Assembly: GCF_964188315.1 (NCBI RefSeq)
Contig: NC_135669.1
Location: 16,244,001-16,308,000 of the forward strand
Origin: Podarcis muralis
Taxonomy: Eukaryota
Length of the DNA: 64,000 nt
Direction: 5' to 3'
In this document: one piece after another, positions 1-64,000 of the stretch
Layout of the letters: each line of letters opens with the position of its first letter
Position numbering within the stretch: position 1 is the first letter of the stretch
Translations under genes and position numbers: made by a program
The notes under the pieces: model-generated
Told to the model about the DNA's origin: nothing
The model's database searches: none
The model's input: the letters and a program-made list of their open reading frames with translations, nothing else

Positions 1-2740
1 TAGGATCCTACAAACCAGGACCCCGCAGAGTTGCCCGGTCTATGCTCGTGAAGCTGAGGTCTCCCCACTGCCCAGCTGTCCCGGGAAAGAGGCGGAGCTA
101 CGCCTGTTCTGAGCTGCGCGCTCTGTTTTATTTCCCTGGACTCCGATTCCCCGAGACAGACCCAGGCATTAAAAATGCTTACTCCCAACATAGCAGCAGC
201 AGCACAGCGAAAATACAAACAGCCAATGTGCAAAGTATGGTCAACGAAATCGTTTCCTGACTATGTACATGTGTATAGGTATGCGTTATCTGTATATTTG
301 TTTTCCTGCGTACGCACGAAAAGAGCAATAAAACATTCCATACTGTGGCTTTGGTTGAGAACCAAACGGCAAAATTTGGCAAAACAATAAAGAACAGGAA
401 GGTGGCGGCAGGGGGCGCCGTCGAGCTGCCGGGTGGCGAGAGCAAGAGGCGTCTGCGTCTCCCCTGGGTGTGTTTGGGGGGGGGGGGGGATATCGAGCCA
501 CGGGTCCGGGGAAAGTCAAGCAAGAACCAAAGGCAGCTCCAGGCCCTGGAACCAGCCGACGAGGTGCCCTTAGCCGGCCTGCCCTGCACTCTCCCCCACC
601 CGCGTTTCAGACGAGGGACTCCGGGGAGAAGAACCATCACCCCCTTCTCCAGAGGGGATGCTAGTGGTGTGGGATGCGTTGATAGAGCAGCAAGTACAAC
701 ATTTTCCTGTTGCCCAGAATGGACACACAGGGGGAAGTGGCTCCAGACAGGGAGGGCTTCCTGTCATATCTGCTCTGGAGCCTCCTCTCCCTGTGGGTGA
801 CCAGGTGGATGGGCGTGACGCTAGCTGTCCATGTAAAAGAGCTAGCCATGCAGCTATCATCCCTTTTCCTCTTTTGGATCTTCACTTCTGGATCCCTACT
901 GCTCCTGGCTCTTAGCCAGCACATGGCACATCCTTACAGAGGATGGAGACCTAACTCGGACTTAACTTTTCTCTACAAATGTAACTCTAGCCACAAGATA
1001 AAGCCTGCCTTCAGATTACTGCTGTGAACTGGACGTGAGAAAAAACCTGTTATTTTTCAAGAAGACTGTGCTGCGTTATTCTTATTTTAAAAGGGAAATA
1101 AAGGGGAAATTTACCAGGAACAAGCCAGACTGGATTGCTTAATTAAAAGACTCTAGCGAATCATCAACTTGCTTCCAATAAGTTGCAAAGGGACTGCGCT
1201 CTGCTGTTTGCTCACTAGGGTGAGTGAGGAGGGATAATATCAAAACAATATATCCTCTCCTACCTTCCTAAACATTCCCACAAGTGGTGACCCGACCCCC
1301 CCCCCACCAAAAGCTGGCTCCATTGTCAGGGGAGACGAGAGCACCACCTTGTGGCCTGCTTAGCAGAGAACGAGCCAATCGCAGCAAGGCAGAAAGGAAC
1401 GGAGCAGAGCCTTGGCCCGGCCAGATGGGAGAAGGATGGGAGAAGCAAAAGGACTTTGGGGGATTCACTGCCCTGCCTTTTTGTCCCCAGGTGCGACAGT
1501 GAGAGAAAACCGAGAGCCCCTTGAAGGACGGCAGGGTCATGCACGGGGCCCAGGGTTGGTGGACGATGTCCGGGCCTGGAGCCCAGCTGCGGCTGAGAGG
1601 AAGAGGCACCCAGGAATTGCCTGCTTCGGAGCCAAGGACGCAGCAAGCACCGAGGGACCTGATCCAGCTCTGCTCCCCTAGAGCCCTGGTAAAGTTTACA
1701 GCAAGAGGCTGACGGGCACTGCCAGGTAAGTGCGCTCTACCGAAAGGAAAGCCGGAGCGTGGAGTGGGGAGGACAAGGCAGACAAGCCCAGGATCTTGCC
1801 CCTCCATGAGATCCAGACCTCTCCTCCGCCAGGGCCCTTCAGGAGCGCTCCTCCCAGCAGAAAGCATAGTCGCCCACCCAAGAAGAAAAAGCATGGCGCG
1901 GGGCACAGGCAGCATGCTCTCAGGGAATAAACAAGCAGTCTCCCACCCGCCACCCCCCAAAAAAGCCTATTCCCAGAAAGACCCTCCCCCCAATTATGCT
2001 GGGCATAGGAAACATCAGGGGGTCGTGTGAGTTTGGATGGGGATCAGGGAATAGCTGACACGCGTGAGCTTGCAAATGCCGGTTCTGTGAGGGAGTGCAG
2101 AATGTGCCGCCCTTTCGACCTCCCCCTCCCGCCCCGCTGGCAGTGAGTTGCGTTTGGCAGTAGTGGGTTGTGCTTGTGGCTTCTGTAGAAGGAAGACGAT
2201 AAGTGGCAGTTTCTGCATCGGAAGGGGGAACCTCTTTTCCCCCACCCCACCCCCTTCTCTTCCTGGGGCCAATGCTCCCTTTCAGCAGCAACACACACAA
2301 ACACTCCCCCTGGCGTCCGCTCAGGAAGGGAAAAGATCCCCTCCAGCGGGCAGAGTTTCTCACGGGGTGCCCCAGGTGACCTGGTGGGTGGGGGCGGGCG
2401 CCGGGCAGAGAGGACCAACAGCAGGGGCAGGAGGAACAGGTCAAGACCTTCCCTGTGGCAAGTTGGGAGGCGAGCCCTCGCTCTCACCCCCCCCCCAAAT
2501 CCTCCCTTTGCAAACCCCCCCCCCAACTTTTTAGCCCTGGAATTCTTCCACAGAGGAAGATCTGCTCTGCAGCGCCCTGCCCAGCTGCGTACAAGGTCTC
2601 AAAGGAGAGGCTTAAGTGGGGGAGGGAGGGACCTCGACACTTCTGACACCAGTGGAGAGTCTTTAGAGGAAGCTCATGGATGCGGGAGGACGGAAGGGCA
2701 GAGTGCAGGAGGGGACCATCCCGGGCCGCCGGGCACCGGT

Positions 2741-5700
2741 CTACTTGGTGCCTTCATCGGGGTTGCCCTCGCCGTCCGTCTTGCCCTCCTCCTCCGTCTT
2801 CTGGTCGTCCGTGTTCAACCTCTGCTGCTTCTTGCGCCGCACGCACTTGACAGCCACCAGCACCAGGATGACCACGGCCAGGAACCCTCCCACCGTGGCG
2901 CCCACGATCACGGCCACCGTCGAGTCCCGCTCGGGAGGTTCTGCGGAGGAGACACAGCCGAGACTAGTGGGGGACGGGGCTGAGGAAGGGCACGCGCAGC
3001 AGGCTTGATCCCCCGAGGGGGCTTGGAGAGAGGGGCTAGGGGAGCAGGGGTGTTCCCCGCCCAGGCTTTGCAGGAAGGTGGGCTTCTGGGGTGGGCGTGG
3101 CCTTTCTAGGACGCTGCAGCACAGCAGGTAAGAAAAGCGTGTTGTTGTGGGGTGGGTCCTAGGGGGAGAGGGAGACCATAGACGGCAGGCCTCCCGAAGG
3201 CTGACTGACCTTCGGTGATCACTATCAGGCTGATCTTGCCGTGTCCCTTCTGCCGGTCAGGGGGGTTCATGACGTAGCAGTGGTAGGTCCCTTCGTCGTC
3301 CAGCTGCACGTTGTGGAGGGTGAAGGAGACGTCGTTCTTGATGGGGTTCCCGGTGAACTCCACGCGATCCCCAAAGCGGGTCTGCTCCATAGGAACAATC
3401 TTCAACCTAAACTGTAGAAACTGGAGACGGGGGGGGGGGGCGTTAAGGAGCAGAGACTGCCGCAGTCCACGCAGGACGCTCTGGAGAGCTGCGACAAACT
3501 GATATATCACACCAGGGGAGCTATCTTGAATTGGGGGTACCCAGGAAAGCCCCGCCCCACATAATCGATCACATGAAGGGATCCACGCACACCATTTGAA
3601 TAGCAATGCCCATTAACTTTGGTTGGGGGGAGCCCTCAAGTATTTTGTTGTGGAGGCAAAGACCCCTTGGCCCCTAGGACTTGGGCTCCTATGTATCACA
3701 CACCCTTTTTAAAAAAAATAAAATAAAAACAGGCTTCAGTAGCAAAGACTATCCCTGGGACAGGTGGTTGCAATAAAACGCGTGCCTCTGAGCACATGCA
3801 CGAGTGCATTCCGCTTGATCGTGGCTTAAAAGGGGCAGCAGAGCTCATCTGTTACAGCAAACACAACGAACAGAGTTCTGGAACCTTAAAGACTTGCTCA
3901 TTTATTGTGGCAACAAGAAACTTAGGCCACAGTAGACGCTTGGCAGCTTCGAGTAGAATAAGTGCTACAGCCCGCTCGCTCCACACACATACATTCACAG
4001 GAACCGCATTTGGGGACGGGTTGCAAGGACTTCCAAAGTCCAGGCTCTGCCGCTAAGTTGTTGTTGCAGCGCCCTCTCAGCTGGGCACCCAGTGCAGGCG
4101 ACCCAGTTTTGCACTCCCCTCAATCTGCCTCTGCGCCGCAGCATGCTTCGAGGAAGTGACCCGCCCAGCTCAGCTGCGGGCTGCAGACTCACCATCTCTT
4201 CGGTGCAGTTGTCGCATTCCTGGTATGTCCAGTTAAGGGAGAACTGCTTCTTCTCCACCCGGTAGCAGGAGTTGAAAGTGCAGGTGAGGCGGACGGAGGA
4301 GCCATTCAGGGCCATGATGGTGAAAGGCGCCGTGACCTCCATGCCCAGGCTGCTTGGCACTGCCGGAAGAAGAGGAGAACAGGGTAAGACAGGAGAGGCG
4401 AATCTACACCGGTCAGTCATAACTTTTAAAATGTGTTATAAAAATGTGACACCAGAGGGCGCTGCAGAGCAGCAATCAGTCCGCCATGAGAAATTGCATT
4501 GAGAGTTATATAGGGTTGTTGTTTTTTCTAATAGCCTTTATTTCATAGCATTTATACAGATCAGTGCAGATCCAGCCTCGCTTGATCTCCCACCCCACCC
4601 ACCCATTACACACGAAGGGCAGCAACGTTGGGTCGGCAACCCCCCCCCCCTTTTTGGAGGAAGGCGGACTCTTGACAAAGGACCCTCTGGGAGTTGGTTG
4701 GTTTGTTTGTTTGTTTCCAAAGGAGAAAGTGCTCAAGACAGTTCTATATTAAGTGATCATTTAAAACGGGATCCCAACTGTACCGGAAAAACGTAGCTGG
4801 AGAATTTCATAGAACAAGCCTGACGGGATAGCTCAGTCAGTAGAGCATAAAACTCTGCACCTCAGGGATGTGGGTTCGAGCCCCACTTTGGGCAAAAGAT
4901 CCTTGCATTGCAAGGGACTAGATGACCCTTGGGGTCCCTTCCAACTTGACAATTCTTTGATGGCCAGAGAAGTGGGACGAGCGACTCCTGGTTGCAATGT
5001 GGACCGCTCCTATTCAAGGCGCCAGGCAGTCAGTCCTGCCCCTTTCATCAGCACTCCATTAGGAACTTAAGAAACTGCATTTATACCGAGTCAGACCATT
5101 GGTCCATATAGGCCAGTACTGTCAACACTGACTGGCAACAGCAGCTCTCCAGGATTTGAGGCAGAGGCGTCTCCTCCTGGCCCTACCTGGAGATGCCCGC
5201 GGGGGTTGCTCCTGGGACCTTCTGCATGCAGCGCACATGCCCTTTCCAAACCTCCCCTCTCCCCTTGTTTTTCTCCCCCTCCCGCCAGCATTCTGGCCCA
5301 GTTATTTGGGATTATTCTTTTTTCTAAACGAGGTTTTTGGGGGGAGGGGGCGTCTGAAAACTTCCCCGCCAGCCTGAAGGCAGAGCGCTCCCCCTCTTGC
5401 GCGCGTTGCTGGAGAGGCTTTGGCTACGGAAGGACGCGCGCTGAGCTCCTGCGTCCGCCGCTGTTCCGTCCCGGCTACGGACGGCAAGAAGCCGGCCAAC
5501 AGCTCCGCCGCTTCCGTTCTCCCTCTCCGTTTCTTCGCGCTCATCGCAGCAGTTCCTCCCAGGTCCCCCTGGCTTTGAAGGCAGATCTCCAAAAGGGTCT
5601 CCCCTCACCCTCACCTTCTTTATCGATCAGCCACGCGGGGGATCAAGGCGAGTTTAAAGCGTGAAACTGCAGATGCTCAGAATAGTTCAGTTTCTGATCA

Positions 5701-7595
5701 GGGCTGGCACACTATATTCTTTTTGTTTTGGCGTTAACAGATCAGGAACGTAGAAGGAATTGCAGAGGACGAAACGGCGGCTGGGGAGAGCGGGGAGATG
5801 CCTGGATTATGTACCTGTTCCAGGACTGAACTAGCAATACCTGCCACCACGTCTGGGGTCTGACATTCCCAGGCTGCACCACTGCTCCGAACCAAAGCTC
5901 CTTCCGCGTGGCCCTAAGACCCCACCTGAGTCACCCCCGAGGGGATAATCATGGCAGCGTGCGTGCCCGACTCTCCACCCTGGGCGCATGCTCAGGAGTA
6001 GAGGGATTTCTGCTGCCCCACACGGGTATGGGTGTCATTCTTCCCAATCGCTGCTGCAGCTGGGTGGCAGCCCTGGGGCTTTAAGGAGACGCCTGAGGCA
6101 GGCAGTCCAAGGTCAGCTTGTTTCTGTCAGTCCCTTTTGCTGACGGCTGGCAAACCGGTCTCCTGGCTGTTCCGAGGAGCCCTCAGTGCTGCAGAAGCTG
6201 CAGCCTCTGCAGTGCCTTGAATGCAGCAATTGCTGAGGCAGTTCCTGGCTCGTCAGATGCTACTGCAAAACTGGAACACATTCAACACACACCTCCCCCT
6301 CGCCGTACCCCGGGAGCCCCGAGGGGAAGACGGTGCACCCTTAGTTCAGCTGGGATCTGCAGCAGAGATCAGGGGGCTCCTCGCCGAGCTGGCTACCCAG
6401 AGCAGCGTCCTCTTCTCCCCACAAGCCCAGCCGCAGAAAGCCTGGCCTTTCTCCCCCTCATCCTTTCCAAAACTGTCGCCTTCGCGCTTTTTGCAGACCC
6501 TTCGCGCTCCTGTTTGGAGAGGCAGACCGGGCTGTGTGCTCGACCAGCGGGACACAAGCCTTGTAACGGAGGGGGCCGAGTAAGAAGGGGCTGGGAGTGG
6601 GGAGTAGCGAAGGCCCAGATCCAGTTCTGGCCCCGGGGTCCTAGGCGCACCCTCCTCGTCTCTTCTCTCCCACATGGAACTGGTGATCACGGACTGCTGT
6701 AGAAAGGTCGCGCCTGGCAGCAGGGAGCCACTGGTGGCTAAGTCGGCCTTTACAGAGGCCCTTTGGAAGGTGAGAGCAGGAGGAGCCACTGCTGGGCATC
6801 GCCAGCGGTGGCCAGGAAACCCTCGAAGGCTCCCACAAGGCTTCTGAGAGAAGCCCCTATGAATGCTGGGGAGTGGGCGCCGGCGCAGTATCCTAGGGGG
6901 TGGGAGGCAGTGGTTGGCCCCTGCTGAACCAAGAGGGGGTTCTCTTCCTGCGGAGTCGCCTGGTGGCAGCTGCATATCCCCCCCCCCACACACCCCACAG
7001 TCTAAGCGAGGGAAGAACCTGTGCCTCATTTTGGGAGGACCCAAGCAGGCGTGGGAGGGAGCAACTCTGGTCCCCAGGATAGGAGGCGGAGCAGCATCTG
7101 GCAACCCCGGCACAGCTGTGTGTGAGAGAGAGTGACCACATGCACACTGCCCTCAGCCGCTGCCCCCCGAGGCCCGGAGCGCTTTCCTCGGCATTGATAT
7201 TCTCCGTTGCTGGCGACTGATCCGGCCAAAAATTGTGTAGCTCTGGCGAAGCACAGGCTCTGGCCGGTTCTTCCAGCAAATGCACTGAGGGGCGCTGGCC
7301 AGGAAAGGGCCCTCCCCGAAGGCGCCCCCCAAAGACGCTCCCCGCCCGCCCTGGAGCCAAGGCAAAGCGGCGCCTCCTTCTCCTCCCTGGAGCGCAGCTG
7401 TCAGTGGGACTGCGGAGCCGGGCAGATCCGCAGCGGCCCTCGCCAGATTGCAGCAGCAGCAGCCCCCTCCCCGCTGCTCCCCTCCTGCCTCAGCTCCCCA
7501 TGCCAGGACCCCAGAAGCCACTTACCCAGCGCGAGGCAGAGGATGAGGAGCGCCAGGGCGTGCGTCTTCCGGGGCCGGGGGGCTTCTCGGCTCAT
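2741..7595 (-). CDS. SCN2B: Sodium channel beta-2 subunit; 4 coding exons: 7526-7595, 4193-4359, 3210-3420, 2741-2940 (648 nt, 215 aa)
   Basis: All junctions are GT-AG and in frame. Translation: MSREAPRPRKTHALALLILCLAL|VPSSLGMEVTAPFTIMALNGSSVRLTCTFNSCYRVEKKQFSLNWTYQECDNCTEEM|FLQFRLK...YHCYVMNPPDRQKGHG...|EPPERDSTVAVIVGATVGGFLAVVILVL...TEEEGKTDGEGNPDEGTK*. Exon sizes 70/167/211/200 and the FNSCY cysteine are typical of SCN2B. Confidence 0.97.
4450..4464 (+). promoter_or_regulatory. CTCF-like motif in SCN2B intron 1
   Basis: CACCAGAGGGCGCTG closely matches the CTCF core consensus CCASYAGRKGGCRS. Motif match only. Confidence 0.45.
4822..4958 (+). mobile_element. tRNA(Lys)-derived SINE with CR1-type tail
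   Basis: Head resembles tRNA-Lys(CTT) with A and B boxes (tagctcagtcagtagagc, ggttcgagcccc), followed by gcattgcaaggg..ctagatgacc. Confidence 0.7.
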
Positions 7596-9924
7596 CCTCC
7601 GGGCCTAGCGGGGAGAGGGGGAGGGGGCCGGGCGGTGCGCTGCTTGGCTTGGCTTGGCTTGGCTTGGGTGGAGGGGAGTGTCAAATGCGGGGTTTGGACT
7701 CGGAGGCATACATCATGTTCTGGAAGCTTTATGGCGAGGGCTCCAAGATGGCCGGCTGGAGGGTTTGGTGCTTCCCCTGCAGCCGCGGTTAAAAAACGGG
7801 GGGACACATCATTTCTGTGGTTGGCGAATCTCAGCAAAGGAAGTGGGAGGGCAGGAAACCCTTATGTGCCGGGAATGAGAGATGCTCCCAGCTTCCGCGG
7901 GGGCGGCGGGCTGGGGGAGAGCGGAGGATTAATCTCGACACCCCCTGCCTGCCCTCCCCGGGTTCTGGTCAGGGAAGGGTCATAGCTCAGGGGCAAAGCA
8001 CCGCATTTGGACGCAGAAGGTCCCAGATCCAACCCACAGCAGCATCTCCAGGTAGGACTGAGGAAAGGCACCTGTCTAAAGACCCGGAGAGCATCTTCCC
8101 GCCAGAGCTGACTGGACCTGGACCCGGAGAAAGCAGTTGTCACTGTTGCTACGTTCTTGGGCTGCTGCTCTTTCCCAAAGAGCAGAGCCGGCGGCCGAAG
8201 TCAACTTCTCAGCCACCCGCTTCAGAGGGACGTCTTCTTGTCCTCCAGCCCAAACTATGCACGGAGTGCCTCCTGGAGCAAATGCCCATTTCAAGGGTTC
8301 CCTCCCCAAAACATGCTGAGCAGGAGGAGAAGGCTGGTAGGGGACCTTCGCGCGGGGGTGGGGGAAGAATTCCCTGCTCTGCAAATGATTTATTGCCTGA
8401 CCCCTCAATTTGGTCCTGGGGGAGCCAAATGCATTTCATATTCCCAACTAAAGCAACACAACCCCGCGCAAGAGAGAGAGCAGAGCTGCTCCCCCCGACT
8501 GGCTATGGGACTCTTACGCGCGCGCACACCCCTTCCTCTTTTCGCAGCAACTACCCCAGCGACTGGGCAGGGAGGGCGAGAAGGGTCAAGAGTATCAATT
8601 TAGGCATCCCAGTGTGCATTAGGTAATCCAGCTGCTCTTCCCCATCCCCCACCGCGCGCAATCGTCCAGGAGGACAGGAAGTGGCGCGGCAGCATGCTCC
8701 AGGCGAGTAGGTGGCAGGGAATGGATGGATGCTCTCGCGCCTCTTCCACAGCAAGCAAACAAGACAGACCCCACGCCACCCTCTCTTCTCCCCTCCACCA
8801 AGCGCTGTTTCCCACGGCTGCTTCCTCCCCCTCCCAGTTGGCCCTGAGCTGCCCAGTCTGCGTTGCCAGTGGGAGCTGCTGGGGACCAGTCGGGACAGGG
8901 AGCCAGCGGCGAATCAAACGCCCCGCTCCCCATACAAACACACTGCAGGCTCCGAAGGCCTCCCCACCCACAAGTGAATGTGGGCCGGGCGAGGCTCCCC
9001 CGGAGCTGCCTTGGCTATCCTGCTTCCTTCCTTGGGCACTGGCTGAAGTGTCGGGTGCGGAGAAAGAGCTCCCTTAACTTCTCCGCTTTCTGGACGCTCC
9101 AAGCGCGCCTTGCTGCAGCTGCTGGGAAATGTCGGAGGGCGGCAACGCGAAACCAAAGAATACAGCCGGCTGCGCTTCTGCACAGGCTCTGGGTGGCGTC
9201 TCCCGGGTCCGCTCAGAAAGAGCCCGCGCAGAGAGGGCTCTGGCAGTGTTGTGGGTACGCTTTGGACTGGTCTCTCATCTGCTGGGGCTGCTTAGGGGTG
9301 AAGGAAGAGACTTGGCTACTGTGGGGAAGGGGAGCGAGGAAGGGACTGTTGAGCCGCTCCAAGCGCCAGCGCAGCGCCTCGCCGGCCTATCCCAGAGTCA
9401 CGTCTTTCTACTGGGGCGCTATCCATAGTCCTGATGCAAGCGGCCTCCCGTCACTCTCGCCTTCCTGATAGAAAGTAATGGTGAGCTGGGCTCATCCTGC
9501 GCAGGAAGGAGAGGGCACCGAGCCACCAACCTCAGTCTGCACCTGCCTGCCTTCTTCTTGACATCTATCCGGTTTTGTCTTTTCAGGGGGGATGGAGACA
9601 AACACAGAATTAGTTGTCTTCTGTTCTGCAAACTGTTATCCTTCCAATCTTCCACCCTGGCAGTCCTAATGGGCATCAGACCCCAGTGGCTTCTGAGTCC
9701 AGATGGTTTCACTGGCTATTAACCCCAGGTGGAGGTGTTCATACACCTACTAGAAAGAGGAGAATTTTGGGTCTATCACTCATGCTCCTTATGCACTGGG
9801 CTAGGCAAGGAGGGCTAAGGAAGCTGGAGAATGGCCCAGCTCTGTTGGCTGTGTGTACCTGACTTGTCTGAGGCCCTTCAAATCTACCCTGTTGGGCTCA
9901 GCCAAATCCGATGCACAGGGCTAG

Positions 9925-10170
9925 TACAGTGATACCTCAGGTTAAGTACTTAATTCGTTCCGGAGGTCCGTTCTTACCCTGAAACTGTTTTTAACCTGAA
10001 GCACCACTTTAGCTAGTGGGGCCTCCTGCTGCCGCTGCTCCGTCGGAGCACAATTTCTGTTCTCATCCTGAAGCAAAGTTCTTAACCCGAGGTACTATTT
10101 CTGGGTTAGCGGAGTCTATAACCTGAAGTGTATGTAACCTGAAGTGTATGTAACCCAAGGTACCACTGTA
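9925..10170. mobile_element. Tc1/mariner-type MITE, family A
   Basis: TA-flanked TIRs CAGTG(G/A)TACCTC..GTTA / TAACC..AGGTACCACTG; internal tandem duplication of acctgaagtgtatgta. Confidence 0.85.
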
Positions 10171-11017
10171 TATAAGTCATATCTAGTAGTCACTGATAGC
10201 CCTATCCTCCATTAATTTGACAACAGTGACAGTACACTGACTTCTAGGGTGTTTTGCGCTCACAGAGACTGCCCATCACTACCATCCTGGGCAGGTTCCA
10301 ACTGGCCCCCTCTGAAGTAGATCCCGCTGCACTTACTCCTCCTTAAATTTAAGGAGCACTTCATTAATATTTCAAGGCACTCTCCTTTACCAGGACAACC
10401 TGCGCAGCCCAATTCTGCAAAGTCAGAGCAGACTTGCAGCTGAGTCAGTCCCTTACGCTCGCGAAAGGAGTCCTACGTCCTAAAAGGCAATTGGCAGAGG
10501 CCTGGAGTCCCAAGGGGCAGAACCAGCCCCCCTCCCAGAAGTTTGGCACTGTCTTCCAAAGGACAGGGAAATGTGGCTTAATGGGTTTGCTAGGTCCACC
10601 GTAGTCCCACCCTGAAAGACGTAGTATCCCTCTGCATGATAACAACCGCCGGGATGACAAGAGGGCAGGGTGCTATTTCTCCCATGTCCCGCTTGTGTGT
10701 TTCCCATTGAGGCACCCGGTTGGCCACAGGGAGAACAGATGTTTGTACCAGATGGGCCCCCATTGGCCTGATCCAGTTGTAATATTACCTGCTGAGATTA
10801 CCCTTGGTGGACTAGGAAGCTTTGGCCATTTTCACTCTTAAGGCCATTTCTGTAGGGATGTGAATGGATGCTAGGAGAGGGTATAGTTATTATATTTTAT
10901 CCTTCCTCACAATTGTTAAATTTCAGAGTGCATCCCTTTGCAGCTTAAAAGGGAAGCTTAGATAGGTTAGTTTTAATCTTTTTAGTTTAAGTAAAGTTTA
11001 GTTTAGTTTAGATTTAA

Positions 11018-11488
11018 GGTGCTGGTTTTGACCTTTAAAGCCCTTCACGGCCTAGGACCCTTGTACCTACGGGGCCGTCTCTCCCAGTATGCACCACGGA
11101 GGACCTTAAGGTCCATAAATAGCAACACCCTAGTGGTCCCGGGCCCTAAGGAAGTTAGATTAGCCTCAACCAGGGCCAGGGCCTTTTCAACACTGGTGGA
11201 ACGCTCTGCCTCATGAGACCAGGGCCCTGCAGGATCTGATTTCTTTCCACAGGGCCTGTAAAACAGAGTTGTTCCACCTGGCCTTTAGCTTGGAGCCAAT
11301 TTGATTCCCTCCCCCTCTTTCTTTTTCCTTTCTCCTCCTGTGATGAGGCTGCATTTTAACATTTTAATGTTTTAATGTTGCATTTTAATCTTGTTTTTAA
11401 GTTGTATTCATTCAATTTGTTTTTATTATTGCTTGTTAGCCACCCTGAGCCCGGCCTTGGCTGGGGAGGGCGGGGTATATAAATAAAA

Positions 11489-11527
<39 letters not shown>
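11018..11527 (+). mobile_element. L2 LINE 3' fragment
   Basis: ORF2 C-terminal peptide VLVLTFKALHGLGPLYLRGRL..RTLRS, followed by an L2-type 3' UTR and (TTA)n tail. Confidence 0.8.
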
Positions 11528-11623
11528 TAATCCAGGGTGCTTTAAGGCAGACTGGATTCTCCTGGTATTTCATCCTTTTCTCCCCTCCAAAACAACAATC
11601 ACAGAGTCTTGTAAAAGGTAAAA

Positions 11624-11780
11624 TACCATATTTTCCCATGTATTGCCCTCATGTATTTGGGGGACTCAAAATTAAGAAAATGGGGGGAGATTGCCCCTGT
11701 GTATAAGACTAACCCCCCTTTAAACATTTTTTTTGGGGGGGGGAAATACAACCTAGTCTTATACATGGAAAAGTACAGTA
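11624..11780. mobile_element. Short TA-flanked MITE
   Basis: Imperfect TIRs taccatattttcccatgtat / atacatggaaaagtacagta. Confidence 0.6.
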
Positions 11781-13054
11781 ATATTCTGCTAGTTTTGATT
11801 TTGTTAGTTTTTTGTGGTGTGCTTTTTGTTTTCTGTGAATTCTCATTGTTTGGGCCTAAACCCTGTATATTTTATAGACTTATTTATTATTTCAGGTATG
11901 ACTATACTACTTTTCATCAGAAAGAATCACCAAGCAATTTACCAAAAATTAAAATTAAATGCAATATAGAAAACCTCAAAATCCATAAATACAATATAGA
12001 AAACATCAAACTCCTAACATAGAATTCTACTCAATCATAACAAAAGAAAGAAATCCCTATGGAAAACCGCATTTTAAAATTTCCTGCTCTCTGCCGCCAT
12101 CTGGTGTTGCACATTTATAGCACATTCAAATAACTGTTTCTTTACTAATGAGGCTGAGTCCAAACTCTTGGCAGTTACGGATTTCATAAAACTCTCAGTA
12201 CATCCACAAAGACATACTACAATACCAGCAATCAAATGCTATGAGGCTAAAATCACATTTAATCTGGGAATATACAAAATTTACATGGCAGTACATAACA
12301 AAAGTGACATTCCTTGTCTAGAACAGAAGTTTAAAAAGAAATGTGAAGTGGGAGAAGTAACATAATAAAAATGTGTAAATGGGACAGAAGTCTAACACTG
12401 CAATTCATGCATATCCACTCAGAGGCAAGTTCCATCAAGTTCAATAAGGCTTACTCCCAAGTAAACACACACAGGACTGCAGCCAAAATAAATTGTTATG
12501 CTAAAAGAACTTAATTAACTGACTTCCTCCTTCCAGGACTATGGGTCAAAAGTTTGTAACTTCCCCATAGTTATAATAACTTTCCATCAAACATGATGCA
12601 ACTTGAATTGGGCATTATGTAATTACAACTATTTCACAAGGAATTCTGTTTTTGAGAAAGCAAACTTCTGCTTGTAAATTGAAACCGACTGTAAATTCTT
12701 AAGGTGTGAATCATGTCATCCCATAAGCATGCAGAGATCTGGTTTCTATCAGAAGCTTGAAGAAAGGACATATTATGTTGTTGATGGGTTATTTGCCACT
12801 TTACTCATGGCAATGACTCAAAGCAATTTTACAAGCACAATAGAAATACTAAAACCAATGACAACAAACACAATTAAAAATCTTTTTTTAAAAAAAACTA
12901 AAGTAAAAAACCACACCTTTATACCGTAAATAAAACACATGCCTAGCCAATCATGCCCCACCAAAAGCGGCCACAAATACTTAAAACCTCTTCAAATTAA
13001 TGACCAAAAGCCTGGGTAAAAATGAAGGTTTTTGCTTCATTTTTAGATACAGAT

Positions 13055-13890
13055 GATACCAGCTGAGTTTCCCTGAAGAGAGCATTTCACAAAGAGGGAG
13101 CCACCACTGAAAAGGCCTGTTCTCATGTTGCCACCCTCTGGAACTCCCATGAAGTAGGCTCATGGAGAAGGGTCTCAGGTGACATTTGCAGGATCTGGGT
13201 TGGTTCATGTGGGGAGAGGCAGTCCTTGAGATATTGGTGTCCTAAGCCACATAAGGCTTTATAGCCCAAAGCCAACACTTTGAACTGGGCCTAGAAATTA
13301 TTTGGTAGCAAGTACAATCAGGTCTGTTGTCTTTGTCCATGGAGTTTTCTTGGCAGGGATACTGGAGTGGCTTGCCGGTTCCTCCTCCAGGTGGATCACG
13401 TTTGGTCAAAACTCTCCACTATGACCTGTTAAATTAGTGCAACATTGTTTTGCTGGAGGAGACTCCTGAGAATCCCATGAACTGCAAGAAGATCAAACCT
13501 ATCCATTCTTAAGGAAATTAGCCCTGAGTGCTCATTGGAAGGACAGATTGTGAAGCTGAGGCTCCAATACTTTGGCCACCTCATGAGAAGAGAAGACTCC
13601 CTGGAAAAGACCCTGATGTTGGGAAAGATGGAGGGCACAAGGAGAAGGGGACAACAGAGGACGAGATGGTTGGATAGTGTTCTCGAAGCTAACAGCATGA
13701 GTTTGACCAAACTGCGGGAGGCAGTGGAAGACAGAAGTGCCTGGCGTGCTCCGGTCCATGGGGTCACGAAGAGTTGGGCACGACTAAACAACTAAACAAC
13801 AACAATCAGGTCTGGATTAGTGTTATGTGCTCAACCTGTCTTGCCCTGTTGAGCAACCTAGCTGCTGAATTCTGCACTAGCTCTATGTAG
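13055..13890 (-). mobile_element. Old L2 fragment interrupted by the BovB insertion
   Basis: Degenerate L2 ORF2-like sequence on both sides of the BovB TSD. Boundaries approximate. Confidence 0.55.
13327..13801 (+). mobile_element. RTE-BovB insertion: 3' end (13451-13801, +) preceded by an inverted piece (13327-13429)
   Basis: RT C-terminus KLRLQYFGHLMRREDSLEKTLMLGK..., tail CTAAACAACAACAA and 13-bp TSD acaatcaggtctg (13314-13326 / 13802-13814). Confidence 0.88.
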
Positions 13891-14286
13891 CCCTATGTTG
13901 CACTAATTCAACATAGAGATTACCAGAGCATTGACAACAGACGTTAGGCTGTGTTTGTCCTGTCCAGAATTAGGAAACACCATGGTGAATACATACTGTC
14001 TAGGGTTGCATCTACACAGCTATAAAAAAAAACCTCTGAAAATGCTCTGGGGGAAAAGCCATTTTAAAGCCCACAATGGAAAATTTCAGAGAGTTCCAAT
14101 TTCAGCTCTACAGCGACATCTGGTGCCACAGTTTTATAATGCTTTATAACGTTTTATTTTTACTAATGTAGCTGAGTCCTAGGACTCATTCCAATTCAAA
14201 TCTAAGGGGGAACCACTAACTGACATTGAATTTTAACTTCCATTAAGAACTGTTTGATGTTGATAATTCGTTACAGATTAGCAACA

Positions 14287-14289
<3 letters not shown>

Positions 14290-14319
<30 letters not shown>
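14290..14319. repeat. (GT)n microsatellite
   Basis: Direct reading. Confidence 0.95.
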
Positions 14320-14321
<2 letters not shown>

Positions 14322-15492
14322 CCATATAGATATATATAGTCATATATATTCGTGTGTGTGTGTAATGCAAACTTTGTAGGATTTTTTGTTTAAATGTGAT
14401 TAACAATTAAACTCCTCATTAGTATAATAAATGACAGCAACCCCCCCCCCCCATGGACAAGCCCGCCCCAATCTCCTCTGAAGTTCCACTTGCACATAAC
14501 AATGTTGGCTGCATAATGGCAACAAAATATGGAAAATTTCCTGAATTCGTGCTAAACTTCTCAGTATCATTCCAATGTTAACATACGAACTGACGAAGCA
14601 AGCAAATATTTTATGCTTCTGTAAGGTGCATTGAGTGGTTTTTGAGAAAGGCAACCCGGTTAAACAACAGAAATAACAACAATCCCGCCAGACAACTAGT
14701 CTCTGCTTGCTCTGTGATTGCATAAGGTGACAAGCAGAGGCTAATCTCCAATCTTATCATTGTGGGAGTACAAGCTAAGATCAAAGCTAAGGCTCTGCCT
14801 GCTCCTGGCTTGAACTTTGAGCCACCTGGCATCAGAAGATATGGGGTGACTGACTAGTGGGCGCCCCCTCTAACCTGCTAAGAATGACCCACAGAGTTCT
14901 CAGGTTGAAAAATGTCCCCAGCCCCCCTGCATTAAACCAGTGCTGCCTGGGGAAGCAAGAGACATGTCTCTTGCTTTATCTAAATGCTTTTCATTTTGGG
15001 CAGTGCTGGATGCTGGTGGAAAGGGGAGGCTTCCATTTTCAGGGTGATGGCAAGGAAGGAGTCACTCTGTGGCACTCAATAAACTTCAGCCAAGGACTTT
15101 CTCTCTTATACATCTGAAGGAGGGAGAAACAGAGAAGGGTGGGTTTCATGTTTCAAAGAAACTTGATAGTTGCTCGACAGGAACTTGACCTGGCTGCTTT
15201 TAAGGTAAAGCTCTCCAGCGCTGTCAAGGCATTGCCTTTCCACAAATTAAAACAGATCAGAGGCCCCAGCTGGAACAGATGGCGGGGAGGGGGCTGGGAA
15301 AGAGCCAGCCACATGTGACCAGGGCAATGGCCGAAGGAGCCCTCGCAGCGATAGGGCTGGGAGTGATGACAGGGGTGATGACAGGCCCAAAGGGAGCCGA
15401 AGGAAAGGCATCCAGGCTTCAGCCAGATCACTTTGGTAACACTCGTAGGGACCATGTAGACCACCGTGGGAAGCCTCACTACCTTGCCAATC

Positions 15493-16018
15493 TGTAGTTG
15501 TGAGTCGAGGACCATCCACCCGCATAGGATTATAATAAGACACACAGACACATTATTTTTGGTTAATGGGCAAAATTAGGCCACAACTTTTATTGGTTAC
15601 AGCATGTGAGTAGTATTGGCTTAGGCGTTGGATGAAACAGCAATACAAGACTCCACCCCACACAGCCGGGAGTCATATCAGGGTTAACAACCAATGGGAG
15701 GAGCTTGTTGATGCAAATACAACTGGAAGCTCCCCCATGACGTCACCGGAGGTCCTGCCATGGCCCTAGCCACTAGCAGGCATCGGACAAGATCCACGAC
15801 CGCTGGATTCCTTTAACGGAATACCCAAAAGAGGAGGGGTAGATGATGGCGCAATGGGGCTTCATGGGTCCATCAACACTAAAAGCCTTTCAGAACCCCC
15901 ATGTCCTCAAACCAGTAACCCTCTAAGAAACAGATGCTGGAGACAAAATCAGGGGGTTTGTTGTCTGCCTGCCCTGACCTCCCATCATTCCTTTTCCTTT
16001 TTCCTTTCTTTCTTACCA
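15493..16018 (-). mobile_element. Probable solo LTR of another family
   Basis: TG/CA-compatible ends, minus-strand AATAAA near 15589, CRE TGACGTCA at 15738-15745 and octamer ATGCAAAT at 15711-15718. No TSD found. Confidence 0.4.
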
Positions 16019-16089
16019 TATAATATCTGGTTTTTTAAATTTTTTAAATAAATCATATATTTTAACTATAATTGCATGTACAAGTAGCC

Positions 16090-16410
16090 CTTTTTTCTTT
16101 TTGAAATCATTTTTATTTTATAACAATCCAAATGCATATCCATATACAGAGATTACGCTGAATCTCAAGATTTCCCCCCATCCCCTTCATGGGTCCAACT
16201 GTCAACATTTACAGCTGCATATTATTCCATAGTCTATATTTTATATCAATCCATATGGTCCATGATGTTTGTCACACATTACATTAGTGAGATTAAAATC
16301 CTGCTAAAGTTTTCATCTGCTTGCAGTGCTCTCTTAAATACAATATAATTTTTCCCCATTTTTAAAAAAAGTTTTTGACCTCATGGTTCCTATAAAAGAC
16401 TTCTTCCAAG
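16090..16410 (-). mobile_element. L1 3' fragment
   Basis: T-rich tail plus degenerate ORF2 end on the minus strand. Boundaries approximate. Confidence 0.5.
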
Positions 16411-16581
16411 CCTAACAGATGCACCAGGAAGCATTTGGGGGGAAGGAGGGGGTGTAGTTGGGGAAAGTGTTAACCCCCCCATGCCTTACAACCCCCCTTC
16501 CCCCATTTCAAAGCAATGCCCTGTTGCTGGAATTGGTAGAGCCTGTATGCGTATGTGTGCATCTTATGGGCGCATGTATGG

Positions 16582-17379
16582 CAAGGTTACCAGATTTTTT
16601 TCAATGAATCCAGGGATACTTTAAATAAATAAAAAAATAAATACTACACTTTTGGGACGTTGATGCTGCAGCGATGGCGGTTGCAGATGGCTGCCGCCTT
16701 GACCTCAACCGCCACGTTTCCCCTTCTTCCGAGGCTTCTATCTCCTTTCTCCATGAGCCTGGGCAGCCTGAGTTGTTGGTTCTTCAGTGGTGGTGGTGGG
16801 GGGGAAGTGGTGCAGGGTGGGTCAGGCATGGAAGGCGGAGAAGGAGGGCCGAGAGCGGTGGCGGCGGCGAGGCTCGGGCAGCACGATGCCTCCCTTCCCA
16901 TCAGAGCAGCCCCAATCCCATTCCTACTTGTGTGCAAACAGAAGGGGGCGGAGAGCCCTAAGCTGGGGAGGCTTCCCATTGCCTAACTGAGAGATCCCTA
17001 CCCCCTCCTGCTTGCACGCATTGAAGCCTCCCTTCACAGCTGAGAGATCCCCGCCCCGCTCCTGTCTGCACACAAGTAGGAGTTGGGAGGCTGCTCCGAT
17101 AGGCAGCACGAAGCCTCCCTTCACAGCTTAGTTGCTGGGGTCAGGGAAGGTGGAGGCAGCCCGGAAGCTGCATCTTAGAGTCCCTGCACCATCATCATAT
17201 GGGGACTTCCGAGCAGCTCCTGAAGCCAGCCAGAGCCAACTGCTCCAGGCTGCTGAGATTGCCGCTGCTGCGTTTCCCAGGGACATTAGATGAAATCCGG
17301 GGACATTCCGGGGATAGAATTTGTCCAGGGACTTATTCGCAAATTCAGGGACTGTCCCCGGGGAACCCTGGTAACCCTA
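16582..17379. mobile_element. Non-autonomous hAT-type DNA transposon (798 bp)
   Basis: TIRs (c)aaggttaccag / ctggtaacccta, perfect 8-bp TSD ATGTATGG on both sides, and subterminal ggggaca repeats. Confidence 0.8.
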
Positions 17380-17685
17380 ATGTATGGGCTGCAGCTCAGT
17401 GGTAGAACCTCTGTTTGCTTGCAGAAGGTCCTAAGAAGAGCCTGCTGGATCGGGCCAAAGGGGTCCTGTGTTATCCAGGATCTTGCTCTCCCAGAGGACA
17501 CCCACATGCCTCTTATGGGAAGCCAGCAAGCAGGACCCAAATGCAATTGCATTCCCCACTTCTGATTCCCAGCAAATGGCAATCAGAAGTCTACTGCCTC
17601 TGTGAGAGGCATACTCTCAAGTTCAACTCCTTGCAGCACCAGGGAGAAAATTTAGCAGCTGCCAATCAGCATAGACATTACTGTG

Positions 17686-17686
<1 letters not shown>

Positions 17687-17721
<35 letters not shown>

Positions 17722-17751
17722 GCATGCATGCATGCATGCATGCATGCATGC
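17687..17751. repeat. Compound tetranucleotide microsatellite (GATT)n-(TGCA)n
   Basis: Direct reading. Confidence 0.95.
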
Positions 17752-17851
17752 TAGCTTTGGCCCTGTCCACTTTGGGCAAAGCCCTTTTCTTTCAACAGCT
17801 TGCCTGCTGGCCAGAACAAAAAAGACCATTAGACAGGGTTGGTAAAAGATA

Positions 17852-17857
17852 TTTATT
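17852..17857 (-). promoter_or_regulatory. Candidate poly(A) signal of MPZL3
   Basis: AATAAA on the minus strand about 1.2 kb past the MPZL3 stop. Confidence 0.45.
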
Positions 17858-18057
17858 GGCTACAGGAGAGATGGGAATCCTCCTCCCCCAGCCCCTATCC
17901 ATAGAAAGGCCCCACTGAGGAATAAATGTCTGTGAAAGAGGAGGAGACAATGCACATATTGGCATCTGCACAGACACAAGCAGCAATTCTGGAGAGGAAA
18001 GTCAGGCTGACAAAGAGGAAATTCTTCTGTAAGTAAACGCGGAACAGTCCTCTAGAG

Positions 18058-18148
18058 CAGGGGCTCCCAACCGGTGGCCCACAGACCCCAGTGAGGCAGT
18101 GTAACCCACCCAGCGGGTCCACGGTACTTAGCTAATTGGGAACCACTG
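18058..18148. mobile_element. hAT MITE
   Basis: TIRs caggggctcccaa / ttgggaaccactg and 8-bp TSD CTCTAGAG. Confidence 0.75.
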
Positions 18149-19078
18149 CTCTAGAGTCTTGTCCCAGGGCCTCCCAAATGCCCATACCTTTGGGAGACAT
18201 CCTGAGGTGTGCATGGATCTCCAAATGAAGGCTCTTCTTACATTTTAGCTCCAAGTTGCTTGAACCTAGGAACGTAATACCAGCCCCAGGCACAAGACCA
18301 GCCGCCACACTTGGCTTTCATTACAAGGAAGCCCAGTCCCCCCACCATTACCTGCTCTGGCTCCACTACCTACGGCCAGCTTGGCTTTGAACCAGCAGCC
18401 AAGGGCAGCAGCCAAAGGAGAAGATCACACAGTGGCCCTTCTCTCTCCCTGGAAAGAAAAGCACAGTGAACCTCTCTGGTACCTTGAGCCATGGAATACC
18501 TGCCCAACTCTCTCCAAGCCACTGCAGGCGCTAACATCTGCCTGCTTCAGACATAGCCCAGCCCTTTCTCTACGTCAGTGGTAACTGGCCACCAGACACA
18601 AGGTGCCCACACCATTTCCAAGCATTTTGTTCTTGCTGTTGCTGCTGTTGTGGGAGTTGGAAATAGACAGGAGGTTTGTGCAAAAATATGGCAAGGAGGA
18701 GGACCACCAAGTAATACCTTCATGAGTCAAGTGCTAAAGGGTGGCTGAGTTCAACGCAGTGTGTGGAGAAGCAGCAGCTCAAGAGTGTCAATCAGCACAG
18801 GTCATCTTACCCAGAACCCAACAGTCCAAACAGACAGCTGTAATCCCCACAGGCTGCATTCTCCATCCAGAGAAACAGGGCAAGAGCCACACCAACCAAT
18901 GAGAAGCTGTAACATCTTGATGATCCGCAACATGAGGTAGAACCTGATCCCACACACACCATCAGAGCCCCCCTGACACCATGAAGTCCAGCGCCAAAGT
19001 TCCATTCATTGAAGAATCACTGGGATGTATCCTGCTGGCCTTCAGATGACATTCAGAAAAAATACCTTTGTCCTCAAG

Positions 19079-22000
19079 TCAGTAGGGATCCTCATCATCT
19101 GAATCCTGAACAGAATGCAAGAAGAAAAGGTCAAGCAACAGAGCCAACAAGACCCCTCCAAATGCCTCACCTGGTAGAAATTTACTGCTGGGGAAATGAG
19201 TTGGAGGATTTTGTGCTAAGCAACTCACTGAACCCAGATCTGGAAATGTCTGCAAGGAAGCTCAGTTAGATTCTGCCCCTCTCTTCTCTCTCACACAGGC
19301 CCAGCAGGCCAGAGTGTACACCCTGGTCTTCTTCAGAAACCTCCATATGAGGATGAGACCACTATGGGAAATGGACTGAGACACAATACTAGATTCATGG
19401 ACCAGGGCACACACTTGCAATGCCACTTCCTTGCGTAACCAACAGAATCCTTCAACTCAGTCTTATTTTGTACTCTTGCTGACAACCTCCTTGTATACTC
19501 TGGCTGAACACCAGCACAGAGACTCTAAATTCACCAGCAGCTCAGGCCCAAGAACCTACAGTTTGCATGTGCAATTGTGGACTTCACAACATTATCACAT
19601 AGTAAAATGTCCACGTGCCAACCACACAAACATCCATGTTCAGAAACAAAAGGGACAGACAACTCTCCCACCCATCCAATGCTTGGTCTTTGCTTCATTG
19701 GCAAACAGGGCTGGCCCAAAAAGACATTTTGCTACCTGTGGTGGAACAGTAAATGTCTCCTCCCCCAGGTCAAGGTACATAGAGCAAGTCATTTTGGCAC
19801 CTGAATGAGAAAAACCTGAAAGGGCCTCTCTCTGGGACTAAAAATATAATAATGGATTAAATCGCTGGCCATTTGTTACCCTTTCACAAGACCCTAAACC
19901 AGGGTTTCCCAACCCTGGGTCTCCAGCTGTTTTTAGACTACAACTCCCATCATCCCAGTGGTCAGGGATGATACAAAATGTAGTCCAAAAGCAGCTGGAG
20001 AACCAAGTTTGGGAAGCCCTGCCCTAAATCATTTGCCTCAGGCAGCTGCTTCACTCAAGCCTAACGACCAGCCCTATGAAAGGGTGGGAGAGTACTTCAG
20101 ATGAAGCTGTAGTATACCCCCACCCTGGACGCCAGCTGCAACAGGAAATGGTGCTCACCTGGCTCTCCTATCCCCCTTGCAGCCCCTGCCCAAAATGGTA
20201 CACCTGCTAGCAATGGCAGGAGGGAAAGAGAGGTTCTCCAGGGCCAGATGACTAGCATGCCTCCACCCTACCTCTCATGACTGAAGGGCAAATGGAAACA
20301 ATGGGTGGTATCTGAGAGTGGGTTTGTTCCTATGCCCCCCAACCCACTCCCCCAGGCCAGCCCTGTTCACAAACGGCTCCACCCTTCTGACACCTACAGC
20401 GGCAAAGGCAGAAGACTTCAATCTTGGCCTCTGAATTGGCTCAGGCATGAATGGGAATTTGATGGCAGGCCCAAGATGCTTTGCCCTCCCTGCTATCTTG
20501 CCAGCGTCAAACTGGCTGTGTGCAAGAATGGGACTATTGCTTACCAGACATCGCAGACACCAGGTGGCCAGCCTCTCCTTGCACTTAGGTCGCTCAGGTC
20601 TACAGGAAGAGCACAGAGGTGAGTCCAGCATGTGTCTCCTTTGCCTGCCTGGCACCCACCCCCCTCAAAACCCCCAGGGCAGTCAGTTGCACACCTGTGC
20701 CAGCCAGCTTGCTCTACCTCTGCCCATCCCCTCCAAAAGAAACCCAGTTATCCTGACAAGCAGCTCCTCACTGGTGAGGCTTGACCAGACTCGCCCTACC
20801 CTGCCCCCTGCATCTGCCACAAAGCTTCCATGGGGTTGCTGTTCACAGAATTGTGGAGTTGGAAGGGACCTCCAAAGCCATCTAGTTCAACCCTCTGCAA
20901 TGCAGGAATCACAGTTAAAGAATCCCTGACAGGAGGCCACCCAACCTCTGTTTAAAAACCTCCAATGAAGGTGAGTCCACCACTACCTGCTTCTCAGGTG
21001 GATCAACAGCCGCAGACCACCAGGCTCCCAATATTTATGCAGGAGCTGGCAGTAGGTGGGACATGCCTTTGAGGCAACAGGTGCAGTGGAGTGTCAATCA
21101 TCAAAACGCCTGCTGATGCCCTATGGAGAGTTCACAGTCTGAATCAGCTGCTCCACAATAACCACATATTCTGCTCATTATATTCCCCTTGGTCTGAGAT
21201 CATGGGCATGGTGAGGGTTGTATGGGGTGGTGTCATTAATCTCCATTAAGTGACCTTGAGTATAAGCCCTGGGAGCCCAACAAGAACCCTCAGGGCAGCC
21301 ATCCCCATCCCAAACGCTACATCCTGGTTCTCCCTGGTTAAGCATAGAACACAAAGTGCTCACTCTTCAGAGACTTCGATGGAGGACTTCTTGTAGCTGC
21401 ACTTCTTCTTGCTCTTCAGCACCCCGAGCTTCTTGCCCATTCGAACCAGGAGCAAGGCCACCACAATGGCAGAGGGGAGGAAGACCAGGATGGAGAGAAG
21501 CCCAGCTGACGTCAGCTGGAAGGAGGCCCCTGGAGAAAGAGGCAGGAATCAGGCCACAGGCACACCAGAAGGGCAGGCTGGGCCTCTGGGGAACAGAGGC
21601 TCCAAGGGGAACACCCAAGATCAAACCACAACTGAGTTTCCAACCCACGTGAGAAAAGAAGGCAAAACGCTGGATTAAGGAGGCGTCACAGCCAGTCCCC
21701 AGAACAGAAGATGGGAGGTAAGCACATACCATGCTAATCCCTGGCCAATGCACAAATGCTAACTGAGTCTTCCCATCAGGGTTTGAATTTTTCAGCAGAA
21801 ACATGGTGAAACATGAAAGCTTAACTAGGGATTTCCGCAGCAGACTCATTTTTGTGACTGGAACAAATCCATCAGCTTATTAAAGCTTAATAGTATTAAG
21901 GAATTTAAGGAAAAGAAAGTAACTTACAGAAAATAAAGCAAATTGCTTATGATGAAAATTAAAGCAGGAATACAATATAAACTGAATAAACTTATGAATG

Positions 22001-25000
22001 TTTTATACAGTGGACCCTCTGGATATGAATTTAATTCATTCCAGGGGTCTGTGCGCATCCCAAAAATTTCATAAGCAGAGACGCTGCTTCTGCGCACACG
22101 CAAGGCGTACAGAGCACTTCTGCGCATGCGCGGTGAAACTTTCAGGTTTGCCACGTTCGCAACCCAAAAGTTATGTTACCTGAAGGTAACGTAATCCAAG
22201 GGTCCACTGTAATTAGCATGAACTAATTGCAAATACCAATTGTAGAACTGAGAAAGAATCAAGAGAAACACAGACTCTGAACTTCTATACGTCATTAAAG
22301 TTCTTTGTTTTAGGCATGTTGCTTTTGTTTTGAGTTATTTGTTTCTTGGTCACATCAGGCCATTCTTCTTCAGCAATGGGCACTTGACACCAGTCCAAAT
22401 AAAAGTGAGGTGGCTGTCTATGTCCTTAGCCATGGTTCTACATTAAAATAAGAACGACTCAAAATAAACTTTTGGTTCTGTAGGCCTGGCAGGCTTTTGC
22501 AATCTCCAAAAGGGGGAAAGGGAAGAGACACCCCAAAGAACTTGCCTCTCTCCATGGCAAAAAAACAGGTCCTACTTGCAGGCTCACACAGATACAGTGA
22601 GTGAGCCCCACCCATTCTCTTTTCACTTTGTACTCACCAGCCTCTGGGGACTAAGACAGGAAGTGAGCAGATCTGACGCTCAACCCTAGCAGCCCCCAGG
22701 GTAGAATGAGGGCCTGTCTTCCCATTCTCCTGAAATAGTGCATGCTAGAAAATGCAACTGGTGGAGGATGGCAGAGGGGAGATGGCACTAAGAGGCTGGG
22801 ATTTTCAGGAAACAGCAACAGGGTTTTAATGCTCTTGACAGGAAAGGCTTGGGAGAGGCGGGGAGGCAGAACCACCATGGCCACAGGGACTAGAAACATT
22901 GCTTTACCTCTCTGAGTGACAGTCAGCATAGTCTGGGGGATGTTATGCTGCACATCAGGGGGATTTTTCACAGCGCAGGTGAACGTCCCATTGTCGTCCA
23001 TCGTTGGGTTGTTGATCCTAATGGAAGCATCCCGCTTGGCCACATTTCCAACCCAGGATACCCGATCACGGAAGGTGCCCTTCTTAGCTGGATAGGCATC
23101 TGACTGGTAGTGGAAGATCTAGAGGAGTTAAGAGATGGTGAGCACTGACAGCCGCACGGATGCTACTAGCCCAGAGATGGAAAAAAGACAAAGTCCCTAC
23201 CAGAGAAGAATGGCAAGCTAAGCTGTTGGGCTGTGCCGAAATGGCAAAACTGACTGGAAAGCTCAGGAACCACAAAGACCAAAACTTTAATAAAGAATGG
23301 GGGGGAAATATAATTTGTCTGGGAGACCACTGTAAGCAGATGAAAACATTATCAGGATTGCAATAACACTTGTAATGTAGCAGATACTATGGACAATATG
23401 GAATGATATAAAATATAATAAATTAATAAAAATTAAAATTAAAATTAATTCATTATTTATGCCCCGTCCATCTGGGTGGATTCCAACAAAATATTAAAAT
23501 ACAGTAGTCTGTTAAACATTAAAAGCTTCCCTAAAGAGGGCTGCCTTCATATGTCTTCTATAAGTCTGGTAGTTGTTCTTCTCTTTGACATCTGGTGGGA
23601 GGGCGTTTTACGGGACGGGTGCCACTACCGAGAAGGCCCTCTGCCTGGTTCCCTGTAACTGCCTGGTTCCCTCAATTATGCAACAACATGCAGTCGAAAA
23701 GCTTGACAGTTGGACCCATGGAGGGGAAGGTGGGAAGTCCAGAGATTCGGAGAAGTCTCTAAATATGGATATGTATTTTGTATTGTTATAATTCTGCACT
23801 TGTAAAATCAAATAAAAATTATTATTTTTAAAAAAATATAGAGATGGTGAGCATCATGTCCCATGACAGCCAAGAGCCAATGGCTCAAGGCCTTTCATGA
23901 GCCAATCTCACTGCAGCAACATTCCAGCAAGGTAGGCTCATGCTTCTGCAGGAAGGATGATGATCTCAGGGATACTGAAAGCCATTCAACTGGCACCCCC
24001 AGAGCAGCAGGATAAAGACTCTGCTGCACACATGCCACCATATACACCTTGTGCACCAGTGGCATCCACCACAGCAGAAGTGGCAAGCAGGTGTGCCACT
24101 CTGCCAAGAGCCAGCGGGCAGACAGTGAAAGCACCACTCACCGGCTCCAAACTGCCCCCTGCAAGAGGTCGGTATGTCCAATCGATGGTGAGCTTCTCTG
24201 TGACTGGGAAGGAGGACTTGAACCAGCACTTCAAGATCACAGCCTCACCCACAAAGGCCTGGACGTCTGAGTCAGCCTGGATCTCCAGGGAGTGGACTCT
24301 GGCAAGGGCTGCTGCAAAATATAACCCCGAGAGATGGGTTAGTCACCTGAGACCTGAGCAAGAGCGCAGAGGTGTTGACAGGAAGAGTTCCTGCTGCTCC
24401 CTCTTCTGCCAGACCCACTCTGCAGGAAGTGCTTAGCTCAGCAAAGGAACCGCCCACCGTTTTTTCCCTTGGCCAGGCAGAGATCAGGAACTCAACAGAA
24501 CCAGCCACAAAGGACTCCCAAAAACAGCACCTTCTGGTGCTCTGCAGCCTCCAGACATAGCAACTACCAGCAGGTGGCGAGAAGGGGCCCCATCATTAGA
24601 CAAAAGGAAGAAACTGCCTTGAGCGGATGACAAGGGGGAGCAGTAGCAATGTCTTGGAAGGATGGTGCTGTGCCCCCCATGGTCTCCCCACCCCCCAAGA
24701 TAGGCTGCAGTGCTCTGGAAGTGGAGGTTATTCTTTGCCTATGGCAGCACAATGTCTAACACCAGCCCCAGAGGCAGGGACCTAAACATTTAGTCTGGGG
24801 TGGGGAGGATTGGGGTGGGTTCCATTAGAAGTGCCAGTCTCAGTGCTTCCACCTCAGAGGGAAATTCCCATTTTCTTTCTTGTTGGGACAGATTTTTATT
24901 TTTCACTGTATCCAACGCTGCAGATCTAATTTTATTCAGTGGGTCACTCGTTTCAGTGGGTCTACTCGGAGTAAGAAAAGCACTCGGTACAACCCATCAG

Positions 25001-25592
25001 TGATACTTTCAGCCTACGACAACGACTTCTGGGCATTTGTTTGGCTTTCCCCCGTTCAGCGCACTTCGAGGGTCTGGGCAGCTGCTCTCTTGACAACAAC
25101 CCCGCAAGGTAGCTCAGTCTCGTGGTCCACCATCCCTACAGGAGTCGGGAGGGCCGAGCCCCGTCGCCTCACTCCGCCACTTGGCGGAGTCGCGTCTCCG
25201 GGTAGAAAATTCCTTTAGCCGGGCTGGCCGTGCACCTCTTCCCCGGGCAGCAGGCAAAGGGGCACGAGGCTTCTGGCCCCGATTCGCTCCCGGTTGGAAT
25301 CCACGAAGGGAGCCCTCGCCGCACCCCAATGTCTCTCTTGACTCCGTACCGCCGACAGGCAGGCAGCCAGCCAGCTGGACCCCGAGTCGACTTGCTCCGG
25401 AGGAGACCGGGCTGCGCTCCTCGCTGTTTGGCACCAGGCCCGGGCGGCTGTTCTCGGCCACAGGACCAGAGCCAAGCCCGAGATCCAGCACAGCGCTAGG
25501 GAAGGGAAGGGCCCCGCTCCCGCCTCCGCCCCTCACTCACCCCACAGAAGCAGGAGGACCCCACCGCCAGGCTTCTTCCGCGAGAGCCCCAT
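19079..25592 (-). CDS. MPZL3: Myelin protein zero-like 3; 6 coding exons: 25541-25592, 24142-24308, 22908-23118, 21364-21529, 20545-20599, 19079-19105 (678 nt, 225 aa)
   Basis: In-frame GT-AG exons. IgV domain: SLEIQADSDVQAFVGEAVILKCWFKSS...LTIDWTYRP|IFHYQS...DNGTFTCAVKNPPDVQHNIP. TM: LLSILVFLPSAIVVALLLVRMG. Tail: YKKSSIEVSE...CLRCL|DSDDEDPY*. Matches MPZL3 motifs and synteny. Confidence 0.95.
19900..20021. mobile_element. hAT (MER5-like) MITE
   Basis: TIRs cagggtttcccaa / ttgggaagccctg and TSD ccctaaac / ccctaaat. Confidence 0.75.
20843..20990 (-). mobile_element. CR1 3' end
   Basis: cacagaattgtggagttggaagggacc...catctagttcaaccctctgcaatgcaggaatc...aacctctgtttaaaaacctcc. Confidence 0.65.
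22006..22211. mobile_element. Tc1/mariner-type MITE, family B
   Basis: TA-flanked TIRs CAGTGGACCCT / AGGGTCCACTG. Confidence 0.75.
23140..23445 (+). mobile_element. L1 3' fragment
   Basis: ORF2 C-terminus LLAQRWKKDKVPTREEWQAKL..AEMAKLT followed by an A-rich tail. Confidence 0.75.
23445..23660 (-). mobile_element. L2 3' fragment
   Basis: Similar to the L2 tails at 45030-45150 and 40500-40620 (aaagcttccctaaagagggctgccttc...gaaggccctctgcctgg). Confidence 0.6.
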
Positions 25593-25980
25593 TTTCCTCG
25601 CCACTTCCTCGGACGACACCTGTCCGCCCAGGTGAGGCCGGAAAGGGAGGGGAGAGGCTCAAAATGGCCGCCCAGAGACACTCCCTGCCCAGCAGCCGGC
25701 ACTCTGCACGTGCTCAGAGGCGCCGAAAAGACGCCAGTCGCGACTGAGTCATCCAAGCGCTCTGCGGCGTCACCGGTTCCACAAGCGGGATACGGAGCAG
25801 TGATACTGCCGCCCTCGCCAGGCCACCTCTCTCTCTAGGGCGCTGCCGGCCCGCGTTGCCTCCCTCTCCCGATACCTCGCCGCGGGAAGAGGGGCCTCCC
25901 GGCTGGCCGGCTTCCCCACGAGAAGCCCGGGGAAAAAACAGGCTGAAAGTTCGCTTGACTTCCAAAGGTCTACGGTTTTT
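25593..25980 (-). promoter_or_regulatory. CpG-rich promoter region of MPZL3
   Basis: High CpG density immediately upstream of the ATG at 25592, with ETS-like GGAAGT motifs just 5' of the start codon. Confidence 0.5.
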
Positions 25981-26699
25981 ATTGTGAAATACAACTTATT
26001 TACATACAATTGCGTAACCAGACTCTTACGGACAACTAAACTTCAGGGCAAAGGACAAACCGGCGCCCCCAAGGTGCCCCCTCCCCCGACCCCTTTCCAT
26101 ATCCAGAAGCAGACCGGGCCCGCTTGGCAGTTGACTCGGGGGCCCAGGACGACCCCCTGCTGGCTGGCGGGGGAAGGGCAGGTCCTCTAGCAGAGGAGGA
26201 AGGGGCTCTACAGATGTGACCTCGCTCGCCCCCTCCCCAAATAGTGGGGCAAGCAGAGGCTGAACTGGCCTGGTTTGGAGCGCTGAAAGGCAGTTTCTGA
26301 GCAATAAATATACAGCGCAGAGAAAGGCTGGCTGATGCTTCCTGAAAAGCCTCCAGTCCTGAAAGCTGTTGAATTGCAAATGGCGCTGGGTGCAAGTTCT
26401 GCGGGAGGAGGGGTTTGTCGCAGCGTTTGGACAAGTCCGTTTGCATCTCCAGATACCACAGCGGCTGAAGAAATCCAGGAGGAGGAGGAGGAAGAGAATC
26501 CTGTCTTGCACATGGGGAGCAGTGTGCGCAGGGAAAGGAATGGTGATGGCTCACTGTGAAGAAACAGAAACCCAGACGCCCCACCCATCGTCAGCTTCTT
26601 TCTCCCTAGGCTCAAAATGTTCACCAACCCTACAGATATTGGAGCTACTGTGGATACTGAACTGCTGGTTATAGGATGATTGGAGCACTGTGGACTGTG

Positions 26700-26830
26700 A
26701 CTCTGAGCAACACCTCAGCTGGCAGAGCAGGAGAATCTCAGGGTTGTGGGTTTGAGCCCCACCTTGGTCAAAAAGATTCCTGCATTGCAAGGGGTTGCAC
26801 TGATGGTCCTTTTCAACTCTATCTTTCTAT
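26700..26830 (+). mobile_element. Degenerate tRNA-derived SINE with CR1-type tail
   Basis: ctcagggttgtgggtttgagccccacc..gattcctgcattgcaagggg; homologous to 4822-4958. Confidence 0.6.
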
Positions 26831-26898
26831 TCTCCATTTAACAGCAAATTTAGCTGTGTAGGGGTAGGGAGGGCTCCTATGGGTACAAATAATAATTT

Positions 26899-27361
26899 TT
26901 TATTATTATCCTTTAAGCCTCAGGAGTCTAGCCAGGCTGAGCTCCCCAGAAACTTAGAAAGTTGGACTGTATTTGTGCAAGAGTGCCATAGTCCTAGTTG
27001 AGAAAGAGGCTGTGCGTTGGAGTCTTTGCCTTTTCTGAAAGTTGTACATGGAGGGTCCCCCTTTCAGTAGTTTGCTTGGAATAATTCCTCACAGATATGC
27101 ACCAGGCCAGGGCTGGGGACCCCCCCATGACCCCCACACACACTATAGCATCACTAGGAACTGCCAGACTCTGCTATAGGCCAAGCCTTAAAGTCTTTCC
27201 ACCAAGAGCTGCAGCCTCAGAGGGCCTTTGAAGATAACAGCAGTGATGATGCACTTCTCTAAGGCAAGGGAATCAGGGACAGCTGTCTTGTGGCATCCGC
27301 CACCTCTGATCCAGAACTCTGAAGAACCAGCCTCCAGCTCCTATGGGGGTGGGCAGTAGAC
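26899..27361 (-). other. MPZL2: Probable non-coding last exon (3' UTR) of MPZL2; may extend to the AATAAA at 25978-25983
   Basis: A donor CCG|GTAGGT lies 8 nt after the stop codon (28347/28346), a pyrimidine-rich acceptor ctgtctgttcttctcacag| is at 27362/27361, and minus-strand AATAAA hexamers are near 26899-26904 and at 25978-25983. Confidence 0.55.
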
Positions 27362-27576
27362 CTGTGAGAAGAACAGACAGGTAGACAGGTTACTCTTAGG
27401 CTTCGCCCCTGAGCCTGAGGGCAATACTGGAAAGGGTGGTGGGTTCAACCTAGGCCAGCAAGGGCAACACTGCAGGAGTGTGCCAACAAGTTGCATAAAA
27501 AGGTTTCAATTCCTCTAGCTGCAAGGTATGTGACAATGTTCTCAGCTCCCTTCAATTTTATTTTATTCATTTAAAG

Positions 27577-27822
27577 TACAGTGGTACCTCGGGTTACATA
27601 CGCTTCAGGTTACTGATGCTTCAGGTTACAGACTCCGCTAACCCAGAAATAGTACCTTGGGTTAAGAACTTTGCTTCAGGGTGAGAACAGAAATCGTGCT
27701 CCGGCGGCGCGGCAGCAGCAGGAGGCCCCATTAGCTAAAGTGGTGCTTCAGGTTAAGAACAGTTTCAGGTTAAGAACGGACCTCCAGAACAAATTAAGTA
27801 CTTAACCCGAGGTACCACTGTA
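27577..27822. mobile_element. Tc1/mariner-type MITE, family A
   Basis: TA TSD and perfect TIR CAGTGGTACCTCGGGTTA; same internal sequence as the other copies. Confidence 0.88.
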
Positions 27823-28029
27823 TTTAGATCTTGCCATTCAGCCCAAAAATAAATGTTACCAGAATTGTTTTCAATAATCAGTAATAAAATAGTCCCTACC
27901 CTCAGGTTTAGAATAAAAATGGCACAACACTAAAGGAAAAGGGGAGTGGAGAAAGAAGGAAAAAGCCAAACTCAAGCACTAGATCTTATTTGAAAGCTCC
28001 TATAAGTGATCTTTCTTGCAGGGAGAGGG

Positions 28030-28215
28030 GAACATAGGAAGCTGCCTTATAGAGAGTCAGAGCATTGGGCCCATCTATGTCAATACTGGCTAGTTGCAGC
28101 TCTCCAGGTGTTCAGACAAGGGGTCTTTTTCGAGTCCCACCAGGAAATAGTGCTAGGGATTGAAGTGGGACCTTCTGCTTGCAAAACAGGTGCTCTGCTA
28201 TTGAGCTGTGGCCTT
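28030..28215 (-). mobile_element. tRNA(Ala/Cys)-like SINE with CR1 tail; related copies at about 5065-5240 (-) and 17386-17520 (+)
   Basis: Minus-strand head ggccacagctcaatagcagagcacctgttttgcaagcagaaggtccc; tail ends in cttcctatgttc. Confidence 0.55.
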
Positions 28216-28354
28216 TTCCCCAAACATTTGGAACGGCTAGATGGAGATGCCTTCCTCTGGGCTTCCGCTGACCCACCTTGGACTCTACCACCCACCTGGT
28301 GACAGAAATGCCTTCTGGAGAAAGGGGCAAGGCCAAAGGTACCTACCGGGCACA

Positions 28355-29753
28355 TTAGGCTCCCTCTTCCAGCAGGTGCTTCTCCGTCTCTTTCAAATTC
28401 TCCTTCTCTGGCCTGTTATCAAATGCAACAAAGACAGTAGTTAGGAAGCCAGCCAAGTTCTCTGGCCTCGGGGTCAGGGAGGAAAAAAGAGGCTGTTGTG
28501 TAAAATGAAAGGCAGGAGTCCCTCCTGGATTTGGGACGCAGTGAGCAGCAGCAGGAGGTCCAACCCCAACCTAGAAGCTAGTGAAGCTCAGCTGTCCTGG
28601 GTCCTGCCAAAGTCACTGTCCTGATCCACTCGGTGCAGCGCTCACTGTGTAGGTCACAAGTCTGTGCTAGTAACACAGCAAATGTGCCCCACTTGCAGGC
28701 AGCTGTGGAGCAACGCAGTTCAGTTTCTGGCCCAACTTTTCCTCCACTTCGACACAAAGCCATCAAAATGTTTTGCAATGAATTTCCTTCACCTTGTGTA
28801 CGTAGCAGAAGAACGAGATAGCAGAATGGTCTGCACCAAACTGAAAACTGTAAGCTGCAGGGTGTGGGTCCCAACTTTGAATGGCCCTACAATGAAAACT
28901 GCTTGCGATGGGAAACTAGCACAGCTGTTAGTAGAGTGGAGTAGAACTTTTCTCCCCAAGTGGGCTAAACTTCCATTGGAAAGGAGGTTTTATTTATCTG
29001 TTACAAAACATATTTATACAGCTTTTCATCCTTTTGGGACTTGGGTGGTATGCAATCAATTTCAACCACAAAGCAATAAACACAGTTCATAAAACTAATT
29101 TACATCAAACACTTTTGCCTGGGGCTGAAAAGCGTTCACTGTTGGCACTAGGCGAACCTATCTTGGGAGTATGTTCCCCAGCTGGGAAGCCACCACTTTC
29201 ATTGTTGAGTACCAGATAAAGGAGACACCTGAGTGAAGGTTTTGGCTGAAGACCTCAAGACACAGGCAGACCAATCCCCCATCAGGAGTTTGGATCCTAA
29301 GATGTTTAGGAGGATTTTAAAAATGCAGTCTGTTTAGAAGTGATAAATATCAGTTGGATGCTTCCATGGTTCCCACCTCAGGCCCACGTCATTCTGCCAC
29401 ATGTGTAGAGACTCGGCCTTTTTCATTTTAACTTCTCTGGTTCACCAGAGCCTGTCAACAACCCGGCCCATTGGCACTCGCCTGTGACCCATTAAAGCTT
29501 CATGGGATCCAGGCAAGTGAATTCTGGCACTCCTGGTTCCTTGTTGCAGCCATTACATACTGATCCCAGCCCCAAACCATCCCTTGCTCTGTCTCTCAAG
29601 GCTGTGTGGTCATTGTCTTCATCTTTTTTTGAAGAGAGTGATTTACCTGTATTAGTGAACAGTTGGTGTCCATTTTCTGTGACGGCCAAGAGACCAGTTG
29701 TGGTTCCCACAAGGCCAGGCAAATTGCCTCTAGCCAGCTTCCTCACACACACA

Positions 29754-29790
<37 letters not shown>

Positions 29791-32700
29791 ACAGTTCTGT
29801 CTCCTCCACCTCTGACTCCGTATCTCCATGCCTTCTCTTCCGGTAGCGGCAGATGACAACCACGACGACGATGACAATCATCAGAAAACAAACAGCGCCA
29901 ATGATGAACGCTAGGATGTGGATCTCTGAGAAAGTCACTGTGCAGGGATGAAAGGCATGTTGGGTGTGCAAGAGGGATATAGTGGCCCCTGTACCCCAGC
30001 AGCACTGGCGACTGAGCAGACCCTCTCCCCCCCCCCAGCAAACCCACCTGCACCTTCCCCCCGAAGTCACAAACCTTTCGTCACCACTCGTAGCTGGATC
30101 TCGCCAGTCGGACCGTCCACATCAGGCGGGTTCCTCACATGGCACTGGAAGGTCCCGTTGTCACTGGGCTTGGTGTCCCAAAGGATAATGGAGCCGTCGT
30201 TCTTGTGGATGTTGCCATCCCATGTGACTCTGCCTTTGAAGCGGCCTGATGTCGGCGGAAAAGGCTCCTCACTGTAGTAGAAAACCTAGGAAGTTGCAAG
30301 GAGAAGCCCAGCTATCATGCCTGCCACTGCTGGTATTAAATGACAGCCACTTTTCAGTGACCTCGGTCCTCTGTGGATAGGACCTCCCACTTCTGCAGGA
30401 GATTTTGAAACTGAAAATGGCCTGGAGGAGGAGCAGGAGGGTGAGCTCCAAATGAATATACTCCCTGGGAATGGGTGAGATTGACTAGTCAGGCCTGGCC
30501 CAGCCGTGCAGCAGGGTGAAGCAACTTCCTTCAGGCAGCACCAAGAGTAGGAAAGGATTTGTGTCTGAGTGGGACAGCAAGACTTTTCAAAGTGCGGGTC
30601 CTAGCTAGGGAGGGTGAACACCTTTTTAGCTCTCTGCCTTAGGCAGCAAAATTGCCTTGGACCAGCCCTGCCCAACAGTGGTGAACTGCTCTTGATTAAG
30701 CCAATCTCCAAAGAGGAATCTGAACCATCTTCCCATCAGGGACTGGTTTTTGTTGCATGGATGTCAGCTGCAGCTATTCAGAGCAGAGACATTATAATAC
30801 AAGCTGTTTTCAGGATCTGTAAACATTTGATCAGCAAGAGCCACTTACAAGTCCCGCTTTATTGGGCATGATTGGTCTCTGGAGCCTCATAGTTATGGTA
30901 CAAGATGACACCCACTCCCCTTTGCTCCACGAGGGTGCAGGGTGCTTATTCAGAACATATTGGACATGGGTATAGGCAGGTGGTGAAAGGATTGCAGAAA
31001 CCGGGCTGCAAAACTCCCAACTTCACAGCTGCTCAGGATCCTCTAGAGGCCAAGCACTAAACTGGGGCCACAACCCTGGGGAAGAGCCCAGGTCACCTTC
31101 CACAAAAAGGCTGCAGAGATGAACTTACAAACTCAGATCTCCCGGGTTCCTCAGGCTGGAAGTGCCAGGACACTGTCAACTTTGACCCGACTGCAGAATA
31201 GCTGCGGAAGGTGCATTTCAAGCGCACTTCTGTCCCGTTTAGGACCTCCAGGGACTTAGGGGTATAAATGTCCACAGCTGACACAGGCCAGAGCACTGGA
31301 GGGGAAAGAAGCATAGAAAATGAGCTCCTACAGGGGGGAGGCACGCGCGCGCACACACATACACACACGAGAGTGTCAGCATTCCAGTTTAGCACCAATA
31401 ATCCCCCAGAGCCAAGAGAGAGGGTTGGTGATCCCCTGGCTAAACCTTCTTTGGGATGACTTTCAGGCAGCCTGGGGTGGCACTTTGCCCTTTTGGTGGG
31501 TTTGGGCCTGGCTGGAAGGGGAGGGCTTCTCAACTGCCCTGAAAGATGGCATGATGGCTGGACTCAGTGCCCTGCCTGGCTTCAGCTCCTGAAGAAGATG
31601 GGCTCCTGCTACACACTATAAGCATGGGGGGGGGGGGACTTTGGTCTCTCCTACCTGCAACTGTCAGGCAGAAAAGGCTACCCCAAAATAAAATGAGTTT
31701 CTTCTTCCAGTGTAGCACCTACTCTTTGGAAACCCCTCCTTTACATAACAGACAGGCAGCATATTCACTGACTTTTTGGTGCCTAGGGAATAAGTTCCTT
31801 TTCCAAAAAGCCTTTTAAATGGATATTTTCATCCCCGTTTTTATGGGTACTAGGTTGAGATTGTATCTTCATGGTTGTTATTTTTATTGTTAAGTCACAT
31901 GGGGATGTTATAGGGAAAGCAATTCATAAATTAAGTAAATAAAACTGAGCAGTCGCTTTGGAGACTGGCTGCTCTAGAGTAAAGGATTCCCATGCCTAAA
32001 ATCTCCCAACCTGGCTTGTGTTAGTCCCTGGGCTGCTAGCTGCCCATCTCTTTCTCCTGCTCACCCTGAGAAGCTCCTTAATTTCAGTCTTCAGGGAAAG
32101 GGTCTCTGCACTTACCCAGATGCCAAAGGTTGCAGCCTCTGTTTGGATGCTAAGGCACTCTGTATCTGCTTAGGGCACAGGTGAAAGGACACCTGGGAAT
32201 CACCGCTCCCTTCCCATTGACCATGATGCAACAAAGGCAGGGTATCGATGCACAAAATAAAACAGTAAAATAAATAAAGCAGCTGTCTTTTAGAAGTTGG
32301 GCAAAGCCAGTACTCATGGGTGGAAGGTGGCAAGGTCCCCAAAGAGGTCTCTCTGCCCTTGGGCAGCAGCTGGACCACCTGATCCATAAATCCCTAGGCT
32401 GCCACCACCACCCTCGTCAGGTTGGAGGAAAAGCCAAGAGCTGCCTCTGCAGAAGAAGGAAGAAACTTCTGCCAGGACCTTGGCTCTGCTTCTCCTCTAA
32501 GTGATTCATGGTAAAGTAACTCCTTATGATAGAGATGTTTGATTCCTACATCCGGCTTACAAAACACGTGAGTTGATTCTGTGTCCACAGCGAATGAACT
32601 CTGTCGCCGTGTGATGCAACGGGTAGAGCGCTGGGCTTGGGCATGCTAGGACACAGGCATTGCCAGGCTGGTCTTGCATAAAACGCGGCTGCCTTCTGGC

Positions 32701-33528
32701 CTCGGTTTCCGGCATGGAAAAGGGGAATGGCGCGGAAAGCGAAACAGTGAAAAAACAAAACCTGCCAAGTGTCTCTTCTTAAAAGTGCTGCATTAAGGAA
32801 AGGTGTGAAGGTCTGTTTTCACAAGGGAGGGAAGGAGGGTCTCCAGAGAAGCCAAGCCCTTGCGGGAGAGGAAACTGATCCTGCATTCCCGCATTGGCCT
32901 CCCTTTATCTCTCAGCGGAGCAGAGCACAAACATTCCTTCTTTTTGGCAGAGCCCTCCAGAGGGAGGGGAAGGTTGGCAGAGAGGAAAAAATACACGCAG
33001 AATAAACAGGAGCTCAGGACAATATTTTCACCACAGCCCCTGTTCAATCACACCAGGGTAAACCGTCCACAATCAGATGGCGTTTGACAGCTGGAGAAAA
33101 GCAGAGTTGATGCCACATTGCGCAGGTACAGGCAGGCAATAGCAGCGCAGCTGGCCTGAACAGAATGAGACCACTACTGGCCATCCCCTTCGGGCACTGA
33201 GCCCTCTGCTGGGCACCCTCACATGGTCATTCCCATAGGAGGCCAAGGAAATGACAGTGGAGGGGAGTCTTTCTCTGTGCCTGGAAGACACCTCAAACCT
33301 GTTTGTCCAAGAGTGCCTATGAGCTCCCCACTGTCCACACAGCCCAGAAAGTGGCTGGCTTGCCGGCCTGCCTGCCTGCCAGCTTGCTTTGGAGCTCTTG
33401 CCCCTAAGAGCAGAGCCCAGGGCAGGGATTGACAAGCAAAGGGAGAAAAGAGCAGGGCTGTAGTCCTTACCTAGCAGCAGGAAGCCCACCCAGCTGGGGC
33501 CAGGCAGCCCCTGGGAACGGGGTGCCAT
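28355..33528 (-). CDS. MPZL2: Myelin protein zero-like 2 (EVA1); coding exons 33471-33528, 31129-31295, 30075-30285, 29793-29937, 28355-28412 (639 nt, 212 aa)
   Basis: Translation includes [38 protein letters not shown]...[11 protein letters not shown]...[17 protein letters not shown] and [29 protein letters not shown], with GT-AG junctions in frame. Exon 1 ([19 protein letters not shown], 58 nt, strong GTAAG donor) is slightly less certain than the rest. Confidence 0.93.
29745..29788. repeat. (CA)n microsatellite abutting the MPZL2 exon 4 donor
   Basis: Direct reading; one interruption. Confidence 0.95.
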
Positions 33529-34099
33529 GTCCACACTCCACAGGCAGTGCCAGCCGCTGGGACGGTGGAGAGGAGGCGGACTGCTGCAGCAGAGTACAGC
33601 CACTCCTCTCAGGTGCCCTTCTGGCTCGGGACTAAACAAGGTGGAGCCAAGAGGGCTCTCTGCTTCTCCTCCTCCCCTCCCCTCTCCCTCCCACAGGCCA
33701 AACCAGGAAGCCTCTCCCAGTCTTGCTGCTGCTACAGCTGAGGCTGCCTCCACCCTGACTTCCCTGGGGCAGGCAGTAGTTTCCAGGGAGGAACTGGGGC
33801 TGTAGCTTGACTGCACGTAGCACTCCTCAATGTGTAGGGCTGATTGTGATTCATCAGGGGAGGCCCTCCCCACATGCTCAGGAGCTCTCTCTTTCTGCTA
33901 ACTTCAATTCTTCCATAGCTGAGCAGGGGGTGCTTAGCTCCAGCGAAGAGAGGGGGAGAAGAGATTGCCATTCTCCATTTTGGCATCTACCTGATGATCA
34001 GACCAGGAGCACCTCGTTAAGTCATGGCAGAAGCAAGAGGCGAATGCTGGTGCTCTGTGTCAACGGCTTTGCAAAGTTCTCCACCCTGTTTGTGGTCAG

Positions 34100-34960
34100 A
34101 GGAACTGGGAGAACATAAGAGCCCAGCTGTGGGATCAAGGCAGCAGCCCATCCAGTCCAGCGTCCTGTTCTCACAGTGGCCAACCAGATGCCCATTATGG
34201 GAAGCCCACAAGCAGGACTTGAGTGCAGCAGCGCTTTCTTCTCCTGTGTTTTCCAGCAACTGGTATTCAGAGGCATGATGCCTCTTAGCAGAGGATATAC
34301 AAACTACCCATCCTGGCTAGTAGCCACTGGTAGCTTTATCCTCCATGAATTTATCTACTCCTCTTTTAAAGCCAGGGACCCAGTTGGTGCTGTGGGTTAA
34401 ACCACAGAGCCTAGGACTTGCCAATCAGAAGATTGACGGTTCGAATCCCCGCGATGGGGTGAGCTCCCGTTGCTCGGTCCCTGCTCCTGCCAACCTAGCA
34501 GTTTGAAAGCACGTCAAAGTGCAAGTAGATAAATAGGTACCGCTCCGGCGGGAAGGTAAACGGCGTTTCCGTGTGCTGCTCTGGTTCACCAGAAGCGGCT
34601 TAGTCACGCTGGCCACATGACCCAGAAGCTGTATGCCGGCTCCCTCGGCCAATAAAGCGAGATGAGCGCCGCAACCCCAGACCTAATGGTCAGGGGTCCC
34701 TTTACCTTTACCTTTTACCTTTTAAAGCTACCCAGATTGGTAGCCATCACTGCCTGCTGTGGGAGAGGATTCCATCGTTTAACTATGCCCTGCATGAAGA
34801 AATCCTTTATTTTTTCTGTCCTGAAGTTCTAATGTTATGAGATGGAGGGGGAGGGAATCTCTGACCACTTTCTCCATGCCACCCATAATTTCAACACATC
34901 TATGATGTTTCCTCTTACTCAGAGGAGTTACCATTTCCCTGAATTTCTTCAGAGAGAGAT
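34100..34960 (-). mobile_element. Old CR1 3' fragment interrupted by a Sauria SINE
   Basis: gaacataagag...ccatccagtccagc and tcttttaaagc..tggtagccatcact motifs of CR1 3' ends. Confidence 0.55.
34375..34718 (+). mobile_element. Sauria SINE, near full length, with target-site duplication
   Basis: Typical head GGGACCCAGTTGGTGCTGTGG and body, (ACCTTT)n tail, 12-bp TSD cttttaaagcca / cttttaaagcta; inserted in a CR1 fragment. Confidence 0.9.
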
Positions 34961-36402
34961 GGCAGTGAAAGTTGCAGCATTCGGGACTTTTTAGTTTAAT
35001 GTGCCCCAGATCAAACCTTGTTCCAGGGCACAGGGATGGGGGGAAATATGTGGAGAACATTCTGAAAAGTGGCTTCCTTTTTCCCCCTAAGGGTGTGAAA
35101 ATAGATACTGGGCACTCAGTCAGAAGAAAAATGTCTTCTGAGGAATTTCAGCTCAGCCCTAGTGAATACCTTCCAACCTTAATGCTGCTGGGATAAGAAT
35201 TTAAAATGATTTATTGCAAGTGATCAGTAAGAATAAGGCTTTCAAGGAGCTCCAGGCAGATCTCAAAATGAAAGGCAGAGGCAGGGAGATCATTGCTGGC
35301 GGGGTGGGCAGAGACAACAAGGAAGCCTTCACAATGACAAACTCTAAAGCCTAAGAAGCATGCATGTGTTTATGGGGGGGTGGGGGGGTTACAGGGTCAT
35401 TTCACACATGCTCAGAGGCTCTCTCTTCCATTGATGAGCCGAGCCCTGCCTTGCAAGCAGGTTCTGGAGTAGGCACCTGTTGATGTCTTATGCACCTTAG
35501 GCCAGGTCCAAATAACAGGCGACATGACCATCAGCACAGGGGCGGCTGAAGCAGCATGCAGCAGGGTTGTTTAGGGCAAAGCCCCCCACATCTGGCCTGG
35601 AAGCCCTTCCCCACCCCCAGCAATGCTTCCCTGCCAGTCCGGCTGTTGTGTCTTCCAAGAGTGCAACAGAGAACTCTTGAGAATGGACCGTGGTACAGCG
35701 AGGCCTCCTTCTCTGGGGCTGTGGGAAGGGCATACAGCTGGGGTCAGGTCTCAACATGTAGCAACAGCAGCAAGGATTGCTGAACAGGTTCCTACTCTGG
35801 TGATGAGAGGATGGGAGGGAGCTCGGCTGGCTCCACAAAGGCACTTTGTGCTTTCTGGCCTGGCCGAAAGCTGATCTGACAGAAAAGGATGGATTGCATT
35901 TGAGCTGATTTTCCCTTTGTCTGGCCTGAGAAGTAACCATCAGAATGGGGCAGTCAGCTCAGAGAACCACAGCAGCTACTTCTCAGGGCTTCTGAGTCTC
36001 CAGTGCTCTGCACTCCCTTCTAAACATTCTCTAAATATCCTCTAAATATGACCATGCAGTGTGTGCAGCAAGACTACTTGGGAACAAAATATCTTCCATT
36101 CATGTTATATTGATGTCACTTGGCTGCTGGGAGAGCTTTCCCCAGGGAGATCTTATTAACCCTCCCCCCAGATAACTTAATATCCTCTCTGCCTCTGCCC
36201 TCCTCCCCAGGTTGTCCTCTCTTGTCCTGCGGATCCTTTACAACAGAGAAGAATGCACACATCCCAAATGAGCTGGATTCAAAGGCAAGAGGAAGCCACT
36301 GACAGGGGCATCAGAATAATTCTGCACCAGATGCAGCAGGCAAAACAGAACCCACAAAGTACGGCATCCTATTCTCACAGCTGCCAACCAGATGCCCCAA
36401 AG

Positions 36403-36655
36403 CATGGGTAGGCAAACTAAGGCCCAGGGGCCGGATCCAGCCCAATCACCTTCTAAATCCGGCTTGCAGACGGTCAGGGAATCAAGAGTGTTTTTACATG
36501 AGTAGAATGTGTCCTTTTATTTAAAATGCATCTCTGGGTTATTTGTGGGGCATAGGAATTCGTTCATTCCCCCCCCCCCGAAATATAGTCAGCCCCCCCC
36601 CACAAGGTCTGAGGGACAGTGGACCGGCCCCTGCTGAAAAAGTTTGCTGCCCCTG
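36403..36655. mobile_element. hAT-Charlie-type MITE
   Basis: TIRs catgggtaggcaaact / agtttgctgcccctg and TSD ccccaaag / ccccaagg. Confidence 0.75.
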
Positions 36656-36707
36656 CCCCAAGGGAAGAGGCCCACAAGGAGAAACTGAGCGCCACAGCCA
36701 CACTCTC

Positions 36708-37092
36708 AGCTTCATTGACTGTGAACCCCAAAATTTGCAGTGCCAAAGTTTTGTAGCGTTCTGCAGAGCAAACCCCATGTTTTGCAGCAACCGAGCTCAA
36801 ACTGGGGAGGGTCATAGGTATCATCCCAAAACTCAACATAGTCTGGTTCACTTCAAACCGGTGCCAAAGTTTTGAATTGTTTTGTAGTGCAAACCCCACA
36901 TTTTGTAGGACCTCCCCAAACTGAGGAATTGATACTTCAAAGCAGGGTTCATATTTAACACCCCCAAACCCAACACGGTCCAATTTACTGCAAAATGTGG
37001 GGGTTTTGCACTACAAAATGATGCAAAACTATTACAAAACTTTGGCACCAGTTTGGAGATCCCAAATCTTGGGGTTCATAGTTAATGAAGCT
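36708..37092. mobile_element. Foldback-like element with ~30-bp TIRs and internal subrepeats
   Basis: agcttcattgactgtgaaccccaaaatttg is matched by the reverse complement of the right end; gtgccaaagttttg...gcaaacccca..ttttg modules recur internally in both orientations. Confidence 0.6.
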
Positions 37093-37422
37093 CACTCTAA
37101 AATTGTGATTCCTGGCAACTGGTATTATTCAGAGGCATTTACTGCCTCAGGGGGTAGCATGCAGCCATCGTGACTAAGAGTCATTTGTGGCCTTAATATG
37201 CAATCCTAACTCTGCACCCACTGCTCACTTTAGGAAAGAGAGACAGTTCTCCTAGGAAAACCCAAGCCATCTCCTATCCCTCACATGGCTGGCTGGTAGC
37301 AGCAATAAACACACCCAGGAGACCCCTAAATTTGTTGATCCAGGATGGTCACCCCAAGAGTTTGCACAGACGAAACAGAGAGACGAACAGTTAGCAAGTT
37401 TTATTCTATTGTAAACAACACA

Positions 37423-38225
37423 CTAACACAAGGCCGCATTGGAAGAGTTTGAAACCACTGTTACGCGTTTCTCAAGGTCCGCTAGCTTGCTTTTCAGCTC
37501 CCTGTTTTCTTTATGTACTTGTTGTAAATGCTTTCCTTGTATCTGGTTCTTCCTCTCCAAGGAGGTAATGCTGCCTCGGAGAGTATCGACCTTGGCCACC
37601 ATCTCTTCTAATTGTTTCATCAGTTTAGCCATTTCTTTGGTGGTTTCGTTAACTTTCTGGTCAACGTCTTCTGGGTCCTGGTGTGGTTGCATTGTGTGAC
37701 TGTTTCCTTGGGCCATGGCGGTCTCTGTGGTTTCGGTATCCCCCTTGGTTGTGGCCATTTTGGCTTTCCCGTCGATCCCTCTTTCGGGTTGTGTGGTGTG
37801 GCTTTTGGCGGTAGGGGTTCTGCAGGTCTCTTGCCGTTGTGTCTTGCTTTCACCTTACCTACCCCTCGCTGTTGCGTCTGGGCTGTGGGTCTTAAATGTT
37901 GCAGTCGATGATTTTGGTGAGCCTCTTTCCTTTTACTATGCCCTTGTTTCGCTCTTGCTTCCCTAAGGACAGCTGACCTCCCAGGAGCAGGTTGGTTGGT
38001 TGAAGGGCTTCTCTCGGACCGCAGTGGCTGACTGAATGCCCTGGAGGCAGAATGATGGACAGACAAACAATCAGACAGAAGGACAAACATGCAAGCATAC
38101 AAGAGACAAGTAAAAATGTACAGGGCACAGCCGTAGCTGGGTGATCTTGCGCCCGTGGCAGAACCATCCAGATTGTGCCCCCTAGCCACGGACAAATTAG
38201 CTCTTCTTTCCGCCTCTCCTCCACC
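37423..38225 (-). mobile_element. LINE 5' UTR plus ORF1 N-terminal coiled-coil fragment
   Basis: ORF 37423-37758 (MATTKG...EMAKLMKQLEEMVAKVDTLRGSITSLERKN...LKSKLADLEKR) has a heptad coiled-coil pattern typical of LINE ORF1. Confidence 0.5.
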
Positions 38226-38699
38226 CATTCAATTCACCCTCTATTAAAAACCTTTTCTTATGATGCAATAAATGATATTTTTATTTACAGACATATCTAT
38301 GGACATATTTTAAGCCAGTTTTGCACACACACCCCTCGCCTGCGCCACTCGCAGGGGCTCACTTCACTACCCCCTAGCTATGGCCCTGGTACAGGGGGAA
38401 GGAAAAGGGGGAAACAGATGGGTTGTGGTAGGGGATTGTGTGTGTGTAAAATATTGAAGTAAGAAGAAAAATGAAGATGTGCAAATAAAAAGTATAAGGA
38501 TAAGAATTTAAAGATGAAGGTCAAAAATCAAGGCAGAGAGTTAAGTTTAAAAATGGAAGGTGAAGTTAAAAATTTAAAGTCAAAAATCAAAAATCAGAAT
38601 GAAGATTCAAGTTAAAATGTGAAATAAAGCACACATATACCCACCCAAAAGAATGGGGGGGGGGCGAAAGTTACAAATTTAAGAACTGTTCGGCCTCCC

Positions 38700-39738
38700 T
38701 GGCTGAATTTTGTCCTGGTTTATTCTGCTGCATAACTAACATATCTTTCCCGTCTCCCTGGTGTGGTGGGAAGGGTGGGGAATGCAAATATTGATAATAA
38801 TTATAATAATGGTGATAAAATTAATAAGAAAAGAAAAAAGGGGGAAAGGAGAAAGCAATGATAGTAGTAGTAATATTTTTAAAAATTTAAAAAGCGTGCA
38901 GGGGTAATGATTAAGGAATAAACGTAAGACTAGAGTAAAAATAAGGAAAACTGATAAAAAGGAAAGGGGGAATTGCCCCTCTAAAGAAAGCATTTTTTTA
39001 AAAAAATTATCTGTTTGTTTATTTCTGAAAGTCTCCGTTGGAGCGCACCAACCTGAGGATGGTTTTCACAGCGTTTGGAAACTCACGAAGCTTGGAGATC
39101 GGTAGCGTCCGCAGGAGGGAGCCTTTGTCGGCTCAGGCCTCCTCCGTGGGCGCCACCATTCTCCGTCTCCTCCGCGCTCACCCAGTCCAAAGCGGACCGG
39201 CTGGGCTTGCGGGGTCCCGATCCGCGGTAGCGGGCTCCGCAGACCCAGCTGGCCGAGGGTCAAAGCGACAGCAGTGGTTTCAGGGAGGCAGCGCCAGAAG
39301 CCGCCGCGCTCCTTCTCCTGCTCCTCGCGGTCCCGGCTCTCCGGTGGCGCAATCGCTGCGTCCCTCTCTCCAAAATGCGGCTAGAGTCGCTGGCGACTCG
39401 GGACCCGGGTCTGAACCTGGGTCTCCCCTTTGTTGGGCGGGGGGGGGGAGATCCGGGGCCGGAGCGAAATGTGGGGATGATCTCCCCGCTTCTCCTCTCC
39501 TCCCGTGTTTTGCTTGGGGTCTGCTCTAAAGCAGAGCGCATGGCCGGGCTCCCTCCCCGCTTCTCCCGGCGTTCAGCTGCTCCCCTACCTCCCCTTCTGC
39601 CTTTGAAGGTTGGATGGAGCTTCACCTTTTCTCCAACCCGAAGGTTTAGGGTCTCCTCCGTCTGGTTCCGAACTCCTGCGTCTGGATCAGCCCTGGGAGA
39701 GATGGCTCCCCCTAATTCGCCATCTTTCCCGGAAGTCC
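38700..39738 (-). mobile_element. L1-like 5' UTR (3'-truncated)
   Basis: Begins GGACTTCCGGGAAAGATGGCG (YY1-type start of L1 elements), with a CpG-rich then T-rich UTR. Confidence 0.5.
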
Positions 39739-39984
39739 AACCACTGCAAAGAGTTACCGCTCATTCTAAAGCATTCCCGGGAGGAACACAAAGGAAAACT
39801 AGGAGATGTGGTCAGGCAAAAAAAAAAAAGGGGGGGGGTTGTTGGCTGGGAGGAGGAAATTTGGCTGGAGTGCTGAAAGGGTTACTTGCTCTAGGAAGAG
39901 AAGGGGAGGTTTGCAGAGGAGGAAGGGGGTTGGGTAAGGGGTCTAGGGAAGGTTTGGGGGCAAGAATCGGAAGAAAGCAACTGG

Positions 39985-40095
39985 AAGAGTTTGGGGCATG
40001 GAGGTTTTTAAGCAGAGGTTTGGATGGCCATCTGTCATGGATGCTTTAGCTGAGATCCCTGCACCGCAGGGGGTTGGACTAGATGATCCATGGGT
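39985..40095 (+). mobile_element. CR1 3' end
   Basis: ggaggtttttaagcagagg..tggatggccatctgtc...gcagggggttggactagatga. Confidence 0.65.
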
Positions 40096-40620
40096 GTCCC
40101 ACCCGATGGGACTGAAACCTGAATACAGGGGAAGAAGGGAGAGAGTGAGGGGTTTGCCTGCTGATGGGCTTGCCAGGGAAGAGAGAGGGGAGTGAGCCTG
40201 AACACCTGCAAGTATTTATTTGAGGATTTTTAGTATTTGTTGATCAAAAGATTCCTAGCTGGGAAAGGCACCAGCTTTTATGCCCAAGCTGGGCTCAAAA
40301 TAATAGGAATAGTTATGTCTTTCTGGCAGTGTATGCAGACTCTCCAAAGTGTCCCTATTTTCCAGGGATGTTCCTGATTTAGAGAAGACGTCCCGGTTTC
40401 TGATATGATCCTGGAATGCCCCACTTTTCCTTAGGATGCCCCTATTTTCATTGAAGAAATGTTGGAGGGTATGGAGTTATCCAACCCCTGAGCCATTTGA
40501 AGGCAATCCCTGTATAGGGAAGGTTTTTTATTGTTCAATGTTCTATTATATTTTTATATACATGCTGGAAGCTGCCCAGAGTGGTCGGGGCAATCCAGTA
40601 CGATGTGTGGGGTATAAATA

Positions 40621-41291
40621 GTAAAAGAAGAATTCTAAGGTCTCAAATATAGAATAGATGTTCATAAATGTACCAGGCAAACACATACATAAGCATCTAA
40701 ACCATGTGTCTGAAATAGTACAGGAGAGCAATCCTGAAACCATTTTGGGTCTCCCAAATTGACCTCAAATATTTCTCTGTGAGGAGGAAGGAAATGGGCA
40801 AAGCTTTCCAATTGTCTTTGGACTTTCCAATTGTCTTTTTACACCTCCCTGCAAATACAGTCTGTTAAGCTGAGCAAACTATCAATACGCAGAAGAGATT
40901 CAGGAACTAAAGCATTTTCCATCTCAAAGGAATGGCCAGGCCACCCAGAAAAGGCAATCAAGTAAGTCATTATCAGGTATCCTGGCCAGGAGAGAATCAA
41001 TCCTCTCAGATTTCTGCTGGAGACCACCTCCTTCCGTGATGTTTTCGGGGGTGGTCTTGGGCTACAGGGTGGGCAATTTCAAAAGTTTATAGGGGCTTGC
41101 GCACCATTGTTCTGGGTCTCTCCTACCTTCTTGCAAGGAGGGGAAGGAACTCTGTTGCAACAGAAAAATAAAGATCTGCCTTGCTTTCTATGGATCTTGC
41201 CTCCATCCATTCATCTCTGACTGATCATGGACTGATCAGTCCCTTGGGGAGTTGGGAAGCAAAAGCCAAACCCCCTGTTTTTTCTATAACA
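40621..41291 (+). mobile_element. Solo LTR, ERV/Gypsy-type (family related to 42329-43026)
   Basis: Clear similarity by eye to the reverse complement of 42329-43026, TATA-like TTTATAG at 41086, AATAAA at 41167-41172, ends in ACA. The 5' TG and TSD are not evident. Confidence 0.65.
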
Positions 41292-42328
41292 CCTGCAATA
41301 AATAAAGAATCCTTGGGGTAAATTCCCTCACCTTTTTTCCAGGGAAAAAAAAGCACTGGCAAAAAATCCCCACACTTTGAACAGTTTTATCTTATGTGAT
41401 CTTATGTTTTGTTTTCTTTTTTGCAAGATCACACACCACCAGAGGTCCTCCTGCAGCCCTCTCAGCAACAGCCCTACAGACTCGGCTGCTGAACTACAAC
41501 TCCCAACATCCCTTGCAGCAGGTATTGCCCTGCCGGATTAGAAATGCAATCCAGCCACAGCTAAGGACTCCAAACTAACACAGAGGCCAACAGCTACTGA
41601 AACAGATGGGCTCAGCCCAGGGCAGGGAGGCCCCCAGCAGAATCCTTGGGGTGGGAGCAAGGAGCACCCAACCCAGGGGGCAAGGAGGACAGCTGGACAC
41701 AATATGGGTAACAGGGAGGCGTTGCCACAGAGTGGGTGCCAAACCTATAAGGGGCTGTCAAAAGGGGATCTCCCATTGCCACAGAAGTGGCAGGTCCTAC
41801 AGTCACAATTCCAGCCATGTAACAGGGAACACACACACACCCCGCCAAAGGGTCTCCTGGGGAAAGGGCTCAGGCCCAGGGCTAGGGAGGGTATTGCAGC
41901 TATTGGTCAGGGATAGCATTTTGTGTGCTCTGCCTTCCTATCCCCACTTGTGTTCACAAGCCTTCCTATAAATCAGAGTCCAAGGGCTCTGTGGTTTGAT
42001 GGGAGCTCAAATGAGGAAATTGGCATGTATCTGGAGAGCCCACAGATACTCAATGGGTGGCCTCTGATGCAATCCTGCTCAAGAGGAGACCCACTAGAAT
42101 TAATTGGAAAGGTTGGCTTGGGCTCATACATTTCCCTGCGTCTGCTCTGCGTCATTGGCGACATCCCAATATTTCTGGCACGATGCAGCAGGCTGACTTG
42201 AGGAAACTGAGGCAAGGCTTGCACTAGCCTCAGAGGAGACCTTGGGCCAGAGTTCGTTTGGGCTGCTTTCTTTTCTGTCCTTGTCCCAAAGTACTCCTTT
42301 CCTCCACAGTCGGCAGCCTTTTGGGCTC

Positions 42329-43026
42329 TGTAATAAACAAATATCTGCCCTTATTCCCTTATGGAGGACACAAGAGCCCTTTTAGAGTCCTTTGCAGGTT
42401 CTCCATCGGTCGGAGAAAATAACAGAGGCCAGCCAGAGAATATTGAGAAGCAAAGCAGCTAGTAAGCCTGATCTTTACTGAACTGTTGCAACAGGGTGCC
42501 CCCTTCACACGCAGGAGGAGGAGGAGGACCCAGAACAAAAGTGTGTCAGCCCTTATATAGACATTTTTAATTGCCCGCCTTGGAGTCCAAGACCACCCCC
42601 AGAAACATACCTACATCACAGAAGAGGTGTGGCTCAAGAGAAATCTGAGTACGTTATTTACCTCCTGTCGGTTGTTTATCTCCTGTCTGGTGGGTTACCT
42701 GTTAATGCTTACTTGTTGGATACCCTGGGGAGCCTGGCCAATCTTTTGTAATGATAAATACTTCCTGAGCCAGGTCACAGGCTCACCCTATTCATACACA
42801 GATATACCCTTAAGACAGGTTTTGTGAATGAAAAGACAATGGGGAGGCTTTTCCATTTTCCTTTGACCTTGCAGAGCAAACTTTTGGTCAGTCTGGGAGC
42901 CAAAATGGTTCCAGGGCTGTTTTCCTGTTCTGCTTCAGACATGTGGTTTATATATTTATGTACGTGTTTGCTTGGTACATTTATGAACATTTATTATATA
43001 TATAAGACCTTAATTTTTTTATTTCA
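42329..43026 (-). mobile_element. Solo LTR (698 bp)
   Basis: TG...CA termini, 4-bp TSD GCTC, minus-strand TATATAA at 42553-42559 and variant poly(A) AGTAAA at 42474-42479. Confidence 0.8.
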
Positions 43027-43350
43027 GCTCCATGTCAGGAGAGCTGTAGTAGGCAAGCCTTTTACTGCACCACCACCACCACCGCCGCCCGCCCTTTACG
43101 CTTCTGCACTTCCTGGCAGGGCTTGTGTGTCGCAGACACTTCAAGCTGCTCCAAGGATGTTGCAGTGGAAACTCTGAGTGTCTTCAGTCTCTCTTTGCTG
43201 AAAGACTTGCCAAGACTCCTACTCAGTGATTCCAGGACACCCCAAAAGCATACCTTCCCTTTCCCTTTACAGGAGTAAACAAGGTGGCACGAATTGGATG
43301 GGAGAAGTCTAATTAAGCAAGAGCCAGGAGATAGCTGGAAACGGAGAAGG

Positions 43351-46300
43351 ATGCACCTGGGAGTCTGTCTCGCAGCCTTGGGTCTTGTCCTCCCTTTGTG
43401 TAAGTACACCTGGTTTGTTGTGGTGGGAGGGCTGGATTGGGTGGGAGGACATCAGAAGGACACACATCACCTTGCTGGGTCAAAAGGGCCCTCCAAGGTC
43501 CATCTAGGCCTCGGTTCCTAGCGGTGGCCACCAAAGGGAACCTGGAAGCCCACAAACTGGGCACGAAGGCAATGCCCTCCTCTGCTACCATGGTGGCCCA
43601 TTTGGGTTACATCAGAGCAGCCAATCCAAGAGTTTGCCCCTCGCTGATGATGCTGAAAGAGGTTCCCCTAACACCACAGGAAACTCCCAGACCATTGCTG
43701 TGGTGCAGTGGATCAGTGCATCTGACTATCAACCAAAACATTGGTGGTTCGAGCCCACCCAAGAATGGCTGTGGGCAGGATTCCTGCATTGCAGAGGGTT
43801 GAACTAGATGACCGTAGGGGTCCCATCCTGCTCTACAGTTCTCTGATTCTATACATGCAGCCAGGGGGCTGTAGGGACAGGCAGGTAACCTGGAACTCAT
43901 TTAAAGCGAGGGTTTGGTAGCACCTCTGCAGATGCTGCAGGAGCCATTGTGCCAAAGGGCCTTGAAGAACGGTCCTTGCTAAAATTCCACCCAAGAAGCA
44001 CTTTTAAGGGGCTGAGCAGGAGGATCACAGGTTTCGGGATGACGTCTCCTCCTCCTCCTCCATGCTTCAGCCAGCTCTGTTGAGGGAGAGATGATTGGGG
44101 CACTAGGGAGGGGCCCTGGTAGACGGTGCCAGGGCTATCTGCAGGCGGCTTCCAAGTGTTTCCAGCCATAGGTGGTTTGGGGCACTGGGGCTTAAAATAT
44201 GCCAGGAAAAGGACACAGGCACTGAGTGAACTGGGAAATGTCCCCACCCCCATCAAGCTCAAGAGCATGTTTACATGGATCAGGCTATCCCTGGGCAGGT
44301 GAGGCCCTGAATCCTTTGAAAATCAACCCAGCAGTAGCAGCAGAGCTGGATTCCTCACAGCTTCCTTGCAGACACTAATCCTGGGGATATTAACTTCCAC
44401 ATTTCTCTTGCATAGCTTGACCCCCATCTTGGCCCTGCTGCAGATTGGGGCTAGGCCCCCGCCCACATACCTAACACAGACCCCACCCTCCAGGTACTTG
44501 TCCCTATTTTCCAGGGACAGTCCCAGATTTACAGAAGCCATTCCAGTTTCTGATTTGATCCCAGAATGTCCAGCTTCCCCCTTAAAGGTAAAGGTAAAGG
44601 GACCCCTGTGAAGTCCAGTCGCGGACAACTCAAGGGTTGCAGCGCTCATCTCGCTTTACTGGCCGAGGGAGCCAGCGTACAGCTTCTGGGTCATGTGGCC
44701 AGCATGACTAAGCCGCTTCTGGCAAACCAGAGAAGCACACGGAAATGCCGTTTACCTTCCCGCTGGAGCAGTACCTATTTATCTACTTGCACTTTGACAT
44801 GCTTTTGAACTGCTAAGTTGGCAGGAGCAGGGACTGAGCAACGGGAGCTCACTCTGTTGCGGGGATTCGAACCTCCAACCTTCTGATCGGCAAGCCCTAG
44901 GCTATGTGGTTTAGACCACAGCGCCACCCGTGATGCCCCTATTTTCACTGGAGAAATGTTGGAGGGTATGGAGTGATGCGACCACCAAGCCAAGGAGATA
45001 CATAACTATACAACCTTTAGAAGACATGTGAAGGCAGCCCTGTATAGGGAAGGGTTTTTAAAATTGTTTAATGTTTTATTATGTTTTATATATGTTGGAA
45101 GCTGCCCAGAGTGGCTGGGGCAACCCAGTCAAATGGGCAGGGTAGAGATAATAACAATAATAGAATAGATGTCCCTTTTTTCATTGGTGAAATATTGGAA
45201 GGTATGCTAACTAGAGGGGAGGGGGCATTGTGCTTGTTTCCATAATTTCTATCCCGCAGCTTCAACATAATTTCTGCTGTTAAATGTTCTAATTCAAAAG
45301 TATATGAAACAAAACATCCTAACCGATGTTCCTGACAAAAACAGCTGTGGTCCGTTCAAATAAAAACTCCTATGAGTTAAAAGCATGAGTCTTATTATCT
45401 CTTAAATGCCCTGGTAGAGAGAGAACTGTCACAGATGGGAGAAGCTGTTGTTACTTTCCCCTTAGCTCTGCTCCCCCCACTACGTTCCACATGAAGGGCC
45501 CCCCCCCACTGCCCTTGGCATGAGAGGTCCTGAAACAGAGAGAACCAAAGGTTTCTAAAGACCTTGGACAAGGCTTTTCCGAGGGGCTGGTGAATTAAGT
45601 CAGAGCTCTTTCTCAGCCAGAGGCACCAAGGAAAGGGCAGAGTGGAGACTTTTTTACCCTAGCCTTGTGGTCACCTGTCTTTTCTTCTGTTCTCCAGCCT
45701 CATCTTCTGAATCGCACAAAGTGGGCATCTCTGGGCGCCGCGTGACTGTCACCTGCCCTCTAGAAAATGCCAATTGGAAACTGGTCAATAAAAAGAATGG
45801 AAATTATAATGTCACCGAAGAAAATGAAATCTTGACCATTGAAGCCATGAACAACATGGAAGTGGTCAAGGGTGACTTCACCTGTCAGAATGGCACGGCA
45901 TCCCGCAAGATTTATCTGCAAATCAAAGGTCAGTGCTCAAGTTTGAGGTTCTGGTGCTAGAAATCCTCTGCGTTCTTCAGGCAAGAGCTACTGTGAGGGT
46001 TGACTATGCTCCAACCCCAGTATGCCTCTGAATAATACCAGTCGGTGGAATCGAAAGGGGGGGGGGAGAGAAGAGTGCTGTCCCGCTCTTCTCCTGCTTG
46101 CAGGCTTTGTTTTGGGGCATCTCATTGGCTGCTGTGACACTGGGCTAGCTGGTCCACCTTTGGCTTGACCCAGCTGCAGGGCTCCTCTGATGTGGGAGCT
46201 GGAGGGATCCAAGGGAGATGCAAAGAGCTTCTCCTCCTCCTGTGCCAGAAGCCAAGTCTGGGGTATCCATTCCCTGACCTTGCAAACAAAGCCTGGCCCT

Positions 46301-47824
46301 AGCAGACTTGGATAAAACTGGAGGAAGCAGTGAGATCTTTCTCCAGAGCCAGATTGTTCCAGGACATCCCAATACACTTTGCTGTCTGCAGTGAAGGACA
46401 AGACAAATCCCACCCACCCCCTTGTATGTATAGGAGCATCTACAGGCTGGAGGGCAGCTCTATGCAGAGCTCCTCTGCTGGACCGGAGCACAACAGAGCT
46501 TCCTCGCATGATGGCTCAGCACTACCAGGCTGCCCAATCCACCAGGGGATGCAACATTTTACCCACCAGGCGCCAGCAACCTATGCTATGCCACTGGCTC
46601 TGTGCACGTTGGTCAATAAAATATGGGCCCTTCCTTGCCCCATGCTGCCTAATTGTAGGGCTGGCCCAGTTTCCATGGCTTGACTCTCTTGCTCTCCTGG
46701 GCAGCCTGTGATGACTGCATGGAGCTGAGCATCGGGCTGGTGGCCGGCATCGTCGTTGCTGACCTGCTCATTACCCTGGGGATCATGTTCCTGGTCTACT
46801 ACTGCAGCAGCAAGAAGCCTGCCACCAGCTTTGGTGGTGGGGCCACAGGGGGAGGCGCCCGCGGACGGACACGAGGTGAGTACTCTTGTGGTACACCAGG
46901 GCTCTCCACAGGGGTGCCTTCGGCTTCCTCTGTTGTCCCACAGAGAAAATTGGAAGTCATCTAAGCTGGGGTTGGATTGGTAAATGAATGCCGAGCATAT
47001 ATGGCTCCCATCTGGAGCTGGAGGCGGGGAGGGTTGCAGATTTGGTAGCAAGGGTGGGTTCTGGTACGCCCACAGCTTAAGAATTTGGGAGACCTGAAGG
47101 CTCCTCTGGGTGTTGCTGGGATGGGATCAGCTGGTTCAGGGCTTGCTTCAAGGGGTGAACTGGAGGAGAAACCAGCTGGCTGGCTGGCTAGACCCCAGCA
47201 GGGATCCTGATTGGCCCAGCCCAGAGGTCATAGCAGCAGCAGTTGCTCTGGGGTGGGGTGGGGTGGGGTGGGGGGACTTTACAGCCCCATCGTTCTGACA
47301 CAAAGTAGTTCAGCTAAAGCACCCAGGAGTTCCTTGTATGTGCGGACAGGGGCTGATGCCCCATGCTTAACCGCCCTGCAATAACCACCTCCAATTCTTG
47401 GCTGTGCTAACAAATACCCACTTTGCATTGTCTTCCAGGCCAAAAGGTGGACCGCCCCCCACCTGTCCCAAACCCAGACTATGAGGTAAGCACAGCAGAG
47501 GGTGGCTGCCAGGGGCTGGGAGGGAGAGTCTATGGAGGGCGGCCAAAGAACCTGGAACCTGATCACCATCGGCACTGGGAGGGCCAAGGGCTAGACTGGG
47601 CACACCTGGCAGGAAGGCCCCGCAGCCCTCTGGGGGCAGCTGCTTACTCACCTGAGGCAACCAGGCCCTGCTTGCTGGTGACCCCCATGGCCTCTCCAGG
47701 GAGAGACAGAAATGGCCCCATCACAGAAGGACCTTTGGTGAGTAACCTCTCCTCTTTATTCCAACAGCCCATCCGGAAAGGCCAGCGGGAGGTGTATGCT
47801 GGGCTGGAGCCCAGGGCCTTCTGA
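43351..47824 (+). CDS. CD3E: T-cell surface glycoprotein CD3 epsilon; located coding exons 43351-43399, 45698-45928, 46705-46875, 47439-47485, 47768-47824 (possible micro-exons between the first two not resolved)
   Basis: Signal exon MHLGVCLAALGLVLPL (49 nt), Ig exon (VTVTCP...DFTCQ...IYLQIK), CDDC motif, TM with Asp (GIVVADLLITLG), proline-rich RPPPVPNPDYE, ITAM YEPI...YAGL and C-terminal EPRAF*. All junctions are GT-AG. Confidence 0.96.
43700..43850 (+). mobile_element. tRNA-derived SINE with CR1-type tail
   Basis: B box ggttcgagccc followed by gattcctgcattgcagagggttgaactagatgacc. Confidence 0.6.
44584..44932 (-). mobile_element. Sauria SINE in CD3E intron
   Basis: Reverse-complement homologue of 34375-34718, starting with the (AAAGGT)n tail. 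Confidence 0.9.
47250..47275 (+). repeat. (GGGGT)n tract, G-quadruplex-capable, in CD3E intron
   Basis: Five consecutive G-runs with 1-nt loops. Confidence 0.8.
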
Positions 47825-48653
47825 GACACACCACAGTCTCTGTGTGGAGCTGCAGTGCCACGAAACCTTATTGTTGCTGATCTCCCTTTGCCACCAGCAG
47901 CTTCCCTTGGTGGCAGGTGGGTCGCCACACACCTCTCCCTGAGTCTCACAGCCTGGAAAACCACCCTCCTTCTCTGCAGCTCAGTCCACTCCCTTCAATG
48001 GGTCCAGGTGCGCCTCCGATGGGGTCCTTCCCAGCTCCTTGATGGCCCAGTAGAAGAGCCTCCTTCTGGGTCAGACAATCGTCGTATCCAAGCCATGCCT
48101 GGAGCAACTTTAGCCCTGCACTGCAGAGAAGGATGTGGGGCACAGAGAGCTGGGACAAGTCACAGGGACTGGGAAGGGTGCTATGGGCTTAGGGTCATAG
48201 GCCCACCTGGGCTTGCACTGTGAATGGTGTTCCAACTCTGAGCCAGCTCAGATTCTCCCGATTCCTCCTCTCCAGCCACACACCTGGGCAGGAGCTGGTT
48301 GCTGGGCTATGTAGGTGGGGGAGAAATGCTGGGCAGAGAGGCTTGTCCCATTGTAGAGCCTTAACTATGAGGGCTGACAGAAGCCAAGCCCTGTTCTAAG
48401 GCATCTCCCCTTTGTTCATTCATCAGTCCTGGCCCACCTTTAAGCCTCTTTGTAGTCTGGTCCCCACCCCACCCCAAAAGTGCTCCTGTGACCCAGGGAG
48501 GATGGTCGGTCCTGATTAAATAATCTAAGCTGACTTCTCTGCTGCCCTTCTCTCACCCAGCCATGCTGTGTTTGGGCACCACAGCAGATGCGCTGACCCC
48601 TTGGGGGACAGAACTGTATGTATTTTGTTTTGGTTGTGTTTGCAAGGAATTCT

Positions 48654-48659
48654 AATAAA
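48654..48659 (+). promoter_or_regulatory. Candidate poly(A) signal of CD3E
   Basis: AATAAA about 830 nt after the stop, preceded by a U/GU-rich stretch. Confidence 0.6.
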
Positions 48660-49420
48660 GTGCCTTCCAGGCCAGCGTGCTGCATCACACTGGCTCTCTT
48701 TGCACGTCATTCTTTAATGGGTTGGTATGTTCTTTGCTGGGAACTCCTGATGACTTTGTAACTAACAGGGGACTCAAGAAAATTCACGGATGTGGCATAG
48801 TGGGAAAAGGCAGGGCAGAGAAGGCAGGGATTTCTGGTTATGTCCAGGGTGGGAAAACTTAAAAGCTGTCAGGAAGGCAGGTGAGGAAGATACGCTAGTC
48901 AGAGCGGCGGCAGCAGAAGGCAGGACTGCATTAACACCATGGGCCAGAAACTCTGGCTGAGTAGCCCCTCAGCACCCTCTTGGGAGCCCCTCAATTCTCT
49001 CTGCTGCCCAGGGACTGCTTGATGGGGAAGGGCAAGTAGCAAACACTTATTCCCTCGCCCCACAGGAAGTGGCAGTTGCGGGAAGAGCTGTGGTCCCACG
49101 TAACAGCACTCAGCTACCACAGCACTTGTTCCGCAGGATGTGGTCAAGGCAAGCGCAGCTGCGTTTTCAAGAAAGGCGAAAAACAGCTCCTACGTGCAAA
49201 AGGCATCGGAGTCCAATGTGTGGCTGCGCCTTTGTGCAAGTTGCTGACTTTGTGTGGAGCTTAAACTCTCAGAGCAAGCTACCCATCTTCCTTCAAAACA
49301 CATTCAGCCACACACCACTCAAAAGACTGCAATTTGTTTTCAGTAAAATAAGTAATTTAGAAAGGTATCCACCGCACACAAATGAGATGCAGTTTCGTTG
49401 GAAACTGGAGTTGCATTTCC

Positions 49421-49426
49421 TTTATT
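49421..49426 (-). promoter_or_regulatory. Candidate poly(A) signal of CD3 gamma/delta
   Basis: Minus-strand AATAAA about 360 nt after the stop; convergent with CD3E. Confidence 0.55.
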
Positions 49427-49784
49427 ATTATTGATTTCATTCTATTGATGCATTGCTTGCTATAAAACAGCTCAGAGCGAACAGACCATGTTCAAAGTGG
49501 ATCGCTGCAGAAACAACAAAAGTCCTTTTGGCTTTCTTAGTTATTAGAGCCCCTTCAAATCAGAGGGGAAAGTTGTGGGGAAGGAAGAACAAAGGGATAC
49601 CAGCTCAATAGTAGGGACAGGGGTTACATTTTGAAATGAAAGCACAGCAACAGTCAAACTATTTCTACACCCTTAAATATAGCTTGAAGCAACCTTCCCT
49701 TTGGAGCTCCCCATGGCCAAAGGAGGAGCCATCAGCAATTCACTCTTCGCTGCCACATCAGAGGAAAAATGCTTTGTCCCCTTA

Positions 49785-52647
49785 TCACCGGTGGCGGGTC
49801 TTGGCCACTCCGATGTGGCTGTACTGCCCATTGTTGCGTTCTCCGAGAGGCTGGAGGGGAAGAGAGGCCTGCGGTTAGAACAGGGGTCTGTACTGACCAA
49901 GGAGGATTTGGGCAAGACTAGGGAAGAAAAGAAAGCTGCTCTGTTTCCTGTAGAAGGATAGGTGTAAGTGCTTCTTCCACTTAAGAATGGAGGCTTAAGA
50001 ATGGCCTTTGACTCCAAGCCAGAGAGGAAAGGGCTGGGAGCACCAACACACCTCATATTTGGAAACAGCTGCAGCTTCTGTTTCAAGAGTTAAGGACTCT
50101 CCCTGCTTCCTTCTACAAGCCCCACATCACAGCAAACTTCAGTTGTCCAGAAAGAACTGCAGGTGTTCTCATCATCCATTTATTCTTCCTTTAATATATT
50201 TTTTTTCCAAATGAAGTTGCTTTGGGGATTTTCTGCCACCACAGTCTCTTCATTTTACCCCATTGGGTGGCTAATCTCTGGCCACGAGGGCTAGAAACTA
50301 GCTTTTTAAAATAACACACAGACAGAATCATGATTCCCAGGAGAATATATTGCCTCTGCAAAGCAGCACCCTAGGCTGAGGCAGAAGAAGCTTTGCAGAA
50401 GTCAAGGAATTCTTGGATGCAAAAGGCCCCTCATTTCACAGCTTGGGAGGAGCTGTCCAGGAAAACACCACCATGGAGGAGAGGAAGGGACTGACCACAG
50501 GCACACACTCACCTGGTAGAGCTGCTCATTGGCTAATAGGGTCTGCTTGTCAGAAGCTGCAAAGTCAAAACAGGAAATTTCAGGATGACTCCAAATGGGT
50601 GATTAACACAATTAAAAATTAAATATACCAGGTATGGGAGCGTGGATGCCAACATAGACATTGCTCCCTTTTTCAAGGCTGTTTCCCCATCTCCCAGGAA
50701 CTGCCTGTGCCCCAATGCTCACCCTGAGATCGTCGGCCCGGCTCCCCCGCAGCAATGCAGTACACGCCAACAGCCAGGAAAAACGTAGCCACGATGCTGG
50801 CCAGCAGAATCCCCATGATCGCGGCAACGTCCAGACGAATACAATTCTGGCACACTGTGTCAAGAGGGAGAGAACTCAACATGCATCCTATGCTCACAAG
50901 CACACCTGAGTTTTGTCCACATGTGGCTTGATTTGAATAGAGTGTGGCTCTGAGCACATGGAAACTGTACTAATTTTGATGTTTGCCACCCTGGGCTCCT
51001 TTGGGGGGAACGGGCAGGATAGAAATTTAACAAACGACAAGAATAATCAATACAGTGGTACATCGGGTTGCAGATGCTCCAGGTTACAGACACTTCAGGT
51101 TACAGACTCTGCTAACCCAGAAATAGTACCTCGGGTTAAGAACTTTGCTTCAGGATGAGAACAGAAATCGTGCAGCAGCGGCGCAGCGGGAGGCCCCATT
51201 AGCTAAAGTGGTGCTTCAGGTTAAGAACAGTTTCAGGTTAAGAACAGACCTCCAGAACAAATTAAGTTCTTAACTTGAGGTACCACTGTAAATGGATGGT
51301 CCCTCGCCACTGAGTGACTAGAAACACCCAGCGCTTTTGTGGGGGGGGGATGCAGGGCTACGCATACCCCTAAACATTTTGTGAATCTTTGTACTTTTGT
51401 CCATTTACTGTATTTATTTCCCCCGATTTGAACTATAAAATGGTGATTTTCTGGAGTCAAAATGAGAGTAACCCTAAACATATTTTTTTTGTTTGTTTTG
51501 AAAAAAAGCACTGGAAACAGCCATTTGCCACCTGGGACTAGATGAAAAGCACTTCTGCTTGTAGGGTGGGTTTTCTAGCTAAACACAACTCCTAACATCC
51601 AAACAGCCCATCAACCCAACAAAACAAACCCCGGAGCCCAGGGACGGTTGCTGCACCACAACCAGCAGAGAGACCTGCGCAATATGCTTAGCAGGATACT
51701 TACCACTAACAAAAGAACAAGCCAGCTGAGAGGCTTAAAAATGGAACAGAAATAAATTTTGTCACTCAAAATTCTCATCTGAAAAGTATTCTAAGTTTGA
51801 TGTCATTGTGTGACATCCAATGATATTTGATATTTGATTTCAACTTCTTTAAAAAATGCAATCACAGTCAGATCTGATGTGAGCAAAGGCGTTTAGTATT
51901 TGACAGCTCCCATGCAGAAGCTGCCAATCTTTGATGGTGTCTGAGATCTTCCATGCAACAGCAGGTAGTAAAACATCTGCTTTTGAAATAAGATTGTTCA
52001 TTTAATTTAACCAATTACGGTAATTAGGAAACAAGCCCCAGAAAAAGATAGTACTCTCTACCATATGCGGTGATCTTGTAAGAGAGTAAAAGCTTTATGG
52101 GAAATGATTTATAACGAATTGAAGAAAATGTTTAAGATAACTTTTAACAAAAAAACAGAAGCTTTTCTTTTAGGGATAGTAGATAGTGAGATACCAAAAC
52201 ACCCCCCCCCCCCAAATTGTTTATGTATGCCACGACTGCAGCTAGAATGGTTTTTGCCCAGAGATGGAAAGAAGCTGTAGTACCAACCCTGGAAAAGTGG
52301 CTAATTAAATTAATGGATTATTTTGAACTGTCAAGGTTAACGGGTGTAATAAGAAACCAAGAAGAAGAATAAATTATTAAAGATTGGGGGAAATTTGTGG
52401 AAAATTTGTAAAACTTATGTATGCAAATAGCTCATTAGTAGGATTAATGTAAAACAAGTGGTTAAGCATATTATTATGGGAAACTAAAGAATAACTTTAG
52501 ATGGAGTAATGTGGAAAATCCAGCATGAAAATTAAAATCAAAAGGAAAGCACAAAAGGGAGGAAGTCAAATATATGTGCATTAGAAATGTGTGTACCATA
52601 ATTTGTGTTTTTGCAATTTGTATGATTGCAAAAAAAAATTTGAAAAA

Positions 52648-52691
<44 letters not shown>

Positions 52692-55600
52692 GGTTTTGGT
52701 GTCCTCGGGTGTCTTCCCGTGTAAAAGTTGGGGTGTCTAGGCGACGTTTCGACGAGGTCTCACTCGTCATCTTCAGGCTGGTGCTTTCGGCTTCTTGTTA
52801 CTGGAACAGAGCAGGATCTCAGTGTTTGAGTTCCTATAAATACTGTTGAGGGGTGTGGTGAGGAAGTTCCCAGGCTAGTGTGCCTTTTCTTCTTTTGTTC
52901 CTTAGTTGCTTGAGGGATATCTTGAGTGATTTCTTGAGTGATATCCTGAGTACCACTTAGGTGGGTCATTAGGTGTGGATTAGTTGCTAAAGCCTTAGTG
53001 TCTTGACCTCTTGAACTTTGTGAAGAGTTTTTCTGAGAAGATGGCTGTAGTTGTGCTCTGGCTTGGCTTCGTGTATAGGGGCGAGCTGTGGTTTTGTGGC
53101 CTGTGCCAGCCAGATCTGTGTAGGGATTGCAGGGGGGTGCAGCATCCGGAGGTGCCATCATGGTTTGGCTACTGGATGGTGTCTGTAATTTATCTGTGGA
53201 GAGGGTCTGGGTTGGGGTCTGGTGTGGTTGATTGGTGATGGCGTTCTGTGTGCCTCTGGATCTGGTGTCAGTTTTTGTGGGGAGGGCTAATTTCCAGATG
53301 TCTGGCAAGCGGGATGTGTCGTCACGCTTGTTCATGTTGTGAGGGTGTTTCTCTATCTCGATGGCTTCCATGATTATTCTCTTGTGGTGATGTTCCATGT
53401 TAGAGAGCAATTTGGAATCTGCAAAATTAATTTCGTGTCCTGTTTCTTTCATGTGTTGGAAAAGAGAGGAAGTTTTTTCTTCTTTTTTGACGGCATTCTT
53501 GTGTTCTGCGATACGTGCATTTATTCGTCTGTTTGTTTGTCCAATGTACGTGGCTGGGCAGACTTTGCAGGGTATTTCATAGACCCCTTGGTTTTCCAAC
53601 TGGATTTTATCCTTGGGGTTTCTGAGGATATTGGCTATCTTTTGGTTGGCGCAAAAGGCTGTTTTGATATTGTGTTTATGGAGGATTTTGCTAATTTTAT
53701 CTGTGGTGCCCTTGATATAAGGAAGGAGGGCCATGCCATTGTTTTCTTCTGTGTCTTGGTTTTTGGGGGGTGTTTCTTTTTGGATTAGCTTCGTAACCCT
53801 GTTTTGCTGGTATCCATTGGCAATTAACACATTTGAGAGATTCTGTAACTCAGTTGTCAAGTGGTCTTTGTCAGCCAGGCGTTTGGTTCTGGAGATGAGA
53901 GTCTTGGCTACGGAGTTTATTTGTGCAGGGTGGTGGTGTGATTGTGCATGTAAGTAGCGGTTGGTGTGTGTTTTTTTCCGGTAGATAGTGTGTCCTAGGG
54001 AGCCATCAGGTTTTTTGTAGATTAGGACGTCAAGGAAGGGAAGTTGGTTGTTGGCTTCTATTTCCATAGTGAATTGTATTTTGGGGTGTAGGCTGTTGAG
54101 ATGTGTGAGGAAGCTGTCCAGTTTTTCCTTCCCGTGTGGCCAAATTACAAAGGTGTCGTCAACATATCTGAGCCAAAGTTTGGGTTTGTGTTCTGACTTG
54201 TCTAAAGCATTGGTTTCAAAGTGTTCCATGTACAGGTTTGCGATGACCGGTGAGAGGGGTGATCCCATAGGTGCTCCTTCTATCTGTTTGTATCTTTGTC
54301 CATTGTGGATGAAGTACGTGTTGGTTAGGCAGTGGTTGGTCAGGTCCAAGATGTATTCGGGGGGATTGTATTTGTTTTGAATGGCTGTCAAGGCTTCATT
54401 AATGGGCCTAATAATCATGGAAGCCATCGAGATAGAGAAACACCCTCACAACATGAACAAGCGTGACGACACATCCCGCTTGCCAGACATCTGGAAATTA
54501 GCCCTCCCCACAAAAACTGACACCAGATCCAGAGGCACACAGAACGCCATCACCAATCAACCACACCAGACCCAAACCCAGACCCTCTCCACAGATAAAT
54601 TACAGACACCATCCAGTAGCCAAACCATGATGGCACCTCCGGATGCTGCACCCCCCTGCAATCCCTACACAGATCTGGCTGGCACAGGCCACAAAACCAC
54701 AGCTCGCCCCTATACACGAAGCCAAGCCAGAGCACAACTACAGCCATCTTCTCAGAAAAACTCTTCACAAAGTTCAAGAGGTCAAGACACTAAGGCTTTA
54801 GCAACTAATCCACACCTAATGACCCACCTAAGTGGTACTCAGGATATCACTCAAGAAATCACTCAAGATATCCCTCAAGCAACTAAGGAACAAAAGAAGA
54901 AAAGGCACACTAGCCTGGGAACTTCCTCACCACACCCCTCAACAGTATTTATAGGAACTCAAACACTGAGATCCTGCTCTGTTCCAGTAACAAGAAGCCG
55001 AAAGCACCAGCCTGAAGATGACGAGTGAGACCTCGTCGAAACGTCGCCTAGACACCCCAACTTTTACACGGGAAGACACCCGAGGACACCAAAACCTGCA
55101 TACCTATACCCGTGAAAATCTACGAAAGCAAATATATATATATATATATACCGTATATATGGAAACAAAGAAAGCAGGCTCCACCAGGGCCGTTGACAAC
55201 ATCACAACTGCCAGGCTAAGCACCTTCACACTGGACAGGGTTGTCGTAGTCCCCACCAAGTGGCCACAAATCTGGGTGTGTCCCCTTCCCACCACCCTCT
55301 CAGTTGTGTGACTCTCTGGACTAGCACTGCTTTCCTGTCCCTTCACATGGGGGAGGAAGGGCTCACGCACTTCGGACGAACACCTGAAGACGTGCGCTAC
55401 TGCACTCGAAGACACCTCTCGGGTCATCCAGGATGTCACCCAAAGACAGGCTAGAGTTTCCGTGGTTTAATGCATTCCCATCTTTCCTCCAGCTTATTGG
55501 GAGGTTTTTATCCTCCGCTTCGCAGTAGAGGACAATGTTATTCTTCTGCTGCTTCACCGTGATGGAATCCTCAGCAATACCTATGAGAAAGGAATGACAA

Positions 55601-56483
55601 GGTGGAGGAAAACACCCGCAGCAGAGCCCTTGGGTCCATCTAGCACTCAGAGGGACCCAAGATCAGCCACAGCTGGGATGCATGAAGGAAGACCACAACC
55701 GTAAGGTAAAGGCCCTTTTACAGGAACGCCCATAAGTGATGAAAAACATAGACCATATTGCTTGTGCTGGAAGAGGAGGAAGCTACTAGGCTGACCCCCT
55801 CCTGCCATGCAGAAATATATAGTTGTCCCATATGGGGATCGAACCTGCAACCTTGGCGTTATCAGCACCATACTCTAACCAACTGAGTTATGAAGAAAGG
55901 TAAGTCATTCCACTATCCAATAAAAGAGGGAGGGAATTAAGTTGTGCCAATAGTCAGCCACAACATCACACTATTCCACCCACTTCTGAAACAGAAACAG
56001 AAATGTTTTGTGGGAAGGGACTTATTGGTGTCAAGGAGTGGTAGCGATGCCCACATCTGGACACAGACATCAGGACAATGTCTGCAGCCCAAACACAAAC
56101 ACCTGCATCTTCACACTGCAAAACAATGGAAGCAATCACTCGGTGTTCAGCAGCAGTGGCAGAATGAAAAGGACAAATACCACACTAAGGGACAGCTAGG
56201 AAAGGGACTGACAATAAGATGGACACAGCATTGTGTAAATCTACAGTGTGGCTGCATTTGAACTACTGGCTGCCACATCTCGATAAGGACACCAAAGAGC
56301 TAAAGAAAAAAAAGTGGGGGCAGCCAAAATGATTAAGAGGCTAGAACACCCTGTGTCACAAGGAAAAGCTAATGTGTTTGTGGTGTCTTCGTTTTAAAAA
56401 AATGGTGATGGGGAGAAGGGGCATGATTGAGGTTTATGAAATTATGCACATTGGACAGAGGAAAGTCTGCTTCTGCTCCTCTC

Positions 56484-56545
<62 letters not shown>

Positions 56546-57158
56546 CTACTACAACCCAGAGTCGTACAATGAAGTGGAAGAGTAGGACATTCATCAGAGA
56601 GGGAGAGGGAGAGAGACGCAGATGAATATATTTCTTGTGGAATTCTCTGGTACAAGATGTGGTGATGACAGCTATTATTAACGTAGATTGGTGATTGATC
56701 CTGATGGCCAAATGGAACCTGTCTCCTGTGGTTGGTGGTTCTGCTTTATCCTTTGAACAAGGCACTGACATTTCATAGGGTCCAACAATAAGAGTCCAGC
56801 CAGTAAGACCTGATGCCTTTCAGGGTGGGACACAGAAGGTAAATGTGGCGAGCATCTTCTTTTCAAGCATTTGATACATACAGGTTTTGGGAAGCGTTTT
56901 AGAGCACAGTTACAGGCAAAAATAATATGGGAAAGGATCTGTCAATGAACATTATAAGGTGAATTGGTTAGTTGCCTCTCTTTGTCTTCCCACTCAAGGA
57001 CCCAACTTCTTCACTTTTCTGTCTTTGTTCCCCCGCCTCCACAAATGTCAGATCCTTTCCTGAGGCTGGACTCAAGGGCCTTTGAGTGAGGTCCTACCTT
57101 TGGAGAAGAGCAATCCAAAGAGGAAGGCTGCACACAAGAGATGCTGGCTGCGTCCCAT
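49785..57158 (-). CDS. CD3D: CD3 gamma/delta chain (single non-mammalian CD3D/G homologue); exons 57098-57158, 55371-55580, 50723-50854, 50513-50556, 49785-49850 (513 nt, 170 aa)
   Basis: Translation: MGRSQHLLCAAFLFGLLFSK|GIAEDS...LYCEAE...WRKDG...LGDILDDPRGVFEC...LQVFVR|MCQNCIRLD...VYCIA...|ASDKQTLLANEQLYQ|PLGERNNGQYSHIG...*. CxxC, the DxxxLL di-leucine motif and the ITAM are present. The five-exon layout is delta-like. Confidence 0.93.
51051..51290. mobile_element. Tc1/mariner-type MITE, family A
   Basis: TA TSD, the same TIRs and the same body. Confidence 0.88.
52050..52648 (+). mobile_element. L1 3' fragment (its tail is the Penelope insertion site)
   Basis: Degenerate ORF2 end (TTAARMVFAQRWKEAVVPTLEKWL) homologous to 23140-23445, with an A-rich tail. 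Confidence 0.75.
52743..52776 (-). ncRNA. Second copy of the minimal hammerhead motif (same sense as the CD3 gamma/delta pre-mRNA)
   Basis: Exact reverse complement of 55012-55045. Confidence 0.65.
55012..55045 (+). ncRNA. Minimal type I hammerhead ribozyme motif in the Penelope pseudo-LTR
   Basis: CUGAAGA-U, helix II GACGAG/CUCGUC, GAAA, palindromic ACGU and a GUC cleavage triplet. Helix I is weak. Confidence 0.65.
55795..55893 (-). mobile_element. tRNA(Ile)-derived SINE
   Basis: Minus strand taactcagttggttagagtatggtgctgataacgccaaggttgcaggttcgatcccc, then a degenerate SINE tail. Confidence 0.65.
56482..56542. repeat. Compound (CT)n-(CA)n microsatellite
   Basis: Direct reading. Confidence 0.95.
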
Positions 57159-59003
57159 GACCCTTCTTCAGAGTGTGTGTTGATAACCCGCTTATTCTTT
57201 CCCTTGAAATGAAATTGCTCACTTTGCAAAAAGACACCCACAAAGAAGTGCCCTTTGCTCAGTGCTGTGCTGAGCTGGATATGAAAGTAGAAGAAAACAT
57301 CTCTGTAGTCAGCCAAGAACAGGAAACCTGTGGGTGGGAGGCCTCTCTGTCCCCACCGTGCAGGGAAATGAACGAGTGAATAGATGTTAAGAAAGAGTAC
57401 AATTTCCGAAAAGAATCACTGGGGCGGGGGGGGGGGTGCTCTTGTGTTTGAGTCCAGCTTGAGAGTTTCTCACAGGCAGGTAGGATTGTATGTGAATAGG
57501 ATGCTGGACTTGAAAGGTCATTGATCTAATCCAGCAGCCCCTTCTCATGTTCTTAAATGGAAGGAAATAGCCTGCAGAACATGGAAATTTAACTGATTCC
57601 TCACCACACACTATTCCCCCCTCCCCCACTACCAGATCTGCCAACTTCATGAACTGTTGTCTAGAGAAATGGTGTACTCGCTGGGGGTGGCATGCAGCCA
57701 TCACACCATCAGAGGGTGGGTATTTTGGTGGGGCCAATGGTGAGGTGAATCCTGGAAACCCAAAACAGCCGCAGGCAGAAAATGACAATTGTGGGCTGGG
57801 GCAAGGTGGGATATAACTTCCACTGTGGCATTACAAAGCACTGTCTAGTATATGAGAAAGATGGATTGCATCGCAGGGTTGTTGTATAACTCCCCCTCTC
57901 CTCTCCATTGGATAGGGTGGTTTTCTCCATGTCCTGTGTGTGGGCTTCCCAAGAAGGCATCTGGTTGATGACTGGAAAACAGCAGGCTGAATAAGATGGA
58001 TCCCCATTGGGTCTGGTCCAGCGACACAGCTCTACTTAAATTTGGCCACAGCTCTCATACTGCAATATGGAGATAATACTTGTGGATTTGATTTTCATTT
58101 CTGAAATATTTTAAAGAACCATTTAAAACGGCATTGATTTTTCACAAGAATATCTGAGTATGAAACAGAATGAACTCGGCTGCAGTGCTAGAACAGATAT
58201 ACAGATATAGAAAGAGTGTGTATGAACTTCCACCACCACTTCTATATGTGTGGGCAGAGGGTAAGGATGGATATGCTGCTGTCCAAACAGAGCTACACAA
58301 AAGCAAAGCAAAACTGGGTCTCTAGCCATTGTTTCATATGAACAGCTGTCACTTTTACCTTGGTGGACAAAGTGGGAAAGCAAGGCTTCAAATACAGCCA
58401 GGAAGTCCCGCCTTCAGAAACGTGAACGGTCAGTCTGATCCTATTACAGAGCTACGATTTCAAAGTGTTTACAGTTTAAAGAACCTTCAGAGCAGTTATT
58501 GAGCTTCTGTAGCATCGGTTGCAAGCAAAAAGCAACGAAGAGGCCCGTGGCTCCTCGTGTTCCAACAAATATCCTTATGCTATAATCTTTCGAGGGCAAG
58601 AGGCCACTTCCTCGGATGCATCACCCTCAGTTGCAATTGCAGGGATATGAAACACACATCATCATATATATATAATTTTTTATTAGTTTTTTTAACATAT
58701 CATTTTCAACAGTAATTAAACATACTTTTACATCTTATTCAAATTTTTCACTTCCATCAATCCTGTCTGAAACACATCATCATGGCTGTAAGCGGGGACG
58801 GGGGACGACTTGTGTCCAGGGAAGCTGCGGGGCAGGACCTCCTGCCATTCTTAGGAGAGCTATTGGGAGTCAGAGGGGGCGATTTCACCCTCCCAGCTGT
58901 CCCTAGTCAGAGCAAACTGCCCTGCAAGCCTTTCGCGAGATGTGATCCTTCGGCCGCAGCCCCCTCTCTACAACTTGCGGCGTGAGGACGGCAGAATGTA
59001 CAG

Positions 59004-59233
59004 TACAATGGTACCTCAGGTTAAATACTTGATTCGTTCTGGAGGTCCGTTCTTATCCTGAAACTTTTCTTAACCTGAAGCACCACTTTAGCTAATGGGG
59101 CCTCCTGCTGCCGCCGCGCCGCCGGAGCCCGATTTCTGTTCTTATCCTGAAGCAAAGTTCTTAACCTGAAGCACTATTTCTGGGTTAGCGGAGTCTGTAA
59201 CCTGAAGCGTATGTCACCCGAGGTACCACTGTA
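59004..59233. mobile_element. Tc1/mariner-type MITE, family A
   Basis: TA TSD, the same TIRs and the same body, in the orientation of the 9925 copy. Confidence 0.88.
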
Positions 59234-59499
59234 TTTGTTTTGGAACTGGCGTTGGCTAATTTTGCAAATACTGGAACTTACGGGTGGCGGTTTGTGGGAG
59301 AAGCAAACGTTTCCTACGAGGCGACAACCGTGTCTTCTGCTACCTTCGGGGCGCAGTGCAAGGAATGGCTGCTGCCCAGGGAACAGCTGTATTAAAAAGC
59401 TTAGATTTTACACCTCTCAAAAAGGGAAATAGGAAGCGAGCTAGGAACACAACCACGTAGTCCTCTCTTACTTTTTCCTATCTCTGTGGCTCTAATTTC

Positions 59500-59664
59500 T
59501 CTCTCTCTCTCTCCCCGCCCCGCCCCCATGCGTTCCCGCCTCCCCTTCTTCCATTGGTGGGGCCCGCTTCCGACCCTGTACGATGACGTGTTGCCGCGAT
59601 CCAGTGGCGTCACGCGTTGTCAAGTTTACTGACTGGGAAGTGGTCTCGAAGCGGTCGCGGACCG
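59500..59664 (+). promoter_or_regulatory. UBE4A: UBE4A CpG-island promoter and probable non-coding exon 1
   Basis: CpG-rich, with GC boxes, reverse CCAAT (ATTGG 59553-59557), CRE-like TGACGT (59584-59589), donor CCG|GTAAGC at 59664/59665 and acceptor ccccag| at 59957. Confidence 0.7.
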
Positions 59665-59985
59665 GTAAGCAGGCGAAGAAGCGGCGGGTCCGGTTGCTCC
59701 GAGCCTTGGGCTGGAAGGGCCAGGCCAGGCCGGTGGGGTTGCCCTGGTTTGGGGGAGCCTTGGTGCGGTGCGGGTTGCTCGGCCCAGCCGGGAGGCCCTC
59801 CGTGCGCGGGAGCCGCCGTCACCGTCGCCTCCTGGCCCGGCGCTTCTGCCGCAGCTGCGGGTCAGCGGCGTCGGGCCTTCCTAGGCTCCCTCCTCGGGCC
59901 CTGGAAAGAGGGCTTCCGAGGCGGCCTCTGAGGCCCTTCTCTCGCTTTGGTCCCCAGCCCTGGATGGAGTTCGCCTGGCGGGGAA

Positions 59986-62900
59986 ATGACCGACCAGGAG
60001 AACAACAACAGTATCTCCAGTAACCCCTTCGCCGCCCTCTTCGGCTCCGTCGCCGACGCCAAGCACTTCGCCGAGATCCAGAAGCAGCAGCAACTGACGC
60101 CGCCCGTTGGTGAGAGGTGGCCTCGCTTTTGGTGGGGGGGGGGTTTGACGCCCCTGGCCTAGGAAACATTGGGTCAGATCGAAGGTTGAATCCCGCGTGG
60201 AGGTATTGCTGAAAGCACTTGGGTGATCTTATCTGTACCCCCTCCCTTCCCTGTCCTTATTTTAAACGACAGACCATTTTACCGCCCCAAAAGCTGGGCA
60301 TCAGTAACCATAGATTGCAAAAACTAATATGGATTTTAAGGAATTGGTGCAAAGAAGAATTGGATTAAAATGGATAAAAACTAGTAGGTGCTGAAATCCT
60401 CAGTTTTTCACTGGCTTACCTGCAGGCTTCCAAATGGAAGGGTTTTTCCTCTGCTTCAGGTTGTGCAAATCTTTGGAAGAGCAGAGAGAGTTCGTTGTGA
60501 CGGGATAGTCACTGAGGCAGCCTTTCTGTGTCTTGACTGGCCCGGTTAGGCAAACAAATTGTGTTTGGGTGATAAGGTTCAAGTGGTGCCCATGTGGGGC
60601 TGGCAACCAGTCTCCATGCATTTTCTAGAGGCGACAACAACATGTTTGTGATTTGTGGTAAGCTGACTTTGTGGCTGGTAGCTATATTTGCCTGATGCCT
60701 GACATGTTATCAAGTAGCCAAATCTGAGGCAAAGGCCATGCTGGTCCCTCCTTCTTCTTGACACAGAGCCCTCCAGGGCAAAAGGCCAGGGTGCATGGTT
60801 GGTGCCTGGTGGGGCCAAGTTAGGCTGCTTCTTAACTAGTTCTACTTCTCCAGTGGAGGAAACCTCGGCCAGCCAAGATGATTCTGACAACAGCGTGTCT
60901 GAAAGCCTGGATGATTGTGACTACTCCGTGGCTGAGATCAGCCGCTCATTCCGTTCCCAGCAGGAGCTCTGTGAGCAGCTCAACATCAACCACATGATCC
61001 AGAGAATCTTCCTGATCACGCTTGACAACAGTGAGTATGGGGAGTTAGTTCCTGGGATCCAGACTAGGAGGAACTCTCAGTTATACTGGGATTTTTGCAG
61101 CTTCCTGAGAGTAGGGCTGCAGTATTCTATGGTGGCTGTAGACTCAACACAGATAATCTTCCACTTGTAGTTACTTTTGCTGTACTATGTGCTGCAGAAT
61201 CTCCTAAAGAACTTGGCTGTGTGTGGTTTCTCTTACACTATGCTTGTCACTGTATAAATGCTTTCCTGACACATCACGTGTGGTGGCAGGGAGTAGTGTT
61301 TCCTGTAATAGTGCTGCTCTATTCTGCTGCACAATTATTTGTGTGGGGCAAGAAAACCCCTCAAGCTTGGATCCCTATGTGCATCAGTTGCCTTAAAAGT
61401 CTCTCAAGAGTTCCAAAATGCTGGAATGGCTGTGTCCCTTCAGGCATGTGCTGTGCCACTGGCACTCAATAAAACAAAGCTTAAATCTCTCCCTTCCTCT
61501 TCCCCAGTGAACTGATAAAAATAAATTCTGCCTTTAGGAAAAATCAAGTTAACGTCTTTCAAACTAGGGAGGGGGGTTATTGGGTTGTTGTTTTTATTTT
61601 GATTATATATTTTGTGGTTTTATATGTTGATTTTGTTCTATGAACCGCCATGAGACTTCTGGGTACAGGATGGTATATAAATTAAATAAATAAATAGAAA
61701 GGTGGGGTGGGAGGATGATGTATGGGTTGGGGGCTTGGGGTTGTAGGGACACAGATTCATGCTTGTGGTGTTACTGATGTTGCTGGTTTGATGATTCCCA
61801 ACCTGCAGGTGACCCCAATCTCAAAAGTGGCAATGGGATTCCTGCACGCTGTGTGTACTTGGAGGAAATGGCAACAGACTTGGAGGATCAGGATTGGCTT
61901 GACATGGAGAATGTGGAGCAGGTATCTGTGCACATGCAAATGCAGTTGATTTTTCTGCCTGGCTGAGGGCTTGGCAGAGCATCCATGAGCCTTGGTGAAG
62001 GATGCAGGCTTTGCCCTTCAGGACACACTGTTCTCTGTGCTGATGTTCTTGAAGGACCCTTCAGCTGGATCAGTCTTGTGAATGGAAGACATTTGCCTTC
62101 TCTCCATTTGTAGTGCTCACTTTCTAGAGCAGGGCTGGGTAACCTATGGACCTGCAAATATTGTTCAATTTTAACTTGAATAATCCTCAACCACTAGCCA
62201 TACTGGTTTGGGGCTGATGGGAGTTATAGTCCAACAACATCTGGAGGGGCACAAGTTAGCCACCCCTGTTCTAGAGCCACCAACGTTGCATTTTGGACTT
62301 TTTGTTTAATCAAGCAGACTTGTCTGATGTGGGTGCCTGAATCCTATCACCCATTTGCTTGCAGCTCATGATAATGTGGGTGAAGGATCTGGCCTTAGCC
62401 ACAGGAGTTGTCTTGGATGACCTTCAGGTCTTACTGTGTGTTTTTGATACATAGCTGGGCACTTGCTCTATGTGGCTGGTGGGTGGGCAGGGTTGTGTAC
62501 TGACCATTTATGTCCGGCTTGGCATGTCTCTCCAGGCTCTCTTTACCCGGCTACTCCTCCCTGAACCAGGGAATCACCTGATTCACATGACCTCGGCTGG
62601 CATACAGAATCTATCAGCTGACAGAGATGCAGGGGAGAAGCACATATTTCGCTACCTCTTTGCCAGCTTCCAGAGGGCAAAGGAGGAGGTGGGTCAACGC
62701 CCCACATCCCTGTCAGCAAGTCTGACTGCCTGAGCGGAGCAGCCCAGCAGACCAGAGACAAAGTTCTCTCCTCTGTTCTCCTAGATTACCAAAGTGCCAG
62801 AGAACCTGTTGCCCTTTGCCATGCGCTGCCGAAACCTTTCTGTGTCCAACACTCGCACGGTCCTCCTCACCCCGGAGATCTATATCAACCAAAATGTCTA

Positions 62901-63815
62901 CGAGCAGCTAGTGGACTTGATGCTGGAGTCCCTTACAGGAGCCCGTAAGTTACAGAGGCAGAGCTGGGCACCCTAGAAGAAGTTAATGGGCTACAACTGC
63001 AGGAGGTCCCTCAAAGATACCTTTGATACCCCACCTTTTTATTATAGTTGTAAATGTGTTGGGGTGCCTGTATCTTTCTATGAGAATGCATAAAGGATTG
63101 GTGTTCACTTCTCTCCTACTCTCTTACTGTAGGCTTTGAAGATGTAACTGAGTTCCTGGAGGAAGTCATAGAAGGCCTCACTATGGATGAAGAAGTGAAG
63201 ACCTTTGAGGAAGTAATGGTGCCTGTCTTTGATATCCTCTTGGGACGGATCCGAGAGCTGCACCTTTGCCAGATCCTGCTATACTCCTACCTGGACATGC
63301 TCCTCTACTTCACTAGGCAGAAAGATATAGCGAAAGTGAGCATTTGGCTAGCCTATCTTCAGGGTACCAGGGAGCAGCAAAGCAATCAGCCATGGCCATC
63401 TTCAGCCTACCTCCTGGGCAGAGGGGTAGCTGCTTGTTCTCTTCACTGTGAAGAGAGCATGGCCTTCCTGATTCTGTGCTGTGGTTACAACATGCATCAG
63501 TGATAGGCTGGCCAATATGGCAGAACCATCATTCCATAAAAGGGTGTCCTTCATTCCACTACTTATATCGGGGCTTTACCTGTAGTGGCTGACCAGCAGT
63601 ACCTTCTGTTTCTGTTTGCTCAGGTTTTTGTAGAGTACATCCAGCCAAAGGACCCAGCCAATGGGCAGCTCTACCAGAAGACTTTGCTGGGAGCTATCTT
63701 GAGCATCTCATGCTTGCTGAAGACCCCAGGTGTGGTAGAGAACCACGATTACTTCTTGAATCCCTCTCGGTCCAGCCCTCAGGAGATCAAGGTGCAGGAA
63801 TCCAACATCCACCAG
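59986..63815 (+). CDS. UBE4A: Ubiquitin conjugation factor E4 A, 5' part; coding exons 59986-60109, 60854-61030, 61809-61921, 62536-62688, 62785-62944, 63133-63335, 63624-63815; gene continues beyond the window
   Basis: Translation: [19 protein letters not shown]...[27 protein letters not shown]...[11 protein letters not shown]|[22 protein letters not shown]...|ALFTRLLL...|[18 protein letters not shown]...|...[24 protein letters not shown]. All junctions are GT-AG and in frame. Confidence 0.97.
62130..62268. mobile_element. hAT (MER5-like) MITE in UBE4A intron
   Basis: TIRs cagggctgggtaac / gttagccacccctg and perfect TSD TTCTAGAG. Confidence 0.75.
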
Positions 63816-64000
63816 GTGGGTGGATGTGCACATTTCATACCAGTGTAGCTTAACCAGGCAGAGTAGAGGGGACAGCAGCGGAAAATGACAGCTTCTGTCT
63901 CTTAAATTTATCTCTCTAGTGTGGTTTGGTGGGTTCTTGGTTGTTCCTTAAGTCACAGATTGTCAACATCAAAGTATAGTGAAAACCTCCGCAGGAAATT

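Follow-up and report, generated by a model that had tools for sequence, protein, structure and literature searches.

A gene-free interval between SCN2B and MPZL3 in Podarcis muralis and the probable loss of JAML on the squamate stem

The window analyzed here, a stretch of 64,000 nucleotides from the lacertid lizard Podarcis muralis (NC_135669.1:16244001-16308000), contains no N letters and harbors a cluster of immunoglobulin-type genes. The gene order put forward in an earlier sequence-only reading, which runs on to CD3D, CD3G, and UBE4A, is verified in this window for SCN2B, MPZL3, MPZL2, and CD3E. The first exon of SCN2B is called as an open reading frame encoding a signal peptide (7401-7595, minus strand; ATG at 7595), and the identity of the gene is based on its V-set and transmembrane (TM) exons, as well as on a 215-aa V-set/TM_ErbB1 gene at the equivalent position in Lacerta agilis. 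The SCN2B exon for the C-terminal half of the V-set domain, used as a control in the searches described below, lies at 3220-3390 (minus strand; Pfam V-set, 6.7e-11) and carries the motif DDEGTYHC at 3277-3297. The corresponding exon of MPZL3 (22903-23118, minus strand) matches Pfam V-set at 3.5e-6 and is 96% identical to L. agilis MPZL3, while that of MPZL2 (30070-30285, minus strand) is the best paralogous match to profiles of JAML, with E = 1.3e-11 for a bird profile and 5.2e-15 for a broad one.

The interval of interest, 7596-17851, is bounded on one side by the start codon of SCN2B and on the other by the 3′ end of MPZL3, as supported by RNA. This interval is free of genes and corresponds to the position occupied by JAML in crocodile and guinea fowl. 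In MPZL3, a sequence ending in DSDDEDPY precedes the stop codon, which is situated just below 19082, and the 3′UTR occupies 17851-19081 (minus strand). Stranded RNA depth over this 3′UTR is 17-43x at 17900-18499, falls to 1.7-3.2x at 17700-17899, and drops to zero by 17500-17699; therefore, the end point of 17851 that had been set earlier is correct.

The first part of the interval (7596-9500), upstream of SCN2B, is a GC-rich, moderately CpG-rich promoter-side region with a GC content of 0.57-0.64 and a CpG observed/expected ratio of 0.45-0.67. The interval aligns colinearly to the independent assembly of L. agilis at 84-92% identity, with interruptions by mobile elements. The MITEs and the BovB element named in the sequence-only reading are both recovered, the former as a 250-bp SINE/MITE-like repeat at 9923-10171, which recurs three more times in the window with 88-91% identity, and the latter as the 3′ tail of a BovB/RTE-type retrotransposon at about 13300-13900 (plus strand), in which an open reading frame at 13535-13795 has a BovB-like C-terminus. 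The segment 9491-10188, which includes the SINE/MITE-like repeat, is without an aligned counterpart in L. agilis. The same holds for 13327-13801 in the BovB tail, pointing to a lineage-specific insertion. Taken as a whole, the interval consists of the CpG-rich region upstream of SCN2B, a few kb common to lacertids, and approximately 3 kb of lineage-specific transposon insertions.

In three raw-read RNA runs, 13900-15499, 17500-17699, and most other parts of 12500-17850 are silent, and no splice joint outside a repeat is found within 12500-17850, which covers 5.3 kb of the 10.3-kb interval. Reads over the BovB tail fall on either strand and show mismatches and loose ends, the pattern that a multi-copy element would give. 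A 40-nt read pile at 16728-16767 (plus strand) was considered as a micro-exon and rejected, given that it has no canonical splice sites and nearly every read carries a mismatch; at 16740, for example, 384 of 391 reads carry C against the A of the window. The reads are abundant, diverge from the window on both sides of the patch, and have flanking sequence that is absent from the window; they originate from another locus.

JAML is expected at this position on the basis of its genes in Crocodylus porosus (XP_019398615.1) and Numida meleagris, which have the same flanking genes and orientation as in the P. muralis window. These genes comprise 5 or 6 coding exons within 3.3-3.5 kb, namely two V-set halves, one TM exon, and tail exons, none of which is present in the window. 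The whole interval was translated into 214 stop-to-stop open frames of at least 30 aa (113 on the minus strand and 101 on the plus strand; 13,092 aa). None of the 214 frames, on either strand, matches the Pfam models V-set, I-set, ig, Ig_2, or Ig_3 at E values up to 10, whereas the SCN2B and MPZL3 exons that share a split V-set domain are recovered as controls at 6.7e-11, 6.4e-4, 3.5e-6, and 0.13. A six-frame scan of the window for the F-strand motif (DxGxYxC type) likewise yields no site in the interval; the only sites are those of SCN2B (3277-3297), MPZL3 (22975-22995), and MPZL2 (30142-30162).

Two JAML profiles, one from birds and the broad one from 18 species, were searched exon by exon, with no joined spliced model. 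Both match the Ig exons of SCN2B, MPZL3, and MPZL2 at E values of 5e-15 to 1e-2, and the broad profile also picks up the TM exons of SCN2B and MPZL2. Within the interval, their best matches (E = 3.4 and 4.0) are noise. The TM segment and the tail exons with the Y-x-x-M motif are not found in the interval by full-length JAML profiles, although the same profiles detect TM and tail exons in crocodile and guinea fowl at E values of 5e-7 to 7e-22. Permissive tBLASTn with bird JAML (E up to 50) returns only noise. The original observation that the gap holds no recognizable JAML exon, IgV motif, or TM segment is thus confirmed by Pfam, motif, and JAML-profile searches with positive controls, and the interval 7596-17851 is plain intergenic DNA without a gene.

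One explanation for such an absence is an assembly collapse or mis-join that removed JAML from the P. muralis assembly. No support for such an event was found. The window is free of N, an identical layout is seen in the independent assembly of L. agilis, four more squamate assemblies share the adjacency of the two genes, and DNA runs from two studies contain 59-80% of the sampled words of the interval. The probability of an assembly error is consequently negligible.

Comparison of the locus across sauropsids places the absence in a wider context. JAML was reached via the MPZL3 loci of other species by reading the adjoining gene. The annotated order is MPZL2, MPZL3, JAML (18604-21902), and SCN2B in guinea fowl (Numida), and MPZL3, JAML (10001-13504), and SCN2B in Crocodylus. 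In the tortoise Gopherus, a 325-aa V-set gene whose first exon matches turtle JAML directly follows MPZL3. In contrast, MPZL3 is followed directly by SCN2B in six squamate assemblies (a gecko, a skink, two lacertids including the window, an anole, and a boa), such that the syntenic site lacks JAML in all six squamates, which represent five major lineages. The MPZL3-SCN2B gap measures 8.9 kb in L. agilis, 6.2 kb in the skink Tiliqua, 3.8 kb in the boa Candoia, 2.1 kb in Anolis, and 12.5 kb in Gekko kuhli, with nothing JAML-like in between; none of these loci contains N letters. The NCBI annotations of Lacerta, Anolis, Candoia, and Tiliqua have no extra V-set gene at the locus.

The phylogenetic spread of JAML was assessed with a profile search against a library that holds one representative per 50%-identity cluster of annotated or predicted proteins. 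JAML-clade proteins were recovered from turtle, crocodilians, tuatara, platypus, marsupial, lungfish, coelacanth, gar, bowfin, tarpon, paddlefish, and shark. No squamate JAML is among the best 150 matches (57 bits or more), a search that would miss JAML of a squamate if it shared at least 50% identity with turtle or bird JAML or scored below 57 bits. Orthologues from shark and fish reach 62-85 bits, and a squamate MPZL3 paralogue surfaces at 59 bits. Unnamed Logan cluster representatives among the matches are bird-, crocodile-, or mammal-like by BLAST, the least certain being P0145, P0150, and P0166 (63-73% identical to birds). Human MPZL3 (P0033) served as a paralogue label in the BLAST panel only and was left out of the tree.

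A tuatara protein, a UniRef entry, falls inside sauropsid JAML in the tree with support of 97/98, and on this placement tuatara has a JAML orthologue. Used as the query in a word search of proteins, it matches only tuatara, turtle, and birds; this search is not exhaustive, since the orthologues of Carettochelys and crocodile, at 44% identity or less, escaped it too.

These searches bear on whether JAML persists in squamates, either relocated or diverged beyond recognition. Squamate genomes rearrange readily, and the protein searches have blind spots in their 50%-identity representatives, their limit to the best 150 matches, and their word prefilter. However, a search sensitive enough to detect shark and fish JAML and squamate MPZL3 paralogues places no squamate protein in the JAML clade among those 150, and the annotated squamate loci mentioned above lack an additional V-set gene. 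Persistence is therefore very unlikely, and, judged by annotated and predicted proteins, squamate genomes probably hold no JAML copy elsewhere.

The same comparisons revise the expected architecture of the protein. A search image with two Ig domains, as adopted in the sequence-only reading, suits therian JAML alone; in sauropsids, platypus, and fish, the protein has just one V-set domain, which corrects the common assumption that JAML carries two Ig domains outside therian mammals. A PI3K-type Y-x-x-M motif is kept in the tail from shark to mammals. JAML belongs to the beta/MPZ family as an ancient member, combining one V-set domain, a TM segment, and a tail with the conserved Y-x-x-M.

JAML is absent in the six squamates and present in tuatara, crocodile, guinea fowl, and tortoise; thus, its loss is placed on the squamate stem. 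The best explanation for the gene-free interval, and a very probable one, is that JAML was removed from the MPZL3-SCN2B site on this stem, after the split from tuatara and before the divergence of geckos. The proposal that JAML had been deleted in the lineage of P. muralis is strongly supported by synteny in outgroups and squamates and by the tuatara tree, and widens to all Squamata. A literature search found no published report naming the loss of JAML in squamates.

As to the route, JAML may have been pseudogenized and eroded in place by point mutations, small deletions, and transposon turnover, with no single segmental deletion. Lacertids and gecko retain an interval of 9-12 kb, full of lineage-specific insertions. 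Moreover, a remnant is unexpected after about 250 million years by either route, and because a pseudogene in place would by then be traceless, the two are indistinguishable in this respect. Yet the intervals of Anolis and Candoia are smaller than the JAML gene body with its spacers in crocodile (15.6 kb) and guinea fowl (9.0 kb), and segmental deletion is a common route of squamate gene loss in a 2026 screen (PMC13005343). Erosion in place is therefore a credible but less than even prospect, and the very short intervals favor physical deletion over slow decay as the probable route.

That screen offers a close parallel. Its 53 “unretrieved orthologs”, including IL34, resemble JAML in that they are conserved, often immune, and absent from all squamates while their flanking synteny is kept; segmental deletion is the route proposed there, as it is here for JAML. 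JAML is not named in the main text or legends of PMC13005343. As described there, the screen required an intact Xenopus orthologue, which may have excluded JAML.

Whether the loss is tied to gamma-delta T cells is a separate question. Among costimulators of epithelial gamma-delta T cells, JAML is the one best described in mouse. It can be envisaged that the deletion of the T-cell receptor loci TRG and TRD deprived JAML of its main job, epithelial gamma-delta costimulation via CXADR, that selection was relaxed, and that the gene was then deleted. The conservation of the Y-x-x-M motif from shark to mammals fits such a scenario. In timing, the TRG/TRD deletions are dated after the split from the tuatara lineage (PMC11754216); JAML is absent in gecko too and present in tuatara, such that both losses fall on the squamate stem while tuatara keeps both. 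This overlap is real, and to this extent the earlier suggestion of co-loss stands; a decaying gamma-delta module and a causal link remain hypotheses, the two losses coinciding in time only.

Several observations argue against the co-loss scenario. In mammals, JAML expression or activity extends to neutrophils, monocytes, dendritic cells, and CD8 T cells, with its expression on neutrophils, monocytes, and CD8 T cells described in PMC5900413, PMC8959349, and PMC8404475; nor does the literature, all of it mammalian, make JAML function dependent on gamma-delta T cells. PMC13005343 (BMC Biol 2026) reports at least 53 further genes, with many immune genes among them, as lost on the squamate stem, and a chance coincidence is therefore likely.

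Two known systems help to frame the comparison. The TRG/TRD loss (2022, J Immunol, as cited in PMC11754216) is like that of JAML in being squamate-wide, immune, and on the same branch, with retention in tuatara. It differs in removing antigen-receptor loci and thereby a whole cell lineage, whereas JAML is one accessory receptor that is expressed more widely. Atlantic cod, which has lost MHC class II and CD4 (PMC13149839), sets a precedent for a single lineage losing genes that are partners in one immune pathway. [quoted passage not shown] On balance, co-loss driven by the deletion of TRG and TRD is unlikely. Less likely still is the more general proposal that JAML is an ancient PI3K-coupled costimulator whose indispensable role outside mammals lies in gamma-delta T cells and which was discarded once squamates lost them.

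Squamates are the only vertebrates known to be without gamma-delta T cells; thus, the association comes from a single lineage and cannot be replicated. The same singularity makes conserved genes lost on this branch candidates for a function tied to gamma-delta T cells. For JAML, its squamate-wide absence leads to the predictions that its expression would be concentrated in the gamma-delta T cells of birds, turtles, and tuatara, and that squamate CXADR would show relaxed constraint at the JAML-binding face. If the gamma-delta link fails, JAML becomes one more entry in the growing list of squamate immune-gene losses; if JAML does have its indispensable role outside mammals in gamma-delta T cells and was discarded after their loss, squamates would be a natural knockout that defines a gamma-delta T-cell gene module.

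The SCN2B-MPZL3 interval of the Podarcis muralis window (7596-17851) lies between two minus-strand genes. SCN2B begins at an ATG at 7595 in exon 1 and continues through two V-set half-exons, contained in open reading frames 3995-4420 and 3106-3606, to a transmembrane (TM) exon at 2741-2917. MPZL3 comprises two V-set half-exons (22903-23118 and within 23986-24252), a TM exon at approximately 21363-21548, and a last coding exon that ends in ...DSDDEDPY just above 19082. MPZL2 (30070-30285) comes next after MPZL3; beyond it, the plus-strand gene CD3E carries an Ig_5 domain at 45559-45957. Lacerta agilis shares 96% identity with the MPZL3 exon and 84-92% with the non-coding DNA of the window where it can be aligned, which identifies the animal as a lacertid other than L. 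agilis.

The sequence-only reading found no recognisable JAML in this interval, and profile-based searches confirm it. The window contains no N. The interval was cut into all stop-to-stop open frames of at least 30 aa on both strands, and none of the 214 frames matched an immunoglobulin-type Pfam family at E values up to 10, while the SCN2B and MPZL3 exons that each encode half of a V-set domain, treated in the same way, were recovered at 6.7e-11, 6.4e-4, 3.5e-6, and 0.13. In a six-frame scan of the window for the F-strand motif, only the three known genes match. Two JAML profiles, one built from ten bird proteins and a broad one from 18 JAML-clade proteins ranging from shark to bird, were run on every open frame of the window of 12-15 aa or more. 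Both pick up the Ig-encoding exons in MPZL2, MPZL3, and SCN2B (E from 5e-15 to 1e-2), and the broad profile additionally picks up those that encode the TM segments of SCN2B and MPZL2; such matches to paralogues agree with the assignment of JAML to the beta/MPZ subfamily in the literature (PMC10506104). Inside the interval, the two profiles score no better than E = 3.4 and 4.0, at the level of noise.

About 3 kb of the 10.3-kb interval has no aligned L. agilis counterpart (9491-10188, 10995-11527, 13327-13801, 15499-15850, and 16451-17381). The first of these segments holds one of four copies, 88-91% identical, of a 250-bp SINE/MITE-like repeat (9923-10171, 27577-27822, 51050-51290, and 59002-59224). 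Elsewhere in the window, a 561-aa open frame on the minus strand (52763-54445) combines a reverse-transcriptase domain (RVT_1) with a GIY-YIG domain, the pairing that marks a Penelope-like element.

RNA reads from two bulk runs, one single-cell run, and one contig set, all labelled with the species of the window, were mapped to 12500-18499. The MPZL3 3′UTR is covered at 17-43x down to approximately 17900, in the orientation that fits a minus-strand gene; depth then falls to 1.7-3.2x at 17700-17899 and to zero at 17500-17699, which bears out the proposed MPZL3-side boundary at 17851. Within the mapped part of the interval (12500-17850), substantial depth occurs at two places only. The first, a BovB-type tail at 13300-13900, has reads of both orientations that contain mismatches and end loosely, the pattern that a multi-copy element should give. 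The second is a 40-nt patch at 16728-16767 with many reads (the single-cell run contributes approximately 310). Almost all of them have C where the window has A at 16740 and continue on both flanks into sequence absent from the window. These reads thus derive from another locus, and their source is a highly expressed transcript that carries the short segment. The remainder is covered at less than 8x (e.g., 15500-15899 and 16500-17299), and no splice joints are found outside the repeat in the reads mapped to 12500-18499.

JAML was located in other sauropsids by way of their MPZL3 loci, from which the neighbouring genes were read off. Guinea fowl has CD3E-like, MPZL2, and MPZL3 in that order, then a 291-aa V-set gene (18604-21902) and SCN2B; the first coding exon of the V-set gene retrieves proteins of many birds named by NCBI “junctional adhesion molecule-like”. 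Crocodylus porosus has the order MPZL3, JAML (10001-13504, XP_019398615.1), and SCN2B. In Gopherus, a 325-aa V-set gene, whose first exon matches turtle JAML, begins 7.7 kb past MPZL3.

In five squamate loci, the gene directly after MPZL3 is SCN2B, with a V-set/TM_ErbB1 product of 186-219 aa. The spacing between the two is 8.9 kb in the lacertid Lacerta agilis, 6.2 kb in the skink Tiliqua scincoides, 3.8 kb in the boa Candoia aspera, 2.1 kb in the anole Anolis carolinensis, and 12.5 kb in the gecko Gekko kuhli, where the sole annotation in the interval is a 100-aa open reading frame that matches no Pfam family. The broad JAML profile has no match in any of the five intervals and recovers five JAML exons in the crocodile. 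Since all these loci are free of N, the absence is not peculiar to one assembly, and since it is common to Gekkota, Scincoidea, Lacertoidea, Iguania, and Serpentes, it predates the squamate crown group. The deletion proposed for this lineage is well supported and extends, on the evidence of these five intervals and the window, to all squamates, with the loss placed on the squamate stem. Given the time elapsed, decay in place may look the same as physical deletion. JAML-holding intervals measure 9-16 kb in guinea fowl and crocodile, far longer than those of anole and boa, which favours physical deletion. In the Candoia locus (L008:1-13880), an annotated minus-strand gene with a 107-aa ATP-synt_G product covers the entire MPZL2-MPZL3 region, which would be either an unusual annotation or an intron of great length.

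To survey the distribution of JAML, 1.84 billion cluster representatives, with relatives above 50% identity collapsed, were searched exhaustively with a profile; 35 matches fall below 1e-30. Among the best 150, species names were looked up for 30 representatives. JAML-like proteins are named in Carettochelys, Crocodylus, Gavialis, many birds, platypus, a marsupial, lungfish, coelacanth, gar, bowfin, tarpon, paddlefish, and a shark, as well as in the tuatara (Sphenodon A0A8D0GKF2, 190 bits); representatives without a name are bird-, crocodile-, or mammal-like by BLAST. The JAML-like proteins among the best 150 matches include none from a squamate, although a gecko MPZL3 is listed as a paralogue at 59 bits. 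A JAML translocated elsewhere in squamate genomes is thus unlikely, given the protein collections searched. A word-based search that used the tuatara sequence as query returned only tuatara, turtle, and birds, missing orthologues at approximately 44% identity. Maximum-likelihood analysis places the tuatara protein within the sauropsid JAML clade (support 97/98), far from the MPZL3 clade (100/100). The Sphenodon models (P0149 and P0167) have approximately 80 doubtful N-terminal residues and lack the conserved EEMVFYYYS segment, and this imperfect gene model accounts for the longer tuatara branch.

JAML had been described as a two-Ig-domain receptor, which holds for two unnamed members of the JAML clade, grouped with platypus and marsupial sequences, that have two V-set domains. 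It does not hold for JAML of non-therian species, which has one V-set domain, as seen in bird, turtle, crocodile, tuatara, platypus, lungfish, and gar (locus L002:20007-21902; proteins P0125, P0140, P0283, P0149, P0157, P0199, and P0206). Nearly all JAML-clade sequences inspected, from shark to mammals, carry Y-[IVML]-[TV]-M in the tail, a conserved Y-x-x-M motif of the PI3K type.

A tie between JAML loss and the disappearance of gamma-delta T cells had also been suggested. The deletions of TRG and TRD likewise postdate the split from the tuatara, which keeps both loci (PMC11754216), so the temporal coincidence is real. JAML is also present and functional on neutrophils, monocytes, dendritic cells, and CD8 T cells (PMC8959349; PMC8404475). 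According to a screen published in 2026, which covered 261 squamate assemblies, 53 genes, many of them immune, were lost in squamates, and segmental deletion is proposed as a main route; JAML is not named in its text (PMC13005343). Because many immune genes disappeared on the same long branch, one more is weak evidence for a module, and the gamma-delta link is a reasonable hypothesis based on timing. The loss of JAML is the same kind of event as the known lineage-wide loss of immune genes in squamates, to which it adds one further case.

What the first reader, a model, noticed from the sequence alone, without database searches (positions are those of the whole stretch)
50796..50798. CD3 gamma/delta lacks the transmembrane acidic residue (Asp/Glu to Ser)
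Seen: the TM exon reads CQNCIRLDVAAIMGILLA-S-IVATFFLAVGVYCIA, and the codon at 50798-50796 (minus) is AGC. Anchored on CQNC with no gaps, this is the position of the Asp in CD3 delta and bird CD3 gamma/delta (GIVVA-D-VVAT) and the Glu in CD3 gamma. No other acidic residue lies in the helix. Established: TCR-CD3 assembly relies on one TCR basic residue pairing with two acidic TM residues, one from CD3 epsilon and one from CD3 gamma or delta. The CD3E here keeps its Asp. ITAM, di-leucine, CxxC and all splice sites are intact, so the gene does not look dead. GAC to AGC needs two substitutions, which makes a simple base-call error less likely. Inference: this lineage may assemble its TCR by altered intramembrane rules, possibly linked to the reported squamate TCR reorganisation (loss of gamma/delta loci).
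Basis: partly seen in the sequence, partly recalled or inferred. Interest (0 to 1): 0.82.

Follow-up and report, generated by a model that had tools for sequence, protein, structure and literature searches.

The report
Lizard CD3 chain lacks membrane acid
The wall lizard's only detectable CD3 gamma/delta gene, like that of every non-gecko lizard and snake checked, is expressed with a serine where other vertebrates keep an acidic residue that textbooks call indispensable for building the T-cell receptor, so these animals are a natural test of that rule.

Summary

- **Codon and gene:** Codon 50798-50796 (minus) is AGC, Ser110 of a five-exon CD3 gamma/delta gene. It aligns without gaps to Asp111 of human CD3 delta and to the Glu of CD3 gamma.
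- **Expression:** RNA contigs from three studies carry the transmembrane (TM) exon unchanged and spliced at GT..AG.
- **Spread:** All 15 named non-gecko squamates sampled (11 families) have Ser, always as AGC or AGT. Five named geckos keep Asp or Glu; tuatara, turtles and birds keep Asp.
- **Uniqueness:** Ser110 is the only column fixed in non-gecko squamates that differs from both geckos and outgroups. It did not change over about 5.9 substitutions per site of tree length.
- **No compensation seen:** CD3 epsilon keeps its Asp. A skink's TCR alpha, beta and epsilon chains keep their Lys/Arg. No second CD3 gamma/delta copy was found.
- **Timing:** Geckos also lack gamma-delta TCRs, so the change came after that loss, not with it.
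- **Best reading:** each TCR lysine pairs with one carboxylate plus a Ser/Thr hydroxyl network.

I found no paper describing this. A 2026 review calls both acids "absolutely required". No assembly test has been done.

The parts
57098..57158 (-). CD3 gamma/delta exon 1 (coding part): signal peptide MGRSQHLLCAAFLFGLLFSK + first base of Gly21
   Evidence: tblastn with P0067 is 100% identical. The joined CDS equals P0067, with donor GT after 57098.
55371..55580 (-). Exon 2: CD3 gamma/delta Ig-like ectodomain
   Evidence: Pfam Ig_4 (CD3 delta type), 56.8 bits. RNA contigs join 55371 to 50854 with GT..AG ends.
50723..50854 (-). Exon 3: CxxC stalk, transmembrane helix and start of the cytoplasmic tail
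   Evidence: Sequence read. Gapless phmmer alignment to human CD3 delta 93-134. Zero differences in three RNA contigs and in a DNA contig of a second organism label whose flanking introns do differ.
50796..50798 (-). Codon AGC = Ser110, at the position of Asp111 of human CD3 delta and the TM Glu of CD3 gamma
   Evidence: The homologous codon is AGC or AGT in Rhineura, Pogona, Varanus, Candoia and Lerista. It is GAC in Gekko, GAA in Sphaerodactylus and GAT in Terrapene.
50513..50556 (-). Exon 4: ASDKQTLLANEQLYQ (DxxxLL di-leucine motif and first ITAM tyrosine)
   Evidence: RNA joints 50556|50723 and 49850|50513.
49785..49850 (-). Exon 5 (coding part): PLGERNNGQYSHIGVAKTRHR + TGA (second half of the ITAM)
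   Evidence: Pfam ITAM, 27.7 bits.
46707..46829 (+). CD3 epsilon stalk and TM coding stretch, CDDCMELSIGLVAGIVVADLLITLGIMFLVYYCS. Asp codon GAC at 46761-46763. Exon ends were not mapped.
   Evidence: The Asp is kept in every squamate and turtle locus where the CD3E stretch was picked out.
60790..63821 (+). UBE4A exons (synteny anchor, head to head with CD3 gamma/delta)
   Evidence: tblastx against the Rhineura locus L004 gives three exons at 83-92% identity. The L004 gene there carries Ufd2P_core and U-box.

Best explanation
**Shown here.**
- The wall lizard has one CD3 gamma/delta gene between UBE4A and CD3E.
- It is transcribed and correctly spliced.
- It encodes Ser110 (AGC) at the membrane-buried position where CD3 delta, gamma and gamma/delta of other jawed vertebrates carry Asp or Glu.
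- The same Ser, always coded AGY, is present in every non-gecko squamate sampled. It is absent from geckos, tuatara, turtles and birds.
- It is the only residue of the protein that is fixed in that clade and different from both geckos and outgroups.

**Inferred.**
- A single replacement happened on the stem of non-gecko squamates by two transitions: GAY to AAY or GGY, then to AGY. This came after the loss of the gamma/delta TCR.
- The Ser has since been held by purifying selection.

**Proposed mechanism (inferred, untested).**
- The lizard TCR-CD3 complex still assembles through the same intramembrane site. Each TCR lysine is neutralised by the single carboxylate of CD3 epsilon.
- CD3 gamma/delta would contribute only hydroxyls: Ser110, plus the conserved Thr one turn below (SxxxT in place of DxxxT).
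- Each contact would then be a charge-neutral Lys-Asp pair inside a hydrogen-bond network, rather than the canonical one-basic, two-acidic triad.
- Ectodomain and connecting-peptide contacts of alpha-beta-type receptors would supply the rest of the binding energy.
- Loss of gamma-delta TCRs may have made this change affordable, because their ectodomains are flexible and poorly resolved in the cryo-EM structure.
For: **The residue is real and expressed.**
- Codon, exon and alignment.
- The CDS is identical to RefSeq P0067.
- The exon is present in 20 runs.
- Three RNA contigs from three studies are spliced at GT..AG with 0 differences in the exon.

**Spread across species.**
- Ser in 15 named non-gecko squamates of 11 families. 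Asp or Glu in 5 named geckos. Asp in tuatara, turtles and birds.
- Of 248 family members with a recognisable stalk and TM, 137 have D, 85 E, 23 S and 3 N.
- Ser codons are all AGY.

**Tree and selection.**
- With the site masked, squamates get 100/99 support and geckos 100/99. One origin is not ruled out.
- Branch lengths inside the Ser group sum to about 5.9 substitutions per site, with no change at Ser110 (my sum of the lengths).
- Ser110 is the only column fixed in the clade that differs from both geckos and outgroups.
- A hydroxyl one turn below is retained: Thr at i+4, or Ser at i+3 in Phrynocephalus. This argues that the polar site is still in use.

**Partners are unchanged.**
- The CD3 epsilon TM keeps A-D-LL-x-T-x-G in all loci where it was found.
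- Tiliqua rugosa TRAC keeps Arg and Lys; TRBC and TREC keep Lys (PMC11754216, Suppl. Fig. 4). Its congener T. scincoides has the Ser.

**Single gene.** There is one CD3 gamma/delta TM exon in the window, and one in each of 7 other squamate loci with 10-kb flanks.

**Gamma-delta TCR.** Its ectodomains are flexible and unresolved in PDB 9CI8 (PMC13107469).
Against: - **In-vitro precedent.** In the only direct experiment I found, a DAP12 dimer with one Asp and one Ser assembled with KIR only at "very low levels" (PMC1440944).
- **Current review.** It states that both acidic residues of each pair are "absolutely required" (PMC13107469). A working Asp/Ser pair goes against this mutagenesis.
- **No assembly, surface-expression or structural data** exist for any squamate complex.
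- **Timing argues against a tight link to gamma-delta loss.** Geckos lack gamma-delta TCRs but keep the acid. Sharks have a Ser-type paralogue beside an Asp-type one.
- **Gaps.** Whole genomes could not be searched for a divergent second copy. TCR constant regions of Podarcis itself were not examined.
Confidence: 0.6

Rival explanations
1. Tolerated loss. In sauropsid alpha-beta-type receptors, the ectodomain and connecting-peptide contacts carry assembly. The CD3 gamma/delta TM polar contact has become dispensable, and Ser is merely a harmless residue that drifted in after gamma-delta TCR loss relaxed the constraint.
For: - Geckos, which also lack gamma-delta TCRs, vary at this site: D, E, and N in one unnamed gecko-like transcript.
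- Asn occurs sporadically elsewhere, in Sorex CD3D and in Neogobius.
- The D/S pair works poorly in vitro (PMC1440944). That would fit a contact that no longer matters.
Against: - Ser is invariant across about 5.9 substitutions per site of tree length.
- The neighbouring Thr or Ser one turn below is also retained.
- A dispensable buried site would be expected to drift to Ala, Gly, Val or Leu in some of the 15 species.
Confidence: 0.2
2. Compensation elsewhere. The missing charge is supplied or made unnecessary by a co-evolved change in a partner. Candidates are juxtamembrane residues of CD3 epsilon or gamma/delta, a TCR connecting peptide, zeta, or a lipid.
For: - CD3 epsilon position 8 after the first stalk Cys is acidic in geckos and turtle (EMD, ELE). 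It is Gly or Ser in the five non-gecko squamates read.
- The stalk Glu of CD3 gamma/delta (CQNCIE) is H, R or Q in most non-gecko squamates.
Against: - These changes remove acids rather than add them, and they are not fixed: Varanus and Elgaria keep the stalk Glu.
- No new acidic or basic residue appears inside the CD3 epsilon or gamma/delta helices.
- The skink TCR TM basic residues are canonical.
Confidence: 0.1
3. Hidden canonical paralogue. As in sharks, a second Asp-type CD3 gamma/delta gene exists elsewhere in the genome and does the canonical job, while the Ser-type chain is specialised.
For: - Sharks have both a Ser-type chain (Pristiophorus, Heterodontus, Carcharodon, Cetorhinus) and a 40%-identical Asp-type chain.
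- A review reports two CD3 copies in catshark (PMC6795676).
- Squamate genomes could not be searched whole here.
Against: - An exhaustive phmmer search of 1.84 billion representatives with the TM exon found no Asp-type chain from any non-gecko squamate. Two word-seeded searches of 90%-identity clusters also found none, although many of these genomes are RefSeq-annotated.
- The same searches did pick up 40-50% identical bird, turtle and mammal chains.
- The CD3 cluster holds a single copy in the window and in 7 other squamate loci.
Confidence: 0.07
4. Artefact or dead gene: a base-call or assembly error, or a pseudogene.
For: None found.
Against: - The exon is identical in 20 runs, including RNA from three studies.
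- The reading frame is intact and all five exons match the RefSeq protein; the exon 2-5 joints are confirmed in RNA contigs.
- The same residue occurs in 15 species.
Confidence: 0.01

Closest known systems
Human and mouse TCR-CD3 complex (CD3 delta Asp111 and the CD3 gamma TM Glu; PDB 6JXR, 7PHR, 8ES7)
   Same: - Ig ectodomain, CxxC stalk, single TM and one ITAM.
- The TM exon aligns without gaps at about 50-57% identity.
- A Thr one turn below the key site; the partner CD3 epsilon keeps its Asp.
   Different: - Ser replaces the carboxylate, so each Lys contact would have one acid instead of two.
- One gamma/delta gene serves both CD3 dimers.
Chicken, turtle and tuatara CD3 gamma/delta (single-gene sauropsid form)
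   Same: - Orthologous gene with the same five-exon plan.
- In the turtle locus L008 it lies between UBE4A and CD3E, as here. Chicken and tuatara loci were not fetched.
- 47-50% identity to the Podarcis protein.
   Different: These all keep Asp (GAT or GAC) at the site.
Gecko CD3 gamma/delta
   Same: Same squamate orthologue (clade support 100/99). Geckos also lack TRG/TRD and carry TRE (PMC11754216).
   Different: Geckos keep Asp or Glu. One unnamed gecko-like transcript has Asn. The site is variable in geckos, not fixed.
DAP12 DxxxT and DAP10 DxxxS signalling dimers
   Same: The same organising principle: a receptor Lys or Arg contacts a pair of TM residues supported by hydroxyls one turn below (PMC13107469).
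   Different: Both chains there carry Asp. An engineered Asp/Ser DAP12 dimer assembled with KIR only at very low levels (PMC1440944). Lizards use the Asp/Ser combination naturally.
Shark Ser-type CD3 gamma/delta paralogue
   Same: Ser at the same TM position (ILIA-S-V/I) and a comparable tail.
   Different: It coexists with an Asp-type chain. It is of independent origin. I do not know whether the shark Ser has been described in print.

Membership tests
CD3 gamma/delta subunit of the TCR-CD3 complex | CD3-type Ig-like ectodomain | tested here: met
   Pfam PF16680 Ig_4 (CD3 delta), 56.8 bits against a cut-off of 30.1.
CD3 gamma/delta subunit of the TCR-CD3 complex | Membrane-proximal CxxC stalk motif | tested here: met
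   CQNC at the start of exon 3.
CD3 gamma/delta subunit of the TCR-CD3 complex | Acidic residue (Asp or Glu) in the TM helix, 18 residues after the first stalk Cys | tested here: not met
   Ser110 (AGC) lies at that position, and there is no other D or E in the helix.
CD3 gamma/delta subunit of the TCR-CD3 complex | Hydroxyl residue one turn below the key site (the T of DxxxT) | tested here: met
   S-IVA-T in Podarcis. Retained in all non-gecko squamates as Thr at i+4, or as Ser at i+3.
CD3 gamma/delta subunit of the TCR-CD3 complex | One cytoplasmic ITAM and a DxxxLL di-leucine motif | tested here: met
   YQPL-x7-YSHI (Pfam ITAM, 27.7 bits) and SDKQTLL.
CD3 gamma/delta subunit of the TCR-CD3 complex | Position in the conserved CD3 cluster (UBE4A - CD3 gamma/delta - CD3E) | tested here: met
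   In the window: CD3E on + at about 45.7-46.8 kb, CD3 gamma/delta on - at 49.8-57.2 kb, and UBE4A on + from 60.8 kb. The order is the same in L001-L008.
CD3 gamma/delta subunit of the TCR-CD3 complex | Expression as a spliced mRNA | tested here: met
   Three RNA-run contigs join exons 2-5. The tissue and cell type of those runs are not known to me.
CD3 gamma/delta subunit of the TCR-CD3 complex | Physical pairing with CD3 epsilon and assembly with TCR chains | not testable with these tools
   This needs co-translation and immunoprecipitation, or a structure.

The most novel reading that the evidence does not exclude
Non-gecko lizards and snakes, the large majority of the >10,000 squamate species, would naturally build functional TCR-CD3 complexes in which each TCR lysine meets one carboxylate and a Ser/Thr hydroxyl network. 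The "one basic, two acidic" rule would then not be universal, and the second carboxylate of the canonical triad would act as a hydrogen-bond partner rather than as a charge. The change would have become possible only after the gamma-delta TCR was lost.
Probability: 0.45. Interest if true: 0.85.

Novelty: new variant of a known kind. Interest (0 to 1): 0.76.

Why it matters
**The rule at stake.** The pairing of one TM basic residue with two acidic residues is the accepted organising principle of TCR-CD3 and of many activating immune receptors. [quoted passage not shown]

**What this finding offers.** Here a major vertebrate radiation has replaced one of the two acids by Ser in its only detectable CD3 gamma/delta chain. 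It has kept that Ser in every one of the 11 families sampled.

**What becomes testable.**
- Whether the second carboxylate is charged or protonated. The review says the electronic distribution in these contacts is not well understood.
- How much of the assembly energy is intramembrane and how much comes from the ectodomains.
- Whether loss of gamma-delta TCRs reshaped the signalling module.

**Practical side.** It adds a natural template for engineering TM assembly in synthetic receptors. It also adds a second squamate-specific peculiarity of the T-cell system, beside gamma-delta loss and the TRE locus.

Tried and rejected
**Hypotheses tested and dropped.**
- **Base-call or assembly error:** rejected by 20 runs and three RNA contigs.
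- **Species-specific oddity:** rejected, because 15 named species share the Ser.
- **Compensating change inside the CD3 epsilon helix:** none in the window or in 6 other loci. My pattern did not pick up the Candoia CD3E exon, and I did not follow that up.
- **Altered TCR basic residues:** not seen in Tiliqua rugosa TRAC, TRBC or TREC. Podarcis TCR constants were not available to me.
- **Second CD3 gamma/delta copy:** none in the 64-kb window, none within 10 kb of the gene in 7 other squamates, and none in the protein searches.
- **Strict coincidence with gamma-delta TCR loss:** rejected by the gecko data.

**Searches that found nothing or failed.**
- Seven full-text searches found no paper describing the squamate Ser.
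- The 2022 J Immunol paper on squamate gamma-delta loss (PMC9012676) is not held.
- Locus look-ups failed for Eublepharis, Chelonia, Sceloporus and Sphenodon, so their codons are unknown.

**Limits.**
- The gene tree does not resolve the backbone of non-gecko squamates. A single origin therefore rests on the accepted species tree, not on this tree.
- I did not attempt structure prediction, because only single chains can be folded here.
Full report
**1. The observation**

On the minus strand the window reads GCC AGC ATC GTG, with AGC at 50798-50796. The exon runs from 50854 to 50723, bounded by an AG acceptor and a GT donor. It encodes (M)CQNCIRLDVAAIMGILLASIVATFFLAVGVYCIAAGEPGRRSQ.

A phmmer search of all PDB chains with this exon gives gapless alignments:
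- Human CD3 delta residues 93-134 (6jxr_d, E 8e-9). The Ser lies opposite Asp111.
- Human CD3 gamma. The Ser lies opposite the Glu of LFAEIVS.

The helix holds no other acidic residue.

**2. The gene**

tblastn with a lizard protein found in the searches locates five exons. Joining 57158-57098, 55580-55371, 50854-50723, 50556-50513 and 49850-49785 gives a 170-aa product. It is identical to the Podarcis muralis RefSeq protein P0067.

The product has all the expected features except the TM acid:
- the CD3 delta-type Ig domain and an ITAM (Pfam);
- the CQNC stalk;
- the SDKQTLL di-leucine motif;
- canonical splice sites.

CD3E lies tail to tail on the plus strand and keeps its TM Asp (GAC, 46761-46763). 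UBE4A exons lie head to head from 60.8 kb. No second CD3 gamma/delta-like TM exon exists in the 64-kb window.

**3. Reads**

- Twenty RNA or DNA runs, from several samples and studies and three organism labels, hold all sampled words of the TM exon.
- In three RNA runs from three studies, a single contig joins exons 5, 4, 3 and 2 at GT..AG boundaries. Each carries the TM exon with no difference.
- A DNA run of a second organism label has the exon unchanged while both flanking introns differ.

The Ser codon is therefore real, and it is in mature mRNA.

**4. How widely the Ser is shared**

I ran an exhaustive phmmer search with the exon and two cluster searches.

| Group | Species | Residue at the site |
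|---|---|---|
| Non-gecko squamates (11 families) | Podarcis muralis, Zootoca vivipara, Rhineura floridana, Anolis sagrei, A. carolinensis, Sceloporus undulatus, Pogona vitticeps, Phrynocephalus forsythii, Elgaria multicarinata, Varanus komodoensis, Candoia aspera, Erythrolamprus reginae, Crotalus tigris, Lerista edwardsae, Tiliqua scincoides | Ser |
| Geckos | Gekko kuhli, G. japonicus, Heteronotia binoei | Asp |
| Geckos | Sphaerodactylus townsendi, Eublepharis macularius | Glu |
| Unnamed gecko-like transcript | P0053 | Asn |
| Outgroups | tuatara, turtles, birds, salamander, lungfish | Asp |

The residues are read. Of 248 family members with a recognisable stalk and TM, 137 have D, 85 E, 23 S and 3 N.

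At the DNA level, the Ser is AGC or AGT in all six lineages read. Gekko has GAC, Sphaerodactylus GAA and Terrapene GAT. This fits one origin through an Asn or Gly intermediate.

**5. Tree and constraint**

I built a maximum-likelihood tree with the trait residue masked.
- Squamates are recovered at 100/99 and geckos at 100/99.
- The backbone of the other squamates is unresolved, so one origin is not ruled out by the gene tree.
- One origin follows from the accepted species tree, in which geckos branch first among the lineages sampled.

Branch lengths inside the Ser group sum to about 5.9 substitutions per site, yet the Ser never changes.

I scanned every alignment column in 15 non-gecko squamates, 6 geckos and 15 outgroups. 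Position 110 is the only one fixed in the non-gecko squamates that differs from both other groups. The hydroxyl one turn below is retained throughout, as Thr at i+4 or as Ser at i+3 in Phrynocephalus. The site therefore looks used, not abandoned.

**6. Partners**

- The CD3 epsilon TM reads A-D-LL-x-T-x-G in geckos, a turtle and the non-gecko squamates alike.
- In the skink Tiliqua rugosa, TRAC keeps its Arg and Lys, and TRBC and TREC keep their Lys (PMC11754216, Supplementary Figure 4). Its congener T. scincoides has the Ser.

I found no compensating charge.

The only branch-associated changes I noticed remove acids from the extracellular juxtamembrane stretch. CD3 epsilon position 8 goes from D or E to G or S. 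The CQNCIE Glu of CD3 gamma/delta goes to H, R or Q in most, but not all, lineages.

**7. Relation to loss of the gamma-delta TCR**

PMC11754216 lists the leopard gecko among squamates that lack TRG and TRD and carry the TRB-derived TRE locus. Gamma-delta loss and TRE gain therefore predate the gecko split, while the Asp-to-Ser change is later.

The link can only be permissive:
- Gamma-delta TCR ectodomains are flexible and unresolved in the cryo-EM structure (PMC13107469). That fits a greater reliance on the membrane contacts.
- Among the tetrapods sampled, squamates are the only group in which this site varies widely: D, E and N in geckos, S in the rest. The one other tetrapod exception seen is an Asn in Sorex CD3D.

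Against a strict link, sharks carry a Ser-type CD3 gamma/delta paralogue next to an Asp-type one. That sharks keep gamma-delta TCRs is my own knowledge, not checked here.

**8. What is known**

- With DAP12 and KIR, replacing one of the two Asp by Ser or Ala reduced assembly "to very low levels" (PMC1440944).
[quoted passage not shown] - Seven full-text searches found no paper that mentions the squamate Ser.
- Subscription journals are mostly outside the library, so prior mention cannot be excluded.

**9. Verdict**

The best reading is a selectively maintained single-carboxylate variant of the TCR-CD3 intramembrane contact in all non-gecko squamates. It arose once, after gamma-delta TCR loss.

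Three weaker rivals remain:
- tolerated loss of a dispensable contact;
- compensation outside the helices;
- a hidden canonical paralogue.

Only reconstitution experiments and whole-genome searches can settle these.

Noticed in passing
window 52763-54445 (minus), inside intron 2 of CD3 gamma/delta: A 561-aa stop-free stretch with reverse transcriptase and GIY-YIG nuclease domains (Pfam), i.e. a Penelope-like retroelement fragment. Word depths run to tens of thousands in a DNA run and hundreds in RNA runs.
   Followed up: partly
window 50900-51500: A very high-copy repeat in intron 2, just upstream of the TM exon in the sense of the gene. Summed word depth reaches about 3 million in a DNA run and 10^5 in RNA runs. 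I did not classify it; it is probably a SINE.
   Followed up: no
proteins P0047, P0254, P0255, P0256 versus P0257 (sharks): Sharks (Pristiophorus, Heterodontus, Carcharodon, Cetorhinus) have a CD3 gamma/delta-like chain with Ser at the TM acidic position. Pristiophorus also has a 40%-identical Asp-type chain that is annotated as an isoform. This is an independent case of a Ser-type CD3 chain, here as one of two forms.
   Followed up: partly
proteins P0006 (Sorex araneus CD3D), P0055 (Neogobius melanostomus), P0053 (unnamed gecko-like transcript): Asn replaces the TM Asp in these three sequences. I did not check whether they are errors, polymorphisms or real lineage states.
   Followed up: no
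loci L001-L008 and window 46707-46829 (CD3E stalk): The eighth residue after the first stalk Cys of CD3 epsilon is acidic in geckos and the turtle (EMD, ELE). It is Gly or Ser in the five non-gecko squamates read. This is a juxtamembrane change that roughly tracks the Ser clade.
   Followed up: partly
window 55522, 55539, 55546 (Ig exon of CD3 gamma/delta): RNA contigs differ from the window at these three exon positions. A UniRef entry for P. muralis (P0001) differs by two residues in the same exon (D to G, N to D). I take these to be allelic variation of the ectodomain, in contrast to the invariant TM exon.
   Followed up: partly
window 57280-57960 versus L004 8580-9890: The stretch upstream of CD3 gamma/delta exon 1 shows extended similarity to the same intergenic stretch of the worm lizard Rhineura. 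It is probably a conserved promoter or enhancer shared with, or lying next to, UBE4A.
   Followed up: no
proteins P0121 and P0126 (Mauremys mutica), same contig: Two different CD3 gamma/delta-like proteins are annotated on one turtle contig, so some turtles may have two copies. Not examined.
   Followed up: no
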